Shown: piece by piece, positions 1 through 64,000 of the stretch | How the letters are laid out: the number at the start of each line of letters is the position of its first letter | Numbering within the stretch: position 1 is the first letter of the stretch | Origin: Firmicutes bacterium UBA5449 | Lineage (GTDB): Bacteria > Bacillota > SHA-98 > UBA4971 | DNA: 64,000 bases | Assembly: GCA_002424305.1 (NCBI GenBank) | Contig: DIQZ01000035.1 | Span: 226,335-290,334, forward strand | Direction: 5' to 3' | Position numbers and translations under genes: made by a program | The notes under the pieces: generated by a model | What the model saw: the letters and a program-made list of their open reading frames with translations, nothing else | What the model was told of the DNA's origin: nothing | Database searches by the model: none

Positions 1-140
1 TCAACCGTCACCATCTCTTGCAACTCTTGGACCGGACCGGGACCGATAATAAGATAGTTTTGTGCGAGATAACCTTGAATACTACCGATTACTATAAGCA
101 CTCCTATTACTCTCAGCCATACTCTTCTCTTCTTCTTCAC
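1..140 (-). CDS. Partial CDS, N-terminus only; the gene runs off the window start. Hypothetical membrane/secreted protein beginning VKKKRRVWLRVIGVLIVIGS at a GTG start with RBS GGAGGAAATGAC.
   Basis: Manual reverse-complement translation of bases 1-140. A good RBS precedes the GTG, and a basic N-region plus hydrophobic stretch gives a signal/TM-like N-terminus. The product cannot be identified. Confidence 0.3.
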   Translation of the reverse strand, partial: MKKKRRVWLRVIGVLIVIGSIQGYLAQNYLIIGPGPVQELQEMVTV

Positions 141-317
141 GTCATTTCCTCCGGGTATTACCCTAAATATCAGTGCACTCTTTTATCTATTCTACTTTTC
201 CATTGGTTATGATATTCCCCACCGAGGTCAAGGTCTGTGAGCATATCCTAAGGTCAACTAAAATATACTTGATTAGACAATCGGACAGCAAGAGCGATAT
301 AGGGGGGTTCGAGGCCC

Positions 318-1601
318 ATGATTAACCGGCGGCCTCTCACTCAAAGGACCACATATCTTGCGGCAGCGTGCGCCTTCTTTATCACTGTTATTATAGTAAT
401 ATACCCAAGCATAGCCTTTCAGGCGTCCATGGAAGGATTACGCGTATGGTGGGAGATTGTGTTTCCGGCGTTGCTCCCATTTTTCGTGGCTGTTGAAGTC
501 CTTATGGCCCTCGGCGTAGTCCACTTCCTTGGTGTTCTTTTGGAACCTCTCATGAGGCCGGTCTTTGATATTCCGGGAGTAGGAGCCTTTGCTTTAGCCA
601 TGGGTATCACCGGTGGATATCCCATTGGAGCAAAGATCACTGCAAACCTCAGAAGAAGAAGCCTGTGCAACCAAATAGAAGCAGAGCGATTAGCATCTTT
701 CACCAATACTGCAGATCCGCTTTTCATGTCAGGTGCTGTAGCAGTAGGAATGTTTCATTCTCCGGGCCTTGCAGGAGCCATATGCGGTGCTCACTACATC
801 TCCGCTATCATACTGGGAGTCTTGCTGAGACTGCATGGCGGATCCCAGGGACGACCGGTTCTGGAGGGCAGTGTCACCAAGGGGAATATTTTCAAGAGAG
901 CTATCCATGAACTCTACAAGGCACGACACGCAGACGGCAGACCTTTAGGGCAAGTTTTCGGGGATTCTGTCCGTGATTCCATGAGTAGCATTCTACTGAT
1001 TGGCGGCTTCATCATAATGTTCTCAGTAATCATCAAAGTTTTGTCTGTCTCCGGAATACTGAGGCTAATTGAATGGCCACTCACTGTCATCTTGCGTCCG
1101 TTTGGAATACAGAACACTCTGATCTCACCGATTATCAGCGGCTTGTTCGAAATCACCCTGGGAACAGAATTAGCAAGCAAGGCAGCTGCACCTTTAATTG
1201 AAAGGCTCATGGTAGCAAACGCAATGATAGCGTGGTCCGGATTATCAGTATTTGGGCAGGTATCTGCCATGGTATCAGGCACAGACATAAGGATGACACC
1301 TTACCTCGTATCTCGACTAATCCATGCGGTGATCGCAGCTCTCATAACACTGGCTATCACTAGTCCCTATGGACAGGGGATAGCAAGACTGGTGACACCT
1401 GTGTTTGTCCTAAGATTGGGTGCAACCCAAGCCCCATTCTACCTTAAGCTTCTTGTGTCGTTCGCACAGCTTCTCAAAACAGTAGGCATCATGGTAGGAC
1501 TGTCTGTTATTATGTGGTTCTTCCAGCGAATACAACTGATCTTCATAAGAGTCAAAGGCGTTAGGCGGAGCTCTTCTCGAGTTCCTCGACTCCGCGTCTG
1601 A
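318..1601 (+). CDS. ylbJ: Sporulation integral membrane protein YlbJ (nucleoside-recognition / Gate-domain family)
   Basis: 427 aa polytopic membrane protein with motifs typical of YlbJ. It lies next to coaD and rsmD, as in the Bacillus ylbH-ylbI-ylbJ region. Confidence 0.75.
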   Translation: MINRRPLTQRTTYLAAACAFFITVIIVIYPSIAFQASMEGLRVWWEIVFPALLPFFVAVEVLMALGVVHFLGVLLEPLMRPVFDIPGVGAFALAMGITGGYPIGAKITANLRRRSLCNQIEAERLASFTNTADPLFMSGAVAVGMFHSPGLAGAICGAHYISAIILGVLLRLHGGSQGRPVLEGSVTKGNIFKRAIHELYKARHADGRPLGQVFGDSVRDSMSSILLIGGFIIMFSVIIKVLSVSGILRLIEWPLTVILRPFGIQNTLISPIISGLFEITLGTELASKAAAPLIERLMVANAMIAWSGLSVFGQVSAMVSGTDIRMTPYLVSRLIHAVIAALITLAITSPYGQGIARLVTPVFVLRLGATQAPFYLKLLVSFAQLLKTVGIMVGLSVIMWFFQRIQLIFIRVKGVRRSSSRVPRLRV

Positions 1602-2019
1602 CCACTTCCAAGGCTCTGTCAAGGTTTTCTTCCAGTTTCGAAAGGACATCAGCCGCATATTGAGAAGCGCCTTTCCGAATGTCTTCAGCCTCCAGCTTCG
1701 CTTCATCAACAATCCGCTTCGACTCTATCTCTGCAGCTTTGACAACCTCTTCCTTGGAAACCATGGATTTCAAATACTCGCCTGCAGACTCTCTGAGACT
1801 TTGGCCTTCACGGGTAGCTTCAGAGATAATCTTGTCTCTCTCTTTCAGCAATTCTTCTGCTTTTTTGACTTCATCCGGGAGAGAGATCCGCACCTGATCA
1901 AGTATCTCCAAAACGTCATAAGCATCTACCAACACCTTGTTGGTCAACGGCATTCTCTTACCTTCTTCAATCGTCCCCTCCAACCTGTCCAGGAGCTCAA
2001 CTAACCCTATCTTCCCCAC
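1561..2019 (-). CDS. Hypothetical K/E-rich coiled-coil protein, last gene of the rsmD-coaD operon
   Basis: 152 aa, strongly charged and helical (AKLEAEDIRK...). Its position is co-directional and tightly spaced after coaD. No family was recognised. Confidence 0.45.
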   Translation of the reverse strand: MGKIGLVELLDRLEGTIEEGKRMPLTNKVLVDAYDVLEILDQVRISLPDEVKKAEELLKERDKIISEATREGQSLRESAGEYLKSMVSKEEVVKAAEIESKRIVDEAKLEAEDIRKGASQYAADVLSKLEENLDRALEVVRRGVEELEKSSA

Positions 2020-2048
2020 CCTGGCTCTTCCTCCTCATTCCGAAAAAT

Positions 2049-2546
2049 CTATGTCTGTCGACTGTACTTCTTAACGAGCATCCCCACTACATGACAAGGA
2101 ACGAACCCCTTCACACACCCTCCAAGGCTCGCCACTTCTTTCACTGCACTTGAGCTCAAGTAGGCGTACTCATTACCGGTCATCATAAATACAGTCTCTA
2201 TGTCACCGATTTTCTTATTTATTGATGCCATCTGGAATTCATATTCGAAATCCGATAAGGCTCGCAATCCCCTTAAGATAGCAGTAGCTTGTTGCACATG
2301 GGCAAATTCCACAAGGAGGCCCTTAAAACATGAAACCTCCACGTTTGGAAGGTGCCCCAGAGATTTCTCCAACATCGAGATGCGTTCTTCAAGAGTGAAA
2401 AGCGGCTCCTTACCGGGATTTTTGGCCACTGCTACAATAAGCTTGTCAAATAGTTTAGCACCACGCTCCACAATATCTAAGTGACCGTTGGTCACCGGAT
2501 CAAAACTACCTGGGTATACTGCGACATTCATTATGACGGCCTCCAT
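2049..2546 (-). CDS. coaD: Phosphopantetheine adenylyltransferase
   Basis: N-terminus VAVYPGSFDPVTNGHLDIVERG (HxGH nucleotidyltransferase motif). Length of about 160 aa matches CoaD. Confidence 0.9.
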   Translation of the reverse strand: MEAVIMNVAVYPGSFDPVTNGHLDIVERGAKLFDKLIVAVAKNPGKEPLFTLEERISMLEKSLGHLPNVEVSCFKGLLVEFAHVQQATAILRGLRALSDFEYEFQMASINKKIGDIETVFMMTGNEYAYLSSSAVKEVASLGGCVKGFVPCHVVGMLVKKYSRQT

Positions 2547-2577
2547 GTATAGCTGTGGGAAAGGCCCGACGTAAGCC

Positions 2578-3198
2578 TCACCTTCCGAACATGTAGAAAG
2601 ATACTACGGTATCGCCGTACCTTTCCTGTCTGGTCAATTCCAAATCCCCGAAAACTCCTGACATTTCTTGCCTACGCTCGTGACGTGCAACAATGATACC
2701 GTCCTGATCCAGCAGCTTGTGAGTGGACAGGATATCCAAGGTCACAGGCACCAGCCCGTGTTCATATGGCGGATCCACAAAAACTATGTGAAACACTTCC
2801 TGCTGTCGATGTAAGAATGGCATGACCCTTCTCACATCGCCTTGGATGACTTCAGCCTGAGAGGCAAGAGCCGTGAGATTGAGATTCTTGTGGATTACCC
2901 GAATCATTCTGGGCGAGCATTCCACAAAAGTCGTCCATTCCGCTCCCTGACTCAATGCTTCAATCCCGATTGCCCCTGTCCCGGCAAACAAATCAAGGCA
3001 CCTGGAATTAGGTATGTAGGGAGTCAGAATATTAAACAGTGATTCCTTTACATTATCAGAAATAGGGCGAGTCCTTGCGCTGCCTGCTCCAACTAAGCGA
3101 CGGCCCTTAGCGACTCCCCCGATAACCCGCATGAAATAAACACCTCCGATGGAACTAATTACCATGAAGGTACCTGCATATAACGCCCGGCCACGCAC
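2578..3198 (-). CDS. rsmD: 16S rRNA (guanine966-N2)-methyltransferase RsmD
   Basis: SAM-binding DLFAGTGAIGIEALSQGA and DPPY motif. It sits immediately upstream of coaD. Confidence 0.85.
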   Translation of the reverse strand: MRGRALYAGTFMVISSIGGVYFMRVIGGVAKGRRLVGAGSARTRPISDNVKESLFNILTPYIPNSRCLDLFAGTGAIGIEALSQGAEWTTFVECSPRMIRVIHKNLNLTALASQAEVIQGDVRRVMPFLHRQQEVFHIVFVDPPYEHGLVPVTLDILSTHKLLDQDGIIVARHERRQEMSGVFGDLELTRQERYGDTVVSFYMFGR

Positions 3199-3402
3199 AA
3201 ACTACAATCGAAAGAAGAGCCGAGGATAAACGGCACCTGGGCGGTGCCGGGGTTCTAAAACCCTCCCCCATAAGCTCTTCCTCCGGTTTCTCCTCTCCCA
3301 CGGGATGACGGTCGTAAGACCGTCATCTTATATTTCTTCCTCACTACCGTTATGCTTAAAAGTCTTACAGCGCACGATCAGGCACAAACTCTAATCTTAA
3401 TC

Positions 3403-5175
3403 TCACTCCGCAGAAATAATGTAATAGTAAATAGGTTGCCCGCCATAGTGGACCTCAATCTCTAAGTACGGATAAATATCGGCAAGACGTTCCGTCAATT
3501 CGTTTGCGCTTTCAGAGTGCACATCCTCTCCGTGATATATGGTTATGAGAGAAGTATCAGAGTCTACCATCTGGCTTACAAGGTTCATCGCTACTTCGTT
3601 CCGGTCTTTCCCTGTTGCACACAGTTCACCGTCTCTTATTCCGATAAAATCTTTCTCATCAATGCTAAACCCATTTACATTAGAAGCGCGAACTGCATAG
3701 GTGACTTCACCTGTAATTACCTGTGGTATCATGTCCTTCATAGACTGTGAGTTAGATTGAGCGTCTACCGCAGGGTTATAGGTGACAAGAGCAGCAACCC
3801 CTTGGGGAATTGTCTTCGTCGGAACTACCACAATGTCTATATCAGGCACAAGCTCCCGTACCTTATCTGCAGTAAGAATCACATTGCTGTTGTTCGGCAG
3901 AATGATAACACTCTTTGCAGAGACCTTATAGACAGCGTCCCTCAGCTCCTCAATACTTGGGTTCATTGTCTGTCCGCCTTCGACAACAACATCAGCACCC
4001 AGGCTTTTTAGAATAGCCGTGAGACCTTCTCCGATAGTAACTGCTACAACTCCTACAGGTCTTTCCATCTTTCGTTCTTTAGGATTAGCCGCATCTTGCG
4101 AACTGACGCCTGCATCAAGATCCTCTTCTTTATGTGGATCGGACAGGCCGGGTTCGTTATGCTGCAACCTTGCCTCTTCGAATTCGTTATGTTGGTAAGC
4201 CATATTGTCTATCTTTATCTCATGCAGTTCACCTGTGCGAATACAGTGCTCCAGCACTTGACCGGGATGGTTTGTGTGGATGTGGACCTTTGCCACATCA
4301 CTCGTGCCCACAACCAGGACACAATCCCCAGATTTAGCCAAGTCGTGCCTAAGCGTATCGAGAGGCAAATTTTTACCTTTCACAAGGAATTCAGTGCAGT
4401 ACCTAAACTCAAGATCTTCTTTTGCTGTTTCCTTGATCTTCTTTACAGCCGGTGCAGCATCTGATTTTCCCGGAACTACAACCAGAGGCTCTCGCCTTGC
4501 GAACACTGTTTCCCCTCGAATTGACTTTGTAAGCCCCTCCCAGAAGAATACAAGACCTTGACCACCTGCGTCCACAACACCCGCCTCTTTAAGCATAGGA
4601 AGCAACTCAGGAGTCTCTTCCAATGTCTTCTGTGAATCCGCAAGCACCTTCTCTATCGCTGACACTATGTCCAGATCCATTCTCCTGCATTCCGCAGCAG
4701 AACGAGCAGCTCCGCGAGCTACAGTAAGCATAGTGCCTTCTACCGGTTTCATAACTGCTTTATACGCCATGGACGCCGCTGCTTGCAGCCCTCGAGTAAG
4801 TCCTGGCACGTCCAAGGTTGTTTTGCCTTCAACACCTTTTGCGAACCCTCGTAGGAGCTGCGAGAGTATGACACCTGAATTTCCCCTCGCTCCCATTAGC
4901 GAGCCCAGTGCCACCGCTTCAGCTACATCAGACAGCGATTTATACTGAGCTTTATTAATTTCCCGCACAGCAGCGAGGAGTGTCAGATGCATATTTGTGC
5001 CTGTATCTCCGTCAGGAACCGGAAATACATTCAGCGCATTAACAAGTTCCTTATTTGCGCCAAGCCACTCCGTCCCAGCAGCGATCGCACGTGCGAAGTC
5101 TTCCGCATCAAGTAAACTCCGCCCCAACGGGTTACCCCCCTGTCGCCGGTCACTCACGCTCATCCTCTTGGACAT
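3403..5175 (-). CDS. yloV: DAK2-domain fusion protein YloV
   Basis: N-terminal DhaL/DAK2 motif (PVPDGDTGTNM) plus a C-terminal DegV-like region. It is paired with an upstream Asp23 gene as in Bacillus yloU-yloV. Confidence 0.85.
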   Translation of the reverse strand: MSKRMSVSDRRQGGNPLGRSLLDAEDFARAIAAGTEWLGANKELVNALNVFPVPDGDTGTNMHLTLLAAVREINKAQYKSLSDVAEAVALGSLMGARGNSGVILSQLLRGFAKGVEGKTTLDVPGLTRGLQAAASMAYKAVMKPVEGTMLTVARGAARSAAECRRMDLDIVSAIEKVLADSQKTLEETPELLPMLKEAGVVDAGGQGLVFFWEGLTKSIRGETVFARREPLVVVPGKSDAAPAVKKIKETAKEDLEFRYCTEFLVKGKNLPLDTLRHDLAKSGDCVLVVGTSDVAKVHIHTNHPGQVLEHCIRTGELHEIKIDNMAYQHNEFEEARLQHNEPGLSDPHKEEDLDAGVSSQDAANPKERKMERPVGVVAVTIGEGLTAILKSLGADVVVEGGQTMNPSIEELRDAVYKVSAKSVIILPNNSNVILTADKVRELVPDIDIVVVPTKTIPQGVAALVTYNPAVDAQSNSQSMKDMIPQVITGEVTYAVRASNVNGFSIDEKDFIGIRDGELCATGKDRNEVAMNLVSQMVDSDTSLITIYHGEDVHSESANELTERLADIYPYLEIEVHYGGQPIYYYIISAE

Positions 5176-5527
5176 GCGTCACCCTCACACCTTGTACCGT
5201 AATATTTACTCTTGAAACCTTAAGGCCTGTCATGCTCTCTACAACATACCTGACCTTATTCATGACATTGTGAGCCACTTCAGTAATCTTCGTTCCGTAC
5301 TCAACTATGATATAGAGGCCGACAACGACCTCATCCCCGGAAAGCCTTACTTCCACGCCTCGACTCATGTTATCCATACCGAGAAGTTCGGCTATTCCGT
5401 CTTGAATGTTTCTTGACGCCATCCCCACAAGGCCATAACACTCAGTTGCAGCCATACCGCTGATGAGGGCTATCACCTCGTCAGAGATGGTAATCTGGCC
5501 CAGCTCGGTGCTGACATCTCTTCCCAT
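5150..5527 (-). CDS. yloU: Asp23/Gls24 family alkaline-shock protein (YloU-like)
   Basis: 125 aa with the conserved Asp23 family pattern. It is adjacent to yloV. Confidence 0.8.
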   Translation of the reverse strand: MGRDVSTELGQITISDEVIALISGMAATECYGLVGMASRNIQDGIAELLGMDNMSRGVEVRLSGDEVVVGLYIIVEYGTKITEVAHNVMNKVRYVVESMTGLKVSRVNITVQGVRVTHVQEDERE

Positions 5528-5739
5528 TTACCTCGCTACCCCCTGCCTCGGCCATTCGGCAGCAAAGACGACTGTCCTTCTATTTCTCCGCTACTTGAGA
5601 AATTCCTTTTACGTAATTCTATTCATATCCCTTATACCTTCAGAAATACGTCCCGTTGAAATAGAACCTTCTTGCTCTGCCCGCGCTGCTATGATACAAT
5701 ACGCGGGAGGTCTTTTCAAGATGGGAGGTGCTAATAGAT

Positions 5740-5931
5740 ATGGCATGTCGATGTGATGTATGTGGAAAAGAACCAAAAGTAGGCAAGCAAATAAGCCACT
5801 CTCACAAGTCCTCTTCTCGGAGATGGCTTCCAAATATCCGCCGCGTAAGAGCATATGTAAACGGTCAGACAAAGCGAATCAAAGTATGCACAAGGTGTCT
5901 CCGTTCAGGAAAAGTTGAACGTGCTCGATAA
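5740..5931 (+). CDS. rpmB: 50S ribosomal protein L28
   Basis: MACRCDVCGKEPKVGKQISHSHKSSSRRW... matches L28. The ATG at 5740 is preceded by the RBS GGGAGGTG. The ORF track start at 5728 is an upstream GTG. Confidence 0.9.
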   Translation: MACRCDVCGKEPKVGKQISHSHKSSSRRWLPNIRRVRAYVNGQTKRIKVCTRCLRSGKVERAR

Positions 5932-6068
5932 ACACAAGTGTTGCATAATAGAATCAGTTTTTCTCTTTATTCGATGGGCCCTTGGATTTTTCTGTAAAGG
6001 CTCGTCGAATTTTCTTATCAGGCTTGTAATGATCATAAAGGTCTTGTGATTAGGTATTGTTCGGTAAC

Positions 6069-7046
6069 TTACCACACAAATTTTACATTGTCTACCATAG
6101 AAAGCCATGCCCAACCACAGAATTCGAATCTTATTGATTTGATATACGTAGGCCTTGGAACCAATGCACTCAGATTGTACGACTTCTGAGTCCACTTCCC
6201 TGCCTCAACAAATTCAGCAAAACCGGCAATTCCACCTTCAACCGGCAAATAGTAGTAGTATGCTTTTACAAAAGAATGCTCTGTTCCGTCCTTGTCAAGA
6301 TAGGTGACTACAACCTTCAGAGGATATGTGTCACCCGGAGCATACTGCTTAAGCGTGTAATCACCGATTAAGGCATCAAATGATAAGAATATCAAGCCTG
6401 ACAACGGGACCTCTGCGTCAATAGCCTGCTCCAGACTGCATGAACCCATCTCAAAAGTAGGCGGGCGGGACACTCTAAGAACATGCTCCCTATCTTTGTC
6501 TGCAACTACGCTCCACTGAGCAGATCGAGATCCCCTGTCTTCTGTGTGGACCCATGTCCAACCACTGATATCTCCTGTAGCAAACCCACCGTTCCTTGGC
6601 ATTTCCACAGGAGACGGAGGACTTTGGCTGGTAGTGAAAGACCATTCAAAACCCTGCTGAAGCTCGGTATTCTTAAGATTCTTTGCACCCTTTTGAACTG
6701 TCACTCTATACGTAGTGGAATACCTTAGCGGACGAGCAGGAGTAATCACCAAGACTGAACTATCATGGAGAAACTGCCAGCTCGCAGGATAAGCCAACTC
6801 CGGAGTGGGAGATATGGCAACAGCTTGGATTGCCGAAAGCTCGTCCATAGGCTCACTGAAAACAATATGTATTGAAGTGTCGATAGCGACATATTCCATT
6901 CCATGAGACGGATAGACCTGTACAACCCTGGGGATTCCAGCCTGGGATCCGGGGTTTTCAGCTACAGCCTTCACGGAACATGCCATTCCAAGAACCAATG
7001 CAAGTAGTACACAGACCAGTACCCCACGGCAGATCTTTCGGTACAT
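6069..7046 (-). CDS. Secreted protein with Ig-like (SbsA/Big_5-like) domain
   Basis: Signal peptide MYRKICRGVLVCVLLALVLGMACSVKAVA followed by Ig-like beta-rich sequence. Confidence 0.55.
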   Translation of the reverse strand: MYRKICRGVLVCVLLALVLGMACSVKAVAENPGSQAGIPRVVQVYPSHGMEYVAIDTSIHIVFSEPMDELSAIQAVAISPTPELAYPASWQFLHDSSVLVITPARPLRYSTTYRVTVQKGAKNLKNTELQQGFEWSFTTSQSPPSPVEMPRNGGFATGDISGWTWVHTEDRGSRSAQWSVVADKDREHVLRVSRPPTFEMGSCSLEQAIDAEVPLSGLIFLSFDALIGDYTLKQYAPGDTYPLKVVVTYLDKDGTEHSFVKAYYYYLPVEGGIAGFAEFVEAGKWTQKSYNLSALVPRPTYIKSIRFEFCGWAWLSMVDNVKFVW

Positions 7047-7163
7047 TAGGTTGCCTCCTTTTGCGTTACCCGCTTTCCACCAAAGATAATTAGGGGTTTA
7101 TACATTCTCTCCTCTATCTAACTAAGTTTCGCCGTGGACTCATAATCTCCTGCTATAGACACA

Positions 7164-7724
7164 TCACCATCTACAGGACACAAGTTCTGATCCATCGTCT
7201 ATATGGACAATCTTGATGACTTCGTCCTCTATGATTGCAACTGTTCCTCTTCTTTCAACCGTCTTAGGCAGGGACGGGCTGCCGGGATTGACTATCACAC
7301 CGCCGCCGTCCCCAAAAGGCTTAGATATCCGGGGAATATGGGTATGGCCGGCCACGATAAGGTCTAACCTATATCGCCTCATCAATTCTGCCAGTTGCTC
7401 ATCGGACGTCATATGCCCATGAGAGACCATTATGAACTTGTCTCCGGCGATGACAATTGCATAAGGCGCTTGAATAGGTACATCTATGACTACCTGATCA
7501 ATCTCTGCGTCACAGTTGCCCCTTGCAATGACAATCCTCCCGGGATACTGATTAATGGCGTCAGCCAGGTGTTTAGCATCATGTCCATATGGCAGAGGGT
7601 TTCGCGGACCATGATACAACACGTCTCCCGCATGGATAAGCAAATCTACATTACCGAGCGTATGAAGAGATTGCTTCCATGCAGACAATGAACCATGAGT
7701 ATCGCTCATGACACCTAATCTCAT
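7164..7724 (-). CDS. Metallophosphoesterase, YfcE/MJ0936 family
   Basis: MRLGVMSDTHGS...HAGD...GNCD...GHTH calcineurin-like metal-binding motifs. Confidence 0.8.
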   Translation of the reverse strand: MRLGVMSDTHGSLSAWKQSLHTLGNVDLLIHAGDVLYHGPRNPLPYGHDAKHLADAINQYPGRIVIARGNCDAEIDQVVIDVPIQAPYAIVIAGDKFIMVSHGHMTSDEQLAELMRRYRLDLIVAGHTHIPRISKPFGDGGGVIVNPGSPSLPKTVERRGTVAIIEDEVIKIVHIDDGSELVSCRW

Positions 7725-7751
7725 AGACTCTCCCCTTCCACCATCTTAGAT

Positions 7752-8186
7752 CTAATCCGAAAGTTGCTTTCTGGCCAGTGTTACGAGGTTACTGTCATAC
7801 TTCAACATAGATACGGCGACCTTCCAAGGAACAAACCCGGCAGATGAGATCCCCTCTTCTCTCTGTGGCTCGGCATGTGGAGGAGCTCCGTCATCACTTT
7901 GCATCGCTGTTCCCGCATACCAATGAACAGTCTTGTCCACAAGCTCGCCGGTTACGTCTGAGAGATATGTGTACTCAGTCGTGCCCAATGAACATGTGAT
8001 GCCCGCTTCTACACTTGTCTCCTCCAGCACCTCTCTTAGAGCAGCCTGGTGGGGTGTCTCAAAAGGCTCTATTTTGCCTTTAGGCAGAACCCATTCACCA
8101 TACCGGTTCAAGATGATAAGAACGCTGTCATCGGCAAATACGACAATACCTGCACTCACCTCACTCGCTCGAGTCTCCTTACCCAA
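7752..8186 (-). CDS. NUDIX hydrolase
   Basis: Nudix box GKIEPFETPHQAALREVLEETSVEA. The start is probably TTG at 8186 or the downstream GTG (V33). The longer ORF-track start would overlap the ileS stop. Confidence 0.7.
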   Translation of the reverse strand: MGKETRASEVSAGIVVFADDSVLIILNRYGEWVLPKGKIEPFETPHQAALREVLEETSVEAGITCSLGTTEYTYLSDVTGELVDKTVHWYAGTAMQSDDGAPPHAEPQREEGISSAGFVPWKVAVSMLKYDSNLVTLARKQLSD

Positions 8187-8188
8187 GT

Positions 8189-11100
8189 CTATCCATTCCT
8201 TTGCTCCTCTTTGCGGCCCATGCTGATAACGGTAACATGGCCGTTTATATCCCACTTGCCGGCATGTTCACCTGAAGGCTTGGAAAGCTCGGTCTCCCCA
8301 CCGTATATCAGCTCCTCTGAAAGGGTTTCATCCATGATATAGCCCTTGTGAAATTCACAGGCCTCCTTAACTACGCTGTCAGACCAAAAAACTGTACCTA
8401 TCCTATCCTCGACATTGAAGTCGGCTTCTTTACGCATTGTTTGGATCTTGTTTACCATTTCTCTTGCCAAGCCTTCCATAATCAAATCATGGGAAAGAGC
8501 GGTATTGAGGGCGCACACAACATCTCCTTCACTCTCAATAGCAAAGCCCTCTTGTTCCACGGTTTCGATAGCCAGCTCCTCAGCAAGGACAGTAACGGTA
8601 TCGTCTCCGCAAGGCACCTTGATACTTCCCTCATCTTCAAGCATAGCTACGACTTGTTCAGGATTAAGACTTTCTATCCCTGCTACCACATCTTTCATTA
8701 GGCGACCGTATTTTGGTCCTAAAAGATCAAATCTGGGTTTCACTCTGTGAGCCACAAACTCACCGACATCCTCTGCAATTCGAATAGCCTTCACATTCAG
8801 CTCCTCTTTGATAATATGCTCCAGCGCAGCCACTGCCTTTTTATCAGCAGGATCCGTGAGGACGACCAGCATCTCACTGAGAGGCTGCCTTATCTTGATG
8901 CTCACCTTATTTCTGGCAGCTCTTCCCAGGGTCACCAGCTTCCTTGCTACAGCCATATTCCGTTCCAGTTCAATATTGATTAACTCTTCGTTGCAAACCG
9001 GATATGAGCAAAGATGAACACTTTCAGGGAGGTCGTCACGTCTTTCAGCTTCGAGATTCCTGTATATCTCCTCTGCCATAAAAGGCGTAAAAGGTGCCAG
9101 CAACTTTGCAAGCCCTACAAGTATCTCATGCAACGTAAGATACGCAGCAATCTTGTCCTGTGTCATCTCAGCGCCCCAGTAACGGCGTCTGGATCTTCTC
9201 ACGTACCAGTTGCTCAAGTCATCTACGAACTCTTCAATAGCTCTGGCTGCAGGTGTAATGCTGTAGGCCTCAAGCTCAGTTTGCACAGCTCTCACAACGC
9301 TATTGAAGCGGGAAATAATCCATTTGTCCAAAATCCCTCTTTCTTCAGGCTGTAGTTCATAGTCATCCGGGTCAAACTCGTCCACGTTCGCATAGAGAAC
9401 ATAGAAAGAATATACATTCCATAGAGTAGACAAAAATCTGCGTTGTGATTCATTTACTGCCTCAAGGTAGAAACGCGTGGGATTCCACGGAGGATTCACA
9501 GTGTACAGGTACCAACGAAATGCGTCAGCCCCATATGTGTTGAACACCTCCCACGTATCCACCACATTCCCCTTGCTCTTACTCATCTTCAAACCTTCGG
9601 CATCAAGTATATGCCCTAACACAAGAACGTTCTTGTACGGGGGCTCATCAAAAAGAAGGGTTGAAATAACGAGCTGCGTATAGAACCATCCGCGGGTTTG
9701 ATCTATTGCTTCACTGATAAAATCCGCCGGGAAATTAGTCTTAAACTTGTCTTCGTTTTCAAATGGATAATGCCACTGGGCAAAAGGCATGGATCCTGAA
9801 TCAAACCAAGCATCTATGACCTCCTTGATCCTATACATAGAACCACCGCACTCAGGGCATCTGAGAACAGCCTGGTCTATATAAGGTCGGTGAAGCTCAA
9901 GTCTTTGAGGAAGCTCCTGAGCCATTTCCTTAAGCTCATCGACACTGCCCACACAATGATTTTTGCCGCATTTCTCACATATCCATATGGGAAGTGGTGT
10001 ACCCCAATAACGCTCTCTGCTGACTGCCCAGTCAATCACGTTTTCCAGGAAGTTTCCCATTCGTCCGTCTTTGATATACTGCGGGTACCACGAAACCGCC
10101 TGGTTATTTCGTAAGAGAGCCTCCTTAACGGCAGTAGTCTTCACAAACCATGAAGTCCGTGCGTAATAGAGGAGCGGAGTATCACATCTCCAACAGAAAG
10201 GATATGTGTGCGCGTGCTGTTCACTCCTGTAGAGTCGCCCACGAGAGTTAAGCTCTTCTATAATTAAAGGATCCGCTTCCTTAACAAACATGCCTTTCCA
10301 TGGTGTTACTTCTACAACAAATTTCCCTTCTTCATCTACCAGCTGCACCACGGGCAGGCCATGTTGGGAAGATGCGCTCATGTCATCTTCACCGAACGCA
10401 GGAGCCAGGTGAACTATGCCTGTGCCGTCGTCAAGAGTGACAAAGTCTGCGCTTACCACATACCAGGCTTTCTTCTCAGGCTCTTCGAACTCAAACAGAG
10501 GTTCATACTCCAATCCGGTCAAGGACTTGCCTGTAAACTCATCTATGACTTCATAGGCTTCATCTTCAAGAAGTGCAGAATGCAGCAGTTCTTTTGCGAG
10601 AATTAGCTTATGACCTGTCTCTGTCAGTCTGATTTTCGCGTAAGTAGCATCCTCTGCCACTGCCAGAGCTACGTTAGACGGAAGAGTCCACGGGGTTGTA
10701 GTCCATACAAGGAACGCTGTGTCTTCCTCATCCTTTAGCTCGAATTTCACGTACACGGACGGATCTTCAACCTCGTGATAGCCTTGAGCAACCTCATGGC
10801 TGGATAAGGCGGTCCCACACCTTGGACAGTACGGCACTACCTTATGTCCCTTATACAGCAGGCCTTTATCCCAAATCTTTCGGAGAGCCCACCACACAGA
10901 CTCAATGTAATAATTCTCATAAGTCACGTAGGCTTTGTCCAAGTCGACCCAAAATCCTACGCGTTCTGTCATACGCTCCCATTCTCTTTTGTACCTGAAC
11001 ACGCTTTGTTTACACTTCTCGATAAAGTTTTCGACACCGTACTCCTCTATCTGAGGCTTCCCACTTATGCCTAATTGCTTTTCTATCTCAAGTTCAACAG

Positions 11101-11371
11101 GAAGCCCGTGGGTGTCCCAGCCACCTTTCCTTGGCACATGATATCCACACATTGTCCGGTATCTGGGAATAAGGTCCTTCATTACACGAGTGAGCACATG
11201 CCCGGGATGAGGCATAGCGTTTGCAGTAGGCGGACCTTCATAAAATACGAACTTAGGTCCGCCTTCAGTTTTCTTAATCGTTTTCTTAAAAATTTCTTGC
11301 TCTTTCCAGAACTCAAGGATTTCCTCTTCCATTCGAGGCATATTCCTGGATGGGTCAACTTGTTTGAACAT
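8189..11371 (-). CDS. ileS: Isoleucine--tRNA ligase (long form)
   Basis: HIGH motif (PPTANAMPHPGHV), KMSKS motif (KMSKSKGN) and zinc-finger C-terminus. 1060 aa. RBS GAGGAGG. Confidence 0.95.
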   Translation of the reverse strand: MFKQVDPSRNMPRMEEEILEFWKEQEIFKKTIKKTEGGPKFVFYEGPPTANAMPHPGHVLTRVMKDLIPRYRTMCGYHVPRKGGWDTHGLPVELEIEKQLGISGKPQIEEYGVENFIEKCKQSVFRYKREWERMTERVGFWVDLDKAYVTYENYYIESVWWALRKIWDKGLLYKGHKVVPYCPRCGTALSSHEVAQGYHEVEDPSVYVKFELKDEEDTAFLVWTTTPWTLPSNVALAVAEDATYAKIRLTETGHKLILAKELLHSALLEDEAYEVIDEFTGKSLTGLEYEPLFEFEEPEKKAWYVVSADFVTLDDGTGIVHLAPAFGEDDMSASSQHGLPVVQLVDEEGKFVVEVTPWKGMFVKEADPLIIEELNSRGRLYRSEQHAHTYPFCWRCDTPLLYYARTSWFVKTTAVKEALLRNNQAVSWYPQYIKDGRMGNFLENVIDWAVSRERYWGTPLPIWICEKCGKNHCVGSVDELKEMAQELPQRLELHRPYIDQAVLRCPECGGSMYRIKEVIDAWFDSGSMPFAQWHYPFENEDKFKTNFPADFISEAIDQTRGWFYTQLVISTLLFDEPPYKNVLVLGHILDAEGLKMSKSKGNVVDTWEVFNTYGADAFRWYLYTVNPPWNPTRFYLEAVNESQRRFLSTLWNVYSFYVLYANVDEFDPDDYELQPEERGILDKWIISRFNSVVRAVQTELEAYSITPAARAIEEFVDDLSNWYVRRSRRRYWGAEMTQDKIAAYLTLHEILVGLAKLLAPFTPFMAEEIYRNLEAERRDDLPESVHLCSYPVCNEELINIELERNMAVARKLVTLGRAARNKVSIKIRQPLSEMLVVLTDPADKKAVAALEHIIKEELNVKAIRIAEDVGEFVAHRVKPRFDLLGPKYGRLMKDVVAGIESLNPEQVVAMLEDEGSIKVPCGDDTVTVLAEELAIETVEQEGFAIESEGDVVCALNTALSHDLIMEGLAREMVNKIQTMRKEADFNVEDRIGTVFWSDSVVKEACEFHKGYIMDETLSEELIYGGETELSKPSGEHAGKWDINGHVTVISMGRKEEQRNG

Positions 11372-11384
11372 GGCACATCCTCCT

Positions 11385-11700
11385 CAAACTACACCAATAA
11401 TAACAATCTCCCGTCCCCTGAAATCGGGACGGGAGACAATACTCTCGCGGTACCACCCAAATTGGCTGCCTGTGGCAGCCCGCTCATAGGCACAACAAAC
11501 CCAATCCACATCATACCAGGCTGGGAATGCCATACCTCTGTATCGGGAGGACCCGGCCGCGTCTACTCTCTTAGCCTGCCACAAAGGCGGGCCTTGGATT
11601 TCGCGTGGCCACTCCAGGGGGATCTTGGGTGCTCCTAAGCTCCGACTTACACCTGCCTCGGTTCGCTGTAACTCCCGGATGCAACCTACTCGTCCCTATC
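11385..11700 (-). promoter_or_regulatory. T-box riboswitch leader of ileS, with intrinsic terminator
   Basis: The minus-strand sense reads AAUUUGGGUGGUACCGCGAGAG, matching the T-box consensus. Immediately after it comes the hairpin CUCCCGUCCC-GAUUUCAG-GGGACGGGAG plus a U-rich tail. The leader sits upstream of ileS, which is classically T-box regulated in Firmicutes. Confidence 0.75.
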
Positions 11701-11759
11701 ATCGTCTCGATAACATATCTAATTTACCACATTAAGATGTGTAGCATTCTCGCTTACGC

Positions 11760-11975
11760 ATTCAGTTTAGCATAGCGTTCGAGCCCGGTCAACGGGCAAC
11801 ACATGGTCCATAAGTTCTGCCCGGGGTGGCCGGTGCTTGTGTAAGGGGGGCGCCCGGAATTTGGCAAGTATATGGACGGGCCAAATTCGATCGAGGCGCG
11901 CCGCAAGTGCGCCGTCCCCCGAACGCAACACGGGACATGCCAGGCAGGAAAAGTGACCCAAATCAGTAGAACACG
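11760..11975 (-). ncRNA. Candidate structured non-coding RNA of unknown class. It is GC-rich (about 60 percent versus about 48 percent background) and contains several perfect hairpins.
   Basis: Stems seen directly: GAATTTGGC...GCCAAATTC (9 bp), GCCCG-GTCAA-CGGGC, GGCGC...GCGCC and GTCCC...GGGAC. The overlapping ORFs in this region are short and lie in conflicting frames. Strand and boundaries are uncertain. Confidence 0.3.
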
Positions 11976-11976
11976 C

Positions 11977-12162
11977 TTAGTCTCCTGAGCCTTTTCTAAA
12001 AGGCGCCCTCTTAATAAATGGAAGTTTCGGGGTTTCATGTATTATGACCTCTGCCGGACCGGGCATCAACTGTTGTTGGCACTTCTCGCATTTTTCCGCT
12101 GAATCCGGATTCACAGCCCCACAATTGGGACATTGAATCACAAGAGACACCCCCTTCAACAC
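11977..12162 (-). CDS. Small zinc-ribbon protein (CPNCG...CEKC)
   Basis: Two CxxC pairs. The RBS AAGGGGG precedes an in-frame GTG. The gene follows a hairpin after the upstream gene. Confidence 0.4.
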   Translation of the reverse strand: MLKGVSLVIQCPNCGAVNPDSAEKCEKCQQQLMPGPAEVIIHETPKLPFIKRAPFRKGSGD

Positions 12163-12253
12163 TTCTGATTTCTACATCAGACAGTATATGCCTAAGGAGT
12201 ATCTTGTGACACCCGGAACCTAACCCGGGACTTCTCATACCGAACTTGTCCCA

Positions 12254-13009
12254 CTATTTCATAGCGCTTACCTGAATCATAGTAATGATTTTGGAGTCGT
12301 CAGCGCTGCCACTATAGGTTACCATTTCCGATGCGTCCAGCTTCACAATGCTCCCAAGAGCCAGATAGAACGTACCCGTAGAGACATACGTATAGTCTTG
12401 CTTGTTATCCTGACCCTTACCGACAATTTCGTAACCAATCTTGTATGCGTTGGCTGTCCCCCAAGGTTCCACTCCAAGAAACCGATATGCACGTTTCTCA
12501 AACGTCTGATCCCCGGTGGTTTTTGAGAAAAACGCATCATTCATAGTCCACGTATCCCCTGGTTCAACAGGATATTCAGGTAGGAGCGCCTGAGCCAGCC
12601 ACATAGTCTCAATACGCCGCCCGTCCCAAGGTTTGAGGCCTTTTACCCCGAGAATACGGCCTGTTTTATCAGTAGTCAAGTAGTATCCTGAAGGCTCCAA
12701 CCTCCTAATTTCTCCACCTACAGGAGTAACAGTGCCTACACACACAACAGCCCGTAAGGCCTTACCGTTTTCCACAGGCGTTTTCTGCACCTTGAAATCT
12801 TCTCTATAAAGATTTGTTATTCTTTGTCCGTCGAGGTATGAAGTTTCACTTATGAGAACCTGATACGTGTTGGTCTCATCTGATGAGGTATCAAACTCCA
12901 AAACGGTCTTAGGCGAATTCTCAGCAGAAACACTGCACCGTAAGATCAGTAAGTCTACTATGGTAATACACAAGACCAAGGACAAGCCCACAACGAACAT
13001 AGAATTCAT
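12254..13009 (-). CDS. Hypothetical exported protein
   Basis: Signal/TM MNSMFVVGLSLVLCITIVDLLIL followed by a soluble domain. No family was recognised. Confidence 0.55.
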   Translation of the reverse strand: MNSMFVVGLSLVLCITIVDLLILRCSVSAENSPKTVLEFDTSSDETNTYQVLISETSYLDGQRITNLYREDFKVQKTPVENGKALRAVVCVGTVTPVGGEIRRLEPSGYYLTTDKTGRILGVKGLKPWDGRRIETMWLAQALLPEYPVEPGDTWTMNDAFFSKTTGDQTFEKRAYRFLGVEPWGTANAYKIGYEIVGKGQDNKQDYTYVSTGTFYLALGSIVKLDASEMVTYSGSADDSKIITMIQVSAMK

Positions 13010-13261
13010 CCCTGCCCTCGTCTTATTTCGCCTTGATTGAGTGTTCCTGATATACGTGATAAGATCCACAAAGATGCCCCCTTTTATCGGGTGGCCCCAT
13101 TTCAGGTTTCAAGAAGCGAAATAAAACCTCAAGTAAACCCTTATGTGACCATATGCAGGATCCTCATTCTCGTACCCTTTATGCCTATAGATTATACAGT
13201 ACTTTCAGCAAAAATGAAGGTATTCCTACTTATCATAGGTGGCAGGTTCGGAGACTAATAT

Positions 13262-13305
13262 AGAAATGTCAGCGCTACGGCGTTTCTCATAGCGCTGACA
13301 TTTCC
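13262..13305. terminator. Hairpin with a 14-bp stem (AAATGTCAGCGCTA...TAGCGCTGACATTT) downstream of hydA. Probable operon terminator, possibly bidirectional.
   Basis: A perfect inverted repeat is seen directly. Its position is about 60-100 nt after the hydA stop. Confidence 0.5.
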
Positions 13306-13367
13306 TTCTTACGGGCTAACCGAATCTCTCAACCGACAAAACGTACAAGGCCCGGGCTTGGACAGGC

Positions 13368-15092
13368 TTAGACTCGGGATCGGGGAACATAGTGCGTGTG
13401 AAGAAGCTCATGAGACTTCTCCCCCAAAGGCTCCCCAAGAAACTCTTTGTATAGTTCTTGGACTTGGGGGTTCAGGTGAGATTTGCGAAGCGGCATATTC
13501 CTGTCTTCTTCATATATTGCGCTAATTCGCTTCAGTCTTGTCTCTCGGTCAGTTGGTATAGGCTGTCCGCCTCCACCGATACACCCGCCGGGACATGCCA
13601 TTATTTCAACAAAGTGATAATCAGCATCACCCTTAGAAATCCTTTCCAGAAGTTGCCTTGCATTCTTCAGTCCATTGGTAACTGCGACGTTAACCACAGT
13701 GCCATTTATGTCTACTTGTGCTTCCTTGCAGCCTTCAATACCCCTGACATCCTCAAAATCAATGTTCTCTAACTCACTGTCAGTGACTACTTCGTACACA
13801 GTCCTTAGGGCAGCTTCCATCACACCGCCTGACGCCCCGAAAATAACGGCTGCACCTGTCGACATACCAAGAGGATCATCGTAATCTTCAGCAGGCAACG
13901 ATGGGAAGTCAATCCCCGCCTCTCGTATCATCCGTCCAAGTTCTCTTGTTGTAAGAACAGCGTCTATATCAGGATAGCCACTGGATGTCATCTCCGGTCT
14001 CTTGGCTTCAAACTTCTTTGCAGTGCACGGCATTATGGATACAACGTAGATATCTTTCGGATCAATACCGGCTTTTTCTGCATAATAAGTCTTGGCAAGA
14101 GCGCCAAACATCTGCTGAGGTGACTTACATGTAGATACATGTGGGAGTAGGTCGGGAAAGAAATGCTCAATAAACTTAATCCAGCCCGGACTGCATGAAG
14201 TAATAAGAGGCAATACCCCTCCGGCCTTCAACCGCTCCAGCAGTTCATATCCTTCCTCCATAATAGTCAGGTCAGCCGTGAAGTCAGTATCAAAAACCTT
14301 ATCGAACCCAAGCCTTCTCAAGGCTGCCACCATTTGGCCTGTGACTCTCGAGCCGGCAGGCATACCCAGCTCTTCACCGATACTTGCTCTTACCGCAGGC
14401 GCAGTTTGAACCACCACATGCTTAGTGGGATCTGCTAACGCAGCCCAGACATATTCAGTGGCATCACTTTCTGTCAAAGCGCCTACAGGACATGCAAGAA
14501 CACACTGACCGCACATAGTGCAAACTGCTTCCATGAGATCATCAGCAAACGCAGGGCCGACCATTGTGTCAAACCCTCTGTCATTGGGCGCCAGCGCGCA
14601 CACTGATTGCGTATCCTGGCAAACACTTACGCATCGCCTGCAGAGGATACATTTGTTAGGATCTCTGACAATCGAGGGGCTTGAAGAATCTACGGGAAAC
14701 TTGTGTTTCTCTCCCTCATACTCGATCTCACGTATGTTGAACCTATCTGCAAGCGCCTGAAGCTCGCAGTTTCCACTTCGTTCGCAAGTCAGACACTCAT
14801 AAGGATGGTTAGATATGATAAGCTCCAGTACAGTCCTTCTGGCTTCACGCACAGCAGGAGTATTAGTCCTAACTACCATCCCGTCTGAGGCCGGAGCAAC
14901 ACATGCAGCTTGCAGAGATTTGGCTCCTTCCACTTCGACTACGCAAACCCGGCAGACTCCCACAACGTTAGTGTCTTTCAAGTAACAGAGAGTAGGTATA
15001 TCTACCCCGGCTGCATGCGCCGCATCAAGAATCGTTGAACCGGCGGGCACTTGAACCTTATTGCCATCTATAGTTACAGTAAGCATATCCAT
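13368..15092 (-). CDS. hydA: [FeFe] hydrogenase catalytic subunit HydA (group A, multi-cluster form)
   Basis: N-terminal 2Fe-2S ferredoxin fold, additional FeS cysteine clusters, and H-cluster motifs TSCSPGW, MPCTAKKFE and EIMACPGGCIGGGGQP. Confidence 0.9.
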   Translation of the reverse strand: MDMLTVTIDGNKVQVPAGSTILDAAHAAGVDIPTLCYLKDTNVVGVCRVCVVEVEGAKSLQAACVAPASDGMVVRTNTPAVREARRTVLELIISNHPYECLTCERSGNCELQALADRFNIREIEYEGEKHKFPVDSSSPSIVRDPNKCILCRRCVSVCQDTQSVCALAPNDRGFDTMVGPAFADDLMEAVCTMCGQCVLACPVGALTESDATEYVWAALADPTKHVVVQTAPAVRASIGEELGMPAGSRVTGQMVAALRRLGFDKVFDTDFTADLTIMEEGYELLERLKAGGVLPLITSCSPGWIKFIEHFFPDLLPHVSTCKSPQQMFGALAKTYYAEKAGIDPKDIYVVSIMPCTAKKFEAKRPEMTSSGYPDIDAVLTTRELGRMIREAGIDFPSLPAEDYDDPLGMSTGAAVIFGASGGVMEAALRTVYEVVTDSELENIDFEDVRGIEGCKEAQVDINGTVVNVAVTNGLKNARQLLERISKGDADYHFVEIMACPGGCIGGGGQPIPTDRETRLKRISAIYEEDRNMPLRKSHLNPQVQELYKEFLGEPLGEKSHELLHTHYVPRSRV

Positions 15093-15112
15093 CCTGGTTC
15101 ACGCTCCATTCT

Positions 15113-18100
15113 TTAGTCCTTCACGTCGCACCGGAGACATCGCGAAGCTTCAAAAATTGCTTGAGGCTCACTGAACTTATCAACTACCTCATTGAAGTTG
15201 CCATGCCTCTGGTTTACCGGTAGCACACCTGGATGTTGCCTTGGCATCTGCTCCTCATGGATTTCTCCCACCTGTTCCCGACCAAGGTCAGGACTTACAG
15301 GGATCTCCCCGGTTCCGCCAAGGTACTTGCCAATTTCTATTGCAGCGCGTCTGCCGTCTGCAATCGCCTGAATTACAGTATCAGGCCCGTGCACACAGTC
15401 ACCGCCTGCAAATACGCCAGGTTCACCGGTGGTGAGAGTCCTTGTGTCTGTAACTATCGTAGACCATCTTGTAGTCTCAATCCCGGATCTGCCCGGTAGG
15501 AGAGACATATCCGGCCTCTGGCTTATGGCGGAAATAACCATATCTACATCAACAACAAAATTCGACGCTTCTACCTCGACAGGACGCCTCCGCCCGCTGC
15601 GGTCAAACTCACCTAAGGACATTCTGACACATTCCATGTTAGTGAGCTTGCCGTCTCTGCCTATCATTTTTGCCGGCACTGTCAGGAAGTGGATTTTGAT
15701 TCCTTCGCGTTCCGCCTCACTTATCTCCCCTTTGTCAGCAGGCATGTCTTCTCGCTGACGTCTGTATATAACGTGAACTTCACCCGAGCCAAGACGAAGA
15801 GCGGTTCTGGCGGCATCTATAGCAGCGTTACCTCCGCCTATGACTGCAACTTTCTTGCCAACCTTCGGGTTTTTGCCGAGGCTGACGTCTTGGAGAAACT
15901 CAACAGCGCCCACCACACCACACAAGTCCTCCCCCGGCACGCCAAGCTTCTGGCTTACGTTGGCTCCGACAGCAATGAGAATGGCTTTGTATCCGTCAGT
16001 CCTCAAGTCATCAATGGTAACATCTTTACCTACCGCAACCCCTGTACGTATCCGGACCCCGGTTCTCTCAATATAGTCGATTTCCGCACGTAGAATATCT
16101 TTGGGCAGTCTATATTCTGGGATTCCGATTAACAACATGCCACCCGGTTCCGGTAAGGCTTCAAATACTGTGACCTCATATCCCATCTGAGCCAAATAGT
16201 AAGCTGCGGTAAGGCCACAAGGACCTGAACCCACAATTGCCACCTTCGCATTTTTTATGACTTCAGGCTTCTCAACCGGGATTGGATTCAGGAGTTCATA
16301 GTCGGCAGCAAACCTCTTCAACTCGCATATAGCAAGGGCCTGATCAAGTTGAGCTCTTCTGCATTTACCTTCACACGGATGGGTGCAAACCCTACCACAC
16401 ACCGCAGGAAACGGATTCTTCTCTTTTATGAGCTTTACTGCCTCCTGATATCTCTTTTGTGTTATCAGGTTGATGTACCTCGGCACATCAACATCAGCAG
16501 GACATGCATTCTGGCAAGGGGACTCAAACAGAGTAGCGCATACAGAGGCCGGACACTTCCTGTCCCTGATATGAGCCTCGTACTCGTCCCTAAAATAGCG
16601 TATAGTGGTGAGGACAGGAGTCGGAGCTGTCTGACCTAAGCCACAGAGAGCCGTCTCTTTGATCCATGTTCCAAGCTTAATCAGACGCTCAATATCGCCT
16701 TCACGCCCCTCGCCCCGGGTGATTCTGGTTAGAATCTCCAGCATCCTCTTTGTGCCTATCCGACACGGGGCACACTTACCACAGGATTCATCCTGGGTAA
16801 ACTCTAAGAAGAACCTGGCAAGGTCAACCATACATGTGTCTTCATCCATGACAACGAGACCGCCGGACCCCATGATCGTACCGAGCTTTGTAAGGGACTC
16901 ATAATCCATGGGTGTGTTAAGAAATTCCGCAGGAACACATCCGCCTGAAGGTCCTCCGGTCTGCGCAGCCTTATACTTCTTGCCATCGGGGATTCCTCCG
17001 CCGATGTCGAAGACTACTTCTCCCAGAGGCGTCCCCATAGGGACTTCGACAAGGCCTGTATTGTTTATTTTGCCTGCAAGAGCAAATACTTTTGTGCCCT
17101 TACTCTTCTCAGTTCCGATGCCCGCAAACCACTCCGGGCCTCTTAGAATTATCTGGGGAATATTAGCGTAGGTCTCTACGTTGTTGAGAAGGGTCGGTCT
17201 CCCCCACAGCCCTTTGCTGGCAGGAAAAGGAGGCCTTGGCCTCGGCTCTCCGCGTCTTCCCTCCACTGAGGCAAGGAGAGCTGTCTCCTCACCGCATACA
17301 AAGGCACCTGCTCCAACCCTTATATCCATGTTAAACTCAAAGCCTTTGCCAAGAATATCCTTACCAAGAAGCCCATACTCTCTGGCCTGGCTTATAGCGT
17401 GGGTAAGATGAGCGACTGCCAAGGGATATTCAGCCCTGACATAGACGTACCCTTGATTTGCTCCGACAGTATACCCTGCAATTGCCATGGCCTCAATTAT
17501 GGCATGAGGATCTCCTTCGATTATGCTTCTGTCCATGAACGCGCCGGGGTCACCCTCGTCAGCATTACAAACCACATACTTTTTGTCTGACTTCGCTCGC
17601 CTGGTGAAGTCCCACTTCAAGCCGGTGGGGAACCCTGCTCCCCCTCTACCGCGAAGGCCTGCACTCTTTAGAACATTTATTACATCCTCCGGTGTCATTT
17701 CAGTGACGACCTTAGCAAGAGCTGCATACCCGTCTTCAGCTATGTACTCTTCAATATTCAAAGGGTCAATCTTACCCGTGTTGCGAAGAGCAACTCTAAC
17801 CTGTCTGCTGAAGAAGGTCATATCGGAATACGTAGGAACTTTTTGCCTTGTATCCGGAGTCACGTAGAGAAGCCTGTCAACAATTCTACCTTTAAGGAGG
17901 TGTTCCGTAACTATTGAACGGGCATCTTCCGGTTTTAGATTTCTGTAGAGAACCCCTTCCGGGTAGACAATAATGATAGGACCCAGCTCGCAAGGACCCA
18001 TGCACCCTGTAACAATAATTTTGATTTCGTCGGTGAGACCTTGCTTGGCGATTTCATCAGCAAGAGCCTGTTCAACATCTTTGCATCCTGACGAGGCGCA

Positions 18101-18145
18101 ACCTGCCCCGCCACAAACGAGAACATGTGTCCGATAGGCACCCAT
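15113..18145 (-). CDS. hydB: HydB-like NADH/FMN subunit (NuoF family) with an N-terminal NuoE-like 2Fe-2S domain. The C-terminus is fused to a GltD/NfnB-like FAD/NADPH oxidoreductase module.
   Basis: GLRGRGGAGFPTGLKW (NuoF SLBB/FMN site) and a CxxCxxC 4Fe-4S motif. The C-terminal half has CxxxCxxxCP...CGRVCTHPCEGKC plus two Rossmann motifs (VAIVGSGPCGLTAA and VAVIGGGNAAIDAA), typical of glutamate synthase small-chain homologs. The likely start is ATG at 18145 (RBS AAGGAGG). The ORF track extends to 18187. Confidence 0.85.
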   Translation of the reverse strand: MGAYRTHVLVCGGAGCASSGCKDVEQALADEIAKQGLTDEIKIIVTGCMGPCELGPIIIVYPEGVLYRNLKPEDARSIVTEHLLKGRIVDRLLYVTPDTRQKVPTYSDMTFFSRQVRVALRNTGKIDPLNIEEYIAEDGYAALAKVVTEMTPEDVINVLKSAGLRGRGGAGFPTGLKWDFTRRAKSDKKYVVCNADEGDPGAFMDRSIIEGDPHAIIEAMAIAGYTVGANQGYVYVRAEYPLAVAHLTHAISQAREYGLLGKDILGKGFEFNMDIRVGAGAFVCGEETALLASVEGRRGEPRPRPPFPASKGLWGRPTLLNNVETYANIPQIILRGPEWFAGIGTEKSKGTKVFALAGKINNTGLVEVPMGTPLGEVVFDIGGGIPDGKKYKAAQTGGPSGGCVPAEFLNTPMDYESLTKLGTIMGSGGLVVMDEDTCMVDLARFFLEFTQDESCGKCAPCRIGTKRMLEILTRITRGEGREGDIERLIKLGTWIKETALCGLGQTAPTPVLTTIRYFRDEYEAHIRDRKCPASVCATLFESPCQNACPADVDVPRYINLITQKRYQEAVKLIKEKNPFPAVCGRVCTHPCEGKCRRAQLDQALAICELKRFAADYELLNPIPVEKPEVIKNAKVAIVGSGPCGLTAAYYLAQMGYEVTVFEALPEPGGMLLIGIPEYRLPKDILRAEIDYIERTGVRIRTGVAVGKDVTIDDLRTDGYKAILIAVGANVSQKLGVPGEDLCGVVGAVEFLQDVSLGKNPKVGKKVAVIGGGNAAIDAARTALRLGSGEVHVIYRRQREDMPADKGEISEAEREGIKIHFLTVPAKMIGRDGKLTNMECVRMSLGEFDRSGRRRPVEVEASNFVVDVDMVISAISQRPDMSLLPGRSGIETTRWSTIVTDTRTLTTGEPGVFAGGDCVHGPDTVIQAIADGRRAAIEIGKYLGGTGEIPVSPDLGREQVGEIHEEQMPRQHPGVLPVNQRHGNFNEVVDKFSEPQAIFEASRCLRCDVKD

Positions 18146-18222
18146 GCTACCAAGCCTCCTTATCCTGAAACAACCACACAAATTCAAATCGGCGTTTCAA
18201 GCTCATGCATAAGATCACATCA

Positions 18223-18717
18223 TCACTCATACTTGTCCAAGATAACCTTTATCTGATCTGATTTAACCCTTGCATATATGTCCTCATTGACTCTGACAAC
18301 AGGTCCAAGACCGCAAGCCCCCATACACCTGACAATCTCCACTGAAAATCTCCCGTCATCGGTAGTGTCTTCCCCCTTGACCCCCAGGTCTTCTCCGAGT
18401 TTCTCCATGATGGCGTCAACACCCTTGACATAACATGCCGTTCCCTTGCAAACGCTGATAACGTTCCTCCCCTTAGGCTTTAACGAGAACAACGCGTAAA
18501 ATGTAACAACACTGTAAACCTCACTAAGAGGGATATCCAGTCCCTCAGCAATCATGACCTGGATTTCTCTGGGAAGATAACCTACTACCTGCTGGGCTTC
18601 ATGCAAGACTTGAATCAAGACACCGGATTTACCTTCATAATAGTCGATTATCTCCCTGACCTTCTCTCTCTGTTCATCGGTAATTTCGCCAATGCATGTA
18701 CACGTCTCACAAGCCAT
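18223..18717 (-). CDS. hydC: HydC, NuoE-like thioredoxin-fold [2Fe-2S] subunit
   Basis: CKGTACYVKG...CMGACGLGPV motifs. 164 aa. RBS AGGAGGAATAGG. Confidence 0.85.
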   Translation of the reverse strand: MACETCTCIGEITDEQREKVREIIDYYEGKSGVLIQVLHEAQQVVGYLPREIQVMIAEGLDIPLSEVYSVVTFYALFSLKPKGRNVISVCKGTACYVKGVDAIMEKLGEDLGVKGEDTTDDGRFSVEIVRCMGACGLGPVVRVNEDIYARVKSDQIKVILDKYE

Positions 18718-18792
18718 ATACCTATTCCTCCTTACCGATCCTCAACCGTAAGTGGGGGCTGCATTCACTACCGAAAACTATAACCTATGTAT

Positions 18793-18808
18793 TGCAACAA
18801 TCATGCCA
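18793..18808 (-). promoter_or_regulatory. Sigma-54 (-24/-12) promoter TGGCATGATTGTTGCA upstream of hydC
   Basis: The reverse complement of 18793-18808 reads TGGCAT-N5-TTGCA, with exact GG-N10-GC spacing. It lies about 75 nt upstream of the hydC ATG. The adjacent gene encodes a sigma-54 activator. Confidence 0.6.
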
Positions 18809-19127
18809 CTCTACATGGCATTAGGAATATTGTCGTCAAACCCTTGTGAAAGACGTCACAAAGTCAATTATCATCCATGCAAAAGAGACAAACTCAACCT
18901 CAGGTTAATGCACTATTGCATTATTCTTGTAGAATTTTCCACCATATGCGCAAGTTTACTACTTTTGGGAGAACTCTATTCCATATTGAATTTAGATGCT
19001 TATTGTTTGTTTTGGCTTGAAGCTGGAAAAGGAGGTTGTCTTGGTCCGTTTACATCTTGACGACATAACACAGAGCCCACGAAAACGGCATAGAATGCAA
19101 GGTTGCATTGCTTAATGCCAACGCGCA

Positions 19128-20456
19128 TTAAGTGGTATACTTTTTAATCTTCCTAACAACAGTGGATTGATTGACTCCGAGGGCTTCCGCCATGTCATAG
19201 GTGGTTTCATGCTTCTCTTGCGCGTGCTTGATTATCTGCCTCTCAACCTCTTCCACAGCCTCGCGCAGAGGCATTATGCCTTTCACTATTACGTTGAGAG
19301 AACCTGTGTCAGCCTCACCTTTGACATATGCCGGCAGATCCTCTACAGAGATCTCCTCTCCTTCTAACGTAACTATAAGTCGTTCCATCAGATTTTCCAA
19401 TTCTCGAACGTTTCCGGGCCAAGAGTACCGTGTCAGGCTCTCTCTTGCTTCCCTGGAAATCGTTTTGTTGTAGCCGTGGGCGCTATTGTGTTTTGCCAGG
19501 AAGTGATATATGAGGGGAATAACGTCATCCCGTCTGTTTCTCAGTGGTGGGATGACTATTGGTACTACGTTTAATCTGTAGAAGAGGTCAGCACGGAACT
19601 CGCCTTTTTCCACCATTCCTGCCAGATCTCTGTTGGTGGCTGCAATTATTCTGATATCAACCTCAATAGGCTGAATCCCGCCAACCCGCGTCAGACGACG
19701 TTCCTGAATCACTTGAAGAAGCTTTACTTGAAGATCAAGAGGAAGATCAGATATCTCATCAAGGAAGAGAGTTCCCAAAGACGCAATCTCTATCATCCCG
19801 GGTTTGCCATCCCGCTTTGCGCCGGTGAACGCGCCTGCTTCGTAACCGAACAGCTCAGATTCAAGAAGGTTTTGAGGAATAGCCCCGCAGTTTATAGTGA
19901 TAAAGGGAGCGTTCCGGCGAAGACTTGCATTATGAATAAATCGCGCGACAACCTCCTTACCCACACCTGATTCACCTAGAATAAGAACGGTACTGGTCAC
20001 CTGCGCTACCTTACCCGCCAAGTGCAACACTCGTCCCATTTCTACGCTGTAGGCGATGATAGCATTGGAAGGAGATTCATGCATCTTGCCATCCCCCGCA
20101 GATTCCCAGGACAGGAGTTCTCGAGCAGTTCTCGTAATACAGTCCTTGCTCACCCCGGGAAGAGCGCGAGCAAAAGCCTGATCAAGATCGCGTGAAACAG
20201 GCCCTCCTGAAGCCAATGCCCAAAGGACTGCCTTCACATTATCTGAAAGCCTCAAAGCGACCTCAGGACATACCCTAAAACACTCTCCGCATCCATCACA
20301 GCGGGACGGGTCTATGATAATCTTGTCTCTTACGAAAGATATGGCATCAACAAGGCATCTTGGAATACAAGAACCACACCTTGTACACTTGTTGTCGTCG
20401 ACAAAGACAAATCCGGGCAATTGGCTCCCTCCCCCACAAGCGGCGTTATACAGCAC
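19128..20456 (-). CDS. Sigma-54-dependent transcriptional activator with an N-terminal 2x[4Fe-4S] ferredoxin domain
   Basis: CTRCGSCIPRC and CDGCGECFRVCP ferredoxin motifs. AAA+ domain with GESGVGKE Walker A and the GAFTGA sigma-54 contact motif. C-terminal Fis-type HTH. Confidence 0.85.
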   Translation of the reverse strand: MLYNAACGGGSQLPGFVFVDDNKCTRCGSCIPRCLVDAISFVRDKIIIDPSRCDGCGECFRVCPEVALRLSDNVKAVLWALASGGPVSRDLDQAFARALPGVSKDCITRTARELLSWESAGDGKMHESPSNAIIAYSVEMGRVLHLAGKVAQVTSTVLILGESGVGKEVVARFIHNASLRRNAPFITINCGAIPQNLLESELFGYEAGAFTGAKRDGKPGMIEIASLGTLFLDEISDLPLDLQVKLLQVIQERRLTRVGGIQPIEVDIRIIAATNRDLAGMVEKGEFRADLFYRLNVVPIVIPPLRNRRDDVIPLIYHFLAKHNSAHGYNKTISREARESLTRYSWPGNVRELENLMERLIVTLEGEEISVEDLPAYVKGEADTGSLNVIVKGIMPLREAVEEVERQIIKHAQEKHETTYDMAEALGVNQSTVVRKIKKYTT

Positions 20457-20493
20457 ATACCAGGCTAAGAGAGACCTATCGTAAGTTACATGC

Positions 20494-22524
20494 CTATGAG
20501 ACTCCCAATTGCTCTTTATACTGGAGAAGATAGAGTTGATAGTAGATACCGCGTCTTGCCAAGAGTTCCTGGTGGGTTCCTATCTCTCTTACCCTTCCTT
20601 TATGGATTACAATAATCTTGTCGGCATTTTGAATCGTTGACAGCCTGTGAGCTACGACAAGCGTGGTCCTTCCACGAATTAGCTTCGTCAGAGCATCTTG
20701 AATAAGGGCTTCAGTCTCAGTATCAATACTTGAGGTAGCCTCATCCAAAACGAGAATAGCAGGATCTCGCGCAAGTGCTCTTGCAAATGCCAGAAGTTGC
20801 CGCTCACCGCTGGATAATGTGGCGCCCCTCTCCCTGACTCGCGCCTCATATTTCCCCGGGAGTTTACTTATGAACCTATCAGCATTGACATACCGCGCAG
20901 CTTTCAGCACTTCTTCGTCAGTAATGTCAGAGTCTCCCAGCCTTATATTGCTCTGAATGTCCCCGGTGAACAGGAAGACATCCTGCTGCACCACACCTAT
21001 ATGGCGACGAAGCTCATGTCGAGGTATAGTACGAATGTCAACTCCGTCAATGAGTATCTGTCCCCGGGATATCTCATACATCCGTCCAATCAGGCTGATA
21101 ATGGAAGTCTTGCCTGCGCCTGTAGCACCTACGAAAGCACATGTTTCACCTGGCTCAACTCGGAAACTGACATCCCTTAGAACCCAGTCCCCTTCGTTGT
21201 ATGCAAACCATACATTCTTGAACTCAATCTCTCCCCTCGGCCTTGGGAAAGCCATGGGTAAGGTAGGATCAAGCTCAAGGTCATTAGCATCAAGGAGTAT
21301 GAAAATTCGTTCCGCAGAAGCCATGGCAGACTGCATAATATCGTACTTTTCAGTAAGATCGTTAATGGGACGAAAAAACTGTTGCAAATAATTGATAAAA
21401 GCGAAGAGCATACCAAATTCCAAGGTTCCTGCGATTACACGCCGCCCGCCAAACCATATCAAAAGAGCAAGGGCAAGAGAAGAAATAAGCTCAATCGCAG
21501 GTCTGAAAATCGCGTTTATTTTGAGCCTTTGCATGGTCGCACCGAAGTAATCTCGATTGATCTTATCAAATTCCTGAAATTTCTTCTTCTCTCTACCAAA
21601 AATCTGAATTATCCGCATGCCTGAGATGCTTTCAGCCAAAGTAGCATTAATCCTGGCGAGTCTCATCCTGACTGCTCTATATGCATCCCTGGCTTTGATG
21701 CGAAACAGAGCTGTGGCCCCAAATATTACAGGGAGCATAGCAAAACTGACTAACGCAAGCCCAACGTTCATCTTCAACATCACTATGACAATCCCTATCA
21801 GCAAGAAGACGTCCTTGAACAAATTCACCAGAACCGCAGTATACATCTCATTTAATGCGTCCATGTCATTTGTAACTCTGGTAACAAGACGTCCAATAGG
21901 ATTCTTGTCGAAGAAGGATAAAGACAGACCCTGCAAATGCTGAAACAGCTCAAGCCTCATGCTTGATATGATCTTTAGGCCTGTGTACTGAAGAATGTAT
22001 ACCTGTACGTAATTAAGAAGAAAAGCCAGAGTTAAGGCGCCGAACAAAATTAGAGCCAGCTTCGTCACAGCACGGACATCATATTCTTTGAAGACACTTA
22101 AATCAGCGGAAGTAAGCTCCCGCTTTATGATATCACCGTGCAACTCCATTATCAGATAATGCTTGTCTCCCTCCTGCCTAATTTCGGCAGGAACAGGCTC
22201 TCCTGCGATGTCGGAACCTGACTTGTCAAAACCTTTTTTCAGTTCCCGCTCGCGGACAAATATGTATTCATCAAATGCAATACCCCGCCGAGGTTCATTA
22301 CCCGGAGTAAATGCCAGCATGGGTTCGTCAAGGGCATTCATGTGATCATCTATAGCTACTTTCATGAGATACGGCTGCACTAGATCCAGTCCTGTAATAA
22401 ACAGTAACAGTACTATGCAGACCAGAAGGAGACGCCAGTATGGTATGGCATACTTGAGCAGCCTCTTCATGAGTCTCTTATCGTACGCTTTGCCCAACAC
22501 GTCATCTTCATAATGGTTTGCCAT
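20494..22524 (-). CDS. ABC exporter, fused permease-ATPase (MsbA/YheH-like half transporter)
   Basis: 6-TM domain plus Walker A GATGAGKTS, signature LSSGERQ and Walker B ILVLDEATS. There is an extra extracellular insertion of about 100 aa between TM1 and TM2. Confidence 0.85.
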   Translation of the reverse strand: MANHYEDDVLGKAYDKRLMKRLLKYAIPYWRLLLVCIVLLLFITGLDLVQPYLMKVAIDDHMNALDEPMLAFTPGNEPRRGIAFDEYIFVRERELKKGFDKSGSDIAGEPVPAEIRQEGDKHYLIMELHGDIIKRELTSADLSVFKEYDVRAVTKLALILFGALTLAFLLNYVQVYILQYTGLKIISSMRLELFQHLQGLSLSFFDKNPIGRLVTRVTNDMDALNEMYTAVLVNLFKDVFLLIGIVIVMLKMNVGLALVSFAMLPVIFGATALFRIKARDAYRAVRMRLARINATLAESISGMRIIQIFGREKKKFQEFDKINRDYFGATMQRLKINAIFRPAIELISSLALALLIWFGGRRVIAGTLEFGMLFAFINYLQQFFRPINDLTEKYDIMQSAMASAERIFILLDANDLELDPTLPMAFPRPRGEIEFKNVWFAYNEGDWVLRDVSFRVEPGETCAFVGATGAGKTSIISLIGRMYEISRGQILIDGVDIRTIPRHELRRHIGVVQQDVFLFTGDIQSNIRLGDSDITDEEVLKAARYVNADRFISKLPGKYEARVRERGATLSSGERQLLAFARALARDPAILVLDEATSSIDTETEALIQDALTKLIRGRTTLVVAHRLSTIQNADKIIVIHKGRVREIGTHQELLARRGIYYQLYLLQYKEQLGVS

Positions 22525-22527
22525 AGT

Positions 22528-24288
22528 CTATATCTCCTCATCGGGGCTGAGCTCCGCTTCGAGCAACTGGCGCTCGTGAATTTCCGCATAGAGTCCCCCT
22601 AGAGCCACAAGAGACTCGTGATCGCCCTGCTCAGCAACCTGCCCTTCATCTAGGACGATGATTTCGTCAGCTTCCTTAAGCGTAGAAATCCTGTGGGATA
22701 TGAGAATAGTTGTTCTCTCTTGCCTGACATCACGCAGTGACTTGAGAATCCTCTCTTCTGTTCCGGTGTCTACTGCGGAAAAGCAGTCATCGAGAATCAA
22801 GATTTTGGGGTCTTTAATAAGCGCTCTGGCTATTGTAACCCTCTGCTTCTGCCCACCGGAAAGAGTCACTCCGCGCTCACCTATCAACGTATCAAATTCA
22901 TCGGGAAATTCCCGGATATCATCTGCGACTCCTGCAAGTTCTGCAGCGTATTCTACTTCTTCACGAGTCAATTCATCACTTGCAAATGCAATATTACGAC
23001 CGACAGAAGTCGAAAACAAAAAGTCATCCTGTGGAACATAGCCGATATCTCTCCTCAGTATTGACAGAGGAATTTTGGTGATATCTATTCCATCAATAAG
23101 CAGCTCACCCGGGGAAGGATCGTACGCTCTTAGCAGTAGATCCACAAGAGTGCTTTTTCCACTCCCTGTACGGCCGAGAATGCCCAGTGTCATGCCGGCA
23201 GGGATGCAAAGAGCGATCCCATCTAACACCGGAGAAGTTGCCTCCGGATATCGAAATGCCAAATTACGAAATTCGATTCTTCCTTCAATCCCCGGAATGT
23301 CCACTATGTCTTCAGCATCAGTAATCTTAGGTTGCACTCTGAATATCTCGTTAAGCCTGTCCAGGGACGCCATGCCCCGCTGGAGAGTGTTAACTACCCA
23401 ACCTATAGCCATCATGGGCCATATCGCCATTCCGAGATAACCTGTGAATGCCACGAAATCCCCAAGACTTACATCGCCTAAGACAACTAACCTGCCTCCG
23501 TAACCCAAGACTACCACAAAGCTAAGACCGGCCAGATACTGCACAAGGGGTCCGAAAAGGCCCCAAATTCTAACCAGATTCATATTGGTTGCAACGAGCG
23601 TCTCATTTGCCTGCCTAAACTTGGATAACTCAGCCTCTTCCTGAACGAATGCTTTGACGACTCGAATACCGCTAAGATTTTCCTGAACAAAATCAGTGAG
23701 ACCTGCAAAAGCCTCTTGAACCCTGAGAAACCTCGAATGTATGACTCTGGCAAACCGCGTGACAACCAAGGCTACGAAAGGTAAAGGCAGAAGGCCAAGG
23801 AGCACAAGTCGTGTATCAATTGTAGTCAGCATGACAGAGATTGTGGCAATAGAGAGGAATACTGCGTCTACCGTTAGCATTATGCCCTGTCCGAATGCTT
23901 GACGAACTGCGTTAATATCATTGGTAGCGTGCGCCATAAGTTCGCCGGTCTTATGCTTGTTAAAGAAATTCGCTGACAAAGTCTCCAGATGGGCAAAGAA
24001 TTTATTCCGCAGTGTATAGTCAAGAAGCCTCGCGGTTCCAAATATGTAGATTCGCCAAAAATACCTTCCCACTGCAACAAGTAATGCAACTCCGATGATA
24101 AGGAATATGTAACGAAGAAGTCCTTGTTGAGTGAGAGCCCCCTGCCGAAACGCATCAGTCAAATTTCCAAGAAGCCGTGGAACTACCAGTTGAAGAACGT
24201 CAACAGCAACAAGAATTATGACACCTATGACATATCTGTACCGATAGCGCCTAAGGAAGTCACCTAGCACCTGCAATTTTTGCCTCAT
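22528..24288 (-). CDS. ABC exporter, fused permease-ATPase (partner half transporter)
   Basis: GRTGSGKST, LSGGQKQR and ILILDD motifs. It is adjacent to and co-directional with the previous gene, so a heterodimer is likely. Confidence 0.85.
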   Translation of the reverse strand: MRQKLQVLGDFLRRYRYRYVIGVIILVAVDVLQLVVPRLLGNLTDAFRQGALTQQGLLRYIFLIIGVALLVAVGRYFWRIYIFGTARLLDYTLRNKFFAHLETLSANFFNKHKTGELMAHATNDINAVRQAFGQGIMLTVDAVFLSIATISVMLTTIDTRLVLLGLLPLPFVALVVTRFARVIHSRFLRVQEAFAGLTDFVQENLSGIRVVKAFVQEEAELSKFRQANETLVATNMNLVRIWGLFGPLVQYLAGLSFVVVLGYGGRLVVLGDVSLGDFVAFTGYLGMAIWPMMAIGWVVNTLQRGMASLDRLNEIFRVQPKITDAEDIVDIPGIEGRIEFRNLAFRYPEATSPVLDGIALCIPAGMTLGILGRTGSGKSTLVDLLLRAYDPSPGELLIDGIDITKIPLSILRRDIGYVPQDDFLFSTSVGRNIAFASDELTREEVEYAAELAGVADDIREFPDEFDTLIGERGVTLSGGQKQRVTIARALIKDPKILILDDCFSAVDTGTEERILKSLRDVRQERTTILISHRISTLKEADEIIVLDEGQVAEQGDHESLVALGGLYAEIHERQLLEAELSPDEEI

Positions 24289-24525
24289 AATCTTACAACT
24301 CCAAGCACACTCTCATAACCCGGTAGGATCAGATGTCCCCCAAGCTGCTACATTACATTATAACTGTGCCTGCCATCTATCGGCAACTCATTTCCGTGTC
24401 ATTCAGCACTGTAGTAACGCTATCCCGATAGTCTGTGCCAATATTCATCTCATGTATTCCAGCACTTAAACGCCTTCGGGTTGCCAAATATCACGGTTCG
24501 GGCTGAAGGTGAAAAAAAATATCGA

Positions 24526-25479
24526 TCACTTCTGATAGGCGCTTACCCGGAGCAACATTTCCCGCACAATCTTCGCTGCCAGAAGTGAGGTTATGTCTGA
24601 GCAATCCCAAGGAGGAGCAACCTCAACCAAATCAAACCCAACAATATTACACTGACCCAGCAGTCTCACTGCTTCAAGAATCTCCAAGGATGAACAGCCT
24701 CCTGGTTCAGGCGACCCTGTCCCAGGCGCAAAAGCAGGATCCACTACATCTATGTCAAGCGTTACGTAACATGGCAAATCCCCGATAATGCTAAGTGTTT
24801 CAGCGACAGCCTCAGGCAGACACCCTGCAATCCTACTGGGACAGGCGTCTGAATTTGCGAATCTGAATTCCTCCGCTGTTCCGGATCTGATCCCTATCTG
24901 ATAGAGATTGTCCACCCCTACGATTTCAGAAGCCCTCCTCAGGACGGTAGCATGGGATAGCTTCTGACCTGCGTACCTGTGCCTGAAGTCTGCATGAGCA
25001 TCCAGATGAACTATAGCCATGTCTTTCAGCGTTTGTGCCACTGCAGTGATGCAAGGCAAAGTCACCAAATGTTCACCTCCAAGAGCAAATGGGATCTTGC
25101 CGTCACCGACGATTTCACTGATGACTTCCATAATTGCCTCGAGGCTGCCTTCTACATTACCGAGGGGCAACACAACATCGCCGATATCCACAGCCCTTAC
25201 CGATGATAGGCATAAGTCTAATACGGGGCTATAATCCTCCAGAGAATAAGACACATCCCTTATTCTGGACGGACCGTGGCGCGCGCCCGAACGCCAACTG
25301 CTTGTGAGATCCATGGGCAGTCCGACAATGACTATATCGGCTTCGGCATATGAACTGTCAGCGCCAAAGAACCTTTGTCTTCTCTCCAATAAATCATTCA
25401 TCCCGCACTTCCTTCCGGAAGCTATCATATGCATCGAGAGTCTCTCGGCAAGTTGGCCGCCTGTCCCGCAGGCATTCAC
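24526..25479 (-). CDS. speB: Agmatinase (arginase/ureohydrolase family)
   Basis: Binuclear Mn motifs (HLDAHAD, DIDVVDP, SLEILE). It immediately follows pdaD. Confidence 0.8.
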   Translation of the reverse strand: MNACGTGGQLAERLSMHMIASGRKCGMNDLLERRQRFFGADSSYAEADIVIVGLPMDLTSSWRSGARHGPSRIRDVSYSLEDYSPVLDLCLSSVRAVDIGDVVLPLGNVEGSLEAIMEVISEIVGDGKIPFALGGEHLVTLPCITAVAQTLKDMAIVHLDAHADFRHRYAGQKLSHATVLRRASEIVGVDNLYQIGIRSGTAEEFRFANSDACPSRIAGCLPEAVAETLSIIGDLPCYVTLDIDVVDPAFAPGTGSPEPGGCSSLEILEAVRLLGQCNIVGFDLVEVAPPWDCSDITSLLAAKIVREMLLRVSAYQK

Positions 25480-25938
25480 CTAATACCATAGGACAGCTCC
25501 TGCAAACGAGCATCCGGTTTTTTCCACAACGTGTTCTGCCGCCCTTATCATAATTTTCTCCGGAAACTCATTACGAGCAGCCAAGGCTTCCCGCACCATT
25601 TCCTCAACCCGGGCTTCAGCTTCAGCCTTCGTGCACATACCGGTAAACTCCATAATCACACCGAAACTTCCGGACATGATGCCTACACCGATAGCAGCAG
25701 CGATACGCTGACCGGGAACCTCGCCGATAATAACGCCATAGGCGGTTGGTGTAAGAGACCCGGGCGGTATTTCAACTTGGTGAGAATACTCGGCACCGGG
25801 AGGAAGAATACTGGAGACCCTGAGAAGATTCAAATTTCCAACACCTGCTGACAGCAATGCTTTATCAAACGCCGTAAGTGTCGTATCGCCTTCTCCACTT
25901 CCTGCAACTAACGTGAATCTATGTGGTGTTTGCAGCAT
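25480..25938 (-). CDS. pdaD: Pyruvoyl-dependent arginine decarboxylase
   Basis: About 150 aa. Conserved PdaD N-terminus (FTLVAGSGEGDTTLTAFDKALL...) with the serine self-cleavage region. Operon with speB. Confidence 0.8.
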   Translation of the reverse strand: MLQTPHRFTLVAGSGEGDTTLTAFDKALLSAGVGNLNLLRVSSILPPGAEYSHQVEIPPGSLTPTAYGVIIGEVPGQRIAAAIGVGIMSGSFGVIMEFTGMCTKAEAEARVEEMVREALAARNEFPEKIMIRAAEHVVEKTGCSFAGAVLWY

Positions 25939-26018
25939 TCTCTTACCCCCACTCTCCGATAGACTCTGAATCGTATATATACTATGATCACTTGTCTAAA
26001 GCTGCAATATCTATTTTG

Positions 26019-27422
26019 TTACCCAACCATAACTTTTTCTTCAGGATAACGCACCTGCACAACATGCTGCCTCTGAGCAATTGCAGTCGCTATTGTAAGC
26101 GGGCCAAGACGACCGATGAACATAGTTAACATAATGAGAATCTTGCCCAACGCAGTTAAGCGGGAAGTAATTCCGGTGGAGAGGCCTACAGTCCCAAAGG
26201 CAGAGACAGTCTCAAATAATACCTCCAGGAATCCGCACGTCTCTGCTGCAGATAGGATTATGGTTATGAAGACTACTATAGTCAAAGAGATGACTGAAAT
26301 AGCTAAGGCTCTATCAATTATTCTCTTGGGAATTCTCCTTCCATAGACCTCCACATCGTCCCTGCCCTTAATTACGCTTAGAACCGCAAGGAATAGGGCA
26401 GTGAATGTAGTGGTCTTGATTCCCCCGCCGGTAGAGCCGGGAGATGCACCTATGAACATTAAGGTCGCAAGAAAAAAGAGGGTTGCGGGCTTAAGATCCC
26501 CGGTGGGAATAGTGCTAAACCCTGCAGTGCGTGCAGTCACAGCCTGAAAGTACGAACCTACTAACCGCTCCCCTATCCCGAGAGATGCAAGAGTTTTCGG
26601 GTTCCTTCCTTCGAGCAAGAACACACCTGTTGTTCCCAGGGCTATTAATATCACAGTTGCTGAGACAACAAGTTTCGTATGAAGGCTGTGCCTTGAGCCA
26701 AATGGGTTTTCTATGAGTTCTGTTACAACAGTAAAACCCAGGCCTCCAACGATTATTAGGCCGGTTATTACTAGATTCACCCATATGTCTCCTCTATACA
26801 AGGAAAGGCTCTGAAACCCTCCAAACAAGTCGAAACCGGCGTTCGAGAACGCAGAAACAGCATGAAACAACCCATAGTAAGCAGCTCTTGGAAGACTCAT
26901 CTCCTCTGACCATCGAAGTGTGAGAAGAACTGCTCCTATGCCCTCTACAACGACTGTAACCACAATGACTTTCCTAATTAATCTAACCATGCCTTCAAGA
27001 GTCAACTGGTTCATAGCTTCCCGGATTAGTATCCTTTCACGGAGCGTCACCCGCTTTCTAAGAATTAAAAAAACCAGGGTAGACATGGTCATGATACCAA
27101 GACCGCCAATTTGGATAAGACATATTATCACTAGCTGGCCGAAAAGCGAGAATTGATCATAAGTATCTACAACTACAAGCCCGGTTACACAGACTGCAGA
27201 TGTAGAAGTGAAAAGCGCATCCCCAAAGGGAAGCCTGTCTCCGCCTCGGGACGATAGCGGAAGACTAAGCAGCAGGCCTCCTATGGCTATGAGAACAGCA
27301 AAGCCTATCACAAGCACTTTGGGTGGACTCAATCTATCAAAGTTTGCAAAGAGCTTTCGCCACTTCCCTGACATTGCCTCTTGAGTCTCAGCAACCAGCC
27401 CAACCCCTCCAAAATGTCCCAA
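26019..27422 (-). CDS. trkH: Potassium uptake protein TrkH/KtrB family
   Basis: 467 aa. Multiple pore-loop GxG motifs (GLSTG, GFSTIPTG) with repeated membrane-pore-membrane topology. Confidence 0.85.
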   Translation of the reverse strand: MGHFGGVGLVAETQEAMSGKWRKLFANFDRLSPPKVLVIGFAVLIAIGGLLLSLPLSSRGGDRLPFGDALFTSTSAVCVTGLVVVDTYDQFSLFGQLVIICLIQIGGLGIMTMSTLVFLILRKRVTLRERILIREAMNQLTLEGMVRLIRKVIVVTVVVEGIGAVLLTLRWSEEMSLPRAAYYGLFHAVSAFSNAGFDLFGGFQSLSLYRGDIWVNLVITGLIIVGGLGFTVVTELIENPFGSRHSLHTKLVVSATVILIALGTTGVFLLEGRNPKTLASLGIGERLVGSYFQAVTARTAGFSTIPTGDLKPATLFFLATLMFIGASPGSTGGGIKTTTFTALFLAVLSVIKGRDDVEVYGRRIPKRIIDRALAISVISLTIVVFITIILSAAETCGFLEVLFETVSAFGTVGLSTGITSRLTALGKILIMLTMFIGRLGPLTIATAIAQRQHVVQVRYPEEKVMVG

Positions 27423-27536
27423 ATGGACCTAAATCTGATGACAAAATTATATCATTGTCAACCTACTTATCAAGAGGCGCATGATTTAGGCACATAACGT
27501 AGGTGCTCAACTTAGGCTCATACGACTTGAGGCTGT

Positions 27537-27905
27537 TCACGCTACCTTGCGATTTCGTGGATGTGTAGCATCCCCTCGTCGCGCCCTCTGGACATGCGCT
27601 TCCGCCCTAAGTCTGGCTGTCTGGAGTTCTTCTCCTCTCGGAACCCTACCGGTAGCTTTCTTATATTCCTGTATGAAAAGTTCGATGAACTTCTCCATTT
27701 TTTCGTCGCCCTTGATACCCCACTGCTTATAGTGCTCCTCGATGTAGTCTACTATGTCCACGGTGGTATCAGCAATAATCTGGTACTTACGATTTCTCTG
27801 ATATACCTGTAGCCCGTAACCTACAAGAATAATAATCAGAGGTTCCATAACTGACTCGCTGCTTATTACATTCCAGAGCATTTTCAACCACTTCATGTTA
27901 TTCAC
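27537..27905 (-). CDS. Hypothetical small membrane protein with a basic, GC-rich C-terminal tail
   Basis: One predicted TM. No family was recognised. The start may be the second Met. Confidence 0.4.
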   Translation of the reverse strand: MNNMKWLKMLWNVISSESVMEPLIIILVGYGLQVYQRNRKYQIIADTTVDIVDYIEEHYKQWGIKGDEKMEKFIELFIQEYKKATGRVPRGEELQTARLRAEAHVQRARRGDATHPRNRKVA

Positions 27906-28039
27906 CTCCCCGTCATCAAGAATAGAGATTCTTCTCCCTACATGTCTATATTAAGTAGCAACATAAGATTTTGTGCTTCACCGTTGGATGAGGCGTATAG
28001 ACAAGCCTATGACAGTGACGGTTATCGAGGGGATTCTGT

Positions 28040-28068
28040 TTGACACACACACTTGAACTTGCTATGAT
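28040..28068 (+). promoter_or_regulatory. Sigma-A promoter for the tRNA (TTGACA-17-TATGAT)
   Basis: TTGACA at 28040-28045, a 17-nt spacer, and TATGAT at 28063-28068. The tRNA 5' end is 13 nt downstream. Confidence 0.55.
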
Positions 28069-28081
28069 GTACACACAAAGT

Positions 28082-28156
28082 GCGCCTATAGCTCAGGGGA
28101 TAGAGCACCGGCCTCCGGAGCCGGGAGCGCAGGTTCAAGTCCTGCTAGGCGCACCA
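28082..28156 (+). tRNA. tRNA-Arg (anticodon CCG)
   Basis: 75 nt. Acceptor stem GCGCCTA/TAGGCGC, D-loop AGCTCAGGGGATAGAGC, anticodon stem CCGGC/GCCGG with loop CUCCGGA, T-arm GGTTCAAGTCC, and an encoded CCA. Confidence 0.9.
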
Positions 28157-28234
28157 TATTCTCCGGCTTTCTCTGTCAACTCACCCCCTGTCTCCTTTTC
28201 TCCATTTGCTTATTCATAAATTGTATTGAAAACA

Positions 28235-28270
28235 TGACGAAAAAGGATACTTGCACAATATAGCGAATAA
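28235..28270 (+). promoter_or_regulatory. Candidate spo0A control region: an 0A box TGACGAA followed by a sigma-H-like promoter (AGGA-N17-GAAT)
   Basis: TGACGAA at 28235-28241 matches TGNCGAA. AAAGGATAC ... GCGAATAA fits the sigma-H RNAGGAwWW-N11-12-RNNGAAT pattern. It lies about 60 nt upstream of the spo0A ATG. Confidence 0.4.
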
Positions 28271-28329
28271 AGCCAATGGGGTAAATTGCCAAAACTTGAT
28301 CCTCCGGGGGAATCAGGGGGTACATGTAA

Positions 28330-29148
28330 ATGCATACCAGAATAAGAGTGATGGCTATAGACAATAGCATAGATGTCTGCGAGATGCTCAGGGATCTTGT
28401 CAAGAGCGATCCTGCATTGGAATGGGTCGGCTATGTCGAGGACGGACTTCTGGCCCTTGATAGAATCGGCAAATGGAAGCCTGATGTAATTCTCCTTGAT
28501 ATCATCATGCCGCAACTTGATGGAGTTGCCTTTCTTGAACAGCTAATTGAGATGTGCCCCATCAACAAACCAAAGATAATTGTCCTAAGCGCAGTCGGAG
28601 ATCAAGCTCTTATCCGAAGTCTTGCTCAACTAGGAGTTGACTACTACCTTCTCAAGCCGGTTGACGCCTCTATTCTCATTAACAGAATCAAGCAAGTCGT
28701 ACGAGAACGTGATTCTAAATCCGGCGAAACTTCAAGCTGTATACAACGGAAACCACCGGACAAGGATACAGAAACGCATGTGGCTCGACTCCTTTTCCAG
28801 CTTGACGTGCCTACCCATTTTAAAGGTTACCTATATCTCAAGGACGCGATTTCTATGATCATTGAAGAAACCGGTCTCTATACACCAGTCACCACTACCC
28901 TTTACATGGAGATAGCCAATAAACACGGCACTACACCTTCTGTAGTAGAAGCCGCTGTCAGGTACGCTATTCAACAAACCTGGAAAAGGGGGAATCTTAA
29001 GCGACTTAAGAAGCTCTTTGGTGCTTTCTCAGACTTAGATGAAGATCGAATGCCCACTAACTCTTTATTCATGACAAGAGTAGCTGAAGAAATCAAAGTC
29101 AGCTTAGCCGATTCACGTAAACACTATGTGTATAAGGAAACTATCTGA
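28330..29148 (+). CDS. spo0A: Stage 0 sporulation protein A (response regulator)
   Basis: Receiver domain with the phosphoacceptor LDIIMPQLDG and the conserved Lys. The Spo0A-specific C-terminal DNA-binding domain is present (HFKGYLYLKDAI..., AVRYAIQQTWKRGN). Confidence 0.9.
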   Translation: MHTRIRVMAIDNSIDVCEMLRDLVKSDPALEWVGYVEDGLLALDRIGKWKPDVILLDIIMPQLDGVAFLEQLIEMCPINKPKIIVLSAVGDQALIRSLAQLGVDYYLLKPVDASILINRIKQVVRERDSKSGETSSCIQRKPPDKDTETHVARLLFQLDVPTHFKGYLYLKDAISMIIEETGLYTPVTTTLYMEIANKHGTTPSVVEAAVRYAIQQTWKRGNLKRLKKLFGAFSDLDEDRMPTNSLFMTRVAEEIKVSLADSRKHYVYKETI

Positions 29149-29169
29149 CAACATACATCAGCTTCCACA

Positions 29170-30561
29170 TTATATTAGCTCAAAGCCGCCGGTTTCAGCT
29201 TTCTTGACTTCCTCCTCTTCGCCTGTCTCCGCATTTATGTAAACCACATATATATCCTTGCCTAGCTTACATCGAAACTCGTATACCTGCTTTTCCCGAT
29301 AGAAATCATCGAGTATGACAGCCAGCCCGGAGCTTACCACAGTCAATCTGGGATTCAGCCCTTCCCTTGCTTCCGCCTCAGAAAGCTCAGGTTCTTTCAG
29401 CGCTCTAATCTTATGAAAAATCTGGTAATTAGTGCCTTCAAAGCCGTCCACGCGTCCTTCATCCAATGCTACCCTGACCACAACGTAATCAGGATATATC
29501 AGAACCCCGTTTTGCTCATAGGCAAACCCAATAGCAGATACACCCTGGTAATCGCGTCTGGAAATTTCACGCATGTTTTGAAAACCCTGGGACGTAAGAA
29601 ACGTCTTGGCTATAGCTACAGCCGTAGCCGGCGAAATAGTTTGAGAACCGATAGCAGACTCCTTAAACATCCACAAGACTCTTCCGCCACGCACTGATAC
29701 ATCTGCCCATACTTTGGAAACCCCGCCTTTGGGAGGGGTTATTTCCACTCTATAACTCTTAGGTTCAGAAGATATCGTGGTAATGACCTTGCCTCTGGCG
29801 CCTTTTTCTATAGAATATCCTGCGAATTCCATCGCGATTTTTATGGCCTCATCTGTCCCGATTTCAGGGCCGGGAATAGAAGGCAGCTTCTTTCTGGGAG
29901 GTGGAATGACCCCTTCAAAATCGGGCGTGGGGAATCTCGTCATTCCGTCCTCAAGCATCTTGAGACCCTTTGTAACCTGATTTGAGGGCGCACCCTGTGT
30001 CCTCTCTCCTTCAGGACGCATAGCTGAAGTAGTCATACTTTCACGCTGAACGTCTATCCACCTGAGTTTCCCGGAGGCCATCTCCCCGCCTAAGCGAGTA
30101 AGTTCCTCAGCAGCAAACCTGGCTTGATCTCGGAGATCTCGCAAGAGTGCCCATTCTCTATCTGAGAGGCTACTCCCATGAGAGCCGGTCTGCGACAGAG
30201 TATAGGTAAATGAAGCCACCTGTGACAGGAAATCCTCAGTGGAAGAAAGCTGAATTGTGCCCACAGGAAGTTGGCCCAGCCCTGACCTGGCAGACTCAGT
30301 ATGCCTCCAAGCATCTGCAAAGGCTTTTTGGGTCTGCAAAAGCGAACCTGACACTGCTGCCTTCCCAAGCTCCTCAGCGAGGGAATCAACGTGATAGACA
30401 ACTTCCTGGAATGCACGTTGATACTGATTTTCGGTCTTAAGCTCCACTTCTTTCCTCAAAGCGTACTCACGGATCCCAACAAAGCCTGCTATTACAACAA
30501 CTACGGCTAAGGCCGTCCATCCCCATCTTTGCCTCATTCTCACCACCTCGCAACCAATCAC
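29170..30561 (-). CDS. ypeB: Germination protein YpeB (PepSY-domain membrane protein)
   Basis: N-terminal TM with C-terminal PepSY repeats. It overlaps the upstream sleB by 4 nt (ATGA), the typical sleB-ypeB operon arrangement. Confidence 0.75.
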   Translation of the reverse strand: MIGCEVVRMRQRWGWTALAVVVVIAGFVGIREYALRKEVELKTENQYQRAFQEVVYHVDSLAEELGKAAVSGSLLQTQKAFADAWRHTESARSGLGQLPVGTIQLSSTEDFLSQVASFTYTLSQTGSHGSSLSDREWALLRDLRDQARFAAEELTRLGGEMASGKLRWIDVQRESMTTSAMRPEGERTQGAPSNQVTKGLKMLEDGMTRFPTPDFEGVIPPPRKKLPSIPGPEIGTDEAIKIAMEFAGYSIEKGARGKVITTISSEPKSYRVEITPPKGGVSKVWADVSVRGGRVLWMFKESAIGSQTISPATAVAIAKTFLTSQGFQNMREISRRDYQGVSAIGFAYEQNGVLIYPDYVVVRVALDEGRVDGFEGTNYQIFHKIRALKEPELSEAEAREGLNPRLTVVSSGLAVILDDFYREKQVYEFRCKLGKDIYVVYINAETGEEEEVKKAETGGFELI

Positions 30562-31067
30562 CTAAGGAAGATATGTCTTCCTATTTGAATAATGTAACTC
30601 CTGGTAGCAACCCACCAATTGGTAGCCTTAGCAGGGTTATAATAGTAAACTGCACCTCCTGAAGGATCCCAACCGGCTAAGGCGTCCTGTGCAGCCCGAT
30701 AAGAGGAAGAGACCGGAGGAAACCATACATGTCCTGTAGTGACTGCAGTAAAAGCATCCGGTTCAAAGATCACTCCCGGAATGGTCTTGGGGAAATGTGG
30801 ATGGTTCAACCTGTTCAAGATTACGGCCCCAACGGCAACTTGACCTATGTATGGCTCACCTTTTGCTTCCGCAGAGATAACTCTTGCCATCAGTTCCAGG
30901 TTATAGCTATAGCTTTGTCCGGGATCAGCCAAATCAAACTCTGCCGTGTCCGCCAAGTAAGAAAGCCTGTCATTGAAGACTCTTCCTGACTGGACATGCC
31001 ATAGAACCGTGACTACTGCCACAACAACAGTGAAAGCAAAAATAAGCCTACTGACTCTGATTGACAC
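30558..31067 (-). CDS. sleB: Spore cortex-lytic enzyme SleB-like (Hydrolase_2 domain; no PG-binding domain)
   Basis: Signal/TM followed by a SleB catalytic-domain-like sequence (ISAEAKGEPYIGQVAVGAVILNR...YYYNP). It lies upstream of ypeB. Confidence 0.75.
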   Translation of the reverse strand: MSIRVSRLIFAFTVVVAVVTVLWHVQSGRVFNDRLSYLADTAEFDLADPGQSYSYNLELMARVISAEAKGEPYIGQVAVGAVILNRLNHPHFPKTIPGVIFEPDAFTAVTTGHVWFPPVSSSYRAAQDALAGWDPSGGAVYYYNPAKATNWWVATRSYIIQIGRHIFLR

Positions 31068-31230
31068 GGCTTATACCCCCTAACCATGTCTAAACCTGGA
31101 TTTATTATGTCGCCTGGAATATTTGCTATTCACAGGCTCGTTCGTTGCGAATATTCAAGGGAAGTTGTGGTATGATTGATTTGTGCCTGGGGACGAAGGC
31201 AAGAGATTACTTCTGAGGTGATGAACTCCT

Positions 31231-31977
31231 ATGAAACTCTCTCAAATTACTGAATACCTCGATGATTTTCTTATGATTCCTCACATTCCCGATTCCTCAC
31301 TCAACGGATTGCAGGTAGAAACAGACTGTAACATCACAAAAGCAGCCTTGGCAGTAGATGCGACTTTGGAGACATTTGAGCAAGCCAAGACAAAAATGGC
31401 GGAACTTATTATTGTGCATCACGGACTATTTTGGGACAAGGTTCCGATTAGAGGACCCCTCTACCGCCGAGTCCGATATCTTATTGAGAACAGGATAGGC
31501 CTTTATGCAGCGCATCTTCCCTTGGACATGCACTCGGAAGTGGGAAATAACGCAGAACTCGCCAAAATACTGGGTATTGAAGATGCCAGGCCTTTCCTGC
31601 GGTATAAGGGATCACTCATCGGGCTTGTCGGGGAAGTAGAGACGATGAATATCCATAAGGTGGCAAGACTATTAGGTAATCACATTCAGGGAGATATTAA
31701 GATCTTCCCTTTAGGTAAGCGCGAGATTACCAGGGTAGCCATATGCAGCGGCGGCGGTGGACAAGACTTGAATCAGGCAATAGAAACAGGAGCGGATCTC
31801 TATCTTACGGGAGAGACGTCTCACGAGGCAGTCGCTCTGGCAAGGGATGCCGAAATAAACATTATGTTTGCAGGCCATTATGCCACTGAGACATTGGGGC
31901 CCAAAGCCCTGGGAAAACATATAGAGACCACACTTGGACTTCCTACAGTATTTATTGAAGCCCCAACCGGGCTCTAA
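31231..31977 (+). CDS. Nif3-family dinuclear metal centre protein (YqfO-like)
   Basis: 248 aa with the Nif3 pattern (IIVHHGLFW ... HLPLD ... C-terminal metal-binding). Confidence 0.75.
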   Translation: MKLSQITEYLDDFLMIPHIPDSSLNGLQVETDCNITKAALAVDATLETFEQAKTKMAELIIVHHGLFWDKVPIRGPLYRRVRYLIENRIGLYAAHLPLDMHSEVGNNAELAKILGIEDARPFLRYKGSLIGLVGEVETMNIHKVARLLGNHIQGDIKIFPLGKREITRVAICSGGGGQDLNQAIETGADLYLTGETSHEAVALARDAEINIMFAGHYATETLGPKALGKHIETTLGLPTVFIEAPTGL

Positions 31978-32051
31978 GTCCGGGCTTCTCGTTGCACGCT
32001 TCTCGTCGCAGAGCTTTCGCAAGGTAACAGTTTGACCTAATATCACAGGTC

Positions 32052-33206
32052 TCACGGGGCTTCATTTACACTCACAGACACGGTAAACGTTCTTCCGTCA
32101 CGATAGATCACTAACTCAAGCTTGCCCCCTATACCCACTGAATTCACTGCTTCTCTCAAATCAGCCACGGATTTCGAGTCTTTCCCTCCGGCTGAAGTAA
32201 TGACGTCACCACGACGAAGACCTGCTAAACCTGCAGGGCTCTGCCTTACATACCCTGCGATAGCCAGGCCATGGTCAATCCCCATACGGTAATCGCGAGC
32301 AACCTGTGGCGTGATTACCCAAACCTGGGTTATTCCGATCCAAGGACGTTTTACCTTTCCAAACTCTACAAGCTCTGCGGCTATTTGTCTCGCTGTATTG
32401 ATAGGAATGGCAAACCCAATACCTTGAGCTTCTGCATAAATGGCAGTATTGATTCCAACAACTGTACCTCGCTCATCAGCAAGCGCGCCTCCGCTGTTCC
32501 CCGGGTTAATCGGAGCATCAGTTTGGATTAGGTTCTCAAGGTAGAGCCCTTGTTCAGCATCAAGCGGGACAGATCTCTCCAAGGCGCTGACTACACCTGC
32601 AGTCACTGTATGATCAAATCCGTAGGGGTTACCTATCGCTACAGCCAACTCACCTACTTCGACAACGTCAGAATCTCCTAACGTAGCATAAGGCAGGTCC
32701 TCTCCGTCTATTTTCAATACTGCAAGATCAGTGTAATAGTCGCCTCCAATCACAGTCGCAGTAAACTCCCGTCCGTCAGAAAGCACAACCCCAATTTCCT
32801 TGGCTTCCTCAATCACATGATAATTGGTAAGCACAAATCCACGGCTATCAAAGATCACGCCCGAGCCCAGCCCCTCCTCCTGCTGGGTCACGCGTTCGAA
32901 GAAAAAAGTATAGTAAACTCGTTCTCGCAAGGTTGATATTTTGACGACAGCCGGCCCCACTTCTCTGGCTATTCCTGCCACATTAAGCCCTTGCCCGCTG
33001 ATACCTGAATACTGTATCTCTTTAGGCACACTCATGCGAGATTCGCCCGGGTCAAAGCTCCCTTTAGGTATAGAGGCGATTCGCCTGTCCACCTGTTCCA
33101 AGACAACAGATCCAACTATGAGACCACCTATGAGTGCGCCTACAATACCTACTAAGAAATATCCGAAAAACGATCTACGTCGACTGCGATACCCGGGGAA
33201 GTTCAC
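32052..33206 (-). CDS. htrA: HtrA/DegP-family serine protease with PDZ domain
   Basis: N-terminal TM, catalytic triad context and GNSGGAL, then a C-terminal PDZ domain. Confidence 0.8.
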   Translation of the reverse strand: MNFPGYRSRRRSFFGYFLVGIVGALIGGLIVGSVVLEQVDRRIASIPKGSFDPGESRMSVPKEIQYSGISGQGLNVAGIAREVGPAVVKISTLRERVYYTFFFERVTQQEEGLGSGVIFDSRGFVLTNYHVIEEAKEIGVVLSDGREFTATVIGGDYYTDLAVLKIDGEDLPYATLGDSDVVEVGELAVAIGNPYGFDHTVTAGVVSALERSVPLDAEQGLYLENLIQTDAPINPGNSGGALADERGTVVGINTAIYAEAQGIGFAIPINTARQIAAELVEFGKVKRPWIGITQVWVITPQVARDYRMGIDHGLAIAGYVRQSPAGLAGLRRGDVITSAGGKDSKSVADLREAVNSVGIGGKLELVIYRDGRTFTVSVSVNEAP

Positions 33207-33248
33207 AATAGTCCCCCCTAAGCTTACTCAAGACTTATTGTCAATGAC

Positions 33249-33881
33249 TTAGTACTCAATTCCTCTACGCGCAGCTATACCCTGAGCATAGGGGTGCCTC
33301 ACTTGCCTCATCTCTGTAATCAGATCCGCCAACGCCAGGATTTCTTCAGGCATGTTTCTGCCGGTGAGAACGATTTCAGTGTGACTGCACTTTTCCTCTA
33401 TCAATCTAACTACATCATCTACTGTAAGCAAGTGAAAATTGATAGCAAGAGATATTTCATCGAGGATCAGAATGTCAACGTCACCTCTTGTAGAGACCTC
33501 CAGAGCCAGACTCAACCCCTTTTCCGCCAGCATTCGATCTTCATCAGTTATTTCCCCGATGCGAAGCATACATTCAGCACAACCTTGGCATCTGAGGAAA
33601 CCCTGTTTTATTGCAGAAGACCGCCTACAATCTCGCCCAAATCGGTGAATTTGAATTTCAGGGTGCAGACGTTGCAGAGAATAGAGCTCTCCCGTATAGC
33701 TGACACCTTTCGCAAATTGAATGATCACTACAGAAAGCCTATGGCCACAAGCCCTCAAAGCAAGGCCCAGTGCGGCAGTGGTCTTTCCTTTGCCATCACC
33801 TGTATAGACCTGGACAAGACCTAACCCGGATTCATCCTCACCTTTCGTGGCCTCAGAGAGGCCTTCAATTTCGAGGTCCAT
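33249..33881 (-). CDS. cobO: Cob(I)yrinic acid a,c-diamide adenosyltransferase (CobO/BtuR type)
   Basis: VYTGDGKGKTTAALGLALRA P-loop and the CobA/CobO fold. The start is probably Met28 of the track ORF, which avoids overlap with btuD. Confidence 0.75.
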   Translation of the reverse strand: MDLEIEGLSEATKGEDESGLGLVQVYTGDGKGKTTAALGLALRACGHRLSVVIIQFAKGVSYTGELYSLQRLHPEIQIHRFGRDCRRSSAIKQGFLRCQGCAECMLRIGEITDEDRMLAEKGLSLALEVSTRGDVDILILDEISLAINFHLLTVDDVVRLIEEKCSHTEIVLTGRNMPEEILALADLITEMRQVRHPYAQGIAARRGIEY

Positions 33882-33913
33882 GTTATCACCCTCAATCTCT
33901 GAGGAATTACCCT

Positions 33914-34708
33914 TCAACTTGCCGGGCTCATGAAACCCGGCACTAACATGACCTGAGGACAACCAACCACCGGATGAGTAGTGATATGCGCTTTAACACC
34001 GTATACTTTCTTCAGAATCTCTTCTGTTACGACTTCCTGAGGCGGACCGTCTGCCACTTTCCTCCCGTGATTCAACATGACTAGTCTGTCGCAGTACTGG
34101 GAAGCCAGGTTAACATCATGCAAGACAGCTAATACCGCGATATTTTCAAATCGAGACAAAGACTTGAAAAGATCCATAATCTCTACCTGGTAACCAGGAT
34201 CAAGATGTGAGGTAGGCTCATCTAACAACAAAATACCCGGCTCCTGAGCGAGGGCTCGCGCAATAATCACCCTTTGCTTCTCACCGTAAGATAGCTCAAG
34301 AACAGACCTCTTAGCAAGGTGAGTTGTGCTTGTAGCTGCCATAGCCTGAAAAACAATGTCCATATCTTGTGGGCTCTCTCGTGAAAACCTCCCCTTGTGA
34401 GGTTCGCGGCCCATCAACACTATCTCAAGAACAGAGAAAGGAAATGGTATTGTTCCGTTTTGAGGCACCACTGCTATCTTTTGCGCAATTACCTTAGGCA
34501 CCATATCGCCAATATCTTCACTGTCAAGGAGGATTGTCCCCATACTGGGTTTCAAGGCGCCTGCCAGCAGTCGAAGCAGCGTGGTCTTTCCTGAACCGTT
34601 AGAACCCAAAATACCGACGAAGTCTCCGCTTTCCAGAGACACTGACACCTTGTCTATAGCTTCTATTATACCGTACTTATGACATACGGAAAACGCTTCC
34701 AATCTCAC
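33914..34708 (-). CDS. btuD: ABC transporter ATP-binding protein (FecE/BtuD family)
   Basis: GSNGSGKTTLL, LSYGEKQR and LLLDEPTSHLD motifs. It sits in an operon behind a cobalamin riboswitch. Confidence 0.8.
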   Translation of the reverse strand: MRLEAFSVCHKYGIIEAIDKVSVSLESGDFVGILGSNGSGKTTLLRLLAGALKPSMGTILLDSEDIGDMVPKVIAQKIAVVPQNGTIPFPFSVLEIVLMGREPHKGRFSRESPQDMDIVFQAMAATSTTHLAKRSVLELSYGEKQRVIIARALAQEPGILLLDEPTSHLDPGYQVEIMDLFKSLSRFENIAVLAVLHDVNLASQYCDRLVMLNHGRKVADGPPQEVVTEEILKKVYGVKAHITTHPVVGCPQVMLVPGFMSPAS

Positions 34709-34739
34709 ATTTTGTCCCCTTACTCTCTGAACTCACACA

Positions 34740-35807
34740 TTAGCTCCCCCGAATTTTGCGTCGTCTCAAAATGCAAAGAAAAAAAGGCGCACCTACAAGT
34801 GCAGTAATAACACCTACAGGAATCTCCGCCGGAGCAATTAACGTGCGAGCACAAGTGTCTGCCGTTACAAGAAATATGCCGCCTGCGATGGTAGAAGCAG
34901 GCAACAGCAACCTGTGATCCGGACCGAGAACCATTCGCATTGTATGTGGCACGATAAGCCCCACAAACCCAATCACTCCACCAACGGAAACAGAGGCTGC
35001 AGTCACTACGGAGGAAGCTATCACAGCAATACGTTTTGACTGTCCGGGATCAACACCCAGGTACCGCGCTTCATCATCGCCGAGGCAGATCAAGTTTAGA
35101 TCGCGCGCCATAATTATGAGAACAGCAATACCGAAAATCCAATATGGAGCAGCCATTTTCACATGCACGTATCCTTTGTTTGAAAGACTTCCCATGAGCC
35201 ACATCATGATTTCCCGGAGTGAATCGCCGGAAACCATCATGACAAGGGACATAACCGCCCATAGGAATGAACTTACAACGACCCCCGAAAGAAGAAACGC
35301 ATCCATAGACGCTCTGCCTGAGACTCCGGCAAGAGAGTATACTACCGCCATAGTGATAATAGAAGCCAGGAATGCTGCAACAGGCACAGAATTCAGTCCG
35401 GGAATGAAAGACGGCAACCTGAACGAAATGGCGATTGTCGCTCCTAAAGCTGCGCCTGAAGATATTCCCATGATATAAGGATCCGCCAAGGGGTTGCGAA
35501 ACAGACTTTGAAGAGTAGCACCTGCGCCCGCCAGAGAACTCCCGATTATTATAGCAAGCAGAATTCGGGGAAGTCTTACCTCAAGGATTATCGTTTCATA
35601 TGCGTCAGGCCATCCTGTATGTGGTATCCACTTACTTACATAAGGAAGACGTCTGAGCAGTATAGAGATCACGTCAGGTAAAGGAATCGATACGGCACCT
35701 ACTCCTGCTGCAATAGCCATAGCTGTCAAGAGAAGAAACGTTAGTGTAACGAAGCACCTATACCGTCTGTCCCTATAGGCTGAGTACGCCACAGGATCCG
35801 GTTTCAT
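34740..35807 (-). CDS. btuC: ABC permease, FecCD/BtuC family
   Basis: 355 aa with about 9-10 TM helices and the FecCD signature. Confidence 0.8.
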   Translation of the reverse strand: MKPDPVAYSAYRDRRYRCFVTLTFLLLTAMAIAAGVGAVSIPLPDVISILLRRLPYVSKWIPHTGWPDAYETIILEVRLPRILLAIIIGSSLAGAGATLQSLFRNPLADPYIMGISSGAALGATIAISFRLPSFIPGLNSVPVAAFLASIITMAVVYSLAGVSGRASMDAFLLSGVVVSSFLWAVMSLVMMVSGDSLREIMMWLMGSLSNKGYVHVKMAAPYWIFGIAVLIIMARDLNLICLGDDEARYLGVDPGQSKRIAVIASSVVTAASVSVGGVIGFVGLIVPHTMRMVLGPDHRLLLPASTIAGGIFLVTADTCARTLIAPAEIPVGVITALVGAPFFLCILRRRKIRGS

Positions 35808-35879
35808 TGTTTATTGTATCTCCTTTTATCTACGTCAAGCTTGCTACCACCCATAACAGTTGCACCCAACAGAGCAGAC

Positions 35880-36851
35880 TTAATCATGAGACCCCGGATG
35901 CATAATGTCCAGAAGCACCTCAAGGCCTTGAACCAACCTGGGACCGGGACGGGTTAGGATATCAGGATTTACTCGGTGAATCCTCCGTGTCTTGCAGGCA
36001 GAAATCCCTTTCCAAGCAGATCTTCCAAGCACATCATCCTTATCTGTCCATACCGTAATTATCACATCCGGATCCCTTTCAATGACTACCTCTACACTGA
36101 ATTCAGGCCATTCCAAACCTGCGTCACCTGCGATGTTTTCCCCGCCTGCAACCTTAATAAGCTCATCAATAAAAGTACCGGGTCCCGCAGTCATTAAGGG
36201 GTCATCCCATATCTCCACAAATACTCGTGGTCTGGCTTGTTTCGTCACGGCCAAAGCTGCCTTTGATCGCACACCTTGAATCTCATTGCTGAGGCTCTGC
36301 ACAAGCAATTCCGCTGCGTCCTCTGTTCCGGTTGCCTTACCTACCAAAACAATGCTATCTAAGACATCTCTGAGTGTCTTCGGATCCAGTGCCAGAACAG
36401 GTATGCCAAGATTAGACAGGGTTTCAATAACAGGCAACTGCATGCTTCCAACTGCGACCACGAGATCCGGAGATATCTCCATTATCTTCTCAATATTCAT
36501 CTCTACTTGGCCGACCTTAGGTTTTGACTTCGCCTCCTTGGGGTAATCACATGCCTCTGTAACACCGACAACTCTGTCACCTAGACCCAGAGCGAACAGA
36601 ATCTCCGTGTTACTTGGCGCAATAGACACGATGGTCTCAATGGGAAGTTCCAATTTCACCTCCCTGCCCAAGGCATCTATGACTGTGACTTCACCCTCTG
36701 TGACATTTGCCGAGACCCCCATGGCCAAGATGCAAAATGCAGCAATGATAATGCCAAAAATCATGACTTGTGAGAGCGCAGTCCGCATCCGAAAACCTAA
36801 GTGGCTCACATATTGCTTACGACCCACACTACGACACTGCTTACGATCCAC
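35880..36851 (-). CDS. btuF: Periplasmic binding protein, BtuF/FhuD class (cobalamin/siderophore)
   Basis: Signal peptide (MRTALSQVMIFGIIIAAFCILAMG if the start is at 36788) and a class III binding-protein fold. The track start at 36851 is a GTG inside a 21-nt tandem repeat, so the true start is uncertain. Confidence 0.7.
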   Translation of the reverse strand: MDRKQCRSVGRKQYVSHLGFRMRTALSQVMIFGIIIAAFCILAMGVSANVTEGEVTVIDALGREVKLELPIETIVSIAPSNTEILFALGLGDRVVGVTEACDYPKEAKSKPKVGQVEMNIEKIMEISPDLVVAVGSMQLPVIETLSNLGIPVLALDPKTLRDVLDSIVLVGKATGTEDAAELLVQSLSNEIQGVRSKAALAVTKQARPRVFVEIWDDPLMTAGPGTFIDELIKVAGGENIAGDAGLEWPEFSVEVVIERDPDVIITVWTDKDDVLGRSAWKGISACKTRRIHRVNPDILTRPGPRLVQGLEVLLDIMHPGSHD

Positions 36852-36907
36852 GTTACGACCTCCAATCGTGCTACCGGTTTATAGGTGAAGAGTTCTTCCT
36901 CAGAACT

Positions 36908-36942
36908 CTTAAGAAAACAAAACCCCGACCTTGGGTCGGGGG
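36908..36942 (-). terminator. Intrinsic terminator forming the expression platform of the cobalamin riboswitch
   Basis: The minus-strand sense reads CCCCGACC-CAAGG-TCGGGG followed by UUUUGUUUUCUU. It lies between the aptamer and the btuF start. Confidence 0.6.
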
Positions 36943-36949
36943 CACGGAG

Positions 36950-37195
36950 CCAAAATAAGCTTTTGGCTTGAAACTCCCTTTCACCGAAGGCGTACCAAGC
37001 TACCCTAGACAGGCAGGTCTCCTGGCTTCCGAATCATTGCATGCTCCTAAGCCTTCCTCACATTGAGTGGCTAAATAAGGATGCTCCTCGGATACAGTGG
37101 CGGGAACCGCGGGATTGCAGGATATCGCCTGCTTCCTCTTCCCTATTCTCCCCTAATAGGGGCACCTGTCGGGTCTCAGATTAAATTTTGCAACA
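36950..37195 (-). promoter_or_regulatory. Cobalamin (AdoCbl) riboswitch aptamer
   Basis: B12 box GCCACUG is present (reverse complement of cagtggc at 37096-37102) in the context GCGGUUCCCGCCACUGU. An upstream GGGAA element is present. It sits 5' of the btuFCD-cobO operon. Confidence 0.75.
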
Positions 37196-37357
37196 TCTAT
37201 ATCTTACCATTTGTCCACCGGGTAATCAATTGATCTTTCGGTAACCGGAAACCATCTTGACGTCATAGTATGTAAAGGCGTTCTTCTTACGGTTCTCGAA
37301 ATCGTTACATTTTCCTTACTCATGTTAGTAGTCTGTGCTTGGAAATGAGGTGAAGTC

Positions 37358-38515
37358 GTGATATCTCTTGATGATGACGCAGTAGGAGCAATTCCTCTTT
37401 CATCGGTATCCCCGCATGTAGCCTGCAGGATCTACCGACTTACTTCGAAAGAGCAGGCCCGAAGGCGTCTACTCCATATTGGGTTTACCCCTGGGGTGAA
37501 GGTCATCCCTATCCGACGAAGCCCAACAGGTGATCCTACTGCATATTTCGTAAGAGGCGCTGTAGTAGCACTTAGAAGAGAACAAGCTGACGAAGTCATG
37601 GTGAAAATAAATCCTCCATTATTTCCTGATACGGGATTATCGCCTGAATCTGAAGACAATACAAAGAGGCACCTGCCTACTGATAATAGCCCATTATTCT
37701 CTTACCTAAACGCACCAAACCATCTCAATAGGCTAATTAATCACCTGCAAACCGCTGTGATCTGTGCCCTACCGATTATCATGAGACTGGAAAGCAAGCC
37801 ACTCCCCAAATATACAGTAGCCTTAGCAGGTAACCCTAATACCGGGAAAAGTGCCTTGTTTAATGCACTTACCGGGCTGAATCAACATACAGGTAACTGG
37901 CCCGGAAAAACTGTGGTAGTGGCTGAAGGTATCTGTTTGCATCAGGGGACATCATTTCGAATCATAGATCTGCCCGGCACATATTCCTTGCTGGCCAGCT
38001 CGAAAGAGGAAGAAGTAGCAAGAGACTTCATATGCTTTGGCAAGCCTGATGTAACTGTTGTAGTAAGTGATGCTACATGCCTTGAGAGAAACCTCAACCT
38101 CGTTTTAGAAATACTCGAAGTTACCTCTAAAGTCGTGGTTGCTCTCAACCTTATGGACGAAGCACACCGAAAGAAGATATCCATTGATATCCAGGGTCTC
38201 TCATCATCTCTTGGAGTACCTGTAATGCCAACAGTAGGGAGACTTGGATTGGGGCTTGCGAAGCTCATGGACACTGTCCAAGCTGTGGCTGACGGACATA
38301 TTATGACACATCCGTCTCAGCTTACATACGATAGAAGCATAGAGGAAGCTGTAAGCCTTATTGGGCCTTGGATTGAGAGTGCAATCCGAGGAACTTCATG
38401 TCGACTTCCGGCACGCTGGATCGCGCTTCGTCTGTTAGACGGAGATCCGGGCCTCACAAGAGGGCTCCTTAATAGACTTACACAAGCCGTATCAAAAGGT
38501 GGCATGTCTGCGTGA
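37358..38515 (+). CDS. feoB: FeoA domain fused to the FeoB N-terminal GTPase (G-domain plus GDI/helical domain)
   Basis: Residues 1-85 are FeoA/SH3-like (RRRLLHIGFTPGVKV). Then GNPNTGKSALFNALTG (G1) and DLPG (G3). The GTG start has the RBS GGAAATGAGGTGAAG upstream. Confidence 0.8.
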   Translation: MISLDDDAVGAIPLSSVSPHVACRIYRLTSKEQARRRLLHIGFTPGVKVIPIRRSPTGDPTAYFVRGAVVALRREQADEVMVKINPPLFPDTGLSPESEDNTKRHLPTDNSPLFSYLNAPNHLNRLINHLQTAVICALPIIMRLESKPLPKYTVALAGNPNTGKSALFNALTGLNQHTGNWPGKTVVVAEGICLHQGTSFRIIDLPGTYSLLASSKEEEVARDFICFGKPDVTVVVSDATCLERNLNLVLEILEVTSKVVVALNLMDEAHRKKISIDIQGLSSSLGVPVMPTVGRLGLGLAKLMDTVQAVADGHIMTHPSQLTYDRSIEEAVSLIGPWIESAIRGTSCRLPARWIALRLLDGDPGLTRGLLNRLTQAVSKGGMSA

Positions 38516-39912
38516 AGACTATGAGGCCTGCCTCATTGCAGGATGTGATGAGAATTGCTAAAGAAACTCAATCATCTCATGAAACTGAGTTGACTGACCT
38601 CATTGCGAAGTCAGTCAACAAGTCTGCAGAGGAGATCTGTAAAATAAGCGTGCATAGTTATGCAGAATCCGATCAAGATCTAACCTCTAAACTGGATGAT
38701 ATCCTCACATCGCGGATATTCGGATATCCTGTAATGCTCCTACTCCTTGCTGCCGTCTTCTGGATAACTCTCGTAGGAGCAAACAAACCTTCTTCTTTTC
38801 TCTTTGGCTTTCTATTTTCCATTGAAGATTACTTTGTGAATTTCCTTGAGCACATGAAAGCCCCGGAATGGTTCATCGGAGTCACAGTGTTTGGCGGGTA
38901 CAGATCCCTTGCATGGGTAGTATCAGTCATGCTCCCGCCTATAGCCATTTTCTTCCCGTGTTTTACCTTGCTTGAAGATCTGGGATACTTGCCGAGAATC
39001 GCATTTAATCTCGATACGTTCTTCAAATCAGTAGGATGTCACGGTAAACAGGCACTCACTATGTGTATGGGATTCGGGTGTAACGCAGCAGGAGTAGTAG
39101 CATGTAGAATCATTGATTCTCCAAGGGAAAGGGTGATCGCAATTCTCACGAACACCTTTGTTCCTTGTAACGGAAGATTTCCCGCCATAATTCTACTGTC
39201 TACAATATTCCTGCAGCCAAGCATCATGTCAGCTATAGGTATCGGTACAACAACCATCTGGTTACTGCTTTCTGTGTTCCTTGGGGTGATAGTGACGTTT
39301 GGTATATCATTGTCCTTGTCAAGAACCATCTTGAGAGGCGTTCCCTCTGCATTCGCCATAGAATTACCGCCGTACAGACAACCCCATATCCTGAGAATTC
39401 TAATCCGCTCATTCCTGGACCGCACCGTATTCGTCCTTGTAAGAGCAGTTTCCGTGGCAATTCCGGCAGGAATAATCACATGGATCTTGGCAAATACATC
39501 TTTCCAAGGGATGAGCCTTCTTCTCCATCTCGCAAATGCCCTCAACCCTTTCGGAAGAGCCGTCGGTCTTGATGGCTTTATTCTATCCGCCTTCCTTTTG
39601 GGGCTCCCGGCAAATGAAATAGTCCTCCCTATCCTCATAATGGGGTATTCTTCCGGAGGGGTGATGGTAGATATTACCAGTCTCAACGCTCTCCGAGCCC
39701 TTCTTGTGTCATGCGGATGGACGTCTCGAACCGCGCTTTGCTTTATTATCTTCTCAGTCCTCCACTACCCATGCGCCACTACCTTATGGACAATTTGGCA
39801 TGAAACCCATGACATTAAATGGACGCTCCTTAGCGCAATTATACCGCTTATCATAGCTATCAGCACATGCTTCCTGGTCGCACATATCTATCCGTTTCCA
39901 GGCGTGATTTGA
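38512..39912 (+). CDS. feoB: FeoB C-terminal membrane (Gate/nucleoside-recognition) domain as a separate ORF
   Basis: 466 aa polytopic membrane protein with FeoB core-domain features. Its start overlaps the previous stop by ATGA, indicating translational coupling. Confidence 0.8.
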   Translation: MKTMRPASLQDVMRIAKETQSSHETELTDLIAKSVNKSAEEICKISVHSYAESDQDLTSKLDDILTSRIFGYPVMLLLLAAVFWITLVGANKPSSFLFGFLFSIEDYFVNFLEHMKAPEWFIGVTVFGGYRSLAWVVSVMLPPIAIFFPCFTLLEDLGYLPRIAFNLDTFFKSVGCHGKQALTMCMGFGCNAAGVVACRIIDSPRERVIAILTNTFVPCNGRFPAIILLSTIFLQPSIMSAIGIGTTTIWLLLSVFLGVIVTFGISLSLSRTILRGVPSAFAIELPPYRQPHILRILIRSFLDRTVFVLVRAVSVAIPAGIITWILANTSFQGMSLLLHLANALNPFGRAVGLDGFILSAFLLGLPANEIVLPILIMGYSSGGVMVDITSLNALRALLVSCGWTSRTALCFIIFSVLHYPCATTLWTIWHETHDIKWTLLSAIIPLIIAISTCFLVAHIYPFPGVI

Positions 39913-39942
39913 AGACATAAAGTTATGTCATCTGTCCTAGCA

Positions 39943-41517
39943 TCACGCAACCCTTCTGCGCGGTCTCCTATCAGGCCCGGTCTCCGCTGTGAAAACATTG
40001 AGGCCTTTGAGAGCAAGTCCTAATAGTCCGAGGGTTACCAGTAAACTGACAACAGTGGCAGTAGCTTGACTCGCACCTGCTTGAGCCATGAATCCATACA
40101 CAATATACCCTATCCCGCACATCACAGCCGAAACAGTCGCATAAGGCAGCTGGGTGGAAACATGGTCAATATGATTACACCCGGAACCGGTCGATGATAG
40201 AATGGTCGTGTCAGAAATGGGTGAACAGTGATCCCCGTAAACAGCTCCGGCAAGCACTGCTGCAATCATAACAATGAGTAGATCCGGCGCAAGTAAGACA
40301 GAGAAGTCGATAGCAATAGGGATCATAATCGCGAATGTGCCCCAGGAAGTACCTGTTGCAAATGCAATAATACAGGCAAGCAAGAACATTATCACAGGAT
40401 ATAGCGCGGGGTTCAGAGCCTGACCGACCCTTGTCGCAAGAAACAATCCTGTCCCGAGTTCACTTATGACTCCCCCTATGGTCCATGCAAAGCAAAGAAT
40501 AAGCATGGCAGGAACCATAGACAAGAACCCTTGCCACACTGCCTCAGGAAGTCTTGCGATTGGCACAACACCCCTGGCAATGAACATTACAAGGGCAAGA
40601 GCGAGGGCAAGAAAGCCTGCGTACATCAGGGCTGTGGCAGAATCAGTATTCTTGATAGCATCAAAAAAGCCGATATTCTCCACAAAATATCCACCGGTGT
40701 AAGCCATCATGATTATGGCGAACGCTATGAGCCCGATGACAGGAACCACAAGATCCGGAACGGTTCCCTTCTTGCTGATCTTAGGAAGCCGTACTTTCTC
40801 CTCTGAAGCCTTAGGCCCATGAACGTTTCCTGTAGCTTTCGCTTCCCCTTCGAAATGCGCCATTGGCCCGAAGTCAAGTTCTGTAACTGCAACAAATGCA
40901 ACCATTGCAAGGGTAGCCCATGCATAGAGGTTCATAGGTAAAGTCCTGATAAACGCAGTAAAAGGCTCCAGAGTAATACCTACATCTTTGAACTTATCGC
41001 CCATAGTAGACATGATCGTTACAACCCAACTGGATACAGGCGCGAGCACACAAACAGGAGCAGCAGTTGAGTCAATGATGTAAGCAAGTTTTGCACGAGA
41101 CACACGGAACCTGTCTGTTACAGGGGTCATGACTGTACCTACTGTAAGACAGTTAAAATAGTCATCAATAAATATGATTATCCCCAGCAATAAACTGGCC
41201 AGCTGCGCTCCTGCCCTTGACTTTATGCGCTTAGTTGCCCACTCGCCGTAAGCGGCCGCTCCACCGGCAATAACCATAAGGTATGTGAGTATCCCAAGTG
41301 TCACAAGGAAGATTAGAATTGCCAAGTTCCAAGGGTCTGTAACATTCTCCCACATAGTCAAAGCTGAAAGACTAACTGCACCAAGAGGACTGAACCCTGT
41401 AAGAATGAATGCTCCGGAAAGTATCCCGATAAGGAGTGAAACAATTACTTGCTTAGTGATAAGAGCGAGGGCAATCGCAACAAGAGGCGGAATTATCGTT
41501 AACCATCCATACTCCAC
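39943..41517 (-). CDS. nhaC: Na+/H+ antiporter NhaC family
   Basis: 524 aa with about 12 TM helices and an NhaC-like N-terminus (IIPPLVAIALALITK). Confidence 0.8.
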   Translation of the reverse strand: MEYGWLTIIPPLVAIALALITKQVIVSLLIGILSGAFILTGFSPLGAVSLSALTMWENVTDPWNLAILIFLVTLGILTYLMVIAGGAAAYGEWATKRIKSRAGAQLASLLLGIIIFIDDYFNCLTVGTVMTPVTDRFRVSRAKLAYIIDSTAAPVCVLAPVSSWVVTIMSTMGDKFKDVGITLEPFTAFIRTLPMNLYAWATLAMVAFVAVTELDFGPMAHFEGEAKATGNVHGPKASEEKVRLPKISKKGTVPDLVVPVIGLIAFAIIMMAYTGGYFVENIGFFDAIKNTDSATALMYAGFLALALALVMFIARGVVPIARLPEAVWQGFLSMVPAMLILCFAWTIGGVISELGTGLFLATRVGQALNPALYPVIMFLLACIIAFATGTSWGTFAIMIPIAIDFSVLLAPDLLIVMIAAVLAGAVYGDHCSPISDTTILSSTGSGCNHIDHVSTQLPYATVSAVMCGIGYIVYGFMAQAGASQATATVVSLLVTLGLLGLALKGLNVFTAETGPDRRPRRRVA

Positions 41518-41760
41518 TTCTCATAACCTCACCTTCAAAAGGAGATTGCACCACCTGATTTACTTAACCTAACCTACTCTATGCTCGTCATACTAACCAG
41601 ATGTGATCTTCCTATTCCGCACTCCGGCTTTGCATCTGTCACCTCCATTCTTTACCGGGTTCCTTTGTTGTGCAACGTACTGAACATTGAGGCAATTCTA
41701 ACATTCTCCATTAGTGACTCTGATCCTTCTTATTAGAAGACTAATCATCAAAAGCATCTA

Positions 41761-42321
41761 CTAATCGTTATCTATTCTGTATTGCTCAACCCCTTGCTCG
41801 TAAAGGTCATTACCACAAATATCATTGACTACAACTGCAGGGAAGTCTTCTACGGTAAGCTTTCTAATAGCCTCAGGACCCAAATCTTCGTACGCGACAA
41901 TCTCGGCATCCTTTACACATTTGGCAAGTAATGCCCCTGCTCCTCCAATAGCCGCAAAATACACCGCATTATGCGTTACCATAGCATCTTTCACGCTCTG
42001 GGATCTTGATCCTTTGCCGATCATGCCTTTGAGCCCATGCTCCATGAGGATAGGTGCATAAGGATCCATACGATAACTAGTGGTAGGACCTGCAGAACCT
42101 ATGGCCTGCCCCGGTTTTGCCGGAGCCGGACCGACATAGTATATAATTTGACCCTGTATTTCCATGGGAAGCTCCTTGCCCTCCTCGATAAGGGCTACAA
42201 GGCGCTTATGGGCGGCATCTCTCGCTGTATATAATACCCCTGATATCTTTACGTTGTCGCCTGCCTTAAGGGTAGACATGACCTCTTCTGTCAGAGGCGT
42301 GGATATCTTAATAATTGCCAT
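41761..42321 (-). CDS. fumB: Class I fumarate hydratase (Fe-S hydro-lyase), beta subunit
   Basis: 186 aa. Conserved TtdB/FumB-type C-terminal domain. Confidence 0.85.
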   Translation of the reverse strand: MAIIKISTPLTEEVMSTLKAGDNVKISGVLYTARDAAHKRLVALIEEGKELPMEIQGQIIYYVGPAPAKPGQAIGSAGPTTSYRMDPYAPILMEHGLKGMIGKGSRSQSVKDAMVTHNAVYFAAIGGAGALLAKCVKDAEIVAYEDLGPEAIRKLTVEDFPAVVVNDICGNDLYEQGVEQYRIDND

Positions 42322-42351
42322 TACCGGTTCACCTCCGCATAATCACTTTGG

Positions 42352-43212
42352 CTACAGCACGATAGTATCATGGGGTCCTGCATGACAATTCAAGTTGCAG
42401 GCCACGGGTAAGCTGGCAATATGACACGGAGCAAACTCCACATTCACAGCAAGGGCAGTTGTCCGTCCACCAAACCCTTGTGGCCCGATTCCCAGTTTGT
42501 TGATTTCTTCAAGGAGTTCTTTCTCGAGCTCGGCATATTCTGGATGTGGGTTGCTGGATCCAACCTCACGAAGGACTGCTTTTTTGGCAAGAAGAGCAAC
42601 TCTGTCGAAGGTCCCACCTATCCCAACCCCGACAATTATGGGTGGACAAGGGTTCGGCCCTGCCTTCCTCACCTGGTCAATAACAAACTCCTTTACACCT
42701 TCTACACCGGCTGCAGGCGCAAACATACGAAGGCCGCTCATATTCTCTGCACCGCCGCCTTTAGCTGCAAACATTATCTTAATCCTAGAACCGGGAACTA
42801 TGTCGACGTAGATTACAGCAGGGGTATTGTCTCCCGTATTGACTCTTTCGAAAAGAGGATCGGAGACTACAGACTTTCGAAGGTAGCCTTCAATATAGCC
42901 CTGCCTTACACCTTCATTAATTGCTTCATAGAGATCTCCACCTGTAAGTCTTACGTCTTGGCCAAGCTCGATGAAAAGCATGGCAACCCCGGTATCCTGA
43001 CATGCAGGCACATTCTCCTCACTGGCAATCCTATGATTCTCCAGGATCTGCTTGATGACTTCCTTGCCTACTGAAGATTCTTCTGTAAGACATGCTCGTT
43101 CTAAGGCATCGATAGCTCCCTTAGGTACATTTGAGGTAGTTTTCACAGCAAGGTTCTTGACAGCTTGTCTTATCTCGCTTACGTCTACTATTCTCACATT
43201 ACACCCGTCCAT
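42352..43212 (-). CDS. fumA: Class I fumarate hydratase (Fe-S hydro-lyase), alpha subunit
   Basis: 286 aa. Cysteines for the 4Fe-4S cluster are present, and it pairs with the beta subunit. Confidence 0.85.
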   Translation of the reverse strand: MDGCNVRIVDVSEIRQAVKNLAVKTTSNVPKGAIDALERACLTEESSVGKEVIKQILENHRIASEENVPACQDTGVAMLFIELGQDVRLTGGDLYEAINEGVRQGYIEGYLRKSVVSDPLFERVNTGDNTPAVIYVDIVPGSRIKIMFAAKGGGAENMSGLRMFAPAAGVEGVKEFVIDQVRKAGPNPCPPIIVGVGIGGTFDRVALLAKKAVLREVGSSNPHPEYAELEKELLEEINKLGIGPQGFGGRTTALAVNVEFAPCHIASLPVACNLNCHAGPHDTIVL

Positions 43213-43394
43213 AGCTTCAATCTAGCCTCCTTCACGCTTACTCAGGTATTCACGTATTGCCGGTAATCGAGCACCCATCCATTTCTACGTAACGGCCCCC
43301 CTTCACGACTCCTGAGAAGTCGCCGCTAATTGGATCAACACTCCCTGAATATCTATCTACTACAAGCCCCCTGGAAATTCCTTCAATCGTCTCG

Positions 43395-44762
43395 CTAAGA
43401 GGAAATCTCTCTCAAAACATTTTCCAGCGCTTCTATACCGTCCTTTTTCACCAGGTAGACAAAGTATCTGTCTGTTACAGTTGCATAAAACCCTTCTTCG
43501 ATTTCCTTACCGATCTTGAGTTCAAATGTGTTCCCGTCTCCCAAGTCGAATTGCACCGAAACATCGGGATTATCTAATCCAAATGCAGCAAGATCAATTT
43601 CAGGCCGTAAAATCTCACCGACACCGGTGACTTGGATATCCTGAAGCGTAGTCCGGAGCATCTCCAGTTTCTCTCCTTCCCACACTGCGTCAGCCCTGCC
43701 GGAAACAGATACTTTAGGATTAATCTTCCACCCTTTACCATCTCTGATAAGTGAGAAGGTTTTGTTGTCAAGTATCCAGGTAACTGCGATCACTTCATCA
43801 TGATTCCATACCGCCAATTGGCTGTCTACCAAATCCGGAGGGGTAAGTTCCAGCGGCAGGAAAGTCGACGGCTTAACCAAATAGACGGCAGGTGACTCTC
43901 CGGCTTTCACGTAGAAGCCTTCTTCATCAGGGCCGGGATCTCCTACGAATACCTGTACCGGCTCCCCTGTCTCAGCCACTATCAGGTCTATTCTCAATCT
44001 AGGAGAATCAAGCCCCCAACGAGATAATTCAAGTCCTTCATCGTCAACAGAGTCTTCTGCTACGAGACCGGTGATATCCCATATGAGTTCCGTGATTTTC
44101 CATCTATCCGCTCTATCGGGAATAGGACGTATGAGATTCCAATCACCGTCTCGCTTCTCACACATGACATCTGTTACATCTTCACCCATCCGTCCGACAA
44201 TTCTAATGCCTTCAACAGATTCACTTGAAACCTTAATTATCTTCCTCTCTCTGAGGTCATCGGCGGTTTTCATGAGATCATTGGCCAAAGTCGTAGGAAT
44301 AGTGCATACCTTACTGTCATCTGCAGGTTTCACGTAATATCCTGATCCAACAGGTGTAGCAGAACCTATCAGTAATACCTTCTTGTTCCCTTTCGCCCCT
44401 TTGACTTCTACCCGAGTAATTGGAGAACCAAGCCCATAAAGCCCAAGATCAGAAGGTTCAGCTTCAATTTCTTTGTCAAATTCCGCTTGAGCAATTGCGT
44501 CCACAAGAGACTCTACTGCTTCCTGACTTGTCACATAGGGCTTGGGAGCAACAATAGCCCATCTACCACTGTCGTCTTTCTTCACACTTACCTTTGCTCC
44601 GTCATGTTCAATGGAAATCTCTTGCACAGTGTCTTGACGGACACCGAACACAGTGCCTTCACTGCTGTCAGTTGTCGGCTTTCCACGTTCCGTGAACATG
44701 ATGTAAGCCGCAAGAATTAACACTATTGCAAGGGCAACGAAAGTGCCCCGGAATTTCTTCAC
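43395..44762 (-). CDS. DUF4340-like membrane-anchored protein, accessory to the GldG-like ABC system
   Basis: N-terminal TM followed by a large extracytoplasmic domain. It is the last gene of an operon with the gldG-like, ABC-2 permease and ATPase genes. Confidence 0.55.
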   Translation of the reverse strand: MKKFRGTFVALAIVLILAAYIMFTERGKPTTDSSEGTVFGVRQDTVQEISIEHDGAKVSVKKDDSGRWAIVAPKPYVTSQEAVESLVDAIAQAEFDKEIEAEPSDLGLYGLGSPITRVEVKGAKGNKKVLLIGSATPVGSGYYVKPADDSKVCTIPTTLANDLMKTADDLRERKIIKVSSESVEGIRIVGRMGEDVTDVMCEKRDGDWNLIRPIPDRADRWKITELIWDITGLVAEDSVDDEGLELSRWGLDSPRLRIDLIVAETGEPVQVFVGDPGPDEEGFYVKAGESPAVYLVKPSTFLPLELTPPDLVDSQLAVWNHDEVIAVTWILDNKTFSLIRDGKGWKINPKVSVSGRADAVWEGEKLEMLRTTLQDIQVTGVGEILRPEIDLAAFGLDNPDVSVQFDLGDGNTFELKIGKEIEEGFYATVTDRYFVYLVKKDGIEALENVLREISS

Positions 44763-46207
44763 AGGTTACGCCTCCTTACCCACACGCCGACGCCAAGAAG
44801 CGCAAAAGCGGCCGGTATCACCATAACCGTGGAGTAAAATACGGACTTCGCTTGCCTGTCTGAGAGGTAAACCTGTTCATAACTAGGGGTCTTGGGTCTT
44901 ATGGATATTGAATCTTTCTTGCCTGTCATCCATCCTACAGAATTCATGAAGAAATCTATGTTGCCTTGGAAAGTCACTATGTCATTATCGAGGAAACTCG
45001 CGTTGCCAACCACAAGAAGCCTTGCTTGACTTGAACCCAATTCATGCTTAACAACATACGCTAACGTCAAAGGACCGGGCATGTCAATCTTTGGATCGAA
45101 CGTGGCCTCACTTGCGAAATCCGTCTCGCCCCATGCCTCATCAGTTGTTTCAAGAAGAGGCTCCACACTAATACTCGAGCTCTCCCAGTCCTTCTCCCCG
45201 TCATCTATACGGTATAAGCTTCTGCTCCTTGGTAGAAACGTTGAGAGATCTTTTGTAACAAGTCTCTCAGTTATCAGATGAGACCTTGTCTTCGGTATCA
45301 CACCTGCCATATCTAAGAAATAATGGCTACCGGGGTCTATTACCAGATCGTCGTTAACACCTATGCCCTGGTTTCTCAGCATCTCTTTGAGATTGGGTAG
45401 ATCATCTGCCTGTCCCAGGGGATCCAGGAGAGCCGCTACGTTGCCTCCCTCATCCAGATAGGCCTCAATTGCATATATCTCTTCTTTCGTAAAGTCCTTA
45501 CGTGGCCCTGCTATTACAAGGATCGCCGCTTCCTCAGGAACGCGTCCTGTTGTTGCCAGGTTAACAGCGCGGGTTACATACCCCTCGCCATCCAGGAATG
45601 ATTTGACCTGCCAGTAATTCTCAGCAAGATCTCGCTCTCCATGGCCTGTAACAAAATAGACATGCTGTTCGTCTTCAGTGAAAAGACCGACTAGCGCCCT
45701 GGTAAACGCCTGCTCCCCGGTGAAATTCGCCATATCACCGGTTGTTTCGTAATCGAGAAGTTCATACTCCATTACCTTGCGAGATTTCAAACTTGTTTCA
45801 ACCACAGAAGTCCCGTAAGCACTAATATCATACTGCTTTGCAAGGGACGGCATTTTGTCAGGGTCAACAAACTCAACTGATATTCTTGGAGAAATACGTG
45901 TATACTCCCTTAAGAGATCGCGAACCACATCCCCGATAGAGTCTCCGTCTGAAAAGAATGCCGTAATTTTCACCGGTTGATCCAAGCCACGAAGGAACTC
46001 GCAAGTTGCATCTGATAAGGTGTAAAATCTGTTCTCAGTGAGGTCGAACTTCACTGAATGGCGTCCTACAAGGAAGTTCACCATTAACACAATTGCAACT
46101 ACTGCAATTGTCAATACAATTGCATTGGATCCGTACCGCATCTTACGGCTTGTAAAAACTGTACGGAGCTTACATGTCTTGCTCGTCTGGCACTTCATCC
46201 GCTCCAC
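44759..46207 (-). CDS. GldG-like ABC transport auxiliary component (TM at both N- and C-termini)
   Basis: 482 aa. TM helices near both termini flank a large periplasmic domain. It follows an ABC-2 permease and an ATPase. Confidence 0.65.
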   Translation of the reverse strand: MERMKCQTSKTCKLRTVFTSRKMRYGSNAIVLTIAVVAIVLMVNFLVGRHSVKFDLTENRFYTLSDATCEFLRGLDQPVKITAFFSDGDSIGDVVRDLLREYTRISPRISVEFVDPDKMPSLAKQYDISAYGTSVVETSLKSRKVMEYELLDYETTGDMANFTGEQAFTRALVGLFTEDEQHVYFVTGHGERDLAENYWQVKSFLDGEGYVTRAVNLATTGRVPEEAAILVIAGPRKDFTKEEIYAIEAYLDEGGNVAALLDPLGQADDLPNLKEMLRNQGIGVNDDLVIDPGSHYFLDMAGVIPKTRSHLITERLVTKDLSTFLPRSRSLYRIDDGEKDWESSSISVEPLLETTDEAWGETDFASEATFDPKIDMPGPLTLAYVVKHELGSSQARLLVVGNASFLDNDIVTFQGNIDFFMNSVGWMTGKKDSISIRPKTPSYEQVYLSDRQAKSVFYSTVMVIPAAFALLGVGVWVRRRNL

Positions 46208-46917
46208 CTCCTTGAGTCCACGACTCGAACAGCAAGGAAGAGGAAGATAAAGATAAAACTAATGTAATAGAACACACTGGACAAGTCTATAATCCCCTTT
46301 TGAAAATCGTCAAAACGTTTGAGAAGGGAAAGATTGGTTAATGTATCTCCGAGAGCTCCTGTAACAATATCGGTTGACCATCCAAGGACCCAGAAAATGA
46401 GAAGAAGTCCGAATCCAATAATGCCTGCAACCATTTGATTATCTGTAAGCGATGAAGTGAATGTCCCTACAGCAAGGCACCCCGCCCCGAAAAGCAACAT
46501 TCCCAAGTAACCCGAGTAGATAGGTCCCATATCCGGACTTCCATACTTAGTCAGAATGGCAGGGTAAACCAGAGTTATGGCAAGATAAACCAGATATGTG
46601 AAGACAGCAGCAAGGTACTTCCCCACTACTATAGAGGTTATGCTGACAGGCGCTGTCATGAGAAGCTCGTCAGTGCCGAGTTTTCGCTCTTCCGCAAGCA
46701 AACGCATGGTGAGAATAGGTGCGATGAAGAGAAAAACCACTGCCATATTCCCCAATACACCCTGCAGACTTGCACTGTTAGTCGCCAAAAGAATAATAGA
46801 GAAAAAATAGCCTGAGATCAGAAGGAATACTGCCCCCATCACATATGCCATGGGAGATGTGAAATATGAAGCAACCTCCCGTTTGAAAATAGACCACATT
46901 TTACGCACCGGGCGCAA
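46195..46917 (-). CDS. ABC-2 family permease (GldF-like)
   Basis: 240 aa with 6 predicted TM helices. Overlapping starts and stops with its neighbours. Confidence 0.7.
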   Translation of the reverse strand: MRPVRKMWSIFKREVASYFTSPMAYVMGAVFLLISGYFFSIILLATNSASLQGVLGNMAVVFLFIAPILTMRLLAEERKLGTDELLMTAPVSITSIVVGKYLAAVFTYLVYLAITLVYPAILTKYGSPDMGPIYSGYLGMLLFGAGCLAVGTFTSSLTDNQMVAGIIGFGLLLIFWVLGWSTDIVTGALGDTLTNLSLLKRFDDFQKGIIDLSSVFYYISFIFIFLFLAVRVVDSRRWSG

Positions 46918-47881
46918 CCTCCGTTTCGTCTCCCAGTCTCTCTTCAGTAGTAAGTTTCAGGAATACATCCTCCAGGCTCATGTCTATTGTCTTCATCTCC
47001 ACAATCGGCCACTTGTGAGATGCCATAGCGGCAAACAAACTCTCCCTCACATCTATCGAGACGTCAGTCTCAACGGAAAGGAGAACCTCCCGTTCTTGGG
47101 TTTCAGGAGCCGGTGTTTCAACAGAAACAGATCTAACACCGGGAAGCTCCCGAACCACACTTGCGACGCGATCAGCCGGTCCGCGAACTTGTACCGCTAT
47201 GCGGCCTGAACCACGGAGTCTCCGGGAAAGGCCTGAAGGAGTATCTGAAGCTACCAGCCGGCCATTATTGATGATTAGCACCCGACTACAGATCATACTA
47301 ACCTCAGGTAAAATATGAGAGCTAAGCACAATAGTATGTTTTTCTCCCAGACTTTGAATGAGCCTGCGGATTTCAATGATCTGTCTTGGGTCAAGACCTA
47401 TGGTGGGTTCATCAAGTATCAAGATCTCGGGCGCGCCCAAGAGCGCTTGCGCCAACCCCACCCTTTGCCTGTATCCTCGAGAGAGATTGGAAATGATACG
47501 ATTACATACTGTGTCGATACCTGCAGATTCCACTGCTAAGTCAATAGCGGCCTTCCTCTTGGATCTGGGAATGCCTTTCAGTTCACTTACAAACTGCAGG
47601 TAGCTTCTGACTGTCATTTCTTTGTATAGCGGAGGGTTCTCGGGTAAGTACCCTATTTTGCCTCTCGTTTCCATCGCATCCTCAAACACATCGAACCCAT
47701 CCACTTTAACCGTACCTGAGGTAGCTGCAAGGTACCCTGTAATAATGCGCATAGTAGTAGTTTTCCCTGCACCGTTCGGCCCTAGAAACCCAAGGATTTC
47801 GCCTTTATCTACGGTGAAAGTGAGATCCTCAATTCCTCTTGCCTTGCCATATCTCTTAGTAAGGTTTCTTACATCGATCAC
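46901..47881 (-). CDS. ABC transporter ATP-binding protein (GldA/NatA-like)
   Basis: GPNGAGKTT, LSRGYRQR and ILILDEPT motifs. Confidence 0.85.
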   Translation of the reverse strand: MIDVRNLTKRYGKARGIEDLTFTVDKGEILGFLGPNGAGKTTTMRIITGYLAATSGTVKVDGFDVFEDAMETRGKIGYLPENPPLYKEMTVRSYLQFVSELKGIPRSKRKAAIDLAVESAGIDTVCNRIISNLSRGYRQRVGLAQALLGAPEILILDEPTIGLDPRQIIEIRRLIQSLGEKHTIVLSSHILPEVSMICSRVLIINNGRLVASDTPSGLSRRLRGSGRIAVQVRGPADRVASVVRELPGVRSVSVETPAPETQEREVLLSVETDVSIDVRESLFAAMASHKWPIVEMKTIDMSLEDVFLKLTTEERLGDETEVAPGA

Positions 47882-48080
47882 GGCATGCGATTCCTCCTTC
47901 CCACATTCATCTTGAACACATAATATTAGACTCCCAGTAGAGCCACTAGTTAAGTTAAACGCCTAAACTCTCTGGGAGTTTCATGCAAAGCCTAAGTCAT
48001 TGGGGGCAGTACATCCGACCTTATTGATTTTCGGCACAAGCTTTGAAAGTCCTTCATCTTTCAATTACGTGCTTTACTCT

Positions 48081-49031
48081 TCATGCCCAGCGCTTTTCCA
48101 CTTTCACGTCCTTGAAGAAATATGTGCAGATCTGCTCGTGACGTTTTCCCGTCTTTGCCATATTATGTGCACCCCACTGCGATAATCCGACTCCGTGGCC
48201 GAATCCTTTGCCTTCCATCATGACTTTGCCATTCTTCACTTCCAGGCTTGTCAGGTAATTTGACCTCATGCGCATTGGATCTAAGGCAACACGGAAGTTA
48301 TTTCCTCCGATAGTGGTCGTACTGCCTGAATGCTGAATAGCTATTATCTCCGCCCGTCCTGAGGGTCCTCGCTTAGCTATTGTCAAGTCTTGAATGCCTT
48401 TGACATTCAGTCCGACTTCAGCAAGGGCAGCTTCAATCTCACCTGTGGAGAACTCCGCTTTCCATCTTCGATCAGAAAGAGGCACATCTTCTGTGTCATC
48501 AGGGCTATCCTTGACAACGGTATACGTGGGCTCCGGGCCGGAGAAATTTAGGCCTTCTTTTGCTAACGCTGTTTTCCCGCCTGCGTTTGAATGGAACCAT
48601 GCATTAATTAGCTTTCCTCCCTCAGTCAAGACCTTTCCGCGTGTCGCTTTGACAGCTGCCTTTATTGCGTCGTTGACATTTTCAGGCTTGTACTCCTGAG
48701 CCTCCTTAAACCCGGCCTCTATATCCGAGCCCATAGGACCTGATCCACGCTTTTCTTCCAGCGTCTTCAGGGCAAAGGTTCGTGCTACTATGGCCTGAGC
48801 AGCAAGGGCTTCGTGAGGCCAGTAGTTCTTCATCTCACCTCCGACTACTGCTGCGATGTACTCCTCCATAGGCATTTCCAGAACCTTCTTCTCATCATCA
48901 ATGTACACCCTGATAGTTGGCTCCTTCCCAAGAGCAACTCGCCTTGATTTTGAAATTCCTAAGGATACGACAATTACGGCGAGGAGTCCAATACCAATCC
49001 AAGTTAAGGTTTTCCTGCGATTATCGATCAC
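48081..49031 (-). CDS. spoIID: Stage II sporulation protein D (SpoIID/LytB domain)
   Basis: N-terminal TM plus a SpoIID domain (EEYIAAVVGGEM...ALKAQAIVARTFAL). Confidence 0.8.
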   Translation of the reverse strand: MIDNRRKTLTWIGIGLLAVIVVSLGISKSRRVALGKEPTIRVYIDDEKKVLEMPMEEYIAAVVGGEMKNYWPHEALAAQAIVARTFALKTLEEKRGSGPMGSDIEAGFKEAQEYKPENVNDAIKAAVKATRGKVLTEGGKLINAWFHSNAGGKTALAKEGLNFSGPEPTYTVVKDSPDDTEDVPLSDRRWKAEFSTGEIEAALAEVGLNVKGIQDLTIAKRGPSGRAEIIAIQHSGSTTTIGGNNFRVALDPMRMRSNYLTSLEVKNGKVMMEGKGFGHGVGLSQWGAHNMAKTGKRHEQICTYFFKDVKVEKRWA

Positions 49032-49176
49032 TAGTATTCGCCCTCCATTATGCGGATGTCATTTTGCATTAGTCTTCTGTAGGTATTATGCTCAAGGATA
49101 GGACATAGATAGCCATATATTGCTGTGACTGTTAGACTAATCACCTTGACCCACCCACCTGGCTTTTCTTGGATAG

Positions 49177-49711
49177 GAATGTCGCATTGTTGTACTGTAT
49201 CTTAATGAACTTGTGGCTACAGGTAAATTGGATTGGAACGATAAGGTCAAGTACGACAGTGTAAAGGATTGGCAGGATGGGGCCGGAATACTACAGTTTG
49301 CAGCAAGGGACGGATCTGGCAAATCTCGCGATTATCATAAGTAACAACATTGCCTATAAGATGCTCACCCGTGATCTCGGTAGGGAGAACATTGTCGATT
49401 TCATGACACATCTCGGTGGCAAAATTGTGTTCCCTGAAGGCAAACACATGACCTTCGCCAAGGACATGTCACATTCCATATATCATGTGGCAATTCCCGG
49501 CAATCTGCCGGAAGGGGTAATTGTGGCGCGTAAGGAAGGTGACGTTGCGGGAGTTGCCAATGATATGGGGATAGTTTTCGCGGACAACCCTTACATCCTG
49601 GTCGTTCTATCAAAGGGTGTGCCCGACATTGATGGGGGCTTTACCAGGATCACCAAAATATCGCAAGTGGTCTATGACTACCACAAAGCAGTCTCAGATA
49701 ATATTCAATAA
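49177..49711 (+). pseudogene. Degraded beta-lactamase-like (class A/PF13354-type) serine hydrolase. It lacks the N-terminal SxxK region and carries a frameshift near 49265-49285.
   Basis: Frame A (49177-49264) reads ...LNELVATGKLDWNDKVKYDSVKDWQDGAGIL... and then hits a stop. Frame B continues ...GTDLANLAIIISNNIAYKML... (an SDN-loop equivalent) to a class-A-like C-terminus. There is no upstream Met or catalytic Ser segment. Confidence 0.5.
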
Positions 49712-49713
49712 TC

Positions 49714-50097
49714 TTATACCAGGCACCCAATGAATATGCCTACAGCGGAAATAGGCGTAAGAATGACAGCAAACAGCACTGCTCGTTCAAGAGCCAATGT
49801 TGAAACCAAGCCTAATTGGCCGGCTATACCAAGGAGTGACGGTAGGGCCAAAACGCATCCTGCTAAGATGAGGCCCAGTACAATACTGGCAAAACCGGCA
49901 AATACTCCCTTAGCTACTGAAGGAGTCAACATGCCCAAGAGGAACCCGGTAAGGAGCGCCCCGAGAAACACTAAGACCATGCCGTACTCCGCGGCAACTC
50001 CAAAAGGCGCAAGGAGCGGAAGAGCCTGAACGGTGAAAAGACTACACATGAATATCCCCATCAGTATGATACCTAAGACTGTTTTTGTTCGGTCCAT
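49714..50097 (-). CDS. Hypothetical small polytopic membrane protein
   Basis: 127 aa with 4 predicted TM helices. It overlaps the upstream gene by 1 nt. Confidence 0.4.
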   Translation of the reverse strand: MDRTKTVLGIILMGIFMCSLFTVQALPLLAPFGVAAEYGMVLVFLGALLTGFLLGMLTPSVAKGVFAGFASIVLGLILAGCVLALPSLLGIAGQLGLVSTLALERAVLFAVILTPISAVGIFIGCLV

Positions 50098-50603
50098 TAG
50101 TCATGGCCTCCTTCCAATGGTATTAAGGCGTGCGTAACAAAAAGCTTCGAGCCTAAATACGGCATATCAAGAAGGCCTGATACCCTTATGGACCAATTGT
50201 CTCCGCCCCTGTTAACAATCTCTTTCTTCGTATAGGGCACCTCAATTCTGAGCACCGTATCTCTTTCGCTTCCTTGCGGCAACTCAAGCCGGTTACTCAT
50301 GAAATCGTAATTCTGACCCCATACATACTGCCTGTCAATGTATACTATGGCACGCATAGATATGATGGATAAATCCCATTTGCTTTGATTCCTGAGGTCT
50401 ACACCTATCCCAAGCACGTACTCTGAGTTCTCTTGCTCGCATGTTATCTCTGATACCGCAATATGGAACCTGGCAGCTGCCGTTGATGCGTTAAGATAGT
50501 TCTTGGCAGTCACCCACGTAAGTCCTATTGCGCATAATGCTAACAGCCCCATGACAGCAAGAACTACGCTGCTTCTATGGGCACGCCCATTATTTGCTTT
50601 CAT
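50097..50603 (-). CDS. Hypothetical membrane-anchored protein, possibly LEA_2/WHy-like
   Basis: N-terminal TM then a beta-rich domain of about 130 aa. The family assignment is tentative. Confidence 0.35.
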   Translation of the reverse strand: MKANNGRAHRSSVVLAVMGLLALCAIGLTWVTAKNYLNASTAAARFHIAVSEITCEQENSEYVLGIGVDLRNQSKWDLSIISMRAIVYIDRQYVWGQNYDFMSNRLELPQGSERDTVLRIEVPYTKKEIVNRGGDNWSIRVSGLLDMPYLGSKLFVTHALIPLEGGHD

Positions 50604-50709
50604 AGAGCCTCCCGACTAAGGTTATTGTCACGGTCTTACAGAGGAACACTCATGACCCATTCATGTTATATGCTAGGGGTCATGAGCCTAGAAGACCCTT
50701 TGCACCACA

Positions 50710-51744
50710 TTATCCCAGGGCAAAATGGCACGCTACCATGTGATTATTCTCAGCTTCCACCAATTCAGGTTCTACCTCTTTGCAGATATCCCGACATACC
50801 GGGCATCTGGGATGGAGCCTACATCCACTGGGAGGATTAACCGGGTTGGGAACTTCTCCGCTTAGGACTTTCCCAAAACCCTTTTTCTTCGGATCCGGAA
50901 CAAAGACAGCGCCGATTAGAGCCCTGGTATATGGATGTAGAGGATGCTTAACAAGACTATCAGTCGGCCCCTTCTCAACGATCTTTCCTAAATACATGAC
51001 TGCTATCCTATCGCATATGTGACGGGCAGTGGCAAGATCATGAGTAATGTAGAGGAATGTGACACCTCTCTCACGACATAGGTTCAACATTAAGTTAAGG
51101 ATCTCACCGCGAATGGATACGTCAAGCATAGATACGGGTTCATCCGCGACTATGAACTCAGGATCCAATACAAGCGCCCTCGCTACAGCGATCCTCTGTC
51201 TCTGACCACCTGACAGCTCATGTGGATATCTAAAGAGATATTCCTCAGGAGGTGTCATTTCAACGTCTTCGAGCGCTTTTTCAATGTAAGGACGAGCGTC
51301 CACTGCGTTTTTTACGATTCCTTGTATTCTCAAGGGCTCTGCGATAATCCTGGACACATCGAGTCTGGGATTCATTGACTCGTAAGGATCCTGGAAAATA
51401 ATTTGCATTCTTCTCCTGAGTTTCTTTACCTCTTCAGGATCTAACGCAGTTACGTCAGTATCTTCAAATACTACCTTACCATCTGTAGGCTCGAGCAACC
51501 TAAGTATAGTCCTACCCATGGTTGTCTTACCACACCCTGATTCACCGACAACCCCAAAGAGTTCCCCCTTCTTGACATTGAAGGTCACCCCGTCAACAGC
51601 CTTTACTGCTAGGTCCGGACCTCCTTTTAGGGACTGTGCGAATCCTCGGCGCAGGGGAAAGTATTTCACAAGGTTTTCTACGTCAAGAATAACTTCGCCG
51701 TGTCCTACGCGTCTCTCCTCGTCAGTTGCTCTCACTGCTCCCAT
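50710..51744 (-). CDS. oppF: Oligopeptide ABC transporter ATP-binding protein OppF
   Basis: GESGCGKTT, LSGGQRQR and ADEPVSMLD motifs, plus the C-terminal oligopeptide-transporter extension. Confidence 0.85.
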   Translation of the reverse strand: MGAVRATDEERRVGHGEVILDVENLVKYFPLRRGFAQSLKGGPDLAVKAVDGVTFNVKKGELFGVVGESGCGKTTMGRTILRLLEPTDGKVVFEDTDVTALDPEEVKKLRRRMQIIFQDPYESMNPRLDVSRIIAEPLRIQGIVKNAVDARPYIEKALEDVEMTPPEEYLFRYPHELSGGQRQRIAVARALVLDPEFIVADEPVSMLDVSIRGEILNLMLNLCRERGVTFLYITHDLATARHICDRIAVMYLGKIVEKGPTDSLVKHPLHPYTRALIGAVFVPDPKKKGFGKVLSGEVPNPVNPPSGCRLHPRCPVCRDICKEVEPELVEAENNHMVACHFALG

Positions 51745-52724
51745 ATGTCGACCCCCCTCTCGAGCATATCTACCTTATGACAGGCGACCTTATGACTGTT
51801 TGAACCAATCTCAATGAGCCTTGGCTCTTCTTCCATACATGTCCTATCTGCCAACGGACACCTCGGATGAAACCTACAGCCTTCGGGGGGCGCCAGCAAG
51901 TTAGGTGGAAATCCAGGTAATGACCTTACACGAGTTCTCTCAGCTTTAATATTGGGAAACGCTTTTACAAGCCCCATGCCATATGGGTGCGTCGGATTCT
52001 CATAGACATCTATAACACTGCCATACTCTACGATCTTCCCGGCATACATAATGGCAATTTTGTCACACGTCTGTGCAATCACTGAAAGGTCATGAGTGAT
52101 AAGCATCATAGATAGATCCAGTCTCTTCCTCAAGTCTTCCATAGCCTTCAGCACCTGTGATTGAACCATAACATCAAGGGCCGTGGTAGGTTCATCAGCG
52201 ACAATAACGTCAGGATTACAAGCGAGGGCCATAGCGATAACAACTCTTTGCTTCATACCTCCGCTGAACTCATGGGGATACTCCTTGAATCTCTTTGGGT
52301 TAATACCTACCATATCAAGAAGTTGCTCAGTTCGTTCTACGGCCTCAGCATGAGGTATGTCTTCGTGCGTTAATATAGCCTCAACGATTTGATCCCCTAT
52401 TCGATGCACAGGGTTAAGAGCGTTCATTGCACCTTGGAACACCATTGAAATTTTCTTCCACCGAATGGACTCTCTGAATGTTTCATCATCTAGTTTGAGG
52501 ATTTCAACGCCGTCCAGTGTAATTGACCCTCCATGGATCTTTCCATTACTGGGAAGGAGCCTGAGGACTGTATTGGCCATGCTCGATTTGCCGCATCCGG
52601 ACTCGCCTGCTATACCTAAGGCTTCGCCTCTTTCAATATCGAAGCTCACAGAGTCAACTGCCTTCACATGACCGCGAAGGGTCTTGTAATACATCTTGAG
52701 GTCTCGTACTTCTAGTAGAGCCAT
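51732..52724 (-). CDS. oppD: Oligopeptide ABC transporter ATP-binding protein OppD
   Basis: GESGCGKSS, FSGGMKQR and ADEPTTALD motifs. Confidence 0.85.
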   Translation of the reverse strand: MALLEVRDLKMYYKTLRGHVKAVDSVSFDIERGEALGIAGESGCGKSSMANTVLRLLPSNGKIHGGSITLDGVEILKLDDETFRESIRWKKISMVFQGAMNALNPVHRIGDQIVEAILTHEDIPHAEAVERTEQLLDMVGINPKRFKEYPHEFSGGMKQRVVIAMALACNPDVIVADEPTTALDVMVQSQVLKAMEDLRKRLDLSMMLITHDLSVIAQTCDKIAIMYAGKIVEYGSVIDVYENPTHPYGMGLVKAFPNIKAERTRVRSLPGFPPNLLAPPEGCRFHPRCPLADRTCMEEEPRLIEIGSNSHKVACHKVDMLERGVDIWEQ

Positions 52725-52726
52725 GG

Positions 52727-54226
52727 TTATGATCTCTCCCTATACCTTGGATTGAGGATCTCATTGACTGTATTGCCAATGAACACAAAGGCAAGGCTCA
52801 AGAATGTAATAGCCAGCCCAGGCGGCACCAGCCACCACCATGCAAGCGTGGTGAATGCGCCAAATCCCCTCGCGTTGTGTAACATACGTCCCCAGGTGGC
52901 GACCCGTGGGTCACCGAGTCCCAAGAAGCTAAGGGAGGCCTCTGTCAATATTGCTGACGGAATCCGAAGTACCATTCCGGCAAATACAAGAGGCAGTACG
53001 TTAGGCAGTATATGAGTAATCATCACGTAAGCGTCTGAAGCGCCTGATGCCTTGGCAGCCTCCACAAACACGCGCTCCCTCAACGATAGAGTCTGTGAGC
53101 GAACCAGTCGCGCTGTACCCATCCAAGCAAAAGCTGAAATCAAAAGAACGATATTCCAAACGCTCTTTCCAAGTATCGCTCCGAGAATGATGAGGATAGG
53201 TAAGGTAGGAATTGCCATGAGGACATCGACAACTCTCATCATGAACTCATCAACAACTCCGCCTAAATACCCACATATTATTCCGACCGCAGTTCCCACA
53301 GCGACAGAAATAGCCGCAGCGGAAAGGCCTATGGAAAGGGAGATTCTTGTGCCGTAGACCAACTGCGCCCAGAGGTCTGCGCCCATGTGATCCGCGCCTA
53401 GTACGCCGTGCACCATACCAGGAATATAGAACACTGTGTCACTAATGCATACGCGCGTCGGTTCTTCTCCTGAGGTGGCTTTTGCTGTTAAGACAAGTCT
53501 ATAATCACCTTTTGACGAGAATATTCTCGGAGCAGGGTCGTCGAAAATCGTAAGGCCCAGTCTCTGTTTGAGAGTCAAGTCTCTTGAGTCTATTCTCGCA
53601 GGCTGACTTCCGAGAGCACCCGAATATGATTTCCCCCACAGGTTGAACTCTTTCCCTTCAGGCGTCTCGATAACAAACTGCAATTCTGTCTTGGAATCAG
53701 GTGATGCGTCAATCCAGTAATTGAACGTCAAGCCGAAGGTTTTCGGAGGGCTATACGTATATGGCACCACATATGAAAGCTCAACAACGCTCATATCCGG
53801 CTCTTTTTCATACGCATCAGCGAATTCACTGTCTTCAAAGGCGTCAGCTTCACCTTCCGCAATGACATCGCCGCTAAATACAGGGTCGAACCCAATAACA
53901 GTGATAGTCTTGCCGTCCTGTTCTTGCGAGGATAGTTTTCCGCCTGTCGCTTCGCTGACAGTCCATTCATTAGGACCTAGATCTGTCCGAACGGTTGAAG
54001 GCGCATCGTTGTACTGTGGCACAACTGACCTAAACCATACAGGAGCAGCTATCCTGTCTGCCAAAAGAATTTGCTTAGGATTATAGGGGGTTAAAAAGGG
54101 AGCAAAGATTGCGACAAAAATATAGACTAGAACGATGAACAACCCAACCATGCCCAGGGGTTTACGCTTGTACTGCTCCCAAAAAGTCGGGGCACTAATT
54201 CCATTTTGCGCTCCATTCTTGCTCAT
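52727..54226 (-). CDS. oppC: Oligopeptide ABC permease OppC with a periplasmic insertion of about 200 aa between TM1 and TM2
   Basis: BPD-transporter EAA-like region at the C-terminus. 499 aa versus about 300 aa for typical OppC. Confidence 0.8.
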   Translation of the reverse strand: MSKNGAQNGISAPTFWEQYKRKPLGMVGLFIVLVYIFVAIFAPFLTPYNPKQILLADRIAAPVWFRSVVPQYNDAPSTVRTDLGPNEWTVSEATGGKLSSQEQDGKTITVIGFDPVFSGDVIAEGEADAFEDSEFADAYEKEPDMSVVELSYVVPYTYSPPKTFGLTFNYWIDASPDSKTELQFVIETPEGKEFNLWGKSYSGALGSQPARIDSRDLTLKQRLGLTIFDDPAPRIFSSKGDYRLVLTAKATSGEEPTRVCISDTVFYIPGMVHGVLGADHMGADLWAQLVYGTRISLSIGLSAAAISVAVGTAVGIICGYLGGVVDEFMMRVVDVLMAIPTLPILIILGAILGKSVWNIVLLISAFAWMGTARLVRSQTLSLRERVFVEAAKASGASDAYVMITHILPNVLPLVFAGMVLRIPSAILTEASLSFLGLGDPRVATWGRMLHNARGFGAFTTLAWWWLVPPGLAITFLSLAFVFIGNTVNEILNPRYRERS

Positions 54227-55206
54227 TTTGCTCCACCCTCCCCTACTCGAATCCTGGGATCAACAATTCCGTAGACAATATCAGCTGCCAGATTGCAGAT
54301 CACGACCGCCAATGCAATCAGATAAAAAGCCCCTTGCGCTGCAGGGTAATCCTGCTGCATAACTGCGTCCATCAGATACTTGCCTACACCGTGCCAAGAA
54401 AAAATGGTCTCTGTAATAACAGCGCCTGATACCATCCCGGGAAGAGCCCCGAAGATCAATGTGATGATAGGAGGCAAAACACTTCTGAGGGCGTGGTGAC
54501 GCAAAACAGTGGTTTCCGGGAGGCCCTTTGCCCTGGCAGTAAGAATATAATCCTGGCCAAGGGCTTCAAGCATTGTGTTACGCGTGTAGAGGGCCCAAGA
54601 GCCGAAAGCCACAATTACATTGCTCCCTGCAGGCAAAATCAAGTGATGAATTCTGTCCAAAGCCTGCAAGAGGAACCCATCAGGCGGTGGAGCACTCATA
54701 GTACCATGTATCGGTAAGATCGGGATGTAGTAGCCAAATAGCATAAGTAGAAGCAACTGTATCCAAAACGTGGGTACTGCATAGGTAAAAAGACCCGCCC
54801 CTGTCACAAAGTTGTCTCCGAATGTCCCTCGTTTCGATGCAGTGTAGACCCCTACCGAAATACCAATAATAGTTGTAAAGATAAAACTTGTCAAGAAAAG
54901 CACTGCGGTATTGGGAAGCCTTTCCTTTAACTCGTTGACAACAGGCCTCCTCGTAGAGAAGGATAACCCCAAGTCAAACTTCAAGAGATTGCCAACATAC
55001 TTTAAATATTGAACAATCGGGGGATCATCAAGTCCGAACTGTCTCTTAAGTTCGGCTATGGCTTCCGGAGTAAACATAGGGTCTATTATCATTTTTGTAG
55101 CATCTCCGGGCATGAGTCGGAAAATAGCAAAGTTAAACGTCATGATGACGAATAACACTATCACTGCATAGCCCAGTCTTCTTAAGACATACCTTGAAAA
55201 GCCCAA
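54223..55206 (-). CDS. oppB: Oligopeptide ABC permease OppB
   Basis: 327 aa with 6 TM helices and a typical OppB N-terminus. Confidence 0.85.
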   Translation of the reverse strand: MGFSRYVLRRLGYAVIVLFVIMTFNFAIFRLMPGDATKMIIDPMFTPEAIAELKRQFGLDDPPIVQYLKYVGNLLKFDLGLSFSTRRPVVNELKERLPNTAVLFLTSFIFTTIIGISVGVYTASKRGTFGDNFVTGAGLFTYAVPTFWIQLLLLMLFGYYIPILPIHGTMSAPPPDGFLLQALDRIHHLILPAGSNVIVAFGSWALYTRNTMLEALGQDYILTARAKGLPETTVLRHHALRSVLPPIITLIFGALPGMVSGAVITETIFSWHGVGKYLMDAVMQQDYPAAQGAFYLIALAVVICNLAADIVYGIVDPRIRVGEGGAK

Positions 55207-55354
55207 ATAGCCTCACCTCACTAACCTACCTGGCCGGTAACCTTAGAGTGGCAACCGACCCCTACCTAATTCCGCCGCCCCAGATGCCCGGGGCGGCGGA
55301 TATGTTCCAGGGATTAATATCTATTCTTTGAACTCCATCCGGATACTTGCTTTC

Positions 55355-57064
55355 TTACTTGCTAAGTCTCCAGTAAATCGGGTTCTTCTTCAGTCTGACA
55401 TACTCGCCCACCTTGTACTGGTCTAGGATGAACGGACCCTGTCCGATGGCCTTGGTGAGGCCTGGAACTGTTGGATGAGACTCAAGCCACGGCTCAAAGG
55501 TCTTATAATCCTTTACGTCCTTCCAGATCCATTCCGGTAGGAAGGATAGGTCAGCGTGATATAGATGCCAGTAGCTCTCAGTTGAGAAGTAGACCTTGGC
55601 GGTGTATTCGTCAGGAGTCTCTACCTTGACAACTTCATTGACTGAGGAGAGGTATCTTGGAACCTTGTTATCACGCAGGTACTCAATGGTGAACTTGATA
55701 TCCTTGGATGTAAATGGGGTAGTATCCTGCCACTTGATACCCTTCTCCAGATGCCACGTGACAACAGTACCCTTCTTGCCGGGTTCAGGCTCCCAAGTGC
55801 CAACCTCCCAGCTCTTGGCCATCCAAGGCATGTCTTCCATAGTCTCAGGGTTGACTTCCATCAAGTTGTCGTAGAGCCTACCGAGAACTTCCCACTCGTA
55901 AGCGCTACTTGAGGTACATGGGTTGAGAACTTTCGGCTCTTCAGGAAGCAGCCAGCGAATAGTTCCGCCTTTACCTCTAACTGGCTTAACATTAAGAGTC
56001 GTCCACTTGTTTTGATAGTTGGCTGCGCCATAACCATGCATTGGCACATAACCTGTAAACTTATCCTTACGGAATGCGTCCATGTAAGGTCTGGAGTACA
56101 GTACAGTGTACGGCTGCCTTCTGGCAAGAATGACCTGTGCTTCGTCAGCTGCCTTCTTTGCAACTTCCTCACTAGGTGCATAATAGAGGGCTTCAAGAAC
56201 CTTGTCTAGTTCAGCGTCGCGGATACCGGGCCTGTTGTAGCCGGCTTCAACATCATTAGATGAGTGGAAGAAGCTGTGTAACGAGGTAGGTATACGGCTT
56301 AGACCCCAGGCCAACATATACATGTCGAACTCTGCCATATCTAGTTTATCCAGCATAACCGGGAAGTCCATTGGCTCCGGCTCGATAGGCAGGTTTATTG
56401 CCTGGCAAGCTTCAGCAATGATCTTTCCTAGTTCTGCGGAAGTCGGAGCAACCTCATATGTAGGTGTAAAAATAGTCATCTTACGCAAAGGTTTTCCGGT
56501 TGCAGGATCAATTCGAATACCGGTGGCCGGATCTACCGTGTAGCCGGCTTTATCCAGAAGCTTCTTGGCCTCTTCCGGATTATATGGGAAACGAGGTATA
56601 TCTTCTTTGTAGAATCCACTGGATGGAGGCACGAATGTAGCCATAGGCAGCATATAGCCCTCAAAAAGTGTCTGGATAATATTGTCACGGTCTATGACGT
56701 GTGCGATAGCTTGACGGAGAACATCTGCATCAAGAGGCCCACGCCTCATGTTGTAGCATAGATAGAACATATGGAAACCATAATTCATCGTGAGCTCCGC
56801 ATTGGGATTAGCCTTTATCTTGTTAATGTCAGCAGGCCTTGTCAGGCCGGGTAACACGTCAACATCACCACGGTTGAACGCGATGAGTTGTGCCTCACTG
56901 TCTTTAATAATCGGCATGATAATCTGATCGACTTGTGGCCCGTAAGGTTCCCACTTGACCTTCTGCTGGGCAGTGACGATTCCGCACGTCATAGCCAGAA
57001 TAAGGCAAATGGCAACAGGCAAAAGGAATCTTCTTAACTTCACGATTCTACCTCCTTTAGTCAT
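55355..57064 (-). CDS. oppA: Oligopeptide-binding protein OppA (SBP family 5)
   Basis: Signal peptide followed by a 569 aa family-5 solute-binding fold. It is the first gene of the opp operon. Confidence 0.85.
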   Translation of the reverse strand: MTKGGRIVKLRRFLLPVAICLILAMTCGIVTAQQKVKWEPYGPQVDQIIMPIIKDSEAQLIAFNRGDVDVLPGLTRPADINKIKANPNAELTMNYGFHMFYLCYNMRRGPLDADVLRQAIAHVIDRDNIIQTLFEGYMLPMATFVPPSSGFYKEDIPRFPYNPEEAKKLLDKAGYTVDPATGIRIDPATGKPLRKMTIFTPTYEVAPTSAELGKIIAEACQAINLPIEPEPMDFPVMLDKLDMAEFDMYMLAWGLSRIPTSLHSFFHSSNDVEAGYNRPGIRDAELDKVLEALYYAPSEEVAKKAADEAQVILARRQPYTVLYSRPYMDAFRKDKFTGYVPMHGYGAANYQNKWTTLNVKPVRGKGGTIRWLLPEEPKVLNPCTSSSAYEWEVLGRLYDNLMEVNPETMEDMPWMAKSWEVGTWEPEPGKKGTVVTWHLEKGIKWQDTTPFTSKDIKFTIEYLRDNKVPRYLSSVNEVVKVETPDEYTAKVYFSTESYWHLYHADLSFLPEWIWKDVKDYKTFEPWLESHPTVPGLTKAIGQGPFILDQYKVGEYVRLKKNPIYWRLSK

Positions 57065-57388
57065 GTTGTCTAAAGACCAATAAGACGTTAATCATATTCA
57101 ACACCTATACGACGCCCTTGGGGCTAGGTACCACCCCCTTGCCAGGTACTTACATATACTTAAGTAAATAGCTTTACCTTGCTTACCCATATAGTTCCTG
57201 GATAGATAGAAATAGGTTAGCTATGCAAGGCACATTATACATTTCCACATAGTCTTTGAAAATCCTTCTTTTACTTAAGCACAATGTAGCATATAGCAAT
57301 GAACTTAAAGCAATTATATCTAAACATACCTTATATTACCAGACCCATCATCATATTCATAATACTCACTCATTTCCTTAATGCCTGC

Positions 57389-60300
57389 TTAATCCGGAAT
57401 TTCCATAACATTCGTATGTATAGAGCTTGCTATTATACCGGGAATTTTGCCCCTTAAATCAACACGGCCTTCAACTATTATCATAGGTGCAGTAAACATT
57501 GCCCCAATACATTGTTTATATATACTCTCAAACACAGTAACATCAATAAGTCCGGTTTCATCTTCAAGGGCAAAGAACACAACAACCTTACCGCTTTTTG
57601 TCGGGGGTCGGTGTGGCCTTATTACAAGGCCTGCTACCTTCACATATGTTCCAATTGGCATCTCTCGGGCCATAGATGTAGTAATTATGTTATTCTTATT
57701 CAATTGGACGCGTTCTAATTCCATCGGATGCATGTTAGGGTGGAGTCCGAGCATATAAAACTCTCGCTTAAATTTCTCTCTGTCCGAAAAATCTTCTACA
57801 CGTGGCAGGATCATAGAGCCTCGTAATACTTTTGGAACCGCCCACAACATTGCCCTACGGTTACTATGGATATTGTCAAATGCCCCACAGAGTATTAAAT
57901 TCTCGAGAATATCTTGTGGCATAAATGCGCGCGAGACAAAGTCAAAAAGAGAATCATACTCGCAATCCCTACAAGACGTAATTATCTTCCGGGCAAGCTC
58001 CCTTTCCATACCACGAACTCTTTTCAACCCTATACGTATAGCCCCGTCTTCCACTGTAAATTCGTATGCGCTCCGATTTATGTCCACAGGAAGAATCTTG
58101 ACTCCACGCCTCCTTGCTTCAAGACATATAGTATTGGCAGGGTAAAACCCCATGGGTTGATTATTCAGTATGGCTGCATAAAACCGGGCAGGGAAATGCT
58201 TCAAAAGATAAGCCGTCTTATATGAAGTATCAGCAAATGCAGCAGCATGACCCTGACAAAAGCCGTATCCTGCGTACCCTACTATGTATGACAGAATAAT
58301 CTCTGCTACATCACGGGGAACTCCATTCTCAACAGCTTTCTTCACAAACTCCTCACCTATCTCGTCCATTTCCGCGCGGGATCGATGCCGAATCATCACT
58401 TTCCTGAGTCTGTCTGCTTCCCCGGGGGTAAAACCTGCAACTACACTTGCAATCTCTATTACCTGCTCCTGGTAAAGCACTACGCCATAAGTTTCTTTAA
58501 GGATCTTCTCCAACGAAGGATGCACATAAGTGACTTTTTCCAGTCCATGCCTTCTTGCGATAAAAGGTTCTACCATATTGCCTTGAATAGGACCGGGACG
58601 TATAAGAGCGATACTTGCAACTATATCCTCTATATCACTTGCGCCTAAGCGCCCCTGGAGAGCTCGCTGCGCAGGGCTCTCCAATTGAAAGACACCGATT
58701 GTCTCCCCTCTGTTAATCATGTTGTATGTGGCATCATCGTCTAACGGTATATTTTCAAGGTCCACTTCACCTAGAACCAGAGAGTCCTCTATTGCAGAGA
58801 GCATTCGTAAAGATAACAGATCCAGTTTAATAAGGCCGATTTCCTCTACATCATCCTTGTCAAACTGGATAATTACATCGCCGCCGGCTGATGTCTCAAG
58901 AGGAGATACTTCCACAAGAGGGACTCTGCTCACTACTAATCCACCTAAGTGGGTCCCTATGTGACGCGGCACACCTGCCAGAGCGCGGCATATTTCAAAA
59001 AGTCTGGAATACTTAGCAAAGGGAATATCCTTGTTGCAGAGCTCCGGATATTTTTCTATAGCCATTTCAATTTCATCAGCATGGACATGTGGCAGACGTT
59101 TTGCAAGCCTATCTATGTCAATCCGAGAAATACCCATGACTCGTCCTACATCCCGCACAGCTGAACGTGCTTTAAAAGTATTAAATGTACATACAGCAGC
59201 TACATGCTCTACACCATATTTATGCCGGACATATTCCTTTACCCTATCCCTTGCACGAGCATCGAAATCTATATCAATATCCGGTTTTTGTGCCCGTTCA
59301 AGGTTTAAGAACCTCTCGAAAATCAATCCCCGTGCAATAGGATCTACACAGGTTATGAAAAGACAGTAAGCCACTGCTGAATCTGCAGCAGAACCCCTCC
59401 CTGCAAATCTTATCCCTTCACGCTTCGCAAACATCACAATATCCCAAGCTACCAGGAAGTAGTCCTCATATCCAAGCGTGCAAATAATATGGATTTCATG
59501 TTCAAGCCTGGATTTTATCCTAGGAGTGATCTTTCGGTAACGAGACTTGGCACCTTTATATACAAGGTTCTTCAGATATTCGGCTGAAGTTGTACCGCAT
59601 GGCAAGGGAAACTGAGGGAAAAGCCTCCTACCCGGCAAAAGTCCGGATTCACAGCGAACAGCAATCTCCCCTGCCGTCATAATAGCCTCGGGACAAAAAC
59701 GGAATAAATGCTCCATCTCTTCAGTTGATTTCAAATAGTTTTCTGCATTTAATCTACGTTCAGGGTGCACGTCATCAAGCTTTGTAAGTGTCCTTATACA
59801 CGTTAGGACATCATGAATCATAAAGTTTTCTTTCTTCAAGTAATGGACATTATTTGTGGCACAAACGCCAACCCCGACCTTGTTCGCCAGTTCAACAAGG
59901 CGCGATAAGAGCCAAGCATTACCCGGTATGCGAAGGTTTTGAAGTTCGATATAAAACCTATCCATCCCAAAAATATGAGCATATTCTTGGGTAAGCTGAA
60001 GGGCACACCCAAATTTTCTGTCACGGATTAGCATAGGAATTGCGCCATGCATACATCCGGATAAAGCTATGATTCCCTCATTATGTTCTTTTAGGGATTC
60101 AAGACGGACTTTCGGTTGAAGCCTACGCCTTTTAAGTGTCTTCGGCGCCTTCGCTATATTCCTCCACTCTCTTGACATATACGCTTCTGTAAGGATCTGA
60201 GAAATATTTGAATATCCTTTAGGGTTTTCCGCCAGAAGCACAAGATGACTTCCATCCTCAAGTGTTACCTCTGCCCCATGGATGGGTTTTATCCCACATT

Positions 60301-60469
60301 CCTCAGCAACTTTTGTGAATCTTGCGGCTGCAGAAAGATTATTATGATCTGTAATAGCCATAGCACTCATACCAAGCGCTGCAGCGCTTCTGGAAAGCTC
60401 CTCAACACTTGATGCGCCGTCTTGAAAAGAAAAATATGAGTGAACATGAAGGTGGGCGAAGTTTTTCAC
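57389..60469 (-). CDS. dnaE2: Error-prone DNA polymerase DnaE2 (ImuC), a C-family alpha subunit lacking the C-terminal extension
   Basis: The start reads MKNFAHLHVHSYFSFQDGA, a PHP-domain signature, and the RBS AGAGGG precedes the GTG at 60469. Length is about 1027 aa. It is downstream of an imuB-like gene and a LexA box. Confidence 0.8.
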   Translation of the reverse strand: MKNFAHLHVHSYFSFQDGASSVEELSRSAAALGMSAMAITDHNNLSAAARFTKVAEECGIKPIHGAEVTLEDGSHLVLLAENPKGYSNISQILTEAYMSREWRNIAKAPKTLKRRRLQPKVRLESLKEHNEGIIALSGCMHGAIPMLIRDRKFGCALQLTQEYAHIFGMDRFYIELQNLRIPGNAWLLSRLVELANKVGVGVCATNNVHYLKKENFMIHDVLTCIRTLTKLDDVHPERRLNAENYLKSTEEMEHLFRFCPEAIMTAGEIAVRCESGLLPGRRLFPQFPLPCGTTSAEYLKNLVYKGAKSRYRKITPRIKSRLEHEIHIICTLGYEDYFLVAWDIVMFAKREGIRFAGRGSAADSAVAYCLFITCVDPIARGLIFERFLNLERAQKPDIDIDFDARARDRVKEYVRHKYGVEHVAAVCTFNTFKARSAVRDVGRVMGISRIDIDRLAKRLPHVHADEIEMAIEKYPELCNKDIPFAKYSRLFEICRALAGVPRHIGTHLGGLVVSRVPLVEVSPLETSAGGDVIIQFDKDDVEEIGLIKLDLLSLRMLSAIEDSLVLGEVDLENIPLDDDATYNMINRGETIGVFQLESPAQRALQGRLGASDIEDIVASIALIRPGPIQGNMVEPFIARRHGLEKVTYVHPSLEKILKETYGVVLYQEQVIEIASVVAGFTPGEADRLRKVMIRHRSRAEMDEIGEEFVKKAVENGVPRDVAEIILSYIVGYAGYGFCQGHAAAFADTSYKTAYLLKHFPARFYAAILNNQPMGFYPANTICLEARRRGVKILPVDINRSAYEFTVEDGAIRIGLKRVRGMERELARKIITSCRDCEYDSLFDFVSRAFMPQDILENLILCGAFDNIHSNRRAMLWAVPKVLRGSMILPRVEDFSDREKFKREFYMLGLHPNMHPMELERVQLNKNNIITTSMAREMPIGTYVKVAGLVIRPHRPPTKSGKVVVFFALEDETGLIDVTVFESIYKQCIGAMFTAPMIIVEGRVDLRGKIPGIIASSIHTNVMEIPD

Positions 60470-60479
60470 AGTTATCCCT

Positions 60480-60722
60480 CTAATCAAAAACCCTTGTCAA
60501 ATACCAGATGCCGTGTTCATTAAGACAAAGCTCATACACGCCGAAATTATGCGCTAATACCACATAAAAATGAAGCTCACCCCTGTCATCCCACCAATTA
60601 TTGATCTCACACCACTTATCTATAACAGATACCACCTGAAGCCAATTCCCTCTCCAATAAAACCTCTTAGGACTATTACTGTTTTCTGCTATAACACGAA
60701 GTGATTTTTTGACCCTCCTCAC
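60480..60722 (-). CDS. Small hypothetical Trp/aromatic-rich protein (51-80 aa) between imuB and dnaE2
   Basis: The ORF occupies the 200-nt space between the imuB stop and the dnaE2 start. The most likely start is the internal GTG at about 60635, which avoids the 47-nt overlap with imuB. No homology was recognised. Confidence 0.35.
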   Translation of the reverse strand: MRRVKKSLRVIAENSNSPKRFYWRGNWLQVVSVIDKWCEINNWWDDRGELHFYVVLAHNFGVYELCLNEHGIWYLTRVFD

Positions 60723-61977
60723 GAAAGTAACCCTCCAAAGCTAAGAGGAGCTTATCTCTTCTCGCCAATTGCAACTCTCTTCCGGAGAAAACAGTCCCGG
60801 AACCGAACCTCTCTTGAACTTCGCAGAGAACTTTATCCATAACCTTAGCTGAAGCTTGAACCTGATAAGGAGTGAACATATCTATCTGTAAATCTGTCTT
60901 TATAGGAACAAGCCCGTATGCTGTAACAGATATCGCACTTACAGGCTTATTTAAATCCCTGTCTCCAAAGGCTTCTTTTAAAAGGCGTTCACATATCCTA
61001 GGTAGGCCTCCATACATACTTACTCGTTTCGCAAGATGCTTTTTGCGACTAACTATGCTTCCGCAGCTGCATTCTAAAGCCATGTTAATTTCCCCGGCTG
61101 TCATATAGATTGCATCCAGCCTTTTCTCTAACAAAGATGCACCTTCATTTAGGACTGATAATAGGACTTGCCTATCTGAAATCAGCGAATCAAAGGTTTT
61201 CGAGAATTTTATATTATTCCGCGGAAAGACAGGCAATACGCTGGAATAGTCTATACCAAGACTATACTGATGAATGACGTGTCCTATCTGGCCGAACATA
61301 TCAATAAGGACTGATTTTTCCATGCTTTGAATTTCACCTATACACCCTACTCCAAGACGGCAGAGATAGGAAAGGACTTCTACATCCAGAGGCCATAGTA
61401 CGTTTACAGGAAGAGGCGCAAGAAACTCCTTTTCTTTATCTACAACAATATTTGCACCTATGTCTTTCCCACCGTGGGAGGGCATATGCCTCGGAAAGCT
61501 CTGAGCGCTCTTTATCTTAAATCCCGGAAGAATCCCGGATATAATACGGGCTACCAACTTACAGCGGGCAATTCCATATAAAGGTGAAATCCCTGCAATA
61601 CTTTTAACATGCTTAGAAATCTCGCCTAAGGTGTCAAACATGTGAGGATAATTGGGAAGTTCAATAAAAGCTTCATTTTGTTCCAAAGGTTCTACTGCCG
61701 GGCTGTATTCTGCGCATGCCTCCCAAACTTGTTTGGCAAAACCTGCATATCTCTGTAGCACATACTCTATTTCAACAAGATTAGGACACATAATGCGGGC
61801 TTGACGCGAATTCATCCCTTGCCTTACCCCTTTTCCCCTTGCTCCGGGGGATATATCTAAAACCTCCTGTCCTTTCATTACAGCAAAAGCTGCTTCATTA
61901 GAAAGACATTTATCTATTTTCATTTCAACTGCACAATAAAAATTAGGCAACCAAACATGACCCACCGTTTCAGGCAT
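60676..61977 (-). CDS. imuB: ImuB-like Y-family polymerase paralog (catalytically inactive)
   Basis: DinB-like fold (VWLPNFYCAVEM ... SPGARGKGVRQGM), but the catalytic Asp positions are replaced (W-L-P-N where DinB has D-M-D-C). It is the first gene of a LexA-controlled operon with dnaE2. Confidence 0.7.
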   Translation of the reverse strand: MPETVGHVWLPNFYCAVEMKIDKCLSNEAAFAVMKGQEVLDISPGARGKGVRQGMNSRQARIMCPNLVEIEYVLQRYAGFAKQVWEACAEYSPAVEPLEQNEAFIELPNYPHMFDTLGEISKHVKSIAGISPLYGIARCKLVARIISGILPGFKIKSAQSFPRHMPSHGGKDIGANIVVDKEKEFLAPLPVNVLWPLDVEVLSYLCRLGVGCIGEIQSMEKSVLIDMFGQIGHVIHQYSLGIDYSSVLPVFPRNNIKFSKTFDSLISDRQVLLSVLNEGASLLEKRLDAIYMTAGEINMALECSCGSIVSRKKHLAKRVSMYGGLPRICERLLKEAFGDRDLNKPVSAISVTAYGLVPIKTDLQIDMFTPYQVQASAKVMDKVLCEVQERFGSGTVFSGRELQLARRDKLLLALEGYFREEGQKITSCYSRKQ

Positions 61978-62003
61978 TTGAGCTCACCTTTTTAATGTTA
62001 AAT

Positions 62004-62054
62004 AGAACGTGTGTTCGCAACATTATTATATGTTCTTTCTGATTTTCCTGTCAA
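62004..62054 (-). promoter_or_regulatory. Consensus sigma-A promoter (TTGACA-18-TATAAT) with a LexA/Cheo box CGAACACACGTTC at the transcription start of imuB
   Basis: The minus-strand sense reads TTGACA (62054-62049), an 18-nt spacer, TATAAT (62030-62025), then GAAC-N4-GTTC (62016-62005). The ATG at 61977 follows the RBS AAAGGTGAG. Confidence 0.65.
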
Positions 62055-62154
62055 GACAGATAATGGCATAGGAGGATTTAATGGACTGAAAGTGAAATTT
62101 ATCGAGGGCGGAATCAAGCAGTCCAGCAGAATATAAATCAGGAGGCGTATATCA

Positions 62155-63237
62155 ATGGAAATCATCGAACAGATGAGAGAACATGATTACGAGCAAGTTG
62201 TATTCTGTAACCACAAAGCATCCGGACTTCGCGCCATAATTATAATTCACGATACCACACTGGGACCGGCAATCGGCGGCACACGCATGTGGCCATACAT
62301 AACAGAAGAAGAAGCAGTAATTGACGGATTACGCCTTGCCCGCGGCATGACTTACAAATGCGCAGCAGCAGGCCTAAATCTTGGAGGCGGAAAAGCTATA
62401 ATAATCGGCGATTCGCGGAAAGACAAATCTGAAGGGCTTTTTAGAGCATTCGGGAAGTTTGTGGATACATTAGGAGGCAGGTTCATCACAGGTGAAGATG
62501 TAGGCATCAGTCTTGAGGATGTAGATATTATAGGATGTGAAACCCGATGGATCGGAGGGTCATCTGAAAGCAGCGGTGACCCGGGACCTGTTACTGCCCA
62601 CGGAGTTTGGCACGGTTTAAAAGCATGCGCTAAATCAGCGTTTGGAGACGACTCTCTCAAAGGTCTCACCGTCGCAATCCAGGGAATGGGTAATGTCGGA
62701 TACCACCTGGCAAAACACCTCCACCGAGAAGGAGCAGAACTTATCGTAAGCGATATTTTTCCGGACAAAGCAAAAAGAGCGGAAAGAGAATTCCAAGCGA
62801 TAGCTGTAGAGCCGGAAGAAATCTACGGAGTTCCATGTGATATTTTTGCTCCATGTGCCCTCGGTGCCATAATCAATGATGATACTCTGTCACAACTCAA
62901 GTGCAAAGTAGTAGCGGGTTCAGCTAATAACCAATTGAAAGAAGATAAACACGGTGTAGCATTAGAGGATAGAGACATTCTTTACGCTCCGGACTTCATT
63001 ATTAACGCCGGCGGTGTCATCAATGTTGTTGACGGACTTTATGGATATAATCGCGAGCGCGCTATGAAAAAGGCATCAGAAATCTATGACACTATCTTAA
63101 AGGTATTTGAGATTTCAAAGCGAGATAAGATTCCCACCAACGATGCAGCGTTAAGACTTGCTGAAGAGCGAATAGAATTAGTGGCAAAGCTTTCGAGCAG
63201 ATTACGTTCAGGTCCCGGCAAGGGATTCATCATCTAG
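62155..63237 (+). CDS. Leucine dehydrogenase (Glu/Leu/Phe/Val dehydrogenase family)
   Basis: Catalytic Lys region GGGKAII and the NAD-binding [13 protein letters not shown]. 360 aa is typical of LeuDH. RBS AGGAGG. Confidence 0.8.
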
Positions 63238-63246
63238 AGATAAAGA

Positions 63247-63275
63247 TAACGGGCGCTCCGTATTATGGAGCGCCC
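63247..63275. terminator. Bidirectional terminator hairpin (AACGGGCGCTCC-GTATTAT-GGAGCGCCCGTT) between bcd and rnpB
   Basis: A perfect 12-bp stem. U-rich on the minus strand (UUAUCUUUAUCUC), and UUAUCC on the plus strand. Confidence 0.55.
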
Positions 63276-63282
63276 GTTATCC

Positions 63283-63688
<406 letters not shown>

Positions 63689-63779
63689 ATTTCTTAATAA
63701 TAGAATACCTAATATCTAGGATTCTATAATATCATTCTATCATTGATTGCTTTTCAGAGTCAAATTTCTGTCTAATCCG

Positions 63780-64000
63780 CTAGTCCTGCTTGTCCAATCC
63801 GGAATCGATACCCATATTAGCAAGCATATCAGCCCGAGCATTCTTCTCACGCCTAATATGCCCTATGGTAAACCCATCGAACTCATCCTTCAGCCTCTGT
63901 ACCTCCATGAAAAGAGGCCTCAGCTTAGGTGATTTGACCGCATATTCGCCTTTTAGCTGTTTAACTACAAGTTCGCTGTCAGCGTAAACACTAATCCTTC
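63780..64000 (-). CDS. RNase H-family protein, C-terminal part (gene continues beyond the window end)
   Basis: The reverse-complement translation reads ...ELVVKQLKGEYAVKSPKLRPLFMEVQRLKDEFDGFTIGHIRREKNARADMLANMGIDSGLDKQD*, an RNase HI-like C-terminal motif (H...N.RAD.LA). The stop is at 63780-63782. Confidence 0.55.
   Translation of the reverse strand, partial: RISVYADSELVVKQLKGEYAVKSPKLRPLFMEVQRLKDEFDGFTIGHIRREKNARADMLANMGIDSGLDKQD

Follow-up and report, generated by a model that had tools for sequence, protein, structure and literature searches.

A predicted GltD-type NADPH/FAD cassette in place of the B3/B4 domain of HydB in a trimeric [FeFe] hydrogenase

The stretch of 64,000 nucleotides that we analyzed (hereafter the window) contains an operon for a trimeric [FeFe] hydrogenase whose HydB subunit has an unusual C-terminal half. 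As judged from its sequence, a GltD/NfnB-type cassette is not a mere addition to this protein but substitutes for the mobile C-terminal two-cluster ferredoxin-like domain (B3/B4) of canonical HydB. We tentatively propose, with slightly less than even confidence, that hydCBA encodes a Bfu-type (HydABC-like) hydrogenase coupling H2 to NAD(H) and NADP(H) independently of ferredoxin. If this is true, H2 could be exchanged with NADH as well as NADPH, no ferredoxin being needed, by a design in which an NADPH/FAD module stands in place of the ferredoxin-docking tail and which, although present in many anaerobes, has apparently never been tested biochemically.

In the ORF listing, the three genes of the operon follow one another on the minus strand in the order hydC-hydB-hydA:

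18223..18717, minus strand: hydC, BfuC/NuoE-like subunit of 164 aa with the thioredoxin-like [2Fe-2S] cluster C1 (Pfam 2Fe-2S_thioredx, 3.7e-50; NCBIfam HoxE/NuoE models)
15113..18145 including the stop codon, minus strand: hydB, 1010 aa, NuoF/BfuB core and GltD-type NADPH/FAD cassette
13368..15092, minus strand: hydA, 574 aa, M3-type [FeFe] hydrogenase catalytic subunit (Pfam, NCBIfam)

These reading frames and their domain content confirm the layout of trimeric, bifurcating-type (HydDB A3) hydrogenases that the initial annotation had recognized. The mechanical ORF of hydB begins at a TTG (18187) and is 1024 aa long; an AAGGAGG ribosome-binding site precedes the ATG at 18145, and the resulting 1010 aa match the length given in the initial annotation and those of the homologues. 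HydA is made of a [2Fe-2S] cluster, a His-ligated [4Fe-4S] cluster, two [4Fe-4S] clusters, the H-cluster domain and a small-subunit-like tail (Pfam Fer2_4, NADH-G_4Fe-4S_3, Fer4, Fe_hyd_lg_C with 3e-105, and Fe_hyd_SSU). It is identified by NCBIfam as an "NADH-dependent [FeFe] hydrogenase, group A6" (942 bits for a cut-off of 765) and aligns with HydA1 from A. woodii (7q4v_A) with 725 bits. The H-cluster motifs L2 (MPCTAKKFE) and L3 (EIMACPGGCIGGGGQP) are present, and L1 reads TSCSPGW. As previously noted, the maturase genes hydE, hydF and hydG were not found in the window, either among the ORFs of at least 120 aa lying outside longer ORFs or in one additional ORF of 94 aa.

Profile-HMM annotation of HydB with Pfam and NCBIfam recovered NuoE-like, NuoF/SLBB and GltD-like parts, and the protein can be divided as follows:

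17846..18145, minus strand: residues 1-100, N-terminal thioredoxin-like [2Fe-2S] domain, site B5 (Pfam PF01257, NCBIfam 2Fe-2S ferredoxin models)
16562..17797, minus strand: residues 117-528, FMN/NAD(H) Rossmann-like domain, SLBB domain and four-helix bundle with the [4Fe-4S] cluster B1 (Complex1_51K, SLBB, NADH_4Fe-4S)
16538..16573, minus strand: Zn-type hinge metal site B2, His525, Cys531 and Cys536, completed by Cys438 (nt 16832-16834)
15116..16522, minus strand: residues 542-1010, cassette of the GltD/NfnB type, comprising two [4Fe-4S] clusters and two Rossmann folds, one for FAD and one for NADPH (GGGNAA ... YRRQREDMPA) (Fer4_20, Pyr_redox_2)
15116..15208, minus strand: residues 980-1010, permuted segment NFNEV...EASRCLRC supplying the CxxC of the distal cluster (aligned to residues 15-43 of NfnB, 4ylf_B)

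Residues 1-541 form a bifurcating-type NuoF/BfuB core that is kept whole, with B5, the FMN/NAD(H) site, B1 and B2. On this side, Pfam detects 2Fe-2S_thioredx (residues 19-95 in the numbering of the 1024-aa ORF), Complex1_51K (1e-47), SLBB and NADH_4Fe-4S (9e-34), and the NCBIfam model nuoF_fam matches residues 140-540 with 508 bits. The B5 ligands Cys11, Cys16, Cys48 and Cys52 are invariant in 118 homologues, as are the B1 ligands Cys455, Cys458, Cys461 and Cys501 across homologues and all four hinge residues of B2 in 44 homologues. The latter (C438/H525/C531/C536) correspond to the Zn ligands C437/H524/C529/C534 of NfnB from Thermococcus sibiricus (PMC12018979).

The same residues 1-541 align with the bifurcating HydB/BfuB structures 7t2r_B (831 bits), 7q4v_B from A. 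woodii (828-830 bits, with 63% identity over the NuoF half) and StnB 8oh5_B (709 bits). These alignments all end at about residue 541-544 of chains of 584-599 residues, just before the B3/B4 domain, and no CX2CX2CX3CP motif is found after Cys536 in the sequence of HydB or in the alignment of its homologues. We thus conclude that the cassette replaces B3/B4, the exchange beginning immediately past the hinge site B2, and the idea of a GltD-type module simply "welded" onto a hydrogenase has to be abandoned. This sets HydB apart from StnB and from all characterized bifurcating HydB proteins, which retain the domain. In the AF2 model (pLDDT 86.4, pTM 0.78), pLDDT drops to 60-64 at residues 531-550.

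The additional C-terminal domain reported by the initial annotation is real and slightly longer than the 450 residues or so first estimated, with about 470 residues carrying the motifs for two [4Fe-4S] clusters, FAD and NADPH. It is detected by Fer4_20 (2e-26) and Pyr_redox_2 (1e-37), and by the GltD-like NCBIfam models PRK12771 (516 bits) and PRK12814 (478 bits) over residues 511-1023. Past Cys536, HydB has just eight conserved cysteines, exactly what two cassette clusters need, namely Cys544, 548, 583, 587, 591, 595, 1003 and 1006, four of which lie in the motif CGRVCTHPCEGKC (residues 583-595). The Rossmann motifs are GSGPCG (638-644) and GGGNAA (769-775), in the numbering of the 1010-aa protein. 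The NADPH motif GGGNxAxDxAR...YRRxxxxMPA is kept at 90% or more among homologues and aligns with that of the NADPH-dependent StnC, Csac NfnA, Tsi NfnA and Tm NfnB.

Among solved structures, the cassette is closest to the GltD cassettes of the Stn/NfnABC transhydrogenases (9bov_A, 433 bits; 9n5u_A, 418 bits; 8oh5_C, 366 bits), ahead of NfnB 4ylf_B (349 bits), and the alignment is contiguous from end to end with 9bov_A (102-568) and 8oh5_C (102-569). The sequence indicates that the cassette has exactly the same circular permutation as StnC/NfnA: segment 980-1010, C-terminal in HydB, is N-terminal in NfnB/GltD, and when it is placed before residue 542 the Fer4_20 score rises from 77.9 bits (profile positions 31-108) to 110.2 bits (2-108). 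Its Cys1003 and Cys1006 are invariant in homologues. The match to the StnABC subunits proposed earlier holds for the GltD half; it does not extend to a complete StnABC, the complex lacking a StnC-like NuoG/FdhF scaffold.

In our proposal, electrons from the H-cluster would reach B1 and FMN by way of the HydA clusters. On a first branch, NAD+ would be reduced at FMN; on a second one, C1 would feed the two cassette clusters, FAD and finally NADP+, where the canonical route runs from C1 through B3/B4 to ferredoxin. The path from C1 to the cassette is assumed by analogy with the latter. The net reaction would be 2 H2 + NAD+ + NADP+ <-> NADH + NADPH + 2 H+, without ferredoxin. The potentials E' of NAD and NADP are about -280 mV and -380 mV, respectively (PMC9304861, Table 1), and a Nernst calculation places that of H2 between them at roughly 0.15-7 kPa, so that exergonic NAD+ reduction could drive endergonic NADP+ reduction in vivo. 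In the reverse direction, NADPH could help push NADH-derived electrons to protons. We infer the substrates, the coupling and the direction alike.

One would also wonder whether the loss of B3/B4 simply abolishes bifurcation and leaves two independent diaphorase sites, H2 reacting with NAD(H) at FMN or with NADP(H) at FAD. Such an uncoupled enzyme would resemble the NADH-dependent hydrogenases of Syntrophomonas and Syntrophus, which do not need ferredoxin. Loss of the C-terminal clusters is the hallmark of non-bifurcating HydB proteins (PMC7311640, as summarized in PMC9499530), and the FAD of StnC is non-bifurcating and simply feeds the cluster chain (PMC10482914). Moreover, E0' is identical for NAD and NADP (-320 mV), so that thermodynamics does not impose tight coupling in the standard state. 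However, every other feature specific to bifurcation is kept and invariant, namely the B5 [2Fe-2S] domain, HydC with C1, and the His/Cys site of the hinge. Bifurcating enzymes are also the closest relatives of the NuoF half, and the cassette is joined exactly at the mobile hinge, the normal start of the gated low-potential branch. We regard the uncoupled enzyme as rather unlikely.

Another hypothesis is that of the initial annotation, in which H2 would be coupled to the NADH and NADPH pools plus ferredoxin. Its NADH/NADPH part is shared by our own proposal, on inferential grounds, whereas "plus ferredoxin" is its weakest part since the ferredoxin-docking B3/B4 domain is absent. A hydrogenase merged with a Stn/Nfn-type transhydrogenase and still using ferredoxin would link four substrates, H2, NAD(H), NADP(H) and ferredoxin, with ferredoxin binding either between HydC and the cassette or, on the pattern of NfnSL, at the cassette's distal cluster. 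The cassette is homologous to NfnB/NfnL, the GltD-like subunit of NfnSL, whose distal [4Fe-4S] cluster is the docking site and exit for ferredoxin. Greening et al. 2024 also placed "likely ferredoxin" at this domain in archaeal hybrid enzymes, and both points count against a ferredoxin-free enzyme. In addition, the Arg through which NfnB contacts FAD (R201; R239 in StnC) is retained here as Arg679 (GIPEYRLP), and one distant fused variant, P0151, has an extra Fer4_7 dicluster domain after the cassette.

On the other hand, B3/B4 is the low-potential exit of Bfu enzymes. Only one Bfu complex, NfnABC from Thermococcus sibiricus, has been captured together with ferredoxin, which there sits between the C-terminal domain of BfuC and B3/B4; a B4 mutation lowers the bifurcating activity from 17.2 to 0.76 U/mg (PMC12018979). 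The B3/B4 cysteines are conserved in all characterized bifurcating HydB proteins (PMC9499530), and the domain, which the sole experimentally observed ferredoxin site of a Bfu enzyme requires, is missing here. In StnC, where the cassette and the Arg are the same, no bifurcation takes place, and no NfnA/NfnS-like partner or ferredoxin gene was found within or adjoining the operon. Finally, fused and canonical modules co-occur, which suggests a division of labour: a canonical hydCBA operon adjoins the fused one in loci L002, L003, L008, L018 and L028, and a single hydA is common to fused and canonical hydC-hydB pairs in L012, L016 and L036, so that the fused HydABC is not redundant with the canonical one. 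Altogether, the four-substrate enzyme seems doubtful to us.

Much less probable still is that the cassette is an adaptor passing electrons to a further partner, for example a glutamate-synthase-like FMN subunit (HydDB "glutamate synthase-linked" A2). GltD originated as the subunit that feeds electrons into glutamate synthase, A2 is described as possibly feeding that enzyme (PMC5037454), and in the archaeal locus L037 the fused hydB is accompanied by a NuoG-like gene and then a Glu_synthase-domain protein. Nevertheless, neither a gltB-like gene nor any other candidate partner was found close to the operon, be it in the window or in the 48 hydC-hydB-hydA loci, and the NADPH-binding motif is fully conserved.

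The search for genomes with the same fusion found it widely: it is a large and old family, not peculiar to this genome. The identical 1010-aa protein occurs on six contigs, two of which, examined in detail and belonging to different metagenome assemblies (ERZ922851 and ERZ795074), have the same gene order. Its cluster at 90% identity has 70 members, and there are at least 114 full-length clusters at this threshold (homologue lengths 1000-1046 aa). The NuoF-GltD junction lies in a single reading frame in 80/80 species loci retrieved, which span more than 15 phyla, with a mean column identity of 77% over residues 436-700. An artefact, such as a lost stop codon or a frameshift between a nuoF-like and a gltD-like gene, had nothing in its favour and is refuted by these independent assemblies, homologues and junctions. 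Besides, hydC lies upstream of the fused hydB in 62/63 related loci, hydA follows it directly in 48/66 informative ones, and the NuoF halves of the fused proteins form one clade. This spread, the single-frame junction, the hydA adjacency and the clade speak for the fused hydCBA as a selected, functional unit.

Earlier work has briefly touched on the fusion. Such proteins end up in A3 under the HydDB rule "GltD but not NuoF = A2" (PMC5037454), and Greening et al. 2024 noted a similar HydB domain in their archaeal hybrid hydrogenases. The initial annotation knew of no biochemical characterization of such a fusion; our literature search likewise found no biochemical or structural characterization of any family member, and the PDB contains no full-length match to the fused HydB.

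Two elements upstream of hydC bear on its expression:

18793..18808, minus strand: candidate sigma-54-type promoter TGGCATGATTGTTGCA, about 76 nt upstream of the hydC ATG, with one mismatch to TGGCAC-N5-TTGCW
19128..20456, minus strand: gene for a sigma-54 enhancer-binding protein whose N-terminal ferredoxin domain is of the 2x[4Fe-4S] type (Fer4 dicluster, Sigma54_activat, AAA_lid_14, HTH_50)

No sigma-70-like site was found on the minus strand of the intergenic region upstream of hydC. hydCBA is probably transcribed from the sigma-54 promoter under this Fe-S-containing protein, a probable redox-sensing activator of the operon. In L001 and L009, and also in L081 and L082 from independent assemblies, this enhancer-binding protein gene is again found upstream of hydC.

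The hydrogenase operon consists of three co-directional genes:

18717-18223, minus strand: hydC, 164 aa, a NuoE-like thioredoxin-type [2Fe-2S] protein (Pfam, NCBIfam)
18187-15113, minus strand: hydB as the mechanical open reading frame, TTG start, 1024 aa
15092-13368, minus strand: hydA, 574 aa, an M3-type [FeFe] hydrogenase (Pfam, NCBIfam)

For hydB, we dropped the TTG at 18187 in favour of the ATG at 18145, which has a strong AAGGAGG ribosome-binding site and fits the length of the homologues. The resulting 1010 aa, the length proposed by the initial annotation, are the modal length of the homologues and the length given by the gene caller in independent assemblies. What that annotation had observed of the operon and of the fused HydB was right in every particular when compared with the coordinates and with Pfam and NCBIfam, and the motif CGRVCTHPCEGKC that it had listed lies at HydB 583-595. 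Its remark that the window holds no hydEFG maturase genes also stood, since none was found among the ORFs of at least 120 aa that are not nested inside a longer ORF. The surroundings are ordinary chromosomal DNA of a spore-forming member of the Bacillota (ileS, spo0A, ypeB/sleB, spoIID, feoAB, fumarase, opp, dnaE). Two ORFs without Pfam match lie just 3' of hydA:

11754-12038, minus strand: 94 aa
12254-13069, minus strand: 271 aa, for which a 251-aa gene was predicted in the independent assembly L081 too

The domains of HydB follow one another in the order thioredoxin-like [2Fe-2S], Complex1_51K (FMN), SLBB, NADH_4Fe-4S, Fer4_20 and Pyr_redox_2 (Pfam), and its NuoF identity is given by Complex1_51K and NADH_4Fe-4S together with nuoF_fam (NCBIfam). 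Residues 1-541 match the NiFe-HydB of A. mobile (7t2r_B, 831 bits), HydB of A. woodii (7q4v_B, 828 bits, 63% identity) and StnB (8oh5_B, 709 bits). All three are B subunits of bifurcating enzymes with solved structures. Alignments to all BfuB structures stop at about residue 541-544; the three chains just named have 584-599 residues, and what remains unaligned in them is the ferredoxin-like domain that houses B3 and B4. In HydB, this position is taken by Fer4_20 and Pyr_redox_2 (Pfam), and the CX2CX2CX3CP motif that denotes a B3/B4 domain does not occur after Cys536. Only eight conserved cysteines are found past this residue (544, 548, 583, 587, 591, 595, 1003 and 1006), which is the exact requirement of two [4Fe-4S] clusters in the Fer4_20 domain. 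The initial annotation had described the GltD-type part as an extra module welded onto HydB. By these alignments, it is a replacement of the B3/B4 domain and not an addition.

The rest of the Bfu core is kept. The N-terminal thioredoxin-like domain (site B5) is recognized as PF01257 and its Cys11, 16, 48 and 52 are invariant among homologues, as are Cys455, 458, 461 and 501 of cluster B1 in the FMN/NAD(H) NuoF-like fold. The hinge site B2, comprising three Cys plus one His, is also invariant (Cys438, His525, Cys531, Cys536); these residues are the counterparts of the Zn ligands C437/H524/C529/C534 of Thermococcus sibiricus NfnB, and nearly every Bfu B subunit carries the hinge His, which is missing from other HydB homologues (PMC12018979). 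A BfuC-type partner with site C1 is provided by HydC (PF01257, 3.7e-50). At the level of the fold, the BfuB chains ranked 1-14 by Foldseek gave target-normalised TM-scores of 0.81-0.96, and no PDB chain was found to span both HydB halves by sequence or by fold (best query-normalised TM-score 0.52). The AF2 model of HydB (pLDDT 86.4, pTM 0.78) shows a drop in confidence at 531-550, which corresponds to the hinge and the junction.

The best matches of HydB 542-1010 are the GltD cassettes of Bfu-type transhydrogenases, namely NfnA of Caldicellulosiruptor saccharolyticus (Csac; 9bov_A 102-568, 433 bits) and StnC of Sporomusa ovata (8oh5_C 102-569, 366 bits), both in contiguous alignments, and NfnA of T. 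sibiricus (Tsi; 9n5u_A, 418 bits). Scores were 349 bits with NfnB (4ylf_B), 335 bits with NfnL (5jca_L) and 244 bits with E. coli GltD. In the alignment, the final 30 residues of HydB (NFNEV...EASRCLRC) pair with residues 15-43 at the N-terminus of NfnB; the cassette is thus circularly permuted relative to NfnB and GltD, exactly as in StnC and NfnA. When the last 40 residues were placed before residue 542, the Fer4_20 score rose from 77.9 bits (profile positions 31-108) to 110.2 bits (2-108). Cys1003 and Cys1006 are invariant among homologues and, by homology, would join Cys544 and Cys548 to complete the distal cluster. The second Rossmann motif, GGGNAAIDAAR...YRRQREDMPA, shows at least 90% conservation and aligns with the same motif of StnC, Csac NfnA, Tsi NfnA and Thermotoga maritima NfnB. 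Because these four enzymes use NADPH, as established by experiment (PMC7483475, PMC10482914), a predicted specificity of the cassette for NADP(H) is well founded.

We ruled out that the fusion is an assembly artefact. The identical 1010-aa HydB is encoded on 6 contigs, and two of these, from different metagenome assemblies of which one bears the name of a fermentation metagenome, share one gene order (ABC transporter, Fe-S sigma-54 activator, hydC, hydB, hydA). Thus the stop or frameshift between the NuoF and GltD parts that could have appeared in an independent assembly was not seen in either of the two. The 90% cluster of this HydB has 70 members. In a large protein collection, at least 120 clusters are listed at 59-89% identity, of which at least 114 are 1000-1046 aa long, and the domain set of HydB is repeated in those of the listed clusters that were examined. 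Cultured carriers among them include Thermanaeromonas toyohensis, Moorella sp. Hama-1, Lucifera butyrica, Pelotomaculum terephthalicicum and Thermovenabulum. A profile limited to residues 436-700 was also run against the GTDB species, one genome for each: every one of the 80 loci retained has the whole junction in a single reading frame, and together they span more than 15 phyla and include one Thermoplasmatales archaeon, the best match across the junction being Thermovenabulum (73% identity). A library clustered at 50% identity holds at least 8 deep clusters (35-57% identity) with the complete fused architecture.

In a neighbour-joining tree of the NuoF halves, 73 fused sequences and one unfused sequence form one clade and 9 canonical HydB encoded next door form another, a result that is indicative only, the sample having been picked by junction similarity. 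With this reservation, the tree points to one old fusion that would have spread afterwards. Locus L042 contains, besides a complete fused operon, a hydB without GltD cassette (11072-12688) that directly precedes hydA; its NuoF half falls inside the fused clade, with 69% identity to the fused HydB of locus L002, and it may represent a secondary loss of the cassette. Other proteins depart from the common architecture. A family of about 650 aa (P0173 and P0184, also P0178, P0196, P0201 and P0244) with NADH_4Fe-4S, Fer4_20 and Pyr_redox_2 and no FMN domain amounts to this same cassette attached to the four-helix-bundle/B1 part of NuoF, and may bear on the origin of the fusion. The distant fused relative P0151 (1130 aa) has an extra Fer4_7 dicluster domain behind the GltD cassette, and NADH_4Fe-4S was found in it and Complex1_51K (FMN) was not (Pfam, 1e-8 cut-off); it may be a variant that combines an NADP(H) site with a ferredoxin-like one.

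The catalytic subunit HydA has an H-cluster domain (Pfam Fe_hyd_lg_C 3e-105, Fe_hyd_SSU 7e-27) and scores 725 bits against A. woodii HydA1 (7q4v_A). The motif test for [FeFe] group A (L1 TSCCPxW, L2 MPCxxKxxE, L3 ExMxCxxGCxxGGGQP) places HydA in this group, with L2 as MPCTAKKFE and L3 as EIMACPGGCIGGGGQP. Its accessory clusters, a [2Fe-2S], a His-ligated [4Fe-4S] and two [4Fe-4S], are represented by Fer2_4, NADH-G_4Fe-4S_3 and a Fer4 dicluster (Pfam), and the motif HPYECLTCERSGNC lies in this N-terminal region. NCBIfam labels the protein 'NADH-dependent [FeFe] hydrogenase, group A6' (942 bits, cut-off 765). L1 (residues about 297-303) reads TSCSPGW and not the textbook TSCCPGW, a Ser replacing the second Cys. 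This could have been taken for the mark of an inactive or sensory hydrogenase, which we ruled out: the same TSCSPGW is present in the active A. woodii HydA1 and in 54 of the 59 HydA of related loci, with fused and canonical HydB alike, and is therefore a clade trait and not a defect.

The partners of the fused subunit were counted in the 66 related loci with enough downstream sequence. hydA lies directly 3' of the fused hydB in 48 of them. Three others have a second, canonical hydC-hydB pair ahead of a single hydA, an order that suggests alternative or mixed complexes on one catalytic subunit:

L012, 4299-12675: hydC, fused hydB, hydC, canonical hydB, hydA
L016, 298-8714: the same order
L036, 835-9354: the same order

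A NuoG-like gene without H-domain stands beside the fused hydB in 10/66 loci. Among those examined, the partners that accompany the fused subunit and hydC include the following:

L047, 8700-11459: formate-dehydrogenase-like molybdopterin protein
L078, 8798-11485: formate-dehydrogenase-like molybdopterin protein
L060, 8861-12654: NuoG-like gene and, two ORFs later, a [NiFe] large-subunit gene
L031, 8721-11548: small NuoG-like protein and HdrA/MvhD-like protein
L037, 3697-5999 (Thermoplasmatales archaeon): NuoG-like protein and Glu_synthase-domain protein

In addition, a complete canonical hydCBA adjoins the fused operon in five loci (L002, L003, L008, L018 and L028). These varied partners and adjoining canonical operons make the fused subunit a reusable Bfu module, and one that is not redundant with its canonical ferredoxin-linked counterpart.

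Comparison with known systems helps to situate the enzyme. HydABC from A. woodii (7q4v), Thermoanaerobacter kivui (8a6t) and Thermotoga maritima (7p5h), of the FeFe-Bfu type (HydDB A3), is encoded by the same three genes and shares the B5, FMN, B1, hinge and C1 sites, but its HydB has B3/B4, the ferredoxin branch, where the window HydB has a cassette of about 470 aa that bears two [4Fe-4S] together with FAD and an NADPH site. Stn/NfnABC (Sporomusa ovata 8oh5, Caldicellulosiruptor saccharolyticus 9bov, Thermococcus sibiricus 9n5u) has a BfuBC-type core in common with it, and no solved structure is closer to HydB 542-1010 than its GltD cassette, whose boundaries and circular permutation are identical. 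However, the cassette is there inserted in the NuoG-like A subunit, where it serves as the mid-potential input, and B3/B4 remain on the B subunit for ferredoxin, whereas in the window enzyme the cassette belongs to the B subunit and occupies the place of B3/B4. Moreover, StnC is a NuoG/FdhF-like A subunit without catalytic metal site, whereas the A subunit of the window enzyme is a hydrogenase with an H-cluster domain. With one Bfu B feature lacking (B3/B4) and two Stn/NfnABC features lacking (cassette in A, B3/B4 kept), the enzyme is therefore a member of neither characterised subtype.

NfnAB/NfnSL (Thermotoga maritima 4ylf, Pyrococcus furiosus 5jca) shares the NfnB/NfnL fold, the two [4Fe-4S], the FAD and the NADPH motif, but the CxxC helix that is N-terminal in NfnB/NfnL has moved to the C-terminus of HydB. 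No gene for an NfnA/NfnS partner (FNR/PyrK-like, [2Fe-2S] and FAD) was found in the operon or among its neighbours. Non-bifurcating HydB are defined by the absence of the C-terminal clusters and also of the N-terminal [2Fe-2S] domain. The window HydB possesses this domain (PF01257) and falls outside the definition. Those proteins lack two of the iron-sulfur centres of the bifurcating type and, by PMC12018979, apparently the hinge His too, whereas the window HydB has kept the N-terminal [2Fe-2S] and the hinge His, has lost only B3/B4 and has gained a whole flavin module. Hyd1ABC of Syntrophomonas wolfei and HydAB of Syntrophus aciditrophicus are likewise without B3/B4 clusters and are ferredoxin-independent, and their beta subunit is described as different (PMC7311640).

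Group A2 of HydDB ('glutamate synthase-linked', putative) has a GltD-like NAD(P)H/FAD module as well, but as a separate subunit beside HydA and without NuoF, whereas the window operon encodes a GltD-NuoF fusion and a NuoE-like HydC. The A3 rule asks for a NuoF domain in a protein encoded beside hydA, and the A2 rule for 'GltD ... but not NuoF' (PMC5037454). The window operon has NuoF besides GltD and belongs, by rule, to group A3. The wording of the A2 rule shows that double-domain neighbours with GltD and NuoF had been met and filed as A3. A HydB diaphorase subunit with a 'glutamate synthase (GltA) domain' has also been reported in archaeal group F hybrid [FeFe]/[NiFe] complexes, though with different partners (a HydA-HyhS fusion, HyhL and HydD), in a work based on modelling only that assigned the GltA domain to ferredoxin and not to NADP(H) (Greening et al. 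2024, PMC11216029). The HydDB rule and this remark on archaeal HydB were all that our open-access search returned as published characterisation; no description of the bacterial fused enzyme or of its B3/B4 loss was found in that literature, including a survey of the Bfu family (PMC9304861), a study of non-bifurcating HydB (PMC7311640) and two papers on Stn (PMC7483475 and PMC10482914).

In Bfu enzymes, the donor electrons pass through the A-subunit clusters to B1 and then to FMN, where NAD+ is reduced, while the low-potential branch leaves the C subunit by its mobile C1 domain and goes on to B3/B4 and ferredoxin; a mutation of B4 lowered the bifurcating activity from 17.2 to 0.76 U/mg (PMC12018979). 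The B3/B4 cysteines are conserved in every characterised bifurcating HydB and their domain swings on the Zn hinge (PMC9499530). In the window enzyme, the hinge is retained and a two-cluster flavin module with an NADPH site is suspended from it. We tentatively propose that fused NuoF-GltD subunits form an unrecognised Bfu branch, in which NADP(H), a two-electron carrier bound in a built-in flavin module, replaces ferredoxin on the low-potential branch. If true, the association with HydA would be a ferredoxin-independent enzyme splitting the electrons of H2 between NAD+ and NADP+, that is, an H2-driven transhydrogenase. In its simplest form, which relies on homology, NADP(H) would stand in ferredoxin's place according to 2 H2 + NAD+ + NADP+ <-> NADH + NADPH + 2 H+.

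This reaction can be examined with the physiological potentials of NAD (about -280 mV) and NADP (about -380 mV) and the E0' of H2 (-414 mV) (PMC9304861, Table 1). By Nernst estimates, H2 could be evolved from NADH alone up to about 3 Pa only and from NADH and NADPH together up to about 150 Pa, and to maintain NADP reduced at -380 mV by H2 alone would take more than about 7 kPa. At roughly 0.15-7 kPa of H2, NADPH formation driven by H2 would thus be feasible if coupled to NAD+ reduction. Such a coupling would make sense for acetogens, which need NADPH, and for syntrophs, which have to shed reducing equivalents.

Other readings have to be considered. The same NAD(H) and NADPH sites could belong to an uncoupled dual-cofactor hydrogenase, which seems less likely for a subunit that has kept the hinge His of Bfu B subunits. 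A four-substrate enzyme still using ferredoxin, close to the initial annotation, which had H2 coupled to NADH, NADPH and ferredoxin, seems more doubtful still, the B3/B4 domain being the one part of the Bfu core that HydB lacks. That the cassette passes electrons to a partner enzyme such as a glutamate-synthase-like subunit is very improbable.

Trimeric [FeFe] hydrogenases are routinely labelled 'NAD- and ferredoxin-dependent bifurcating' (HydDB A3), a label on which metabolic models of acetogens, syntrophs and fermenters rest. If NADP(H) does take the place of ferredoxin, a large subset of A3 would connect H2, without ferredoxin, to both the NADH and the NADPH pool, and predicted ATP yields, H2 thresholds and NADPH supply routes would change for the genomes concerned, which include Moorella, Thermanaeromonas, Pelotomaculum and Thermovenabulum and many Bacillota, Thermodesulfobacteriota, Spirochaetota, Planctomycetota, Chloroflexota and others. 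The fused enzymes would also constitute a natural experiment on the disputed Bfu mechanism, with the flavobicluster core kept and the low-potential branch ending in a flavin and a hydride acceptor, not in the one-electron carrier ferredoxin. One soluble H2-driven complex regenerating NADPH, or NADH and NADPH, would be useful in biocatalysis. Since the fused subunit is also found with formate-dehydrogenase-, [NiFe]-hydrogenase- and HdrA/MvhD-like partners, the principle could extend to formate and other donors, over more than 15 phyla.

Finally, the region 5' of hydC gives some indication of how the operon could be regulated. No sigma-70-like promoter was found on the same strand in this intergenic region. 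Its features are as follows:

18793-18808, minus strand: candidate sigma-54-type promoter TGGCATGATTGTTGCA, about 76 nt 5' of hydC
18718-19127, intergenic: three TGCA-rich palindromes, TAATGCA-N4-TGCATTA, AATGCAA-CC-TTGCATT and TTAATGC-N5-GCATTAA
19128-20456, minus strand: sigma-54 enhancer-binding protein with an N-terminal 2x[4Fe-4S] ferredoxin domain, immediately upstream of hydC

The palindromes are candidate binding sites. The enhancer-binding protein gene is also present 5' of hydC in loci L001, L009, L081 and L082, and its product may activate the hydrogenase operon in response to redox state or to H2. Another sigma-54-like site, TGGCATTATCATTGCT (36741-36756, minus strand), lies at the 5' end of genes for a periplasmic-binding-protein / FecCD / ABC transporter (35880-33914). 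This site falls inside the start of a mechanically predicted ORF, so the true start codon may be further downstream.

What the first reader, a model, noticed from the sequence alone, without database searches (positions are those of the whole stretch)
18718..20456. Hydrogenase operon is driven by a textbook sigma-54 promoter and an activator carrying a 2x[4Fe-4S] ferredoxin sensor domain
On the minus strand, 18808-18793 reads TGGCAT-N5-TTGCA, with exact GG-N10-GC spacing, about 75 nt upstream of hydC. The divergently placed neighbour encodes a bEBP: GAFTGA, Walker A/B and a Fis HTH. Its N-terminus is a bacterial-type ferredoxin with two CxxCxxCxxxCP motifs, rather than a GAF, PAS or receiver domain. 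This suggests direct redox or Fe-S based sensing, for example of ferredoxin or H2 redox state, controlling hydrogenase expression. Two adjacent palindromes (ATGCAA-GG-TTGCAT at 19095-19108 and CTTAATGC-N6-GCATTAAG at 19111-19132) are candidate enhancer (UAS) sites.
Basis: partly seen in the sequence, partly recalled or inferred. Interest (0 to 1): 0.6.

Follow-up and report, generated by a model that had tools for sequence, protein, structure and literature searches.

The report
Iron-sulfur sigma-54 activator controlling a hydrogenase operon
An uncultured fermentative spore-former appears to switch on a three-gene [FeFe]-hydrogenase operon through a sigma-54 promoter and a dedicated activator, whose sensor is a small two-cluster ferredoxin domain that looks like what remains of a hydrogen-sensing hydrogenase still present in related regulators.

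Summary
The sequence features are real. It lies upstream of hydC on the same (minus) strand.

TGGCATGATTGTTGCA (18808-18793) is a good sigma-54 -24/-12 element 75 nt before hydC. The regulator (20420-19128) is a 2x[4Fe-4S] ferredoxin domain, a roughly 60-aa linker, a sigma-54 AAA+ domain with GAFTGA, and an HTH.

The two palindromes belong to a set of three RATGC-N6-GCATY sites. These are the only three in 64 kb. I also found a Rex-type operator (TTGTGAC-N4-TTTCACAA, 18861-18844) between the third site and the promoter.

In 13 related loci (regulator identity 50-87%) the layout recurs: regulator, then a site pair at its stop codon, then a third site, then -24/-12, then hydC-hydB(NuoF+GltD fusion)-hydA. 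A Rex-like box recurs in 10 of the 13 and in the window. Positional orthologues carry Fer4+H-cluster domain+FeS, Fer4+H-domain, Fer4+FeS, or Fer4 alone. The window protein therefore looks like a sensory-hydrogenase activator that lost its H2-activating domain.

Still inferred: sigma-54 dependence (rpoN could not be checked), site occupancy, and the signal sensed. I favour cluster redox state.

Verdict: new variant of a known kind; interest about 0.6.

The parts
19128..20420 (-). Gene for the sigma-54 activator (bEBP), 430 aa from TTG 20420. An alternative GTG start at 20456 would give 442 aa. The TAA stop is at 19130-19128.
   Evidence: ORF and translation. Pfam. Identical public protein P0001 (430 aa). 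The GGAGGG Shine-Dalgarno before TTG and the majority start in homologues.
20253..20414 (-). N-terminal clostridial-type 2x[4Fe-4S] ferredoxin domain (residues 3-56). The motifs are CTRCGSCIPRC and CDGCGECFRVCP.
   Evidence: Fer4, Fer4_10, Fer4_7 and Fer4_9 hits above their cut-offs. C12, C15, C18, C22, C41, C44, C47 and C51 are invariant in 14 homologues at 51-87% identity. The domain aligns to the F-cluster domain of [FeFe] hydrogenases.
20067..20252 (-). Linker of about 60 aa (residues 57-118), predicted as three helices. It is probably a vestige of the N-terminal edge of an H-cluster domain.
   Evidence: Linker-only hhalign against hydrogenase-type activators aligns to the segment right after their Fer4 domain: score 27.1, P=0.002, against at most 14.6 in 20 column shuffles. 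Among the 150 best of 1.8 billion representatives, the five whose listed match stretch reached past the ferredoxin domain were checked with Pfam; only P0248, a Fer4+Fe_hyd_lg_C+FeS protein, is a hydrogenase that aligns in order from the ferredoxin into the H-domain. AF2 gives pLDDT of about 80 for this segment, but the overall model is poor.
19557..20057 (-). Sigma-54 interaction AAA+ domain with Walker A GESGVGKE, GAFTGA (19835-19818) and Walker B LFLDE.
   Evidence: PF00158 at 6.3e-69. GAFTGA is invariant. The best PDB relatives are NtrC1, FleQ, ZraR and PspF.
19137..19274 (-). C-terminal Fis-type HTH (…GVNQSTVVRKIKKY).
   Evidence: HTH_50 at 3e-13 and HTH_8 at 1.7e-5. The segment is invariant in the family.
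19114..19129 (.). Enhancer site 1 (UAS1), AATGCCAACGCGCATT, overlapping the regulator's stop codon. It lies at about -339 from the predicted start site.
   Evidence: A site overlaps or directly follows the stop codon in 9 of 13 related loci (window-like L001-L005, and L018, L020, L025, L026) and lies 40-70 bp after it in L019, L028 and L029; arms conserved, spacer variable.
19094..19109 (.). Enhancer site 2 (UAS2), AATGCAAGGTTGCATT, 20 bp (two helical turns) from UAS1. It lies at about -319.
   Evidence: Spacing to site 1 is 19-20 bp in 12 of 13 related loci.
18907..18922 (.). Enhancer site 3 (UAS3), AATGCACTATTGCATT. Its start is 114 bp upstream of the start of the -24 element (about -132).
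   Evidence: The same 114-115 bp offset occurs in L001-L005 and L018; the offset is 68-135 bp in more distant loci.
18844..18861 (.). Rex-type operator TTGTGACGTCTTTCACAA, centred at about -70 between UAS3 and the promoter.
   Evidence: One mismatch to TTGTGAANNNNTTCACAA, and the only match in the window with up to 2 mismatches. It is nearly invariant in the 6-sequence alignment. It is a perfect match in L020 and L028. In L019 and L029 a second copy abuts -24. The consensus is taken from PMC2883068 and PMC6391272.
18793..18808 (-). Sigma-54 promoter: -24 TGGCAT, -12 TTGCA. The predicted start site is near 18782, giving a 5' UTR of about 65 nt.
   Evidence: GG and GC are invariant and the spacer varies in 13 related loci. 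The start site position is inferred from the motif only.
18727..18733 (-). Shine-Dalgarno sequence AAGGAGG of hydC.
   Evidence: conserved block GGTAAGGAGGAAT.
18223..18717 (-). hydC, a NuoE-like [2Fe-2S] thioredoxin-like subunit.
   Evidence: PF01257 at 3.7e-50. NCBIfam NuoE/HoxE models.
15113..18145 (-). hydB, a NuoF-like flavoprotein (residues 1-541) fused to a GltD-like NADP(H)/FAD module (residues 542-1010).
   Evidence: Pfam Complex1_51K, NADH_4Fe-4S, Fer4_20 and Pyr_redox_2. In the PDB the halves match HydB 7q4v_B and StnC 8oh5_C / NfnA 9n5u_A.
13368..15092 (-). hydA, the [FeFe]-hydrogenase catalytic subunit.
   Evidence: Fe_hyd_lg_C at 2.8e-105 and Fe_hyd_SSU. NF040763, 'NADH-dependent [FeFe] hydrogenase, group A6', at 942 bits against a 765 cut-off. 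E=7e-217 to the solved HydA1 7q4v_A.
13263..13304 (-). An 18-bp hairpin 60 nt after the hydA stop. It is the probable end of the operon.
   Evidence: Fold energy of -30.2 kcal/mol, z = -6.6. The U-tract is weak, so calling it a terminator is an inference.

Best explanation
hydC-hydB-hydA encodes a HydABC-type [FeFe] hydrogenase whose HydB carries an extra GltD-like NADP(H) module. I propose it is transcribed from a sigma-54 promoter at 18808-18793.

Proposed steps:
1. Sigma-54 RNA polymerase forms a closed complex at the promoter.
2. The complex is opened by the activator encoded immediately upstream on the same strand.
3. The activator binds as dimers to three RATGC-N6-GCATY palindromes: a pair 20 bp apart at its own stop codon, and one about 130 bp upstream of the start site. 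Three dimers could make one AAA+ hexamer, which reaches the promoter by DNA looping.
4. The activator's ATPase is gated by its N-terminal 2x[4Fe-4S] ferredoxin domain.

That ferredoxin domain is the only sensor element retained from a sensory [FeFe]-hydrogenase module (Fer4 + H-cluster domain + C-terminal FeS) that positional orthologues still carry upstream of the same operon. Having lost the H2-activating domain, the window protein most likely reports the redox state of its clusters, set by the reduced-ferredoxin or low-potential electron pool.

A Rex-type operator at about -70 adds NADH/NAD+ control. Expression would then respond to both kinds of reducing equivalents that such a hydrogenase handles.

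Shown here: the motifs, the domains, their conservation and the synteny.
Inferred: sigma-54 dependence in vivo, occupancy of the sites, the signal, and the sign of regulation.
For: Motifs in the window:
- The promoter motif is exact, and it is the only intergenic, correctly oriented match in 64 kb.
- No sigma-70-like promoter lies on the sense strand of the intergenic region.
- All three RATGC-N6-GCATY sites of the window fall within 223 bp (18907-19129) of this 410-bp region (0.15-0.41 expected per window).

Conservation:
- Across 11 loci, 30 such sites lie in 4.35 kb of regulator-hydC spacers. Only 2 lie in the other 205.6 kb, and both are just upstream of regulator genes.
- In the 6-sequence alignment the site arms, the Rex-like box, -24/-12 and the Shine-Dalgarno sequence form invariant blocks in otherwise 72%-identical DNA.
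- The same layout holds down to 50% regulator identity and for every sensor architecture.
- Moorella naiadis, whose regulator is a hydrogenase-type activator, has TGGCATGAAATTTGCA and AATGCACCATTGCATT upstream of its hydrogenase cluster.

The protein:
- Eight Cys and GAFTGA are invariant.
- The two apparently ferredoxin-less homologues are start-codon miscalls.

Descent from a sensory hydrogenase:
- The Fer4-only clade is monophyletic (200/200 bootstraps). It groups with the Fer4+FeS and H-domain activators, at 60-62% support.
- The linker retains weak collinear similarity to the start of the H-domain.
- The H-domain orthologues keep the four H-cluster cysteines but lack the proton-relay cysteine, as sensory hydrogenases do (that this is a sensory feature is from my memory).

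Literature:
- Hydrogenase-like sigma-54 regulators next to hydrogenase genes were noted in 2005 (PMC1287953).
- Fer4, Fe_hyd_lg_C and FeS were listed as sensor domains of Clostridiales activators (PMC6615313).
- In TamHydS, H2 reduces an N-terminal cluster but not the C-terminal one (PMC13104023).
Against: - Their presence in the genome is unverified.
- There is no transcription start or expression data.
- The HTH sequence GVNQSTVVRK is shared with many PAS-type activators, so DNA specificity is not proven to belong to this regulator.
- Tree support for the deeper nodes is only 60-62%, and the linker homology is weak (P=0.002).
- The AF2 model was poor (pLDDT 57.8), so there is no structural support.
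- The N-terminal domain on its own is indistinguishable from generic ferredoxins in a search of 1.8 billion representative proteins.
- The Rex-like box is degenerate or displaced in the H-domain loci L025 and L026. It also fits a TGTGA-N6-TCACA CRP/FNR-type site.
- UAS1 and UAS2 lie unusually far (about 320-340 bp) from the promoter.
Confidence: 0.58

Rival explanations
1. The ferredoxin domain senses cluster integrity rather than redox poise. Oxygen, reactive species or iron/sulfur shortage would destroy the clusters and inactivate (or activate) the regulator. The oxygen-sensitive, iron-rich hydrogenase would then be made only when clusters can be built and kept, as with FNR or IscR.
For: The eight Cys are invariant. 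The operon encodes a very Fe-S-rich, O2-sensitive enzyme. Fe-S bEBPs that lose activity on oxidation exist, for example OrpR (PMC8359166). Nothing in the sequence distinguishes reversible redox sensing from cluster loss.
Against: The domain descends from electron-relay F-clusters of hydrogenases. In TamHydS these clusters are reversibly reduced by H2 (PMC13104023). The organism appears to be a strict fermenter from digesters, where O2 is a rare signal.
Confidence: 0.2
2. The regulator still reports H2, but in trans. A separately encoded sensory hydrogenase, or HydABC itself, would pass electrons to the regulator's ferredoxin domain. The deleted H-domain would thus have been replaced by a protein partner.
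For: Orthologues carry the H-domain in cis upstream of the same operon. Ferredoxin domains are natural electron acceptors of hydrogenases.
Against: No second hydrogenase-like gene lies within about 8-10 kb in any Fer4-only locus. The rest of the genomes could not be searched.
Confidence: 0.1
3. The ferredoxin domain is an evolutionary leftover with no sensing role. The activator would be constitutively active, like PspF, and the real control would come from the Rex-type repressor or from regulator abundance.
For: There is a clear trend of sensor loss in the family: H-domain, then FeS, then one member (P0035) with a single Cys motif. A conserved Rex-like operator sits between enhancer and promoter.
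Against: All 8 Cys are invariant over 51-87% identity. Every properly delimited family member keeps the domain, including the two miscalled ones. A useless 55-aa Fe-S domain should decay.
Confidence: 0.08
4. The -24/-12 match is fortuitous. hydCBA would be transcribed by the housekeeping sigma factor or by read-through from the regulator gene, and the bEBP would regulate something else.
For: Loose sigma-54-like motifs also occur in coding DNA of this window. rpoN is unverified. There is no terminator between the regulator gene and hydC.
Against: GG/GC are invariant with a variable spacer in 13 loci, down to 50% regulator identity. There is no sense-strand sigma-70-like promoter in the spacer. 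The regulator-operon pairing is strictly conserved. GAFTGA, the sigma-54 contact loop, is invariant.
Confidence: 0.04

Closest known systems
Hydrogenase-domain sigma-54 activators (e.g. CHY1547 of Carboxydothermus hydrogenoformans; homologues in Moorella and Geobacter). These were noted from genomes and have not been characterised in the literature I could search.
   Same: Same AAA+ and HTH core, an N-terminal 2x[4Fe-4S] domain, and a position next to hydrogenase genes. Members P0046 and P0052 sit upstream of the very same hydC-hydB(GltD)-hydA operon with the same enhancer and promoter layout.
   Different: The window protein lacks the H-cluster domain (PF02906) and the C-terminal Cx2Cx4Cx16C FeS motif (PF04060). 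It therefore cannot activate H2 itself.
Putative sensory [FeFe] hydrogenases of groups C and D (TmHydS, TamHydS)
   Same: The regulator's ferredoxin domain corresponds to their N-terminal F-cluster domain, and its linker to the first stretch of their H-domain.
   Different: Those are stand-alone or PAS-linked enzymes with unknown outputs. Here only the F-cluster part remains, and it is fused to a transcriptional output domain.
Fe-S-containing sigma-54 activators: OrpR of Desulfovibrio vulgaris (Fe-S in a PAS domain) and rhizobial NifA (from memory)
   Same: An Fe-S cluster in the sensor part of a bEBP gates sigma-54 transcription according to redox conditions (PMC8359166).
   Different: The cluster-binding module is different: a complete clostridial-type dicluster ferredoxin rather than a PAS domain or an interdomain Cys motif. 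The target is also different.
FhlA/HyfR (E. coli) and HoxA with the HoxBC-HoxJ H2 sensor (Cupriavidus), from established knowledge
   Same: Hydrogenase operons driven by sigma-54 promoters and dedicated NtrC-family activators. In the Hox system a regulatory hydrogenase supplies the signal.
   Different: Those control [NiFe] enzymes, and they sense formate through GAF domains or H2 through a separate sensor plus phosphorelay.
Rex (NADH/NAD+-sensing repressor) regulons that include hydrogenases in Clostridia and Caldicellulosiruptor
   Same: The operator matches TTGTGAANNNNTTCACAA with one mismatch, and perfectly in L020 and L028, upstream of an [FeFe]-hydrogenase operon.
   Different: Here it lies inside a sigma-54 enhancer-promoter region (centre about -70, or abutting -24 in L019 and L029) rather than over a sigma-A promoter. 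No rex gene was seen.
NorR three-enhancer architecture (E. coli norVW)
   Same: Three palindromic enhancer sites for one bEBP, suggesting hexamer assembly from three dimers (PMC2831303, listed).
   Different: The NorR sites are clustered. Here two are adjacent and the third is 187 bp away.

Membership tests
Bacterial enhancer-binding protein (sigma-54 activator) | AAA+ sigma-54 interaction domain with Walker A/B | tested here: met
   PF00158 at 6.3e-69, residues 134-300 of the 442-aa form. GESGVGKE and LFLDE are present.
Bacterial enhancer-binding protein (sigma-54 activator) | GAFTGA loop that contacts sigma-54 | tested here: met
   GAFTGA at 19835-19818, invariant in 14 homologues.
Bacterial enhancer-binding protein (sigma-54 activator) | C-terminal DNA-binding HTH and cognate upstream enhancer sites | tested here: met
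   HTH_50 and HTH_8 hits. Three conserved palindromes are enriched more than 300-fold in the regulator-hydC spacers. Actual binding was not tested.
Bacterial enhancer-binding protein (sigma-54 activator) | Target promoter of the -24 GG / -12 GC type | tested here: met
   TGGCAT-N5-TTGCA at 18808-18793, conserved in 13 loci.
Bacterial enhancer-binding protein (sigma-54 activator) | rpoN (sigma-54) present in the genome | not testable with these tools
   No RpoN-box ORF in the window or in 458 kb of related loci.
Clostridial-type 2x[4Fe-4S] ferredoxin domain | Two CxxCxxCxxxC(P) motifs in a fold of about 55 aa | tested here: met
   CTRCGSCIPRC(L) and CDGCGECFRVC(P). Fer4, Fer4_7, Fer4_9 and Fer4_10 score above their cut-offs. 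All 8 Cys are invariant.
Clostridial-type 2x[4Fe-4S] ferredoxin domain | Actually binds two [4Fe-4S] clusters | not testable with these tools
   This needs protein chemistry (UV-vis, EPR, iron and sulfide content).
Sensory [FeFe]-hydrogenase-type sigma-54 activator (Fer4 + H-domain + FeS + AAA+) | H-cluster domain (PF02906) with the four cluster cysteines | tested here: not met
   No PF02906 hit in the window protein. Only a linker of about 60 aa with weak similarity to the start of the H-domain remains. Orthologues P0046, P0052 and P0056 do have the domain.
Sensory [FeFe]-hydrogenase-type sigma-54 activator (Fer4 + H-domain + FeS + AAA+) | C-terminal Cx2Cx4Cx16C FeS motif (PF04060) | tested here: not met
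   Absent in the window protein. Present in P0039-41, P0046 and P0056.
Sensory [FeFe]-hydrogenase-type sigma-54 activator (Fer4 + H-domain + FeS + AAA+) | Common descent or positional orthology with H-domain members | tested here: met
   Same downstream operon and the same enhancer/promoter layout. The AAA+ tree groups them, though the deeper nodes have only 60-62% bootstrap support.
Rex operator | 18-bp palindrome TTGTGAANNNNTTCACAA in a promoter region | tested here: met
   TTGTGACGTCTTTCACAA has 1 mismatch and is conserved. It is a perfect match in L020 and L028. A CRP/FNR-type reading is not excluded.
Rex operator | rex gene present and NADH-sensitive binding | not testable with these tools
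   No Rex-like ORF in the window or the held loci.
HydABC-type (NuoE/NuoF-linked) [FeFe] hydrogenase | HydA with H-cluster motifs plus NuoE-like and NuoF-like subunits in one operon | tested here: met
   HydA passes NF040763 (942 bits against a 765 cut-off). L2 and L3 are canonical, and L1 reads TSCSPGW as in the solved 7q4v_A.
HydABC-type (NuoE/NuoF-linked) [FeFe] hydrogenase | HydB C-terminal 2x[4Fe-4S] ferredoxin-like domain, as in the solved HydB chains 7q4v_B and 8a6t_B (attributed from memory to A. woodii and T. kivui) | tested here: not met
   It is replaced by a GltD-like FAD/NADP(H) module homologous to StnC/NfnA residues of about 100-570.

The most novel reading that the evidence does not exclude
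These regulators form a natural domain-deletion series: Fer4-H-FeS, Fer4-H, Fer4-FeS and Fer4 alone. All sit upstream of the same hydrogenase operon with the same enhancers. This would imply that the N-terminal F-clusters, not the H-cluster or the C-terminal cluster, are the element that transmits the signal in 'sensory' [FeFe] hydrogenases. In the window lineage, an H2 sensor would have been converted into a ferredoxin-pool redox sensor. Together with Rex, it would form a two-input gate (low-potential electrons AND NADH), matched to the substrates of a confurcating hydrogenase.
Probability: 0.3. Interest if true: 0.8.

Novelty: new variant of a known kind. Interest (0 to 1): 0.6.

Why it matters
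What group C/D 'sensory' [FeFe] hydrogenases actually do, and how they signal, is still open. A 2026 study (PMC13104023) argues against the C-terminal cluster as the signalling element.

This family offers what that field lacks:
- a defined output, namely a sigma-54 promoter with three mapped enhancer sites in front of a hydrogenase operon;
- natural variants that lack the H-domain, the C-terminal cluster, or both. These point to the N-terminal ferredoxin clusters as the part coupled to the output.

It also predicts:
- a first regulon and DNA motif for the Fer4/Fe_hyd_lg_C class of Clostridial activators, which Nie et al. (2019) listed but did not assign;
- a combination of a sigma-54 activator with a Rex-type operator;
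- an uncharacterised HydABC variant whose HydB carries the NADP(H) module of Stn/Nfn-type transhydrogenases.

All of this concerns uncultured digester Firmicutes and rests on comparative sequence analysis only.

Tried and rejected
- **HydA inactive or Stn-like?** I first suspected the operon was a Stn-type transhydrogenase, or that HydA was inactive, because L1 reads TSCSPGW. I rejected this. The solved HydA1 7q4v_A has the same motif, and HydA passes the NCBIfam group A6 model.
- **Other sigma-54 promoters.** I checked the three other sigma-54-like matches in the window. All are inside coding sequence. The one in hydB is conserved only because it encodes GKKVAV.
- **UAS1 as a terminator.** The terminator-like hit covering UAS1 is on the plus strand, antisense to both genes. 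On the sense strand no U-run follows it.
- **A riboswitch in the hydC leader.** No Rfam family matches there.
- **Ferredoxin-less relatives as evidence that the sensor is dispensable.** P0038 and P0042 proved to be start-codon miscalls.
- **N-terminal 125 aa against 1.8 billion representative proteins.** The hits were swamped by generic ferredoxins and were uninformative, apart from P0248.
- **AlphaFold2 on a 14-sequence alignment.** Mean pLDDT was 57.8, too poor for a fold search, so none was run.
- **rpoN, rex or crp/fnr genes.** I searched the window and all held loci and found none.
- **First bootstrap attempt.** It timed out and was redone.
- **Literature.** Searches found no experimental study of hydrogenase-type sigma-54 activators.


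Full report
**1. What is in the sequence**

All the genes concerned lie on the minus strand and point the same way:
- two ABC exporter genes (24288-20494);
- the regulator (20420/20456-19128);
- a 410-bp spacer;
- hydC (18717-18223);
- hydB (18145-15113);
- hydA (15092-13368);
- a strong hairpin (13304-13263; -30.2 kcal/mol, z = -6.6).

That is wrong: it is a tandem upstream neighbour.

The promoter motif is exactly where it was reported. On the minus strand, 18808-18793 reads TGGCATGATTGTTGCA, and 75 nt separate it from the hydC ATG. The loose pattern TGGCA-N6-TTGCW occurs four times in the window against 0.31 expected. The other three matches are inside coding sequence. A simple scan finds no sigma-70-like promoter on the sense strand of the spacer.

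**2. The regulator**

Pfam gives four elements:
- a Fer4 dicluster domain (several Fer4 models above their cut-offs);
- Sigma54_activat (6e-69);
- AAA_lid_14;
- HTH_50/HTH_8.

GAFTGA, Walker A and Walker B are present. The two cysteine motifs are CTRCGSCIPRC-L and CDGCGECFRVC-P, so only the second ends in CP in this protein.

The likelier start is TTG 20420. It is preceded by GGAGGG, it matches the identical public protein P0001 (430 aa), and it is the majority start in homologues.

No NCBIfam equivalog model comes near its cut-off; the best is PrdR at 362 bits against 795. No solved bEBP structure has such an N-terminus.

**3. Enhancer sites and a second operator**

They are 20 bp apart, and the first overlaps the regulator's TAA stop. 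A third site lies at 18907-18922. These are the only three in the window, even with the degenerate pattern RATGC-N6-GCATY (0.15-0.41 expected).

Between the third site and the promoter lies TTGTGACGTCTTTCACAA (18861-18844). It has one mismatch to the Rex operator consensus TTGTGAANNNNTTCACAA. It is the only match in the window with up to two mismatches. The consensus comes from PMC2883068 and PMC6391272.

**4. Comparative evidence**

The window comes from an uncultured spore-forming Firmicute found in fermentation and biogas metagenomes. I collected 13 related loci beyond exact copies of the window.

In five loci with regulators 78-81% identical, the spacer DNA is only 72% identical overall. 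Even so, the arms of the three palindromes, the Rex-like box, the GG and GC of the promoter and the Shine-Dalgarno sequence form invariant blocks. The palindrome spacers and the promoter spacer vary. The third site starts 114-115 bp before the -24 element in seven loci.

The layout persists down to 50% regulator identity, in L018, L019, L020, L027, L028 and L029. Over 11 loci, 30 palindromes fall in 4.35 kb of regulator-hydC spacer. Only 2 fall in the remaining 205.6 kb, and both lie 35-45 bp upstream of a regulator gene.

The Rex-like box is a perfect consensus in L020 and L028. In the high-GC loci L019 and L029, a second copy abuts the -24 element.

**5. The sensor domain is a remnant of a sensory hydrogenase**

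The homologue search showed three groups:
- Fer4-only activators (P0001-P0032);
- Fer4 + FeS (PF04060) activators (P0039-41);
- 700-770-aa proteins in which a Fer4 domain and an [FeFe]-hydrogenase H-cluster domain (PF02906), with or without FeS, precede the same AAA+/HTH core.

P0046 (Fer4-H-FeS) and P0052 (Fer4-H) sit immediately upstream of the same hydC-hydB(NuoF+GltD)-hydA operon. They have the same site pair at the stop codon, a third site, and a -24/-12 element. P0039, P0041 and P0042 (Fer4-FeS) show the same arrangement.

So four sensor combinations serve one operon type, and the ferredoxin domain is the only constant sensor part. The H-domains keep the cysteines of motifs L1-L3, but the proton-relay cysteine is replaced. 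From memory, that replacement is typical of sensory hydrogenases.

A neighbour-joining tree of the AAA+/HTH core gives these results:
- the Fer4-only clade is monophyletic (200/200 bootstraps);
- it joins Fer4-FeS members with 62% support;
- it joins the H-domain group with 60% support.

The roughly 60-aa linker of the window protein aligns, on its own, to the segment directly after the ferredoxin domain of the H-domain activators. The hhalign score is 27.1 (P=0.002), against at most 14.6 in 20 shuffles and 10.9 for the reversed sequence.

In a search of 1.8 billion representatives with the N-terminal 125 residues, I checked with Pfam the five listed proteins whose match stretch ran past the ferredoxin domain; only P0248, a Fer4+Fe_hyd_lg_C+FeS protein, is a hydrogenase that aligns in order from the ferredoxin into the H-domain. 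All other hits were generic ferredoxin domains.

Two relatives that seemed to lack the ferredoxin domain (P0038, P0042) are start-codon miscalls. The in-frame upstream DNA encodes it. All eight cysteines are invariant in 14 sequences.

Loss of the H-domain, and then of FeS, from a fused sensory hydrogenase is therefore the most economical history. The direction is not proven.

**6. Most likely mechanism**

Shown here: the motifs, the domains, their conservation and the synteny.

Inferred:
- Sigma-54 RNA polymerase binds at 18808-18793, giving a start site near 18782.
- The activator binds as dimers to the three palindromes, at about -339, -319 and -132. It assembles into a hexamer and reaches the promoter by looping. 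NorR, with three enhancers, is a precedent.
- The ferredoxin domain gates the ATPase according to the redox state of its clusters.
- A Rex-type repressor at about -70 (or at -24 in some relatives) adds NADH/NAD+ control.

The window protein has no H-cluster domain, so it cannot activate H2. It most likely reads the low-potential electron pool (reduced ferredoxin), either directly or through a partner.

In TamHydS, H2 reduces the H-cluster and an N-terminal cluster but not the C-terminal one, and the signalling route is still unknown (PMC13104023). This fits the idea that the N-terminal clusters are the element coupled to the output.

**7. What is not established**

- rpoN and rex could not be looked for in the genome. 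Neither is in the window or in 458 kb of held loci.
- There are no transcript data.
- The HTH sequence is shared with many PAS-type activators.
- The Rex-like box also fits a TGTGA-N6-TCACA CRP/FNR-type site, and it is degenerate in L025 and L026.
- The AF2 model was too poor to use.
- The sign of regulation and the signal are inferences.

**8. Comparison with what is known**

- A sigma-54 regulator with a hydrogenase-like sensor next to hydrogenase genes was pointed out in the C. hydrogenoformans genome paper (CHY1547; PMC1287953).
- Fer4, Fe_hyd_lg_C and FeS were listed among sensor domains of Clostridiales activators.
- Fe-S-dependent bEBPs exist, for example OrpR (PMC8359166).
- Sigma-54-driven hydrogenase operons are classical (FhlA, HoxA; established knowledge).
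- I found no experimental work on this family.

The window protein is a bEBP by every sequence criterion. It fails the defining H-domain test for a hydrogenase-type activator. It is best filed as a reduced variant of that kind.

**9. Verdict**

The system is a new variant of a known kind.

Its value lies in two things. It provides a defined transcriptional output, and a natural deletion series, for the unresolved question of how sensory [FeFe] hydrogenases signal. It also predicts a combination of a sigma-54 activator with Rex on a hydrogenase whose HydB is fused to an NADP(H) module. Interest 0.6.

Noticed in passing
window 15113-18145 (-): HydB is a fusion. Residues 1-541 match NuoF-like HydB (best PDB 7q4v_B, 7t2r_B). 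Residues 542-1010 match the GltD-like FAD/NADP(H) module of StnC (8oh5_C), 9bov_A and NfnA (9n5u_A). This module replaces the usual C-terminal ferredoxin domain. The fusion is conserved in all related loci that extend far enough to include hydB. It looks like an uncharacterised hybrid of an electron-bifurcating hydrogenase and a Stn/Nfn-type transhydrogenase.
   Followed up: partly
window 14190-14210 (-), HydA residues ~297-303: The H-cluster motif L1 reads TSCSPGW instead of the canonical TSCCPGW. The position that normally ligates the cluster is Ser. The same motif occurs in the solved HydA1 chain 7q4v_A, so it is probably not a defect. The sensory-type H-domains of the related regulators have the opposite pattern (xCP).
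   Followed up: partly
window 15845-15860 (-): A second sigma-54-like motif, TGGCAAGAAAGTTGCA, lies inside hydB, about 750 nt before hydA. It is conserved in L001 and L003, but it encodes GKKVAV of the Rossmann fold, so the conservation is probably due to coding.
   Followed up: partly
window 19021-19030: A short conserved block, TTnnCnAGCT, sits in the otherwise variable stretch between enhancer sites 2 and 3. It is invariant in six aligned loci and has no explanation so far.
   Followed up: no
L019 7639-7673 and L029 7769-7803: In the high-GC relatives, a second Rex-like box (TTGTGCCATCGTTCACAA and TTGTGACGCGGTTCACAA) ends 1-2 bp before the GG of the -24 element. That position would directly block sigma-54 polymerase binding.
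   Followed up: partly
L025 7956-7971 and L026 7966-7981: One extra RATGC-N6-GCATY palindrome lies 35-45 bp upstream of the start of the H-domain-type regulator genes, which suggests autoregulation. No such site precedes the regulator in the window.
   Followed up: no
L028 5560-6000 and L029 5760-6000: The public gene calls P0042 (327 aa) and P0038 (402 aa) start too late. The in-frame upstream DNA encodes the Fer4 domain (with FeS in L028; with the linker in L029). The deposited proteins therefore look, wrongly, like sensor-less activators.
   Followed up: yes
window 11422-11711 (-): A T-box leader (Rfam RF00230, 94.6 bits) lies upstream of the isoleucyl-tRNA synthetase gene (11371-8189).
   Followed up: yes
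window 36995-37184 (-): A cobalamin riboswitch (RF00174, 88.3 bits) lies upstream of a BtuF-like binding protein, a FecCD permease, an ABC ATPase and a CobO adenosyltransferase cluster. The sigma-54-like match at 36741-36756 lies in the signal peptide of the first gene and is a chance match.
   Followed up: yes
window 12254-13069 (-): A 271-aa (or 251-aa) predicted secreted protein has no Pfam or NCBIfam hit. A gene without Pfam hits occupies the same position after hydA in L019, L020, L022 and L027; homology between them was not tested. It is separated from hydA by the strong hairpin, so it is probably not part of the operon.
   Followed up: no
L020 2642-3097, L027 10434-10901, L028 8033-8515: Loci with Fer4+FeS regulators carry an extra gene of about 150-160 aa, with no Pfam hit, between hydC and hydB. 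It is absent from the Fer4-only and H-domain loci.
   Followed up: no
window 63289-63683 (-) and 28082-28153 (+): RNase P RNA (class A, 293.8 bits) and a tRNA gene. Spo0A (28330-29148) and YpeB (30561-29170) mark the organism as a spore-former.
   Followed up: yes

Follow-up and report, generated by a model that had tools for sequence, protein, structure and literature searches.

A LexA-box operon that probably encodes a split-ImuB translesion-synthesis complex in a Bacillota genome

The question raised by this locus is what kind of system is encoded when one LexA-box operon, lacking imuA, joins a Y-family homolog that is catalytically dead to a small ORF and a polymerase of the DnaE2 type. 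This core description, which had been made earlier from the DNA letters alone (the sequence-only reading), was found to hold, and in our assessment the locus is quite probably a LexA-repressed operon for a 'split-ImuB' translesion-synthesis complex, namely iPolY-ImuB-C-DnaE2X, also written imuY-imuB-C-dnaE2. The cassette type itself is not new, having already been described in Deinococcus and in some Firmicutes. The stretch of DNA analyzed, 64 kb in length, is referred to as the window; in it the three coupled and co-oriented genes run on the minus strand in the order iPolY, imuB-C, dnaE2 (Table 1). The window also encodes Spo0A, YpeB, a SleB-type hydrolase and a SpoIID-domain protein, which together confirm an endospore-forming organism, in keeping with the sporulating Clostridia-like genome that had been proposed. 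No lexA, recA or separate replicative polymerase was found within the window. The reported absence of imuA was likewise borne out: there is no RecA-fold or ImuA gene in the cassette, the flanks of which are LeuDH and the SBP_bac_5 transporter gene, nor among the 36 large non-cassette ORFs subjected to a Pfam scan, out of 51 ORFs of at least 150 amino acids in the window.

Table 1 Features of the cassette and its surroundings, with positions in the window
Feature	Position	Strand	Details
AT-rich intergenic spacer	57065..57388	-	GC ~0.35-0.37; separates the cassette from the oligopeptide-type ABC transporter operon downstream
DnaE2-type (DnaE2X-like) C-family polymerase	57389..60469	-	1026 aa; begins (M)KNFAHLHVHSYFS; PHP, Pol3 alpha, finger, HhH and OB domains
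ImuB-C protein	60480..60722	-	80 aa; starts with GTG; shares 47 nt with the iPolY 3' end, in the +1 frame
Inactive Y-family polymerase homolog (iPolY)	60676..61977	-	433 aa; starts MPETVGHVWLPNFYCAVE; Pfam IMS, E 6e-22
RecA-NT-like motif	60769..60840	-	MDKVLCEVQERFGSGTVFSGRELQ; iPolY residues 380-403; best local RecA N-terminus match within iPolY
Beta-clamp-binding motif	60874..60888	-	QIDMF; iPolY residues 364-368; by regex and alignment
LexA operator	62005..62017	.	Cheo-type CGAAC-N4-GTTC box, CGAACACACGTTC; overlaps the predicted +1
-10 hexamer	62025..62030	-	TATAAT; 18-nt spacer to the -35
-35 hexamer	62049..62054	-	TTGACA; cassette promoter
LeuDH	62155-63237	plus	Glu/Leu/Phe/Val-type dehydrogenase; 'bcd' of the sequence-only reading
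rnpB	63289-63683	minus

The control region was examined for its uniqueness and its conservation. The perfect TTGACA-18-TATAAT promoter with a Gram-positive LexA box at +1, as described before, was indeed recovered, and its footprint is conserved in 16 loci. It is the sole 12/12 match to the sigma-70 consensus within positions 56900-62300, and in 13 orthologous promoters of equal spacing both TTGACAGG at the -35 and ATATA.TA in the -10 region are invariant. The LexA box begins 7 nt past the -10 hexamer and is the single GAAC-N4-GTTC occurrence in the 64 kb; it is to be noted that the 13-mer also appeared in 16 of 100 shuffles and the 12-mer in 54 of 100, so that the count alone is not significant, and the significance of the box lies in its position and conservation instead. 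In 15 of the 16 loci both half-sites, CGAAC and GTTC, are unchanged (Syntrophothermus lipocalidus has GTTT instead of GTTC), while the 4-nt core between them is variable. In all 16 loci 37-39 nt separate the box from the start of the -35, and the distance between box and start codon ranges from 11 to 71 nt. SOS (LexA/RecA) control of the cassette is thus predicted from an operator conserved at a fixed promoter distance, and this one consensus promoter, with the conserved operator at its start site, is predicted to drive all three translationally coupled genes.

iPolY, which comes first in the operon, retains the Y-family fold signature (Table 1) but scores only 106 bits against the best of the NCBIfam Pol IV models, the cutoffs of which are 256-399. 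Alignment to E. coli Pol IV (PDB 4irc) replaced D8 by W9, D10 by P11 and D103 by N101, and kept E104 as E102. When eight members of the iPolY family were aligned with active DinBs, W9 and P11 were invariant and position 101 was never Asp. The catalytic loss, on which the sequence-only reading had in advance staked its interpretation, was therefore seen on a correct alignment, with the first two acidic residues absent. An active DinB or Pol IV is ruled out, since two of the three catalytic carboxylates are missing and the score falls below the family cutoffs. Two candidate interaction motifs follow. In the putative clamp-binding motif QIDMF, which aligns with QLSLF of the active DinB homologs, residues D366, M367 and F368 are invariant in the iPolY family. 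The RecA-NT-like motif scored 42 against residues 8-31 of the K. tusciae RecA, a value reached by 1 of 2000 shuffles, which lends it moderate statistical support, and its E389, F391 and G392 are also invariant in the family. The iPolY of this cassette forms a narrow family of its own, confined to uncultured Bacillota MAGs, and its sequence gave no significant match to that of the K. tusciae iPolY (E 0.41). It is accordingly by architecture, ImuB-C and DnaE2 that the locus belongs to the published class, and not by orthology of iPolY.

The identity of the small ORF decides how the Y-family gene is to be understood. An ORF of 51-80 amino acids in the imuB-dnaE2 gap had been noted in the sequence-only reading, and it is present as described; rather than an unknown filler or an ImuA stand-in, it is ImuB-C (DUF6504). 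The 51-residue alternative, starting from an internal GTG, is possible, but two points favor the 80-residue form: the Pfam match spans residues 9-79, and 13 loci of the same lineage have kept both the start codon and the GGAGG ribosome-binding site that serves it. The small ORF matched Pfam DUF6504 (E 2e-9), the K. tusciae ImuB-C ADG05749 (32% identity, E 9e-11) and the A. acidocaldarius ImuB-C (E 3e-9), and by hhalign the ImuB-C profile aligned to residues 425-472 of the canonical Agrobacterium ImuB (E 2.7e-4). Its relatives fall into 120 representative clusters, mainly of ~80-residue proteins, and a fused protein (P0147) combines IMS_C with DUF6504. The AlphaFold2 model of ImuB-C is all-beta with seven strands (pLDDT 90.6), and no fold neighbor of this model was found in the PDB. 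By these sequence matches, the small ORF is identified as the detached C-terminal domain of ImuB, encoded as a gene of its own. It follows that the Y-family gene is not a typical ImuB and is the N-terminal part of a split ImuB, the iPolY or ImuY of the literature.

Since the two halves overlap by 47 nt in the +1 frame, one could also envisage a programmed frameshift that gives a fused ImuB of canonical length alongside the separate proteins. All 14 loci of the lineage, the window included, share the +1 frame and overlap by 41-107 nt, and canonical ImuB has exactly the same order of domains. Nonetheless, a start codon and a ribosome-binding site (GGAGG or GGGAGG) that belong to imuB-C itself are conserved, and a slippery site was not identified. 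The overlaps in S. lipocalidus and Phosphitispora are only 4 and 8 nt, as is usual where translation is coupled, and in S. lipocalidus the two genes stand in a different relative frame. We therefore regard the frameshift as extremely improbable and retain two separately translated halves.

The third gene had been reported as an error-prone C-family polymerase of 1027 amino acids; a DnaE2-type polymerase is indeed present, but its length is 1026. A GAGGG ribosome-binding site precedes its GTG start at 60469; a start at the TTG upstream would lengthen the product to 1032 residues. D397, D399 and D550, which form the catalytic site, are all intact. Whether it could instead be a replicative DnaE, i.e., the clostridial DnaE1-type partner of PolC, needs to be considered, since PRK05673 (DnaE1) scored slightly higher than PRK05672 (error-prone), at 890 against 860 bits and below the cutoffs of both models; moreover, NCBI annotates the relatives as 'DNA polymerase III subunit alpha', and the PHP site is nearly intact. 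Several results speak against such a role. First of all, in a neighbor-joining tree of the N-terminal 395 residues, the cassette polymerase grouped with the published DnaE2X proteins of S. lipocalidus, K. tusciae and A. acidocaldarius and not with E. coli DnaE1 or a Streptomyces plasmid-borne DnaE, these two non-clostridial outgroups being the only DnaE references; the clade was also separate from DnaE2A. Over the same residues its identity is 45-56% to DnaE2X and 30-37% to five DnaE2A references. Second, the protein stops directly after the OB fold, without the ~84-residue C-terminal domain of E. coli DnaE, and neither it nor four relatives matched the QxxLF beta-clamp motif, the QADMF region of E. 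coli aligning to a gap; clostridial DnaE1 carries both this C-terminal (tau-binding) domain and the QxxLF motif. Third, its PHP signature, HHDHEHCNH, deviates from the canonical HHDHEH[C/H]DH, the gene lies together with ImuB-C and a dead Y-family gene in one operon under a LexA box, and it is interrupted in some contigs. Finally, in published surveys DnaE2 never occurs without a polymerase of another group, and those Clostridia that have DnaE2 carry PolC and DnaE1 as well. A replicative DnaE is thus hardly credible here, and the accessory DnaE2 assignment is preferred.

The PHP site of this DnaE2 deserves separate consideration. DnaE2X polymerases normally lack the PHP metal site, and in typical DnaE2 proteins the PHP substitutions are scattered and non-conserved, as was also seen in the Atu_E2A row of our alignment. 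The cassette enzyme, in contrast, keeps eight of the nine metal ligands, with D207N as the single deviation. The same signature recurs in 102 of 120 relatives, and the fully canonical HHDHEHCDH is found in another 14. Such conservation of eight ligands suggests selection on the site; being unusual for DnaE2, it leaves the 'error-prone' label unproven. One may accordingly ask if the cassette serves a damage tolerance that is not particularly mutagenic, in which a functional or part-functional PHP domain would let gap filling or restart proceed with fair accuracy once SOS is induced. In PDB 3e0d, however, the Taq Pol III alpha sequence shows the same Asp-to-Asn change, which we take to be an engineered PHP mutation. 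By a published criterion a PHP motif with any deviation is counted as inactive; in addition, the PHP domain of DnaE2 has been predicted by AlphaFold to be the docking surface for ImuB-C, which could itself explain the conservation, and the homologous Deinococcus cassette is mutagenic. Accurate tolerance is on balance unlikely, and a mutagenic role for the split-ImuB complex is preferred. A related thought, to which we would give a similarly small chance, is that the eight ligands with a fixed Asp-to-Asn swap (all nine in the sister group) mark a retained or repurposed PHP function. If so, the domain could serve as a proofreader that can be switched, or as a docking site for ImuB-C that depends on metal, and the split mutasome would be mechanistically different from the mycobacterial one and would work beside a PolC-based replisome, a pairing that is rare in published surveys.

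The cassette had further been suspected of horizontal acquisition, and its surroundings offer some grounds for this. Its GC content is 0.433 against 0.473 for the window, its GC3 is 0.36-0.38 against 0.44-0.53 for most neighbors, and the AT-rich spacer adjoins it on one side; both this spacer and the rnpB/'bcd' neighborhood are present as had been described. The GC dip is nonetheless small, and the adjoining LeuDH is likewise low in GC3 (0.40). Sites resembling promoters of the SBP_bac_5 gene lie in the spacer, in which no intrinsic terminator was detected, and related loci have an ordinary intergenic region in the equivalent position. More to the point, 12 related uncultured Bacillota species (GTDB) have kept the order of the genes, the promoter and the operator, as have the cultured S. 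lipocalidus and Phosphitispora. The chromosomal site, with rnpB and LeuDH on one side and the SBP_bac_5 ABC transporter on the other, is common to all 12 related species, one flank being undetected in a few loci. Across these species the identity of the flanking LeuDH falls from 88% to 71%, and that of rnpB to ~79%; falling LeuDH identity at a constant site argues for long vertical residence. No integrase, tRNA or repeats were found at the cassette borders. A recently acquired island is, in consequence, very unlikely, and we favor a cassette long resident at this site. Some metagenomic contigs (L006, L007, L010) contain disrupted copies, with the polymerase gene among the interrupted ones, and these copies are counted as evidence that the cassette is dispensable.

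How such a complex may work can be outlined by analogy. We infer induction, complex formation and mutagenesis from the ImuA-ImuB-DnaE2 mutasome of mycobacteria and Caulobacter, from the cassette of Deinococcus deserti and from AlphaFold models in the literature. Damage to the DNA would lead to RecA filaments, self-cleavage of LexA and derepression of the operon. The dead Y-family protein would then act as the organizing scaffold, docked on the sliding clamp at the stalled fork, where it would bind RecA through its RecA-NT motif; RecA, which has been proposed in the literature as the ImuA substitute in this cassette type, would replace the missing ImuA. Scaffold and ImuB-C together would hold DnaE2's PHP domain, and DnaE2 would perform the lesion bypass itself, giving rise to damage-induced mutations.

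It remains to place the cassette among known systems. Like E. coli Pol V (UmuD'2C-RecA-ATP), it would be an SOS-induced, multi-subunit translesion polymerase in which the Y-family subunit binds RecA via a RecA-NT-like motif and a small beta-rich accessory subunit takes part; in Pol V, however, polymerase activity resides in the Y-family subunit, UmuD' has no relation to ImuB-C, and there is no C-family polymerase. The Geobacter-type lexA-imuB-C-polY operons and the clostridial YqjH and ImuB-C pairs similarly have a stand-alone ImuB-C beside an SOS-controlled Y-family gene, but their Y-family polymerase is active and DnaE2 is absent. With the canonical ImuA-ImuB-DnaE2 (ImuC) mutasome of Caulobacter, Mycobacterium tuberculosis and Pseudomonas, the cassette shares a dead Y-family scaffold, SOS-induced there, with clamp and RecA-NT motifs, the contact of ImuB-C with DnaE2, and DnaE2 as the catalytic polymerase, the last two being expected here by analogy. 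It differs in having no ImuA or ImuA', in the split of ImuB into two genes, and in a polymerase of the DnaE2X rather than the DnaE2A type. The Deinococcus cassette is closer, with a Y-family homolog, an 80-residue ImuB-C, DnaE2, no ImuA, and RecA/LexA control, which here is predicted from the operator. It belongs to a different phylum, has a different type of LexA box, and carries lexA as the first gene of its operon, a position that lexA does not occupy here. Deinococcus is also the one case in which genetics has proved a part in UV-induced mutagenesis: experiments in D. deserti showed imuY-imuB-C-dnaE2 to be necessary for it, and in D. deserti and D. ficus this mutagenesis is ImuY- and DnaE2-dependent and RecA/LexA-controlled. 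The closest likeness is to the class of S. lipocalidus, K. tusciae and A. acidocaldarius. Timinskas and Venclovas (2019) listed the S. lipocalidus genes ADI02886/ADI02885/ADI02884 as "iPolY->ImuB-C->DnaE2", and their 2026 paper, with AlphaFold complexes, named the type "DnaE2X-iPolY-ImuBC-RecA". The present locus departs from K. tusciae in the sequence of iPolY, from K. tusciae and A. acidocaldarius in its more intact PHP site, and from the loci elsewhere in the longer iPolY/imuB-C overlap. A dead catalytic triad, a RecA-NT-like motif, a stand-alone ImuB-C of ~80 residues and a polymerase of the DnaE2X clade are nonetheless all recognizable in its sequence, which assigns it to the iPolY-ImuB-C-DnaE2X (ImuY-type) cassettes. 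It has the same three genes in the same order, again with no imuA, and shares with S. lipocalidus the same layout of promoter and LexA box.

The small ORF lying between the gene of the inactive Y-family polymerase (iPolY, called ImuY elsewhere) and that of the DnaE2 polymerase is a stand-alone ImuB-C, which together with iPolY constitutes a split ImuB; in the sequence-only reading it was a small aromatic-rich ORF filling the gap. Its residues 9-79 matched Pfam DUF6504 (E 2e-9), and it was similar to the published ImuB-C proteins of K. tusciae (ADG05749; 32% identity, E 9e-11) and A. acidocaldarius (ACV58046; 28% identity, E 3e-9), both sequences being taken from the supplement of a 2026 NAR paper. 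Among 1.84 billion representative proteins, 120 clusters were retrieved, nearly all of them stand-alone proteins of ~80 amino acids with identical invariant tryptophans; one match was a 398-aa protein in which IMS_C is followed by DUF6504. The family profile aligned to residues 425-472 of the canonical Agrobacterium ImuB, encoded between imuA and dnaE2 (E 2.7e-4). A 416-aa 'hypothetical protein' adjoining DnaE2 in T. roseum was considered as an ImuB-C carrier and set aside, as the profile matched it at E 0.039 only. The AlphaFold2 model of ImuB-C was all-beta with seven strands (pLDDT 90.6), for which Foldseek against the PDB returned nothing better than E 0.5; a beta model with no PDB neighbour agrees with published work, in which ImuB-C is described as a beta-barrel of a new fold without a solved relative. 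The 80-aa form of the protein is favoured because the 13 loci of this lineage all share its start codon and a ribosome-binding site, either GGAGG or GGGAGG.

The locus was indeed found as described earlier, with three ORFs, a perfect TTGACA-18-TATAAT promoter and a GAAC-N4-GTTC box, the latter two located upstream of iPolY. The polymerase ORF was likewise present, its length being 1026 aa from the GTG rather than the 1027 aa first reported; an alternative upstream TTG would give 1032 aa. Only 10 nt separate the imuB-C stop from the dnaE2 GTG. Chance statistics for the LexA box by itself were not significant, and for this reason the box was weighed by its position and conservation. Across the 13 loci of identical spacing, both promoter hexamers and the half-sites of the operator were invariant, while the 4-nt core and the neighboring bases of the operator varied; the operator of S. 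lipocalidus was an outlier, with GTTT where the others have GTTC. In all 16 of 16 loci, the box was 37-39 nt from the -35, the distance to the start codon ranging from 11 to 71 nt. The fixed box-promoter distance and the invariant half-sites together form a clear phylogenetic footprint of a predicted promoter-proximal LexA operator. It is to be noted that a block immediately 5' of the -35 is also conserved in 13 orthologous promoters of identical spacing, and could be a UP element or the site of a second regulator. The cassette promoter shares an intergenic region of 177 bp with the divergent gene of a Glu/Leu/Phe/Val-type dehydrogenase (LeuDH).

Coordinates of the cassette, its promoter and other features (positions in the window unless a locus of a related genome, L008 to L032, is named)
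Feature	Position	Strand	Remarks
-35 TTGACA	62054-62049	-	18-nt spacer to -10
-10 TATAAT	62030-62025	-	with -35, sole 12/12 consensus promoter of the region
LexA box CGAACACACGTTC	62017-62005		7 nt past -10; sole GAAC-N4-GTTC in the window
Conserved block 5' of -35	62055-62072	-	ATGCCATTATCTGTC in the window, ATGGCAGTATTTGTC in the distant clade
LeuDH gene, start	62155		divergent from the cassette
iPolY ORF	61977-60676	-	433 aa, N-terminal start MPETVGHVWLPNFYCAVE
iPolY palm-thumb insertion	~61447-61536		residues ~148-177, from alignment with active DinB homologs
Small ORF (ImuB-C)	60722-60480	-	80 aa; 47-nt overlap with iPolY 3' end, +1 frame
DnaE2 ORF	60469-57389	-	1026 aa; GTG start, GAGGG ribosome-binding site upstream
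PHP Asp-to-Asn site	~59849-59851		DnaE2 residue 207; relatives P0183-P0302 compared
imuB-C/dnaE2 inserted element	L008 3508-3726; L014 3636-3846; L015 8495-8832
S. lipocalidus imuB-C/dnaE2 spacer	L032 4439-5001		560 nt
Class I aminoacyl-tRNA synthetase	8189-11371		1060 aa
T-box leader	11422-11711		Rfam, 94.6 bits; upstream of the synthetase
[FeFe]-hydrogenase region	13368-20456		hydrogenase large subunit; NuoE-like 2Fe-2S protein
Spo0A	28330-29148	+
YpeB	29170-30561	-
SleB-type cell-wall hydrolase	30558-31067	-
Transport operon	33249-36851	-	periplasmic binding protein, FecCD permease, ABC ATPase, corrinoid adenosyltransferase
Cobalamin riboswitch	36995-37184		upstream of the transport operon
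SpoIID-domain protein	48081-49031	-

The iPolY protein matched Pfam IMS (E 6e-22) and scored only 106 bits with the NCBIfam Pol IV models, the cutoffs of which are 256-399. It was aligned with Pol IV of E. coli (PDB 4irc), which has D8, D103 and E104 (native numbering) as its catalytic residues; D8 was replaced by W9, D10 by P11 and D103 by N101, with E104 retained as E102. All 12 aligned family members have W9 and P11, and position 101 was N, S, T or H, never D, in the eight members aligned with active DinBs. Since the catalytic aspartates are replaced throughout the family, iPolY is predicted to be catalytically dead, which upholds the earlier assignment of a dead Y-family paralog. A clamp-binding motif, QIDMF (residues 364-368), with D, M and F invariant, aligned to QLSLF of the active DinBs, and residues 380-403 (MDKVLCEVQERFGSGTVFSGRELQ) gave the best match in the protein to the RecA N-terminus, at a score reached by one of 2000 shuffles. 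Compared with the active DinB homologs, the family also has an insertion of ~30-70 amino acids between palm and thumb, differing in length by clade. BLASTP against the K. tusciae iPolY gave no significant similarity (E 0.41), and orthology of iPolY with this published type example forms no part of the class assignment.

The polymerase comprises PHP, Pol3 alpha, finger, HhH and OB domains, with the catalytic aspartates D397, D399 and D550 intact; it ends directly after the OB fold, without the C-terminal domain that E. coli DnaE has there (~84 residues), and no QxxLF clamp motif was found anywhere in it. NCBIfam was not decisive, with scores under cutoff both for the DnaE1 model (890 bits) and for that of error-prone DnaE2 (860 bits), and the polymerase was therefore classified by its domains, its motifs and a small tree. 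The N-terminal 395 residues were 56% identical to S. lipocalidus DnaE2, and 49% and 45% identical to the DnaE2X of K. tusciae and A. acidocaldarius, respectively; five references of the DnaE2A clade gave 30-37%, and two DnaE sequences, E. coli DnaE1 and one from a Streptomyces plasmid, gave 35-36%. In a small neighbor-joining tree, the set of which lacked clostridial DnaE1, the polymerase grouped with the DnaE2X sequences, which is supportive, not conclusive, of a DnaE2X. Its PHP signature, HHDHEHCNH, departs from the canonical one by a single Asp-to-Asn change, shared by 102 of 120 relatives, the Thermomicrobium roseum DnaE2 and the Taq sequence of PDB 3e0d; 14 of the 120, mostly of a distant MAG clade, are fully canonical (HHDHEHCDH). 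By this comparison the PHP site appears unusually well conserved for a DnaE2, and a site so nearly intact makes 'error-prone' only a putative label for this enzyme. The DnaE2 proteins of the distant clade (L018-L024; 1096-1185 aa) carry insertions of ~70-95 amino acids at two positions, around query residues 102-112 and 883-891; a typical intein would be longer. Pfam analysis of 36 of the large ORFs that the window has outside the cassette revealed no second dnaE, polC, lexA, recA or imuA.

The locus recurred, identically or nearly so, on several metagenomic contigs and in the NCBI MAG GCA_036783485.1. When one genome was scanned for each GTDB species, the three genes were retrieved in unchanged order from 12 further uncultured Bacillota species; identities to the window proteins were 37-66% (iPolY), 49-75% (ImuB-C) and 62-83% (DnaE2). 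IMS/DUF6504/DnaE triplets are likewise present in two cultured organisms, S. lipocalidus and Phosphitispora sp. TUW77. A Bacillota-type cassette with the same rnpB/LeuDH neighborhood occurs in a MAG labelled 'Betaproteobacteria bacterium' (JBLNCC010000086.1), probably a mis-binned contig. The sequence-only reading had proposed horizontal acquisition, and the cassette does have a slightly lower GC content (0.433 vs. 0.473), with GC3 below that of most neighbors. Despite this, a recent horizontal island was rejected: rnpB and LeuDH on one side and an SBP_bac_5 ABC transporter on the other recur in the 12 species, and across species the identity declines from 88% to 71% for LeuDH and from 91% to 79% for rnpB. 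The common context and the declining flank identity argue for long residence, and point to vertical inheritance of the cassette at one chromosomal site.

Some copies were damaged. In L006, conspecific with the window, dnaE2 was frameshifted and split near codon 40; in L007, it was frameshifted into 925 and 180 aa; and in L010, the promoter and the N-terminal half of iPolY were deleted, leaving its C-terminal 210 aa, with LeuDH and rnpB missing from their usual position upstream. These copies are either assembly errors or natural loss-of-function variants, and they fit a dispensable accessory function. Separately, in some related species the stop of imuB-C is followed, ahead of dnaE2, by an inserted element of 210-340 nt with internal repeats (e.g., CCGCACGGTACGTAC...TTTCTGAGGCC), which resembles a small mobile or repetitive sequence. 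Downstream of it, dnaE2 retains its ribosome-binding site and GTG, and the 1110-aa dnaE2 of the gene callers is an erroneous extension across it. The longer spacer of S. lipocalidus contains two copies of a ~100-nt repeat (CCACAGATG.ACACTGACCCGGCACTCAGCTCAAGTCTTTG...).

Judging by Spo0A, YpeB, the SleB-type hydrolase and the SpoIID-domain protein in the window, the organism is an endospore former. The [FeFe]-hydrogenase region also encodes a 1024-aa fusion of NuoF-like and pyridine-nucleotide-disulphide-oxidoreductase domains and an adjoining sigma-54 activator with an N-terminal 4Fe-4S domain, a gene content that fits an anaerobic, hydrogen-cycling organism.

Overall, the analysis shows a single LexA-box promoter predicted to drive three coupled genes, a dead Y-family scaffold carrying putative clamp-binding and RecA-N-terminal motifs with ImuB-C as a separate, modelled beta domain, and a DnaE2 that appears catalytically competent and devoid of a clamp motif. 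By homology, RecA filaments would lead to LexA cleavage; the iPolY scaffold would dock on the clamp and bind RecA in the stead of ImuA; and DnaE2, held via its PHP and HhH regions by ImuB-C and the scaffold thumb, would then perform putatively error-prone, low-fidelity lesion bypass.

The cassette leaves the current understanding of SOS mutagenesis unchanged; it extends the host range known for the split-ImuB mutasome without ImuA to uncultured spore-forming anaerobic Bacillota of digester and fermentation metagenomes, and the cross-species comparison yields a clean operator and promoter footprint. It is also of use in annotation, as the NCBI labels now read 'DNA polymerase III subunit alpha', 'DNA polymerase IV' or 'hypothetical protein', and Syntrophothermus lipocalidus and Phosphitispora are suggested as cultured models for the replacement of ImuA by RecA. 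A 2013 survey had already recorded combinations of PolC, DnaE1 and DnaE2 in a few Clostridia, with DnaE2 always accompanied by a polymerase of another group; a text search of its supplements for the polymerase complement of S. lipocalidus gave no match. The cassette itself belongs to a system type that is already described and partly tested: Timinskas and Venclovas (2019) reported ImuA-less variants of the K. tusciae type, in which DnaE2 accompanies an inactive Y-family polymerase and a separately encoded ImuB-C, and listed S. lipocalidus ADI02886, ADI02885 and ADI02884 as iPolY, ImuB-C and DnaE2 in that order (Table S4), and the 2026 NAR survey, with AlphaFold models, named the class DnaE2X-iPolY-ImuBC-RecA and viewed it as a split ImuB.
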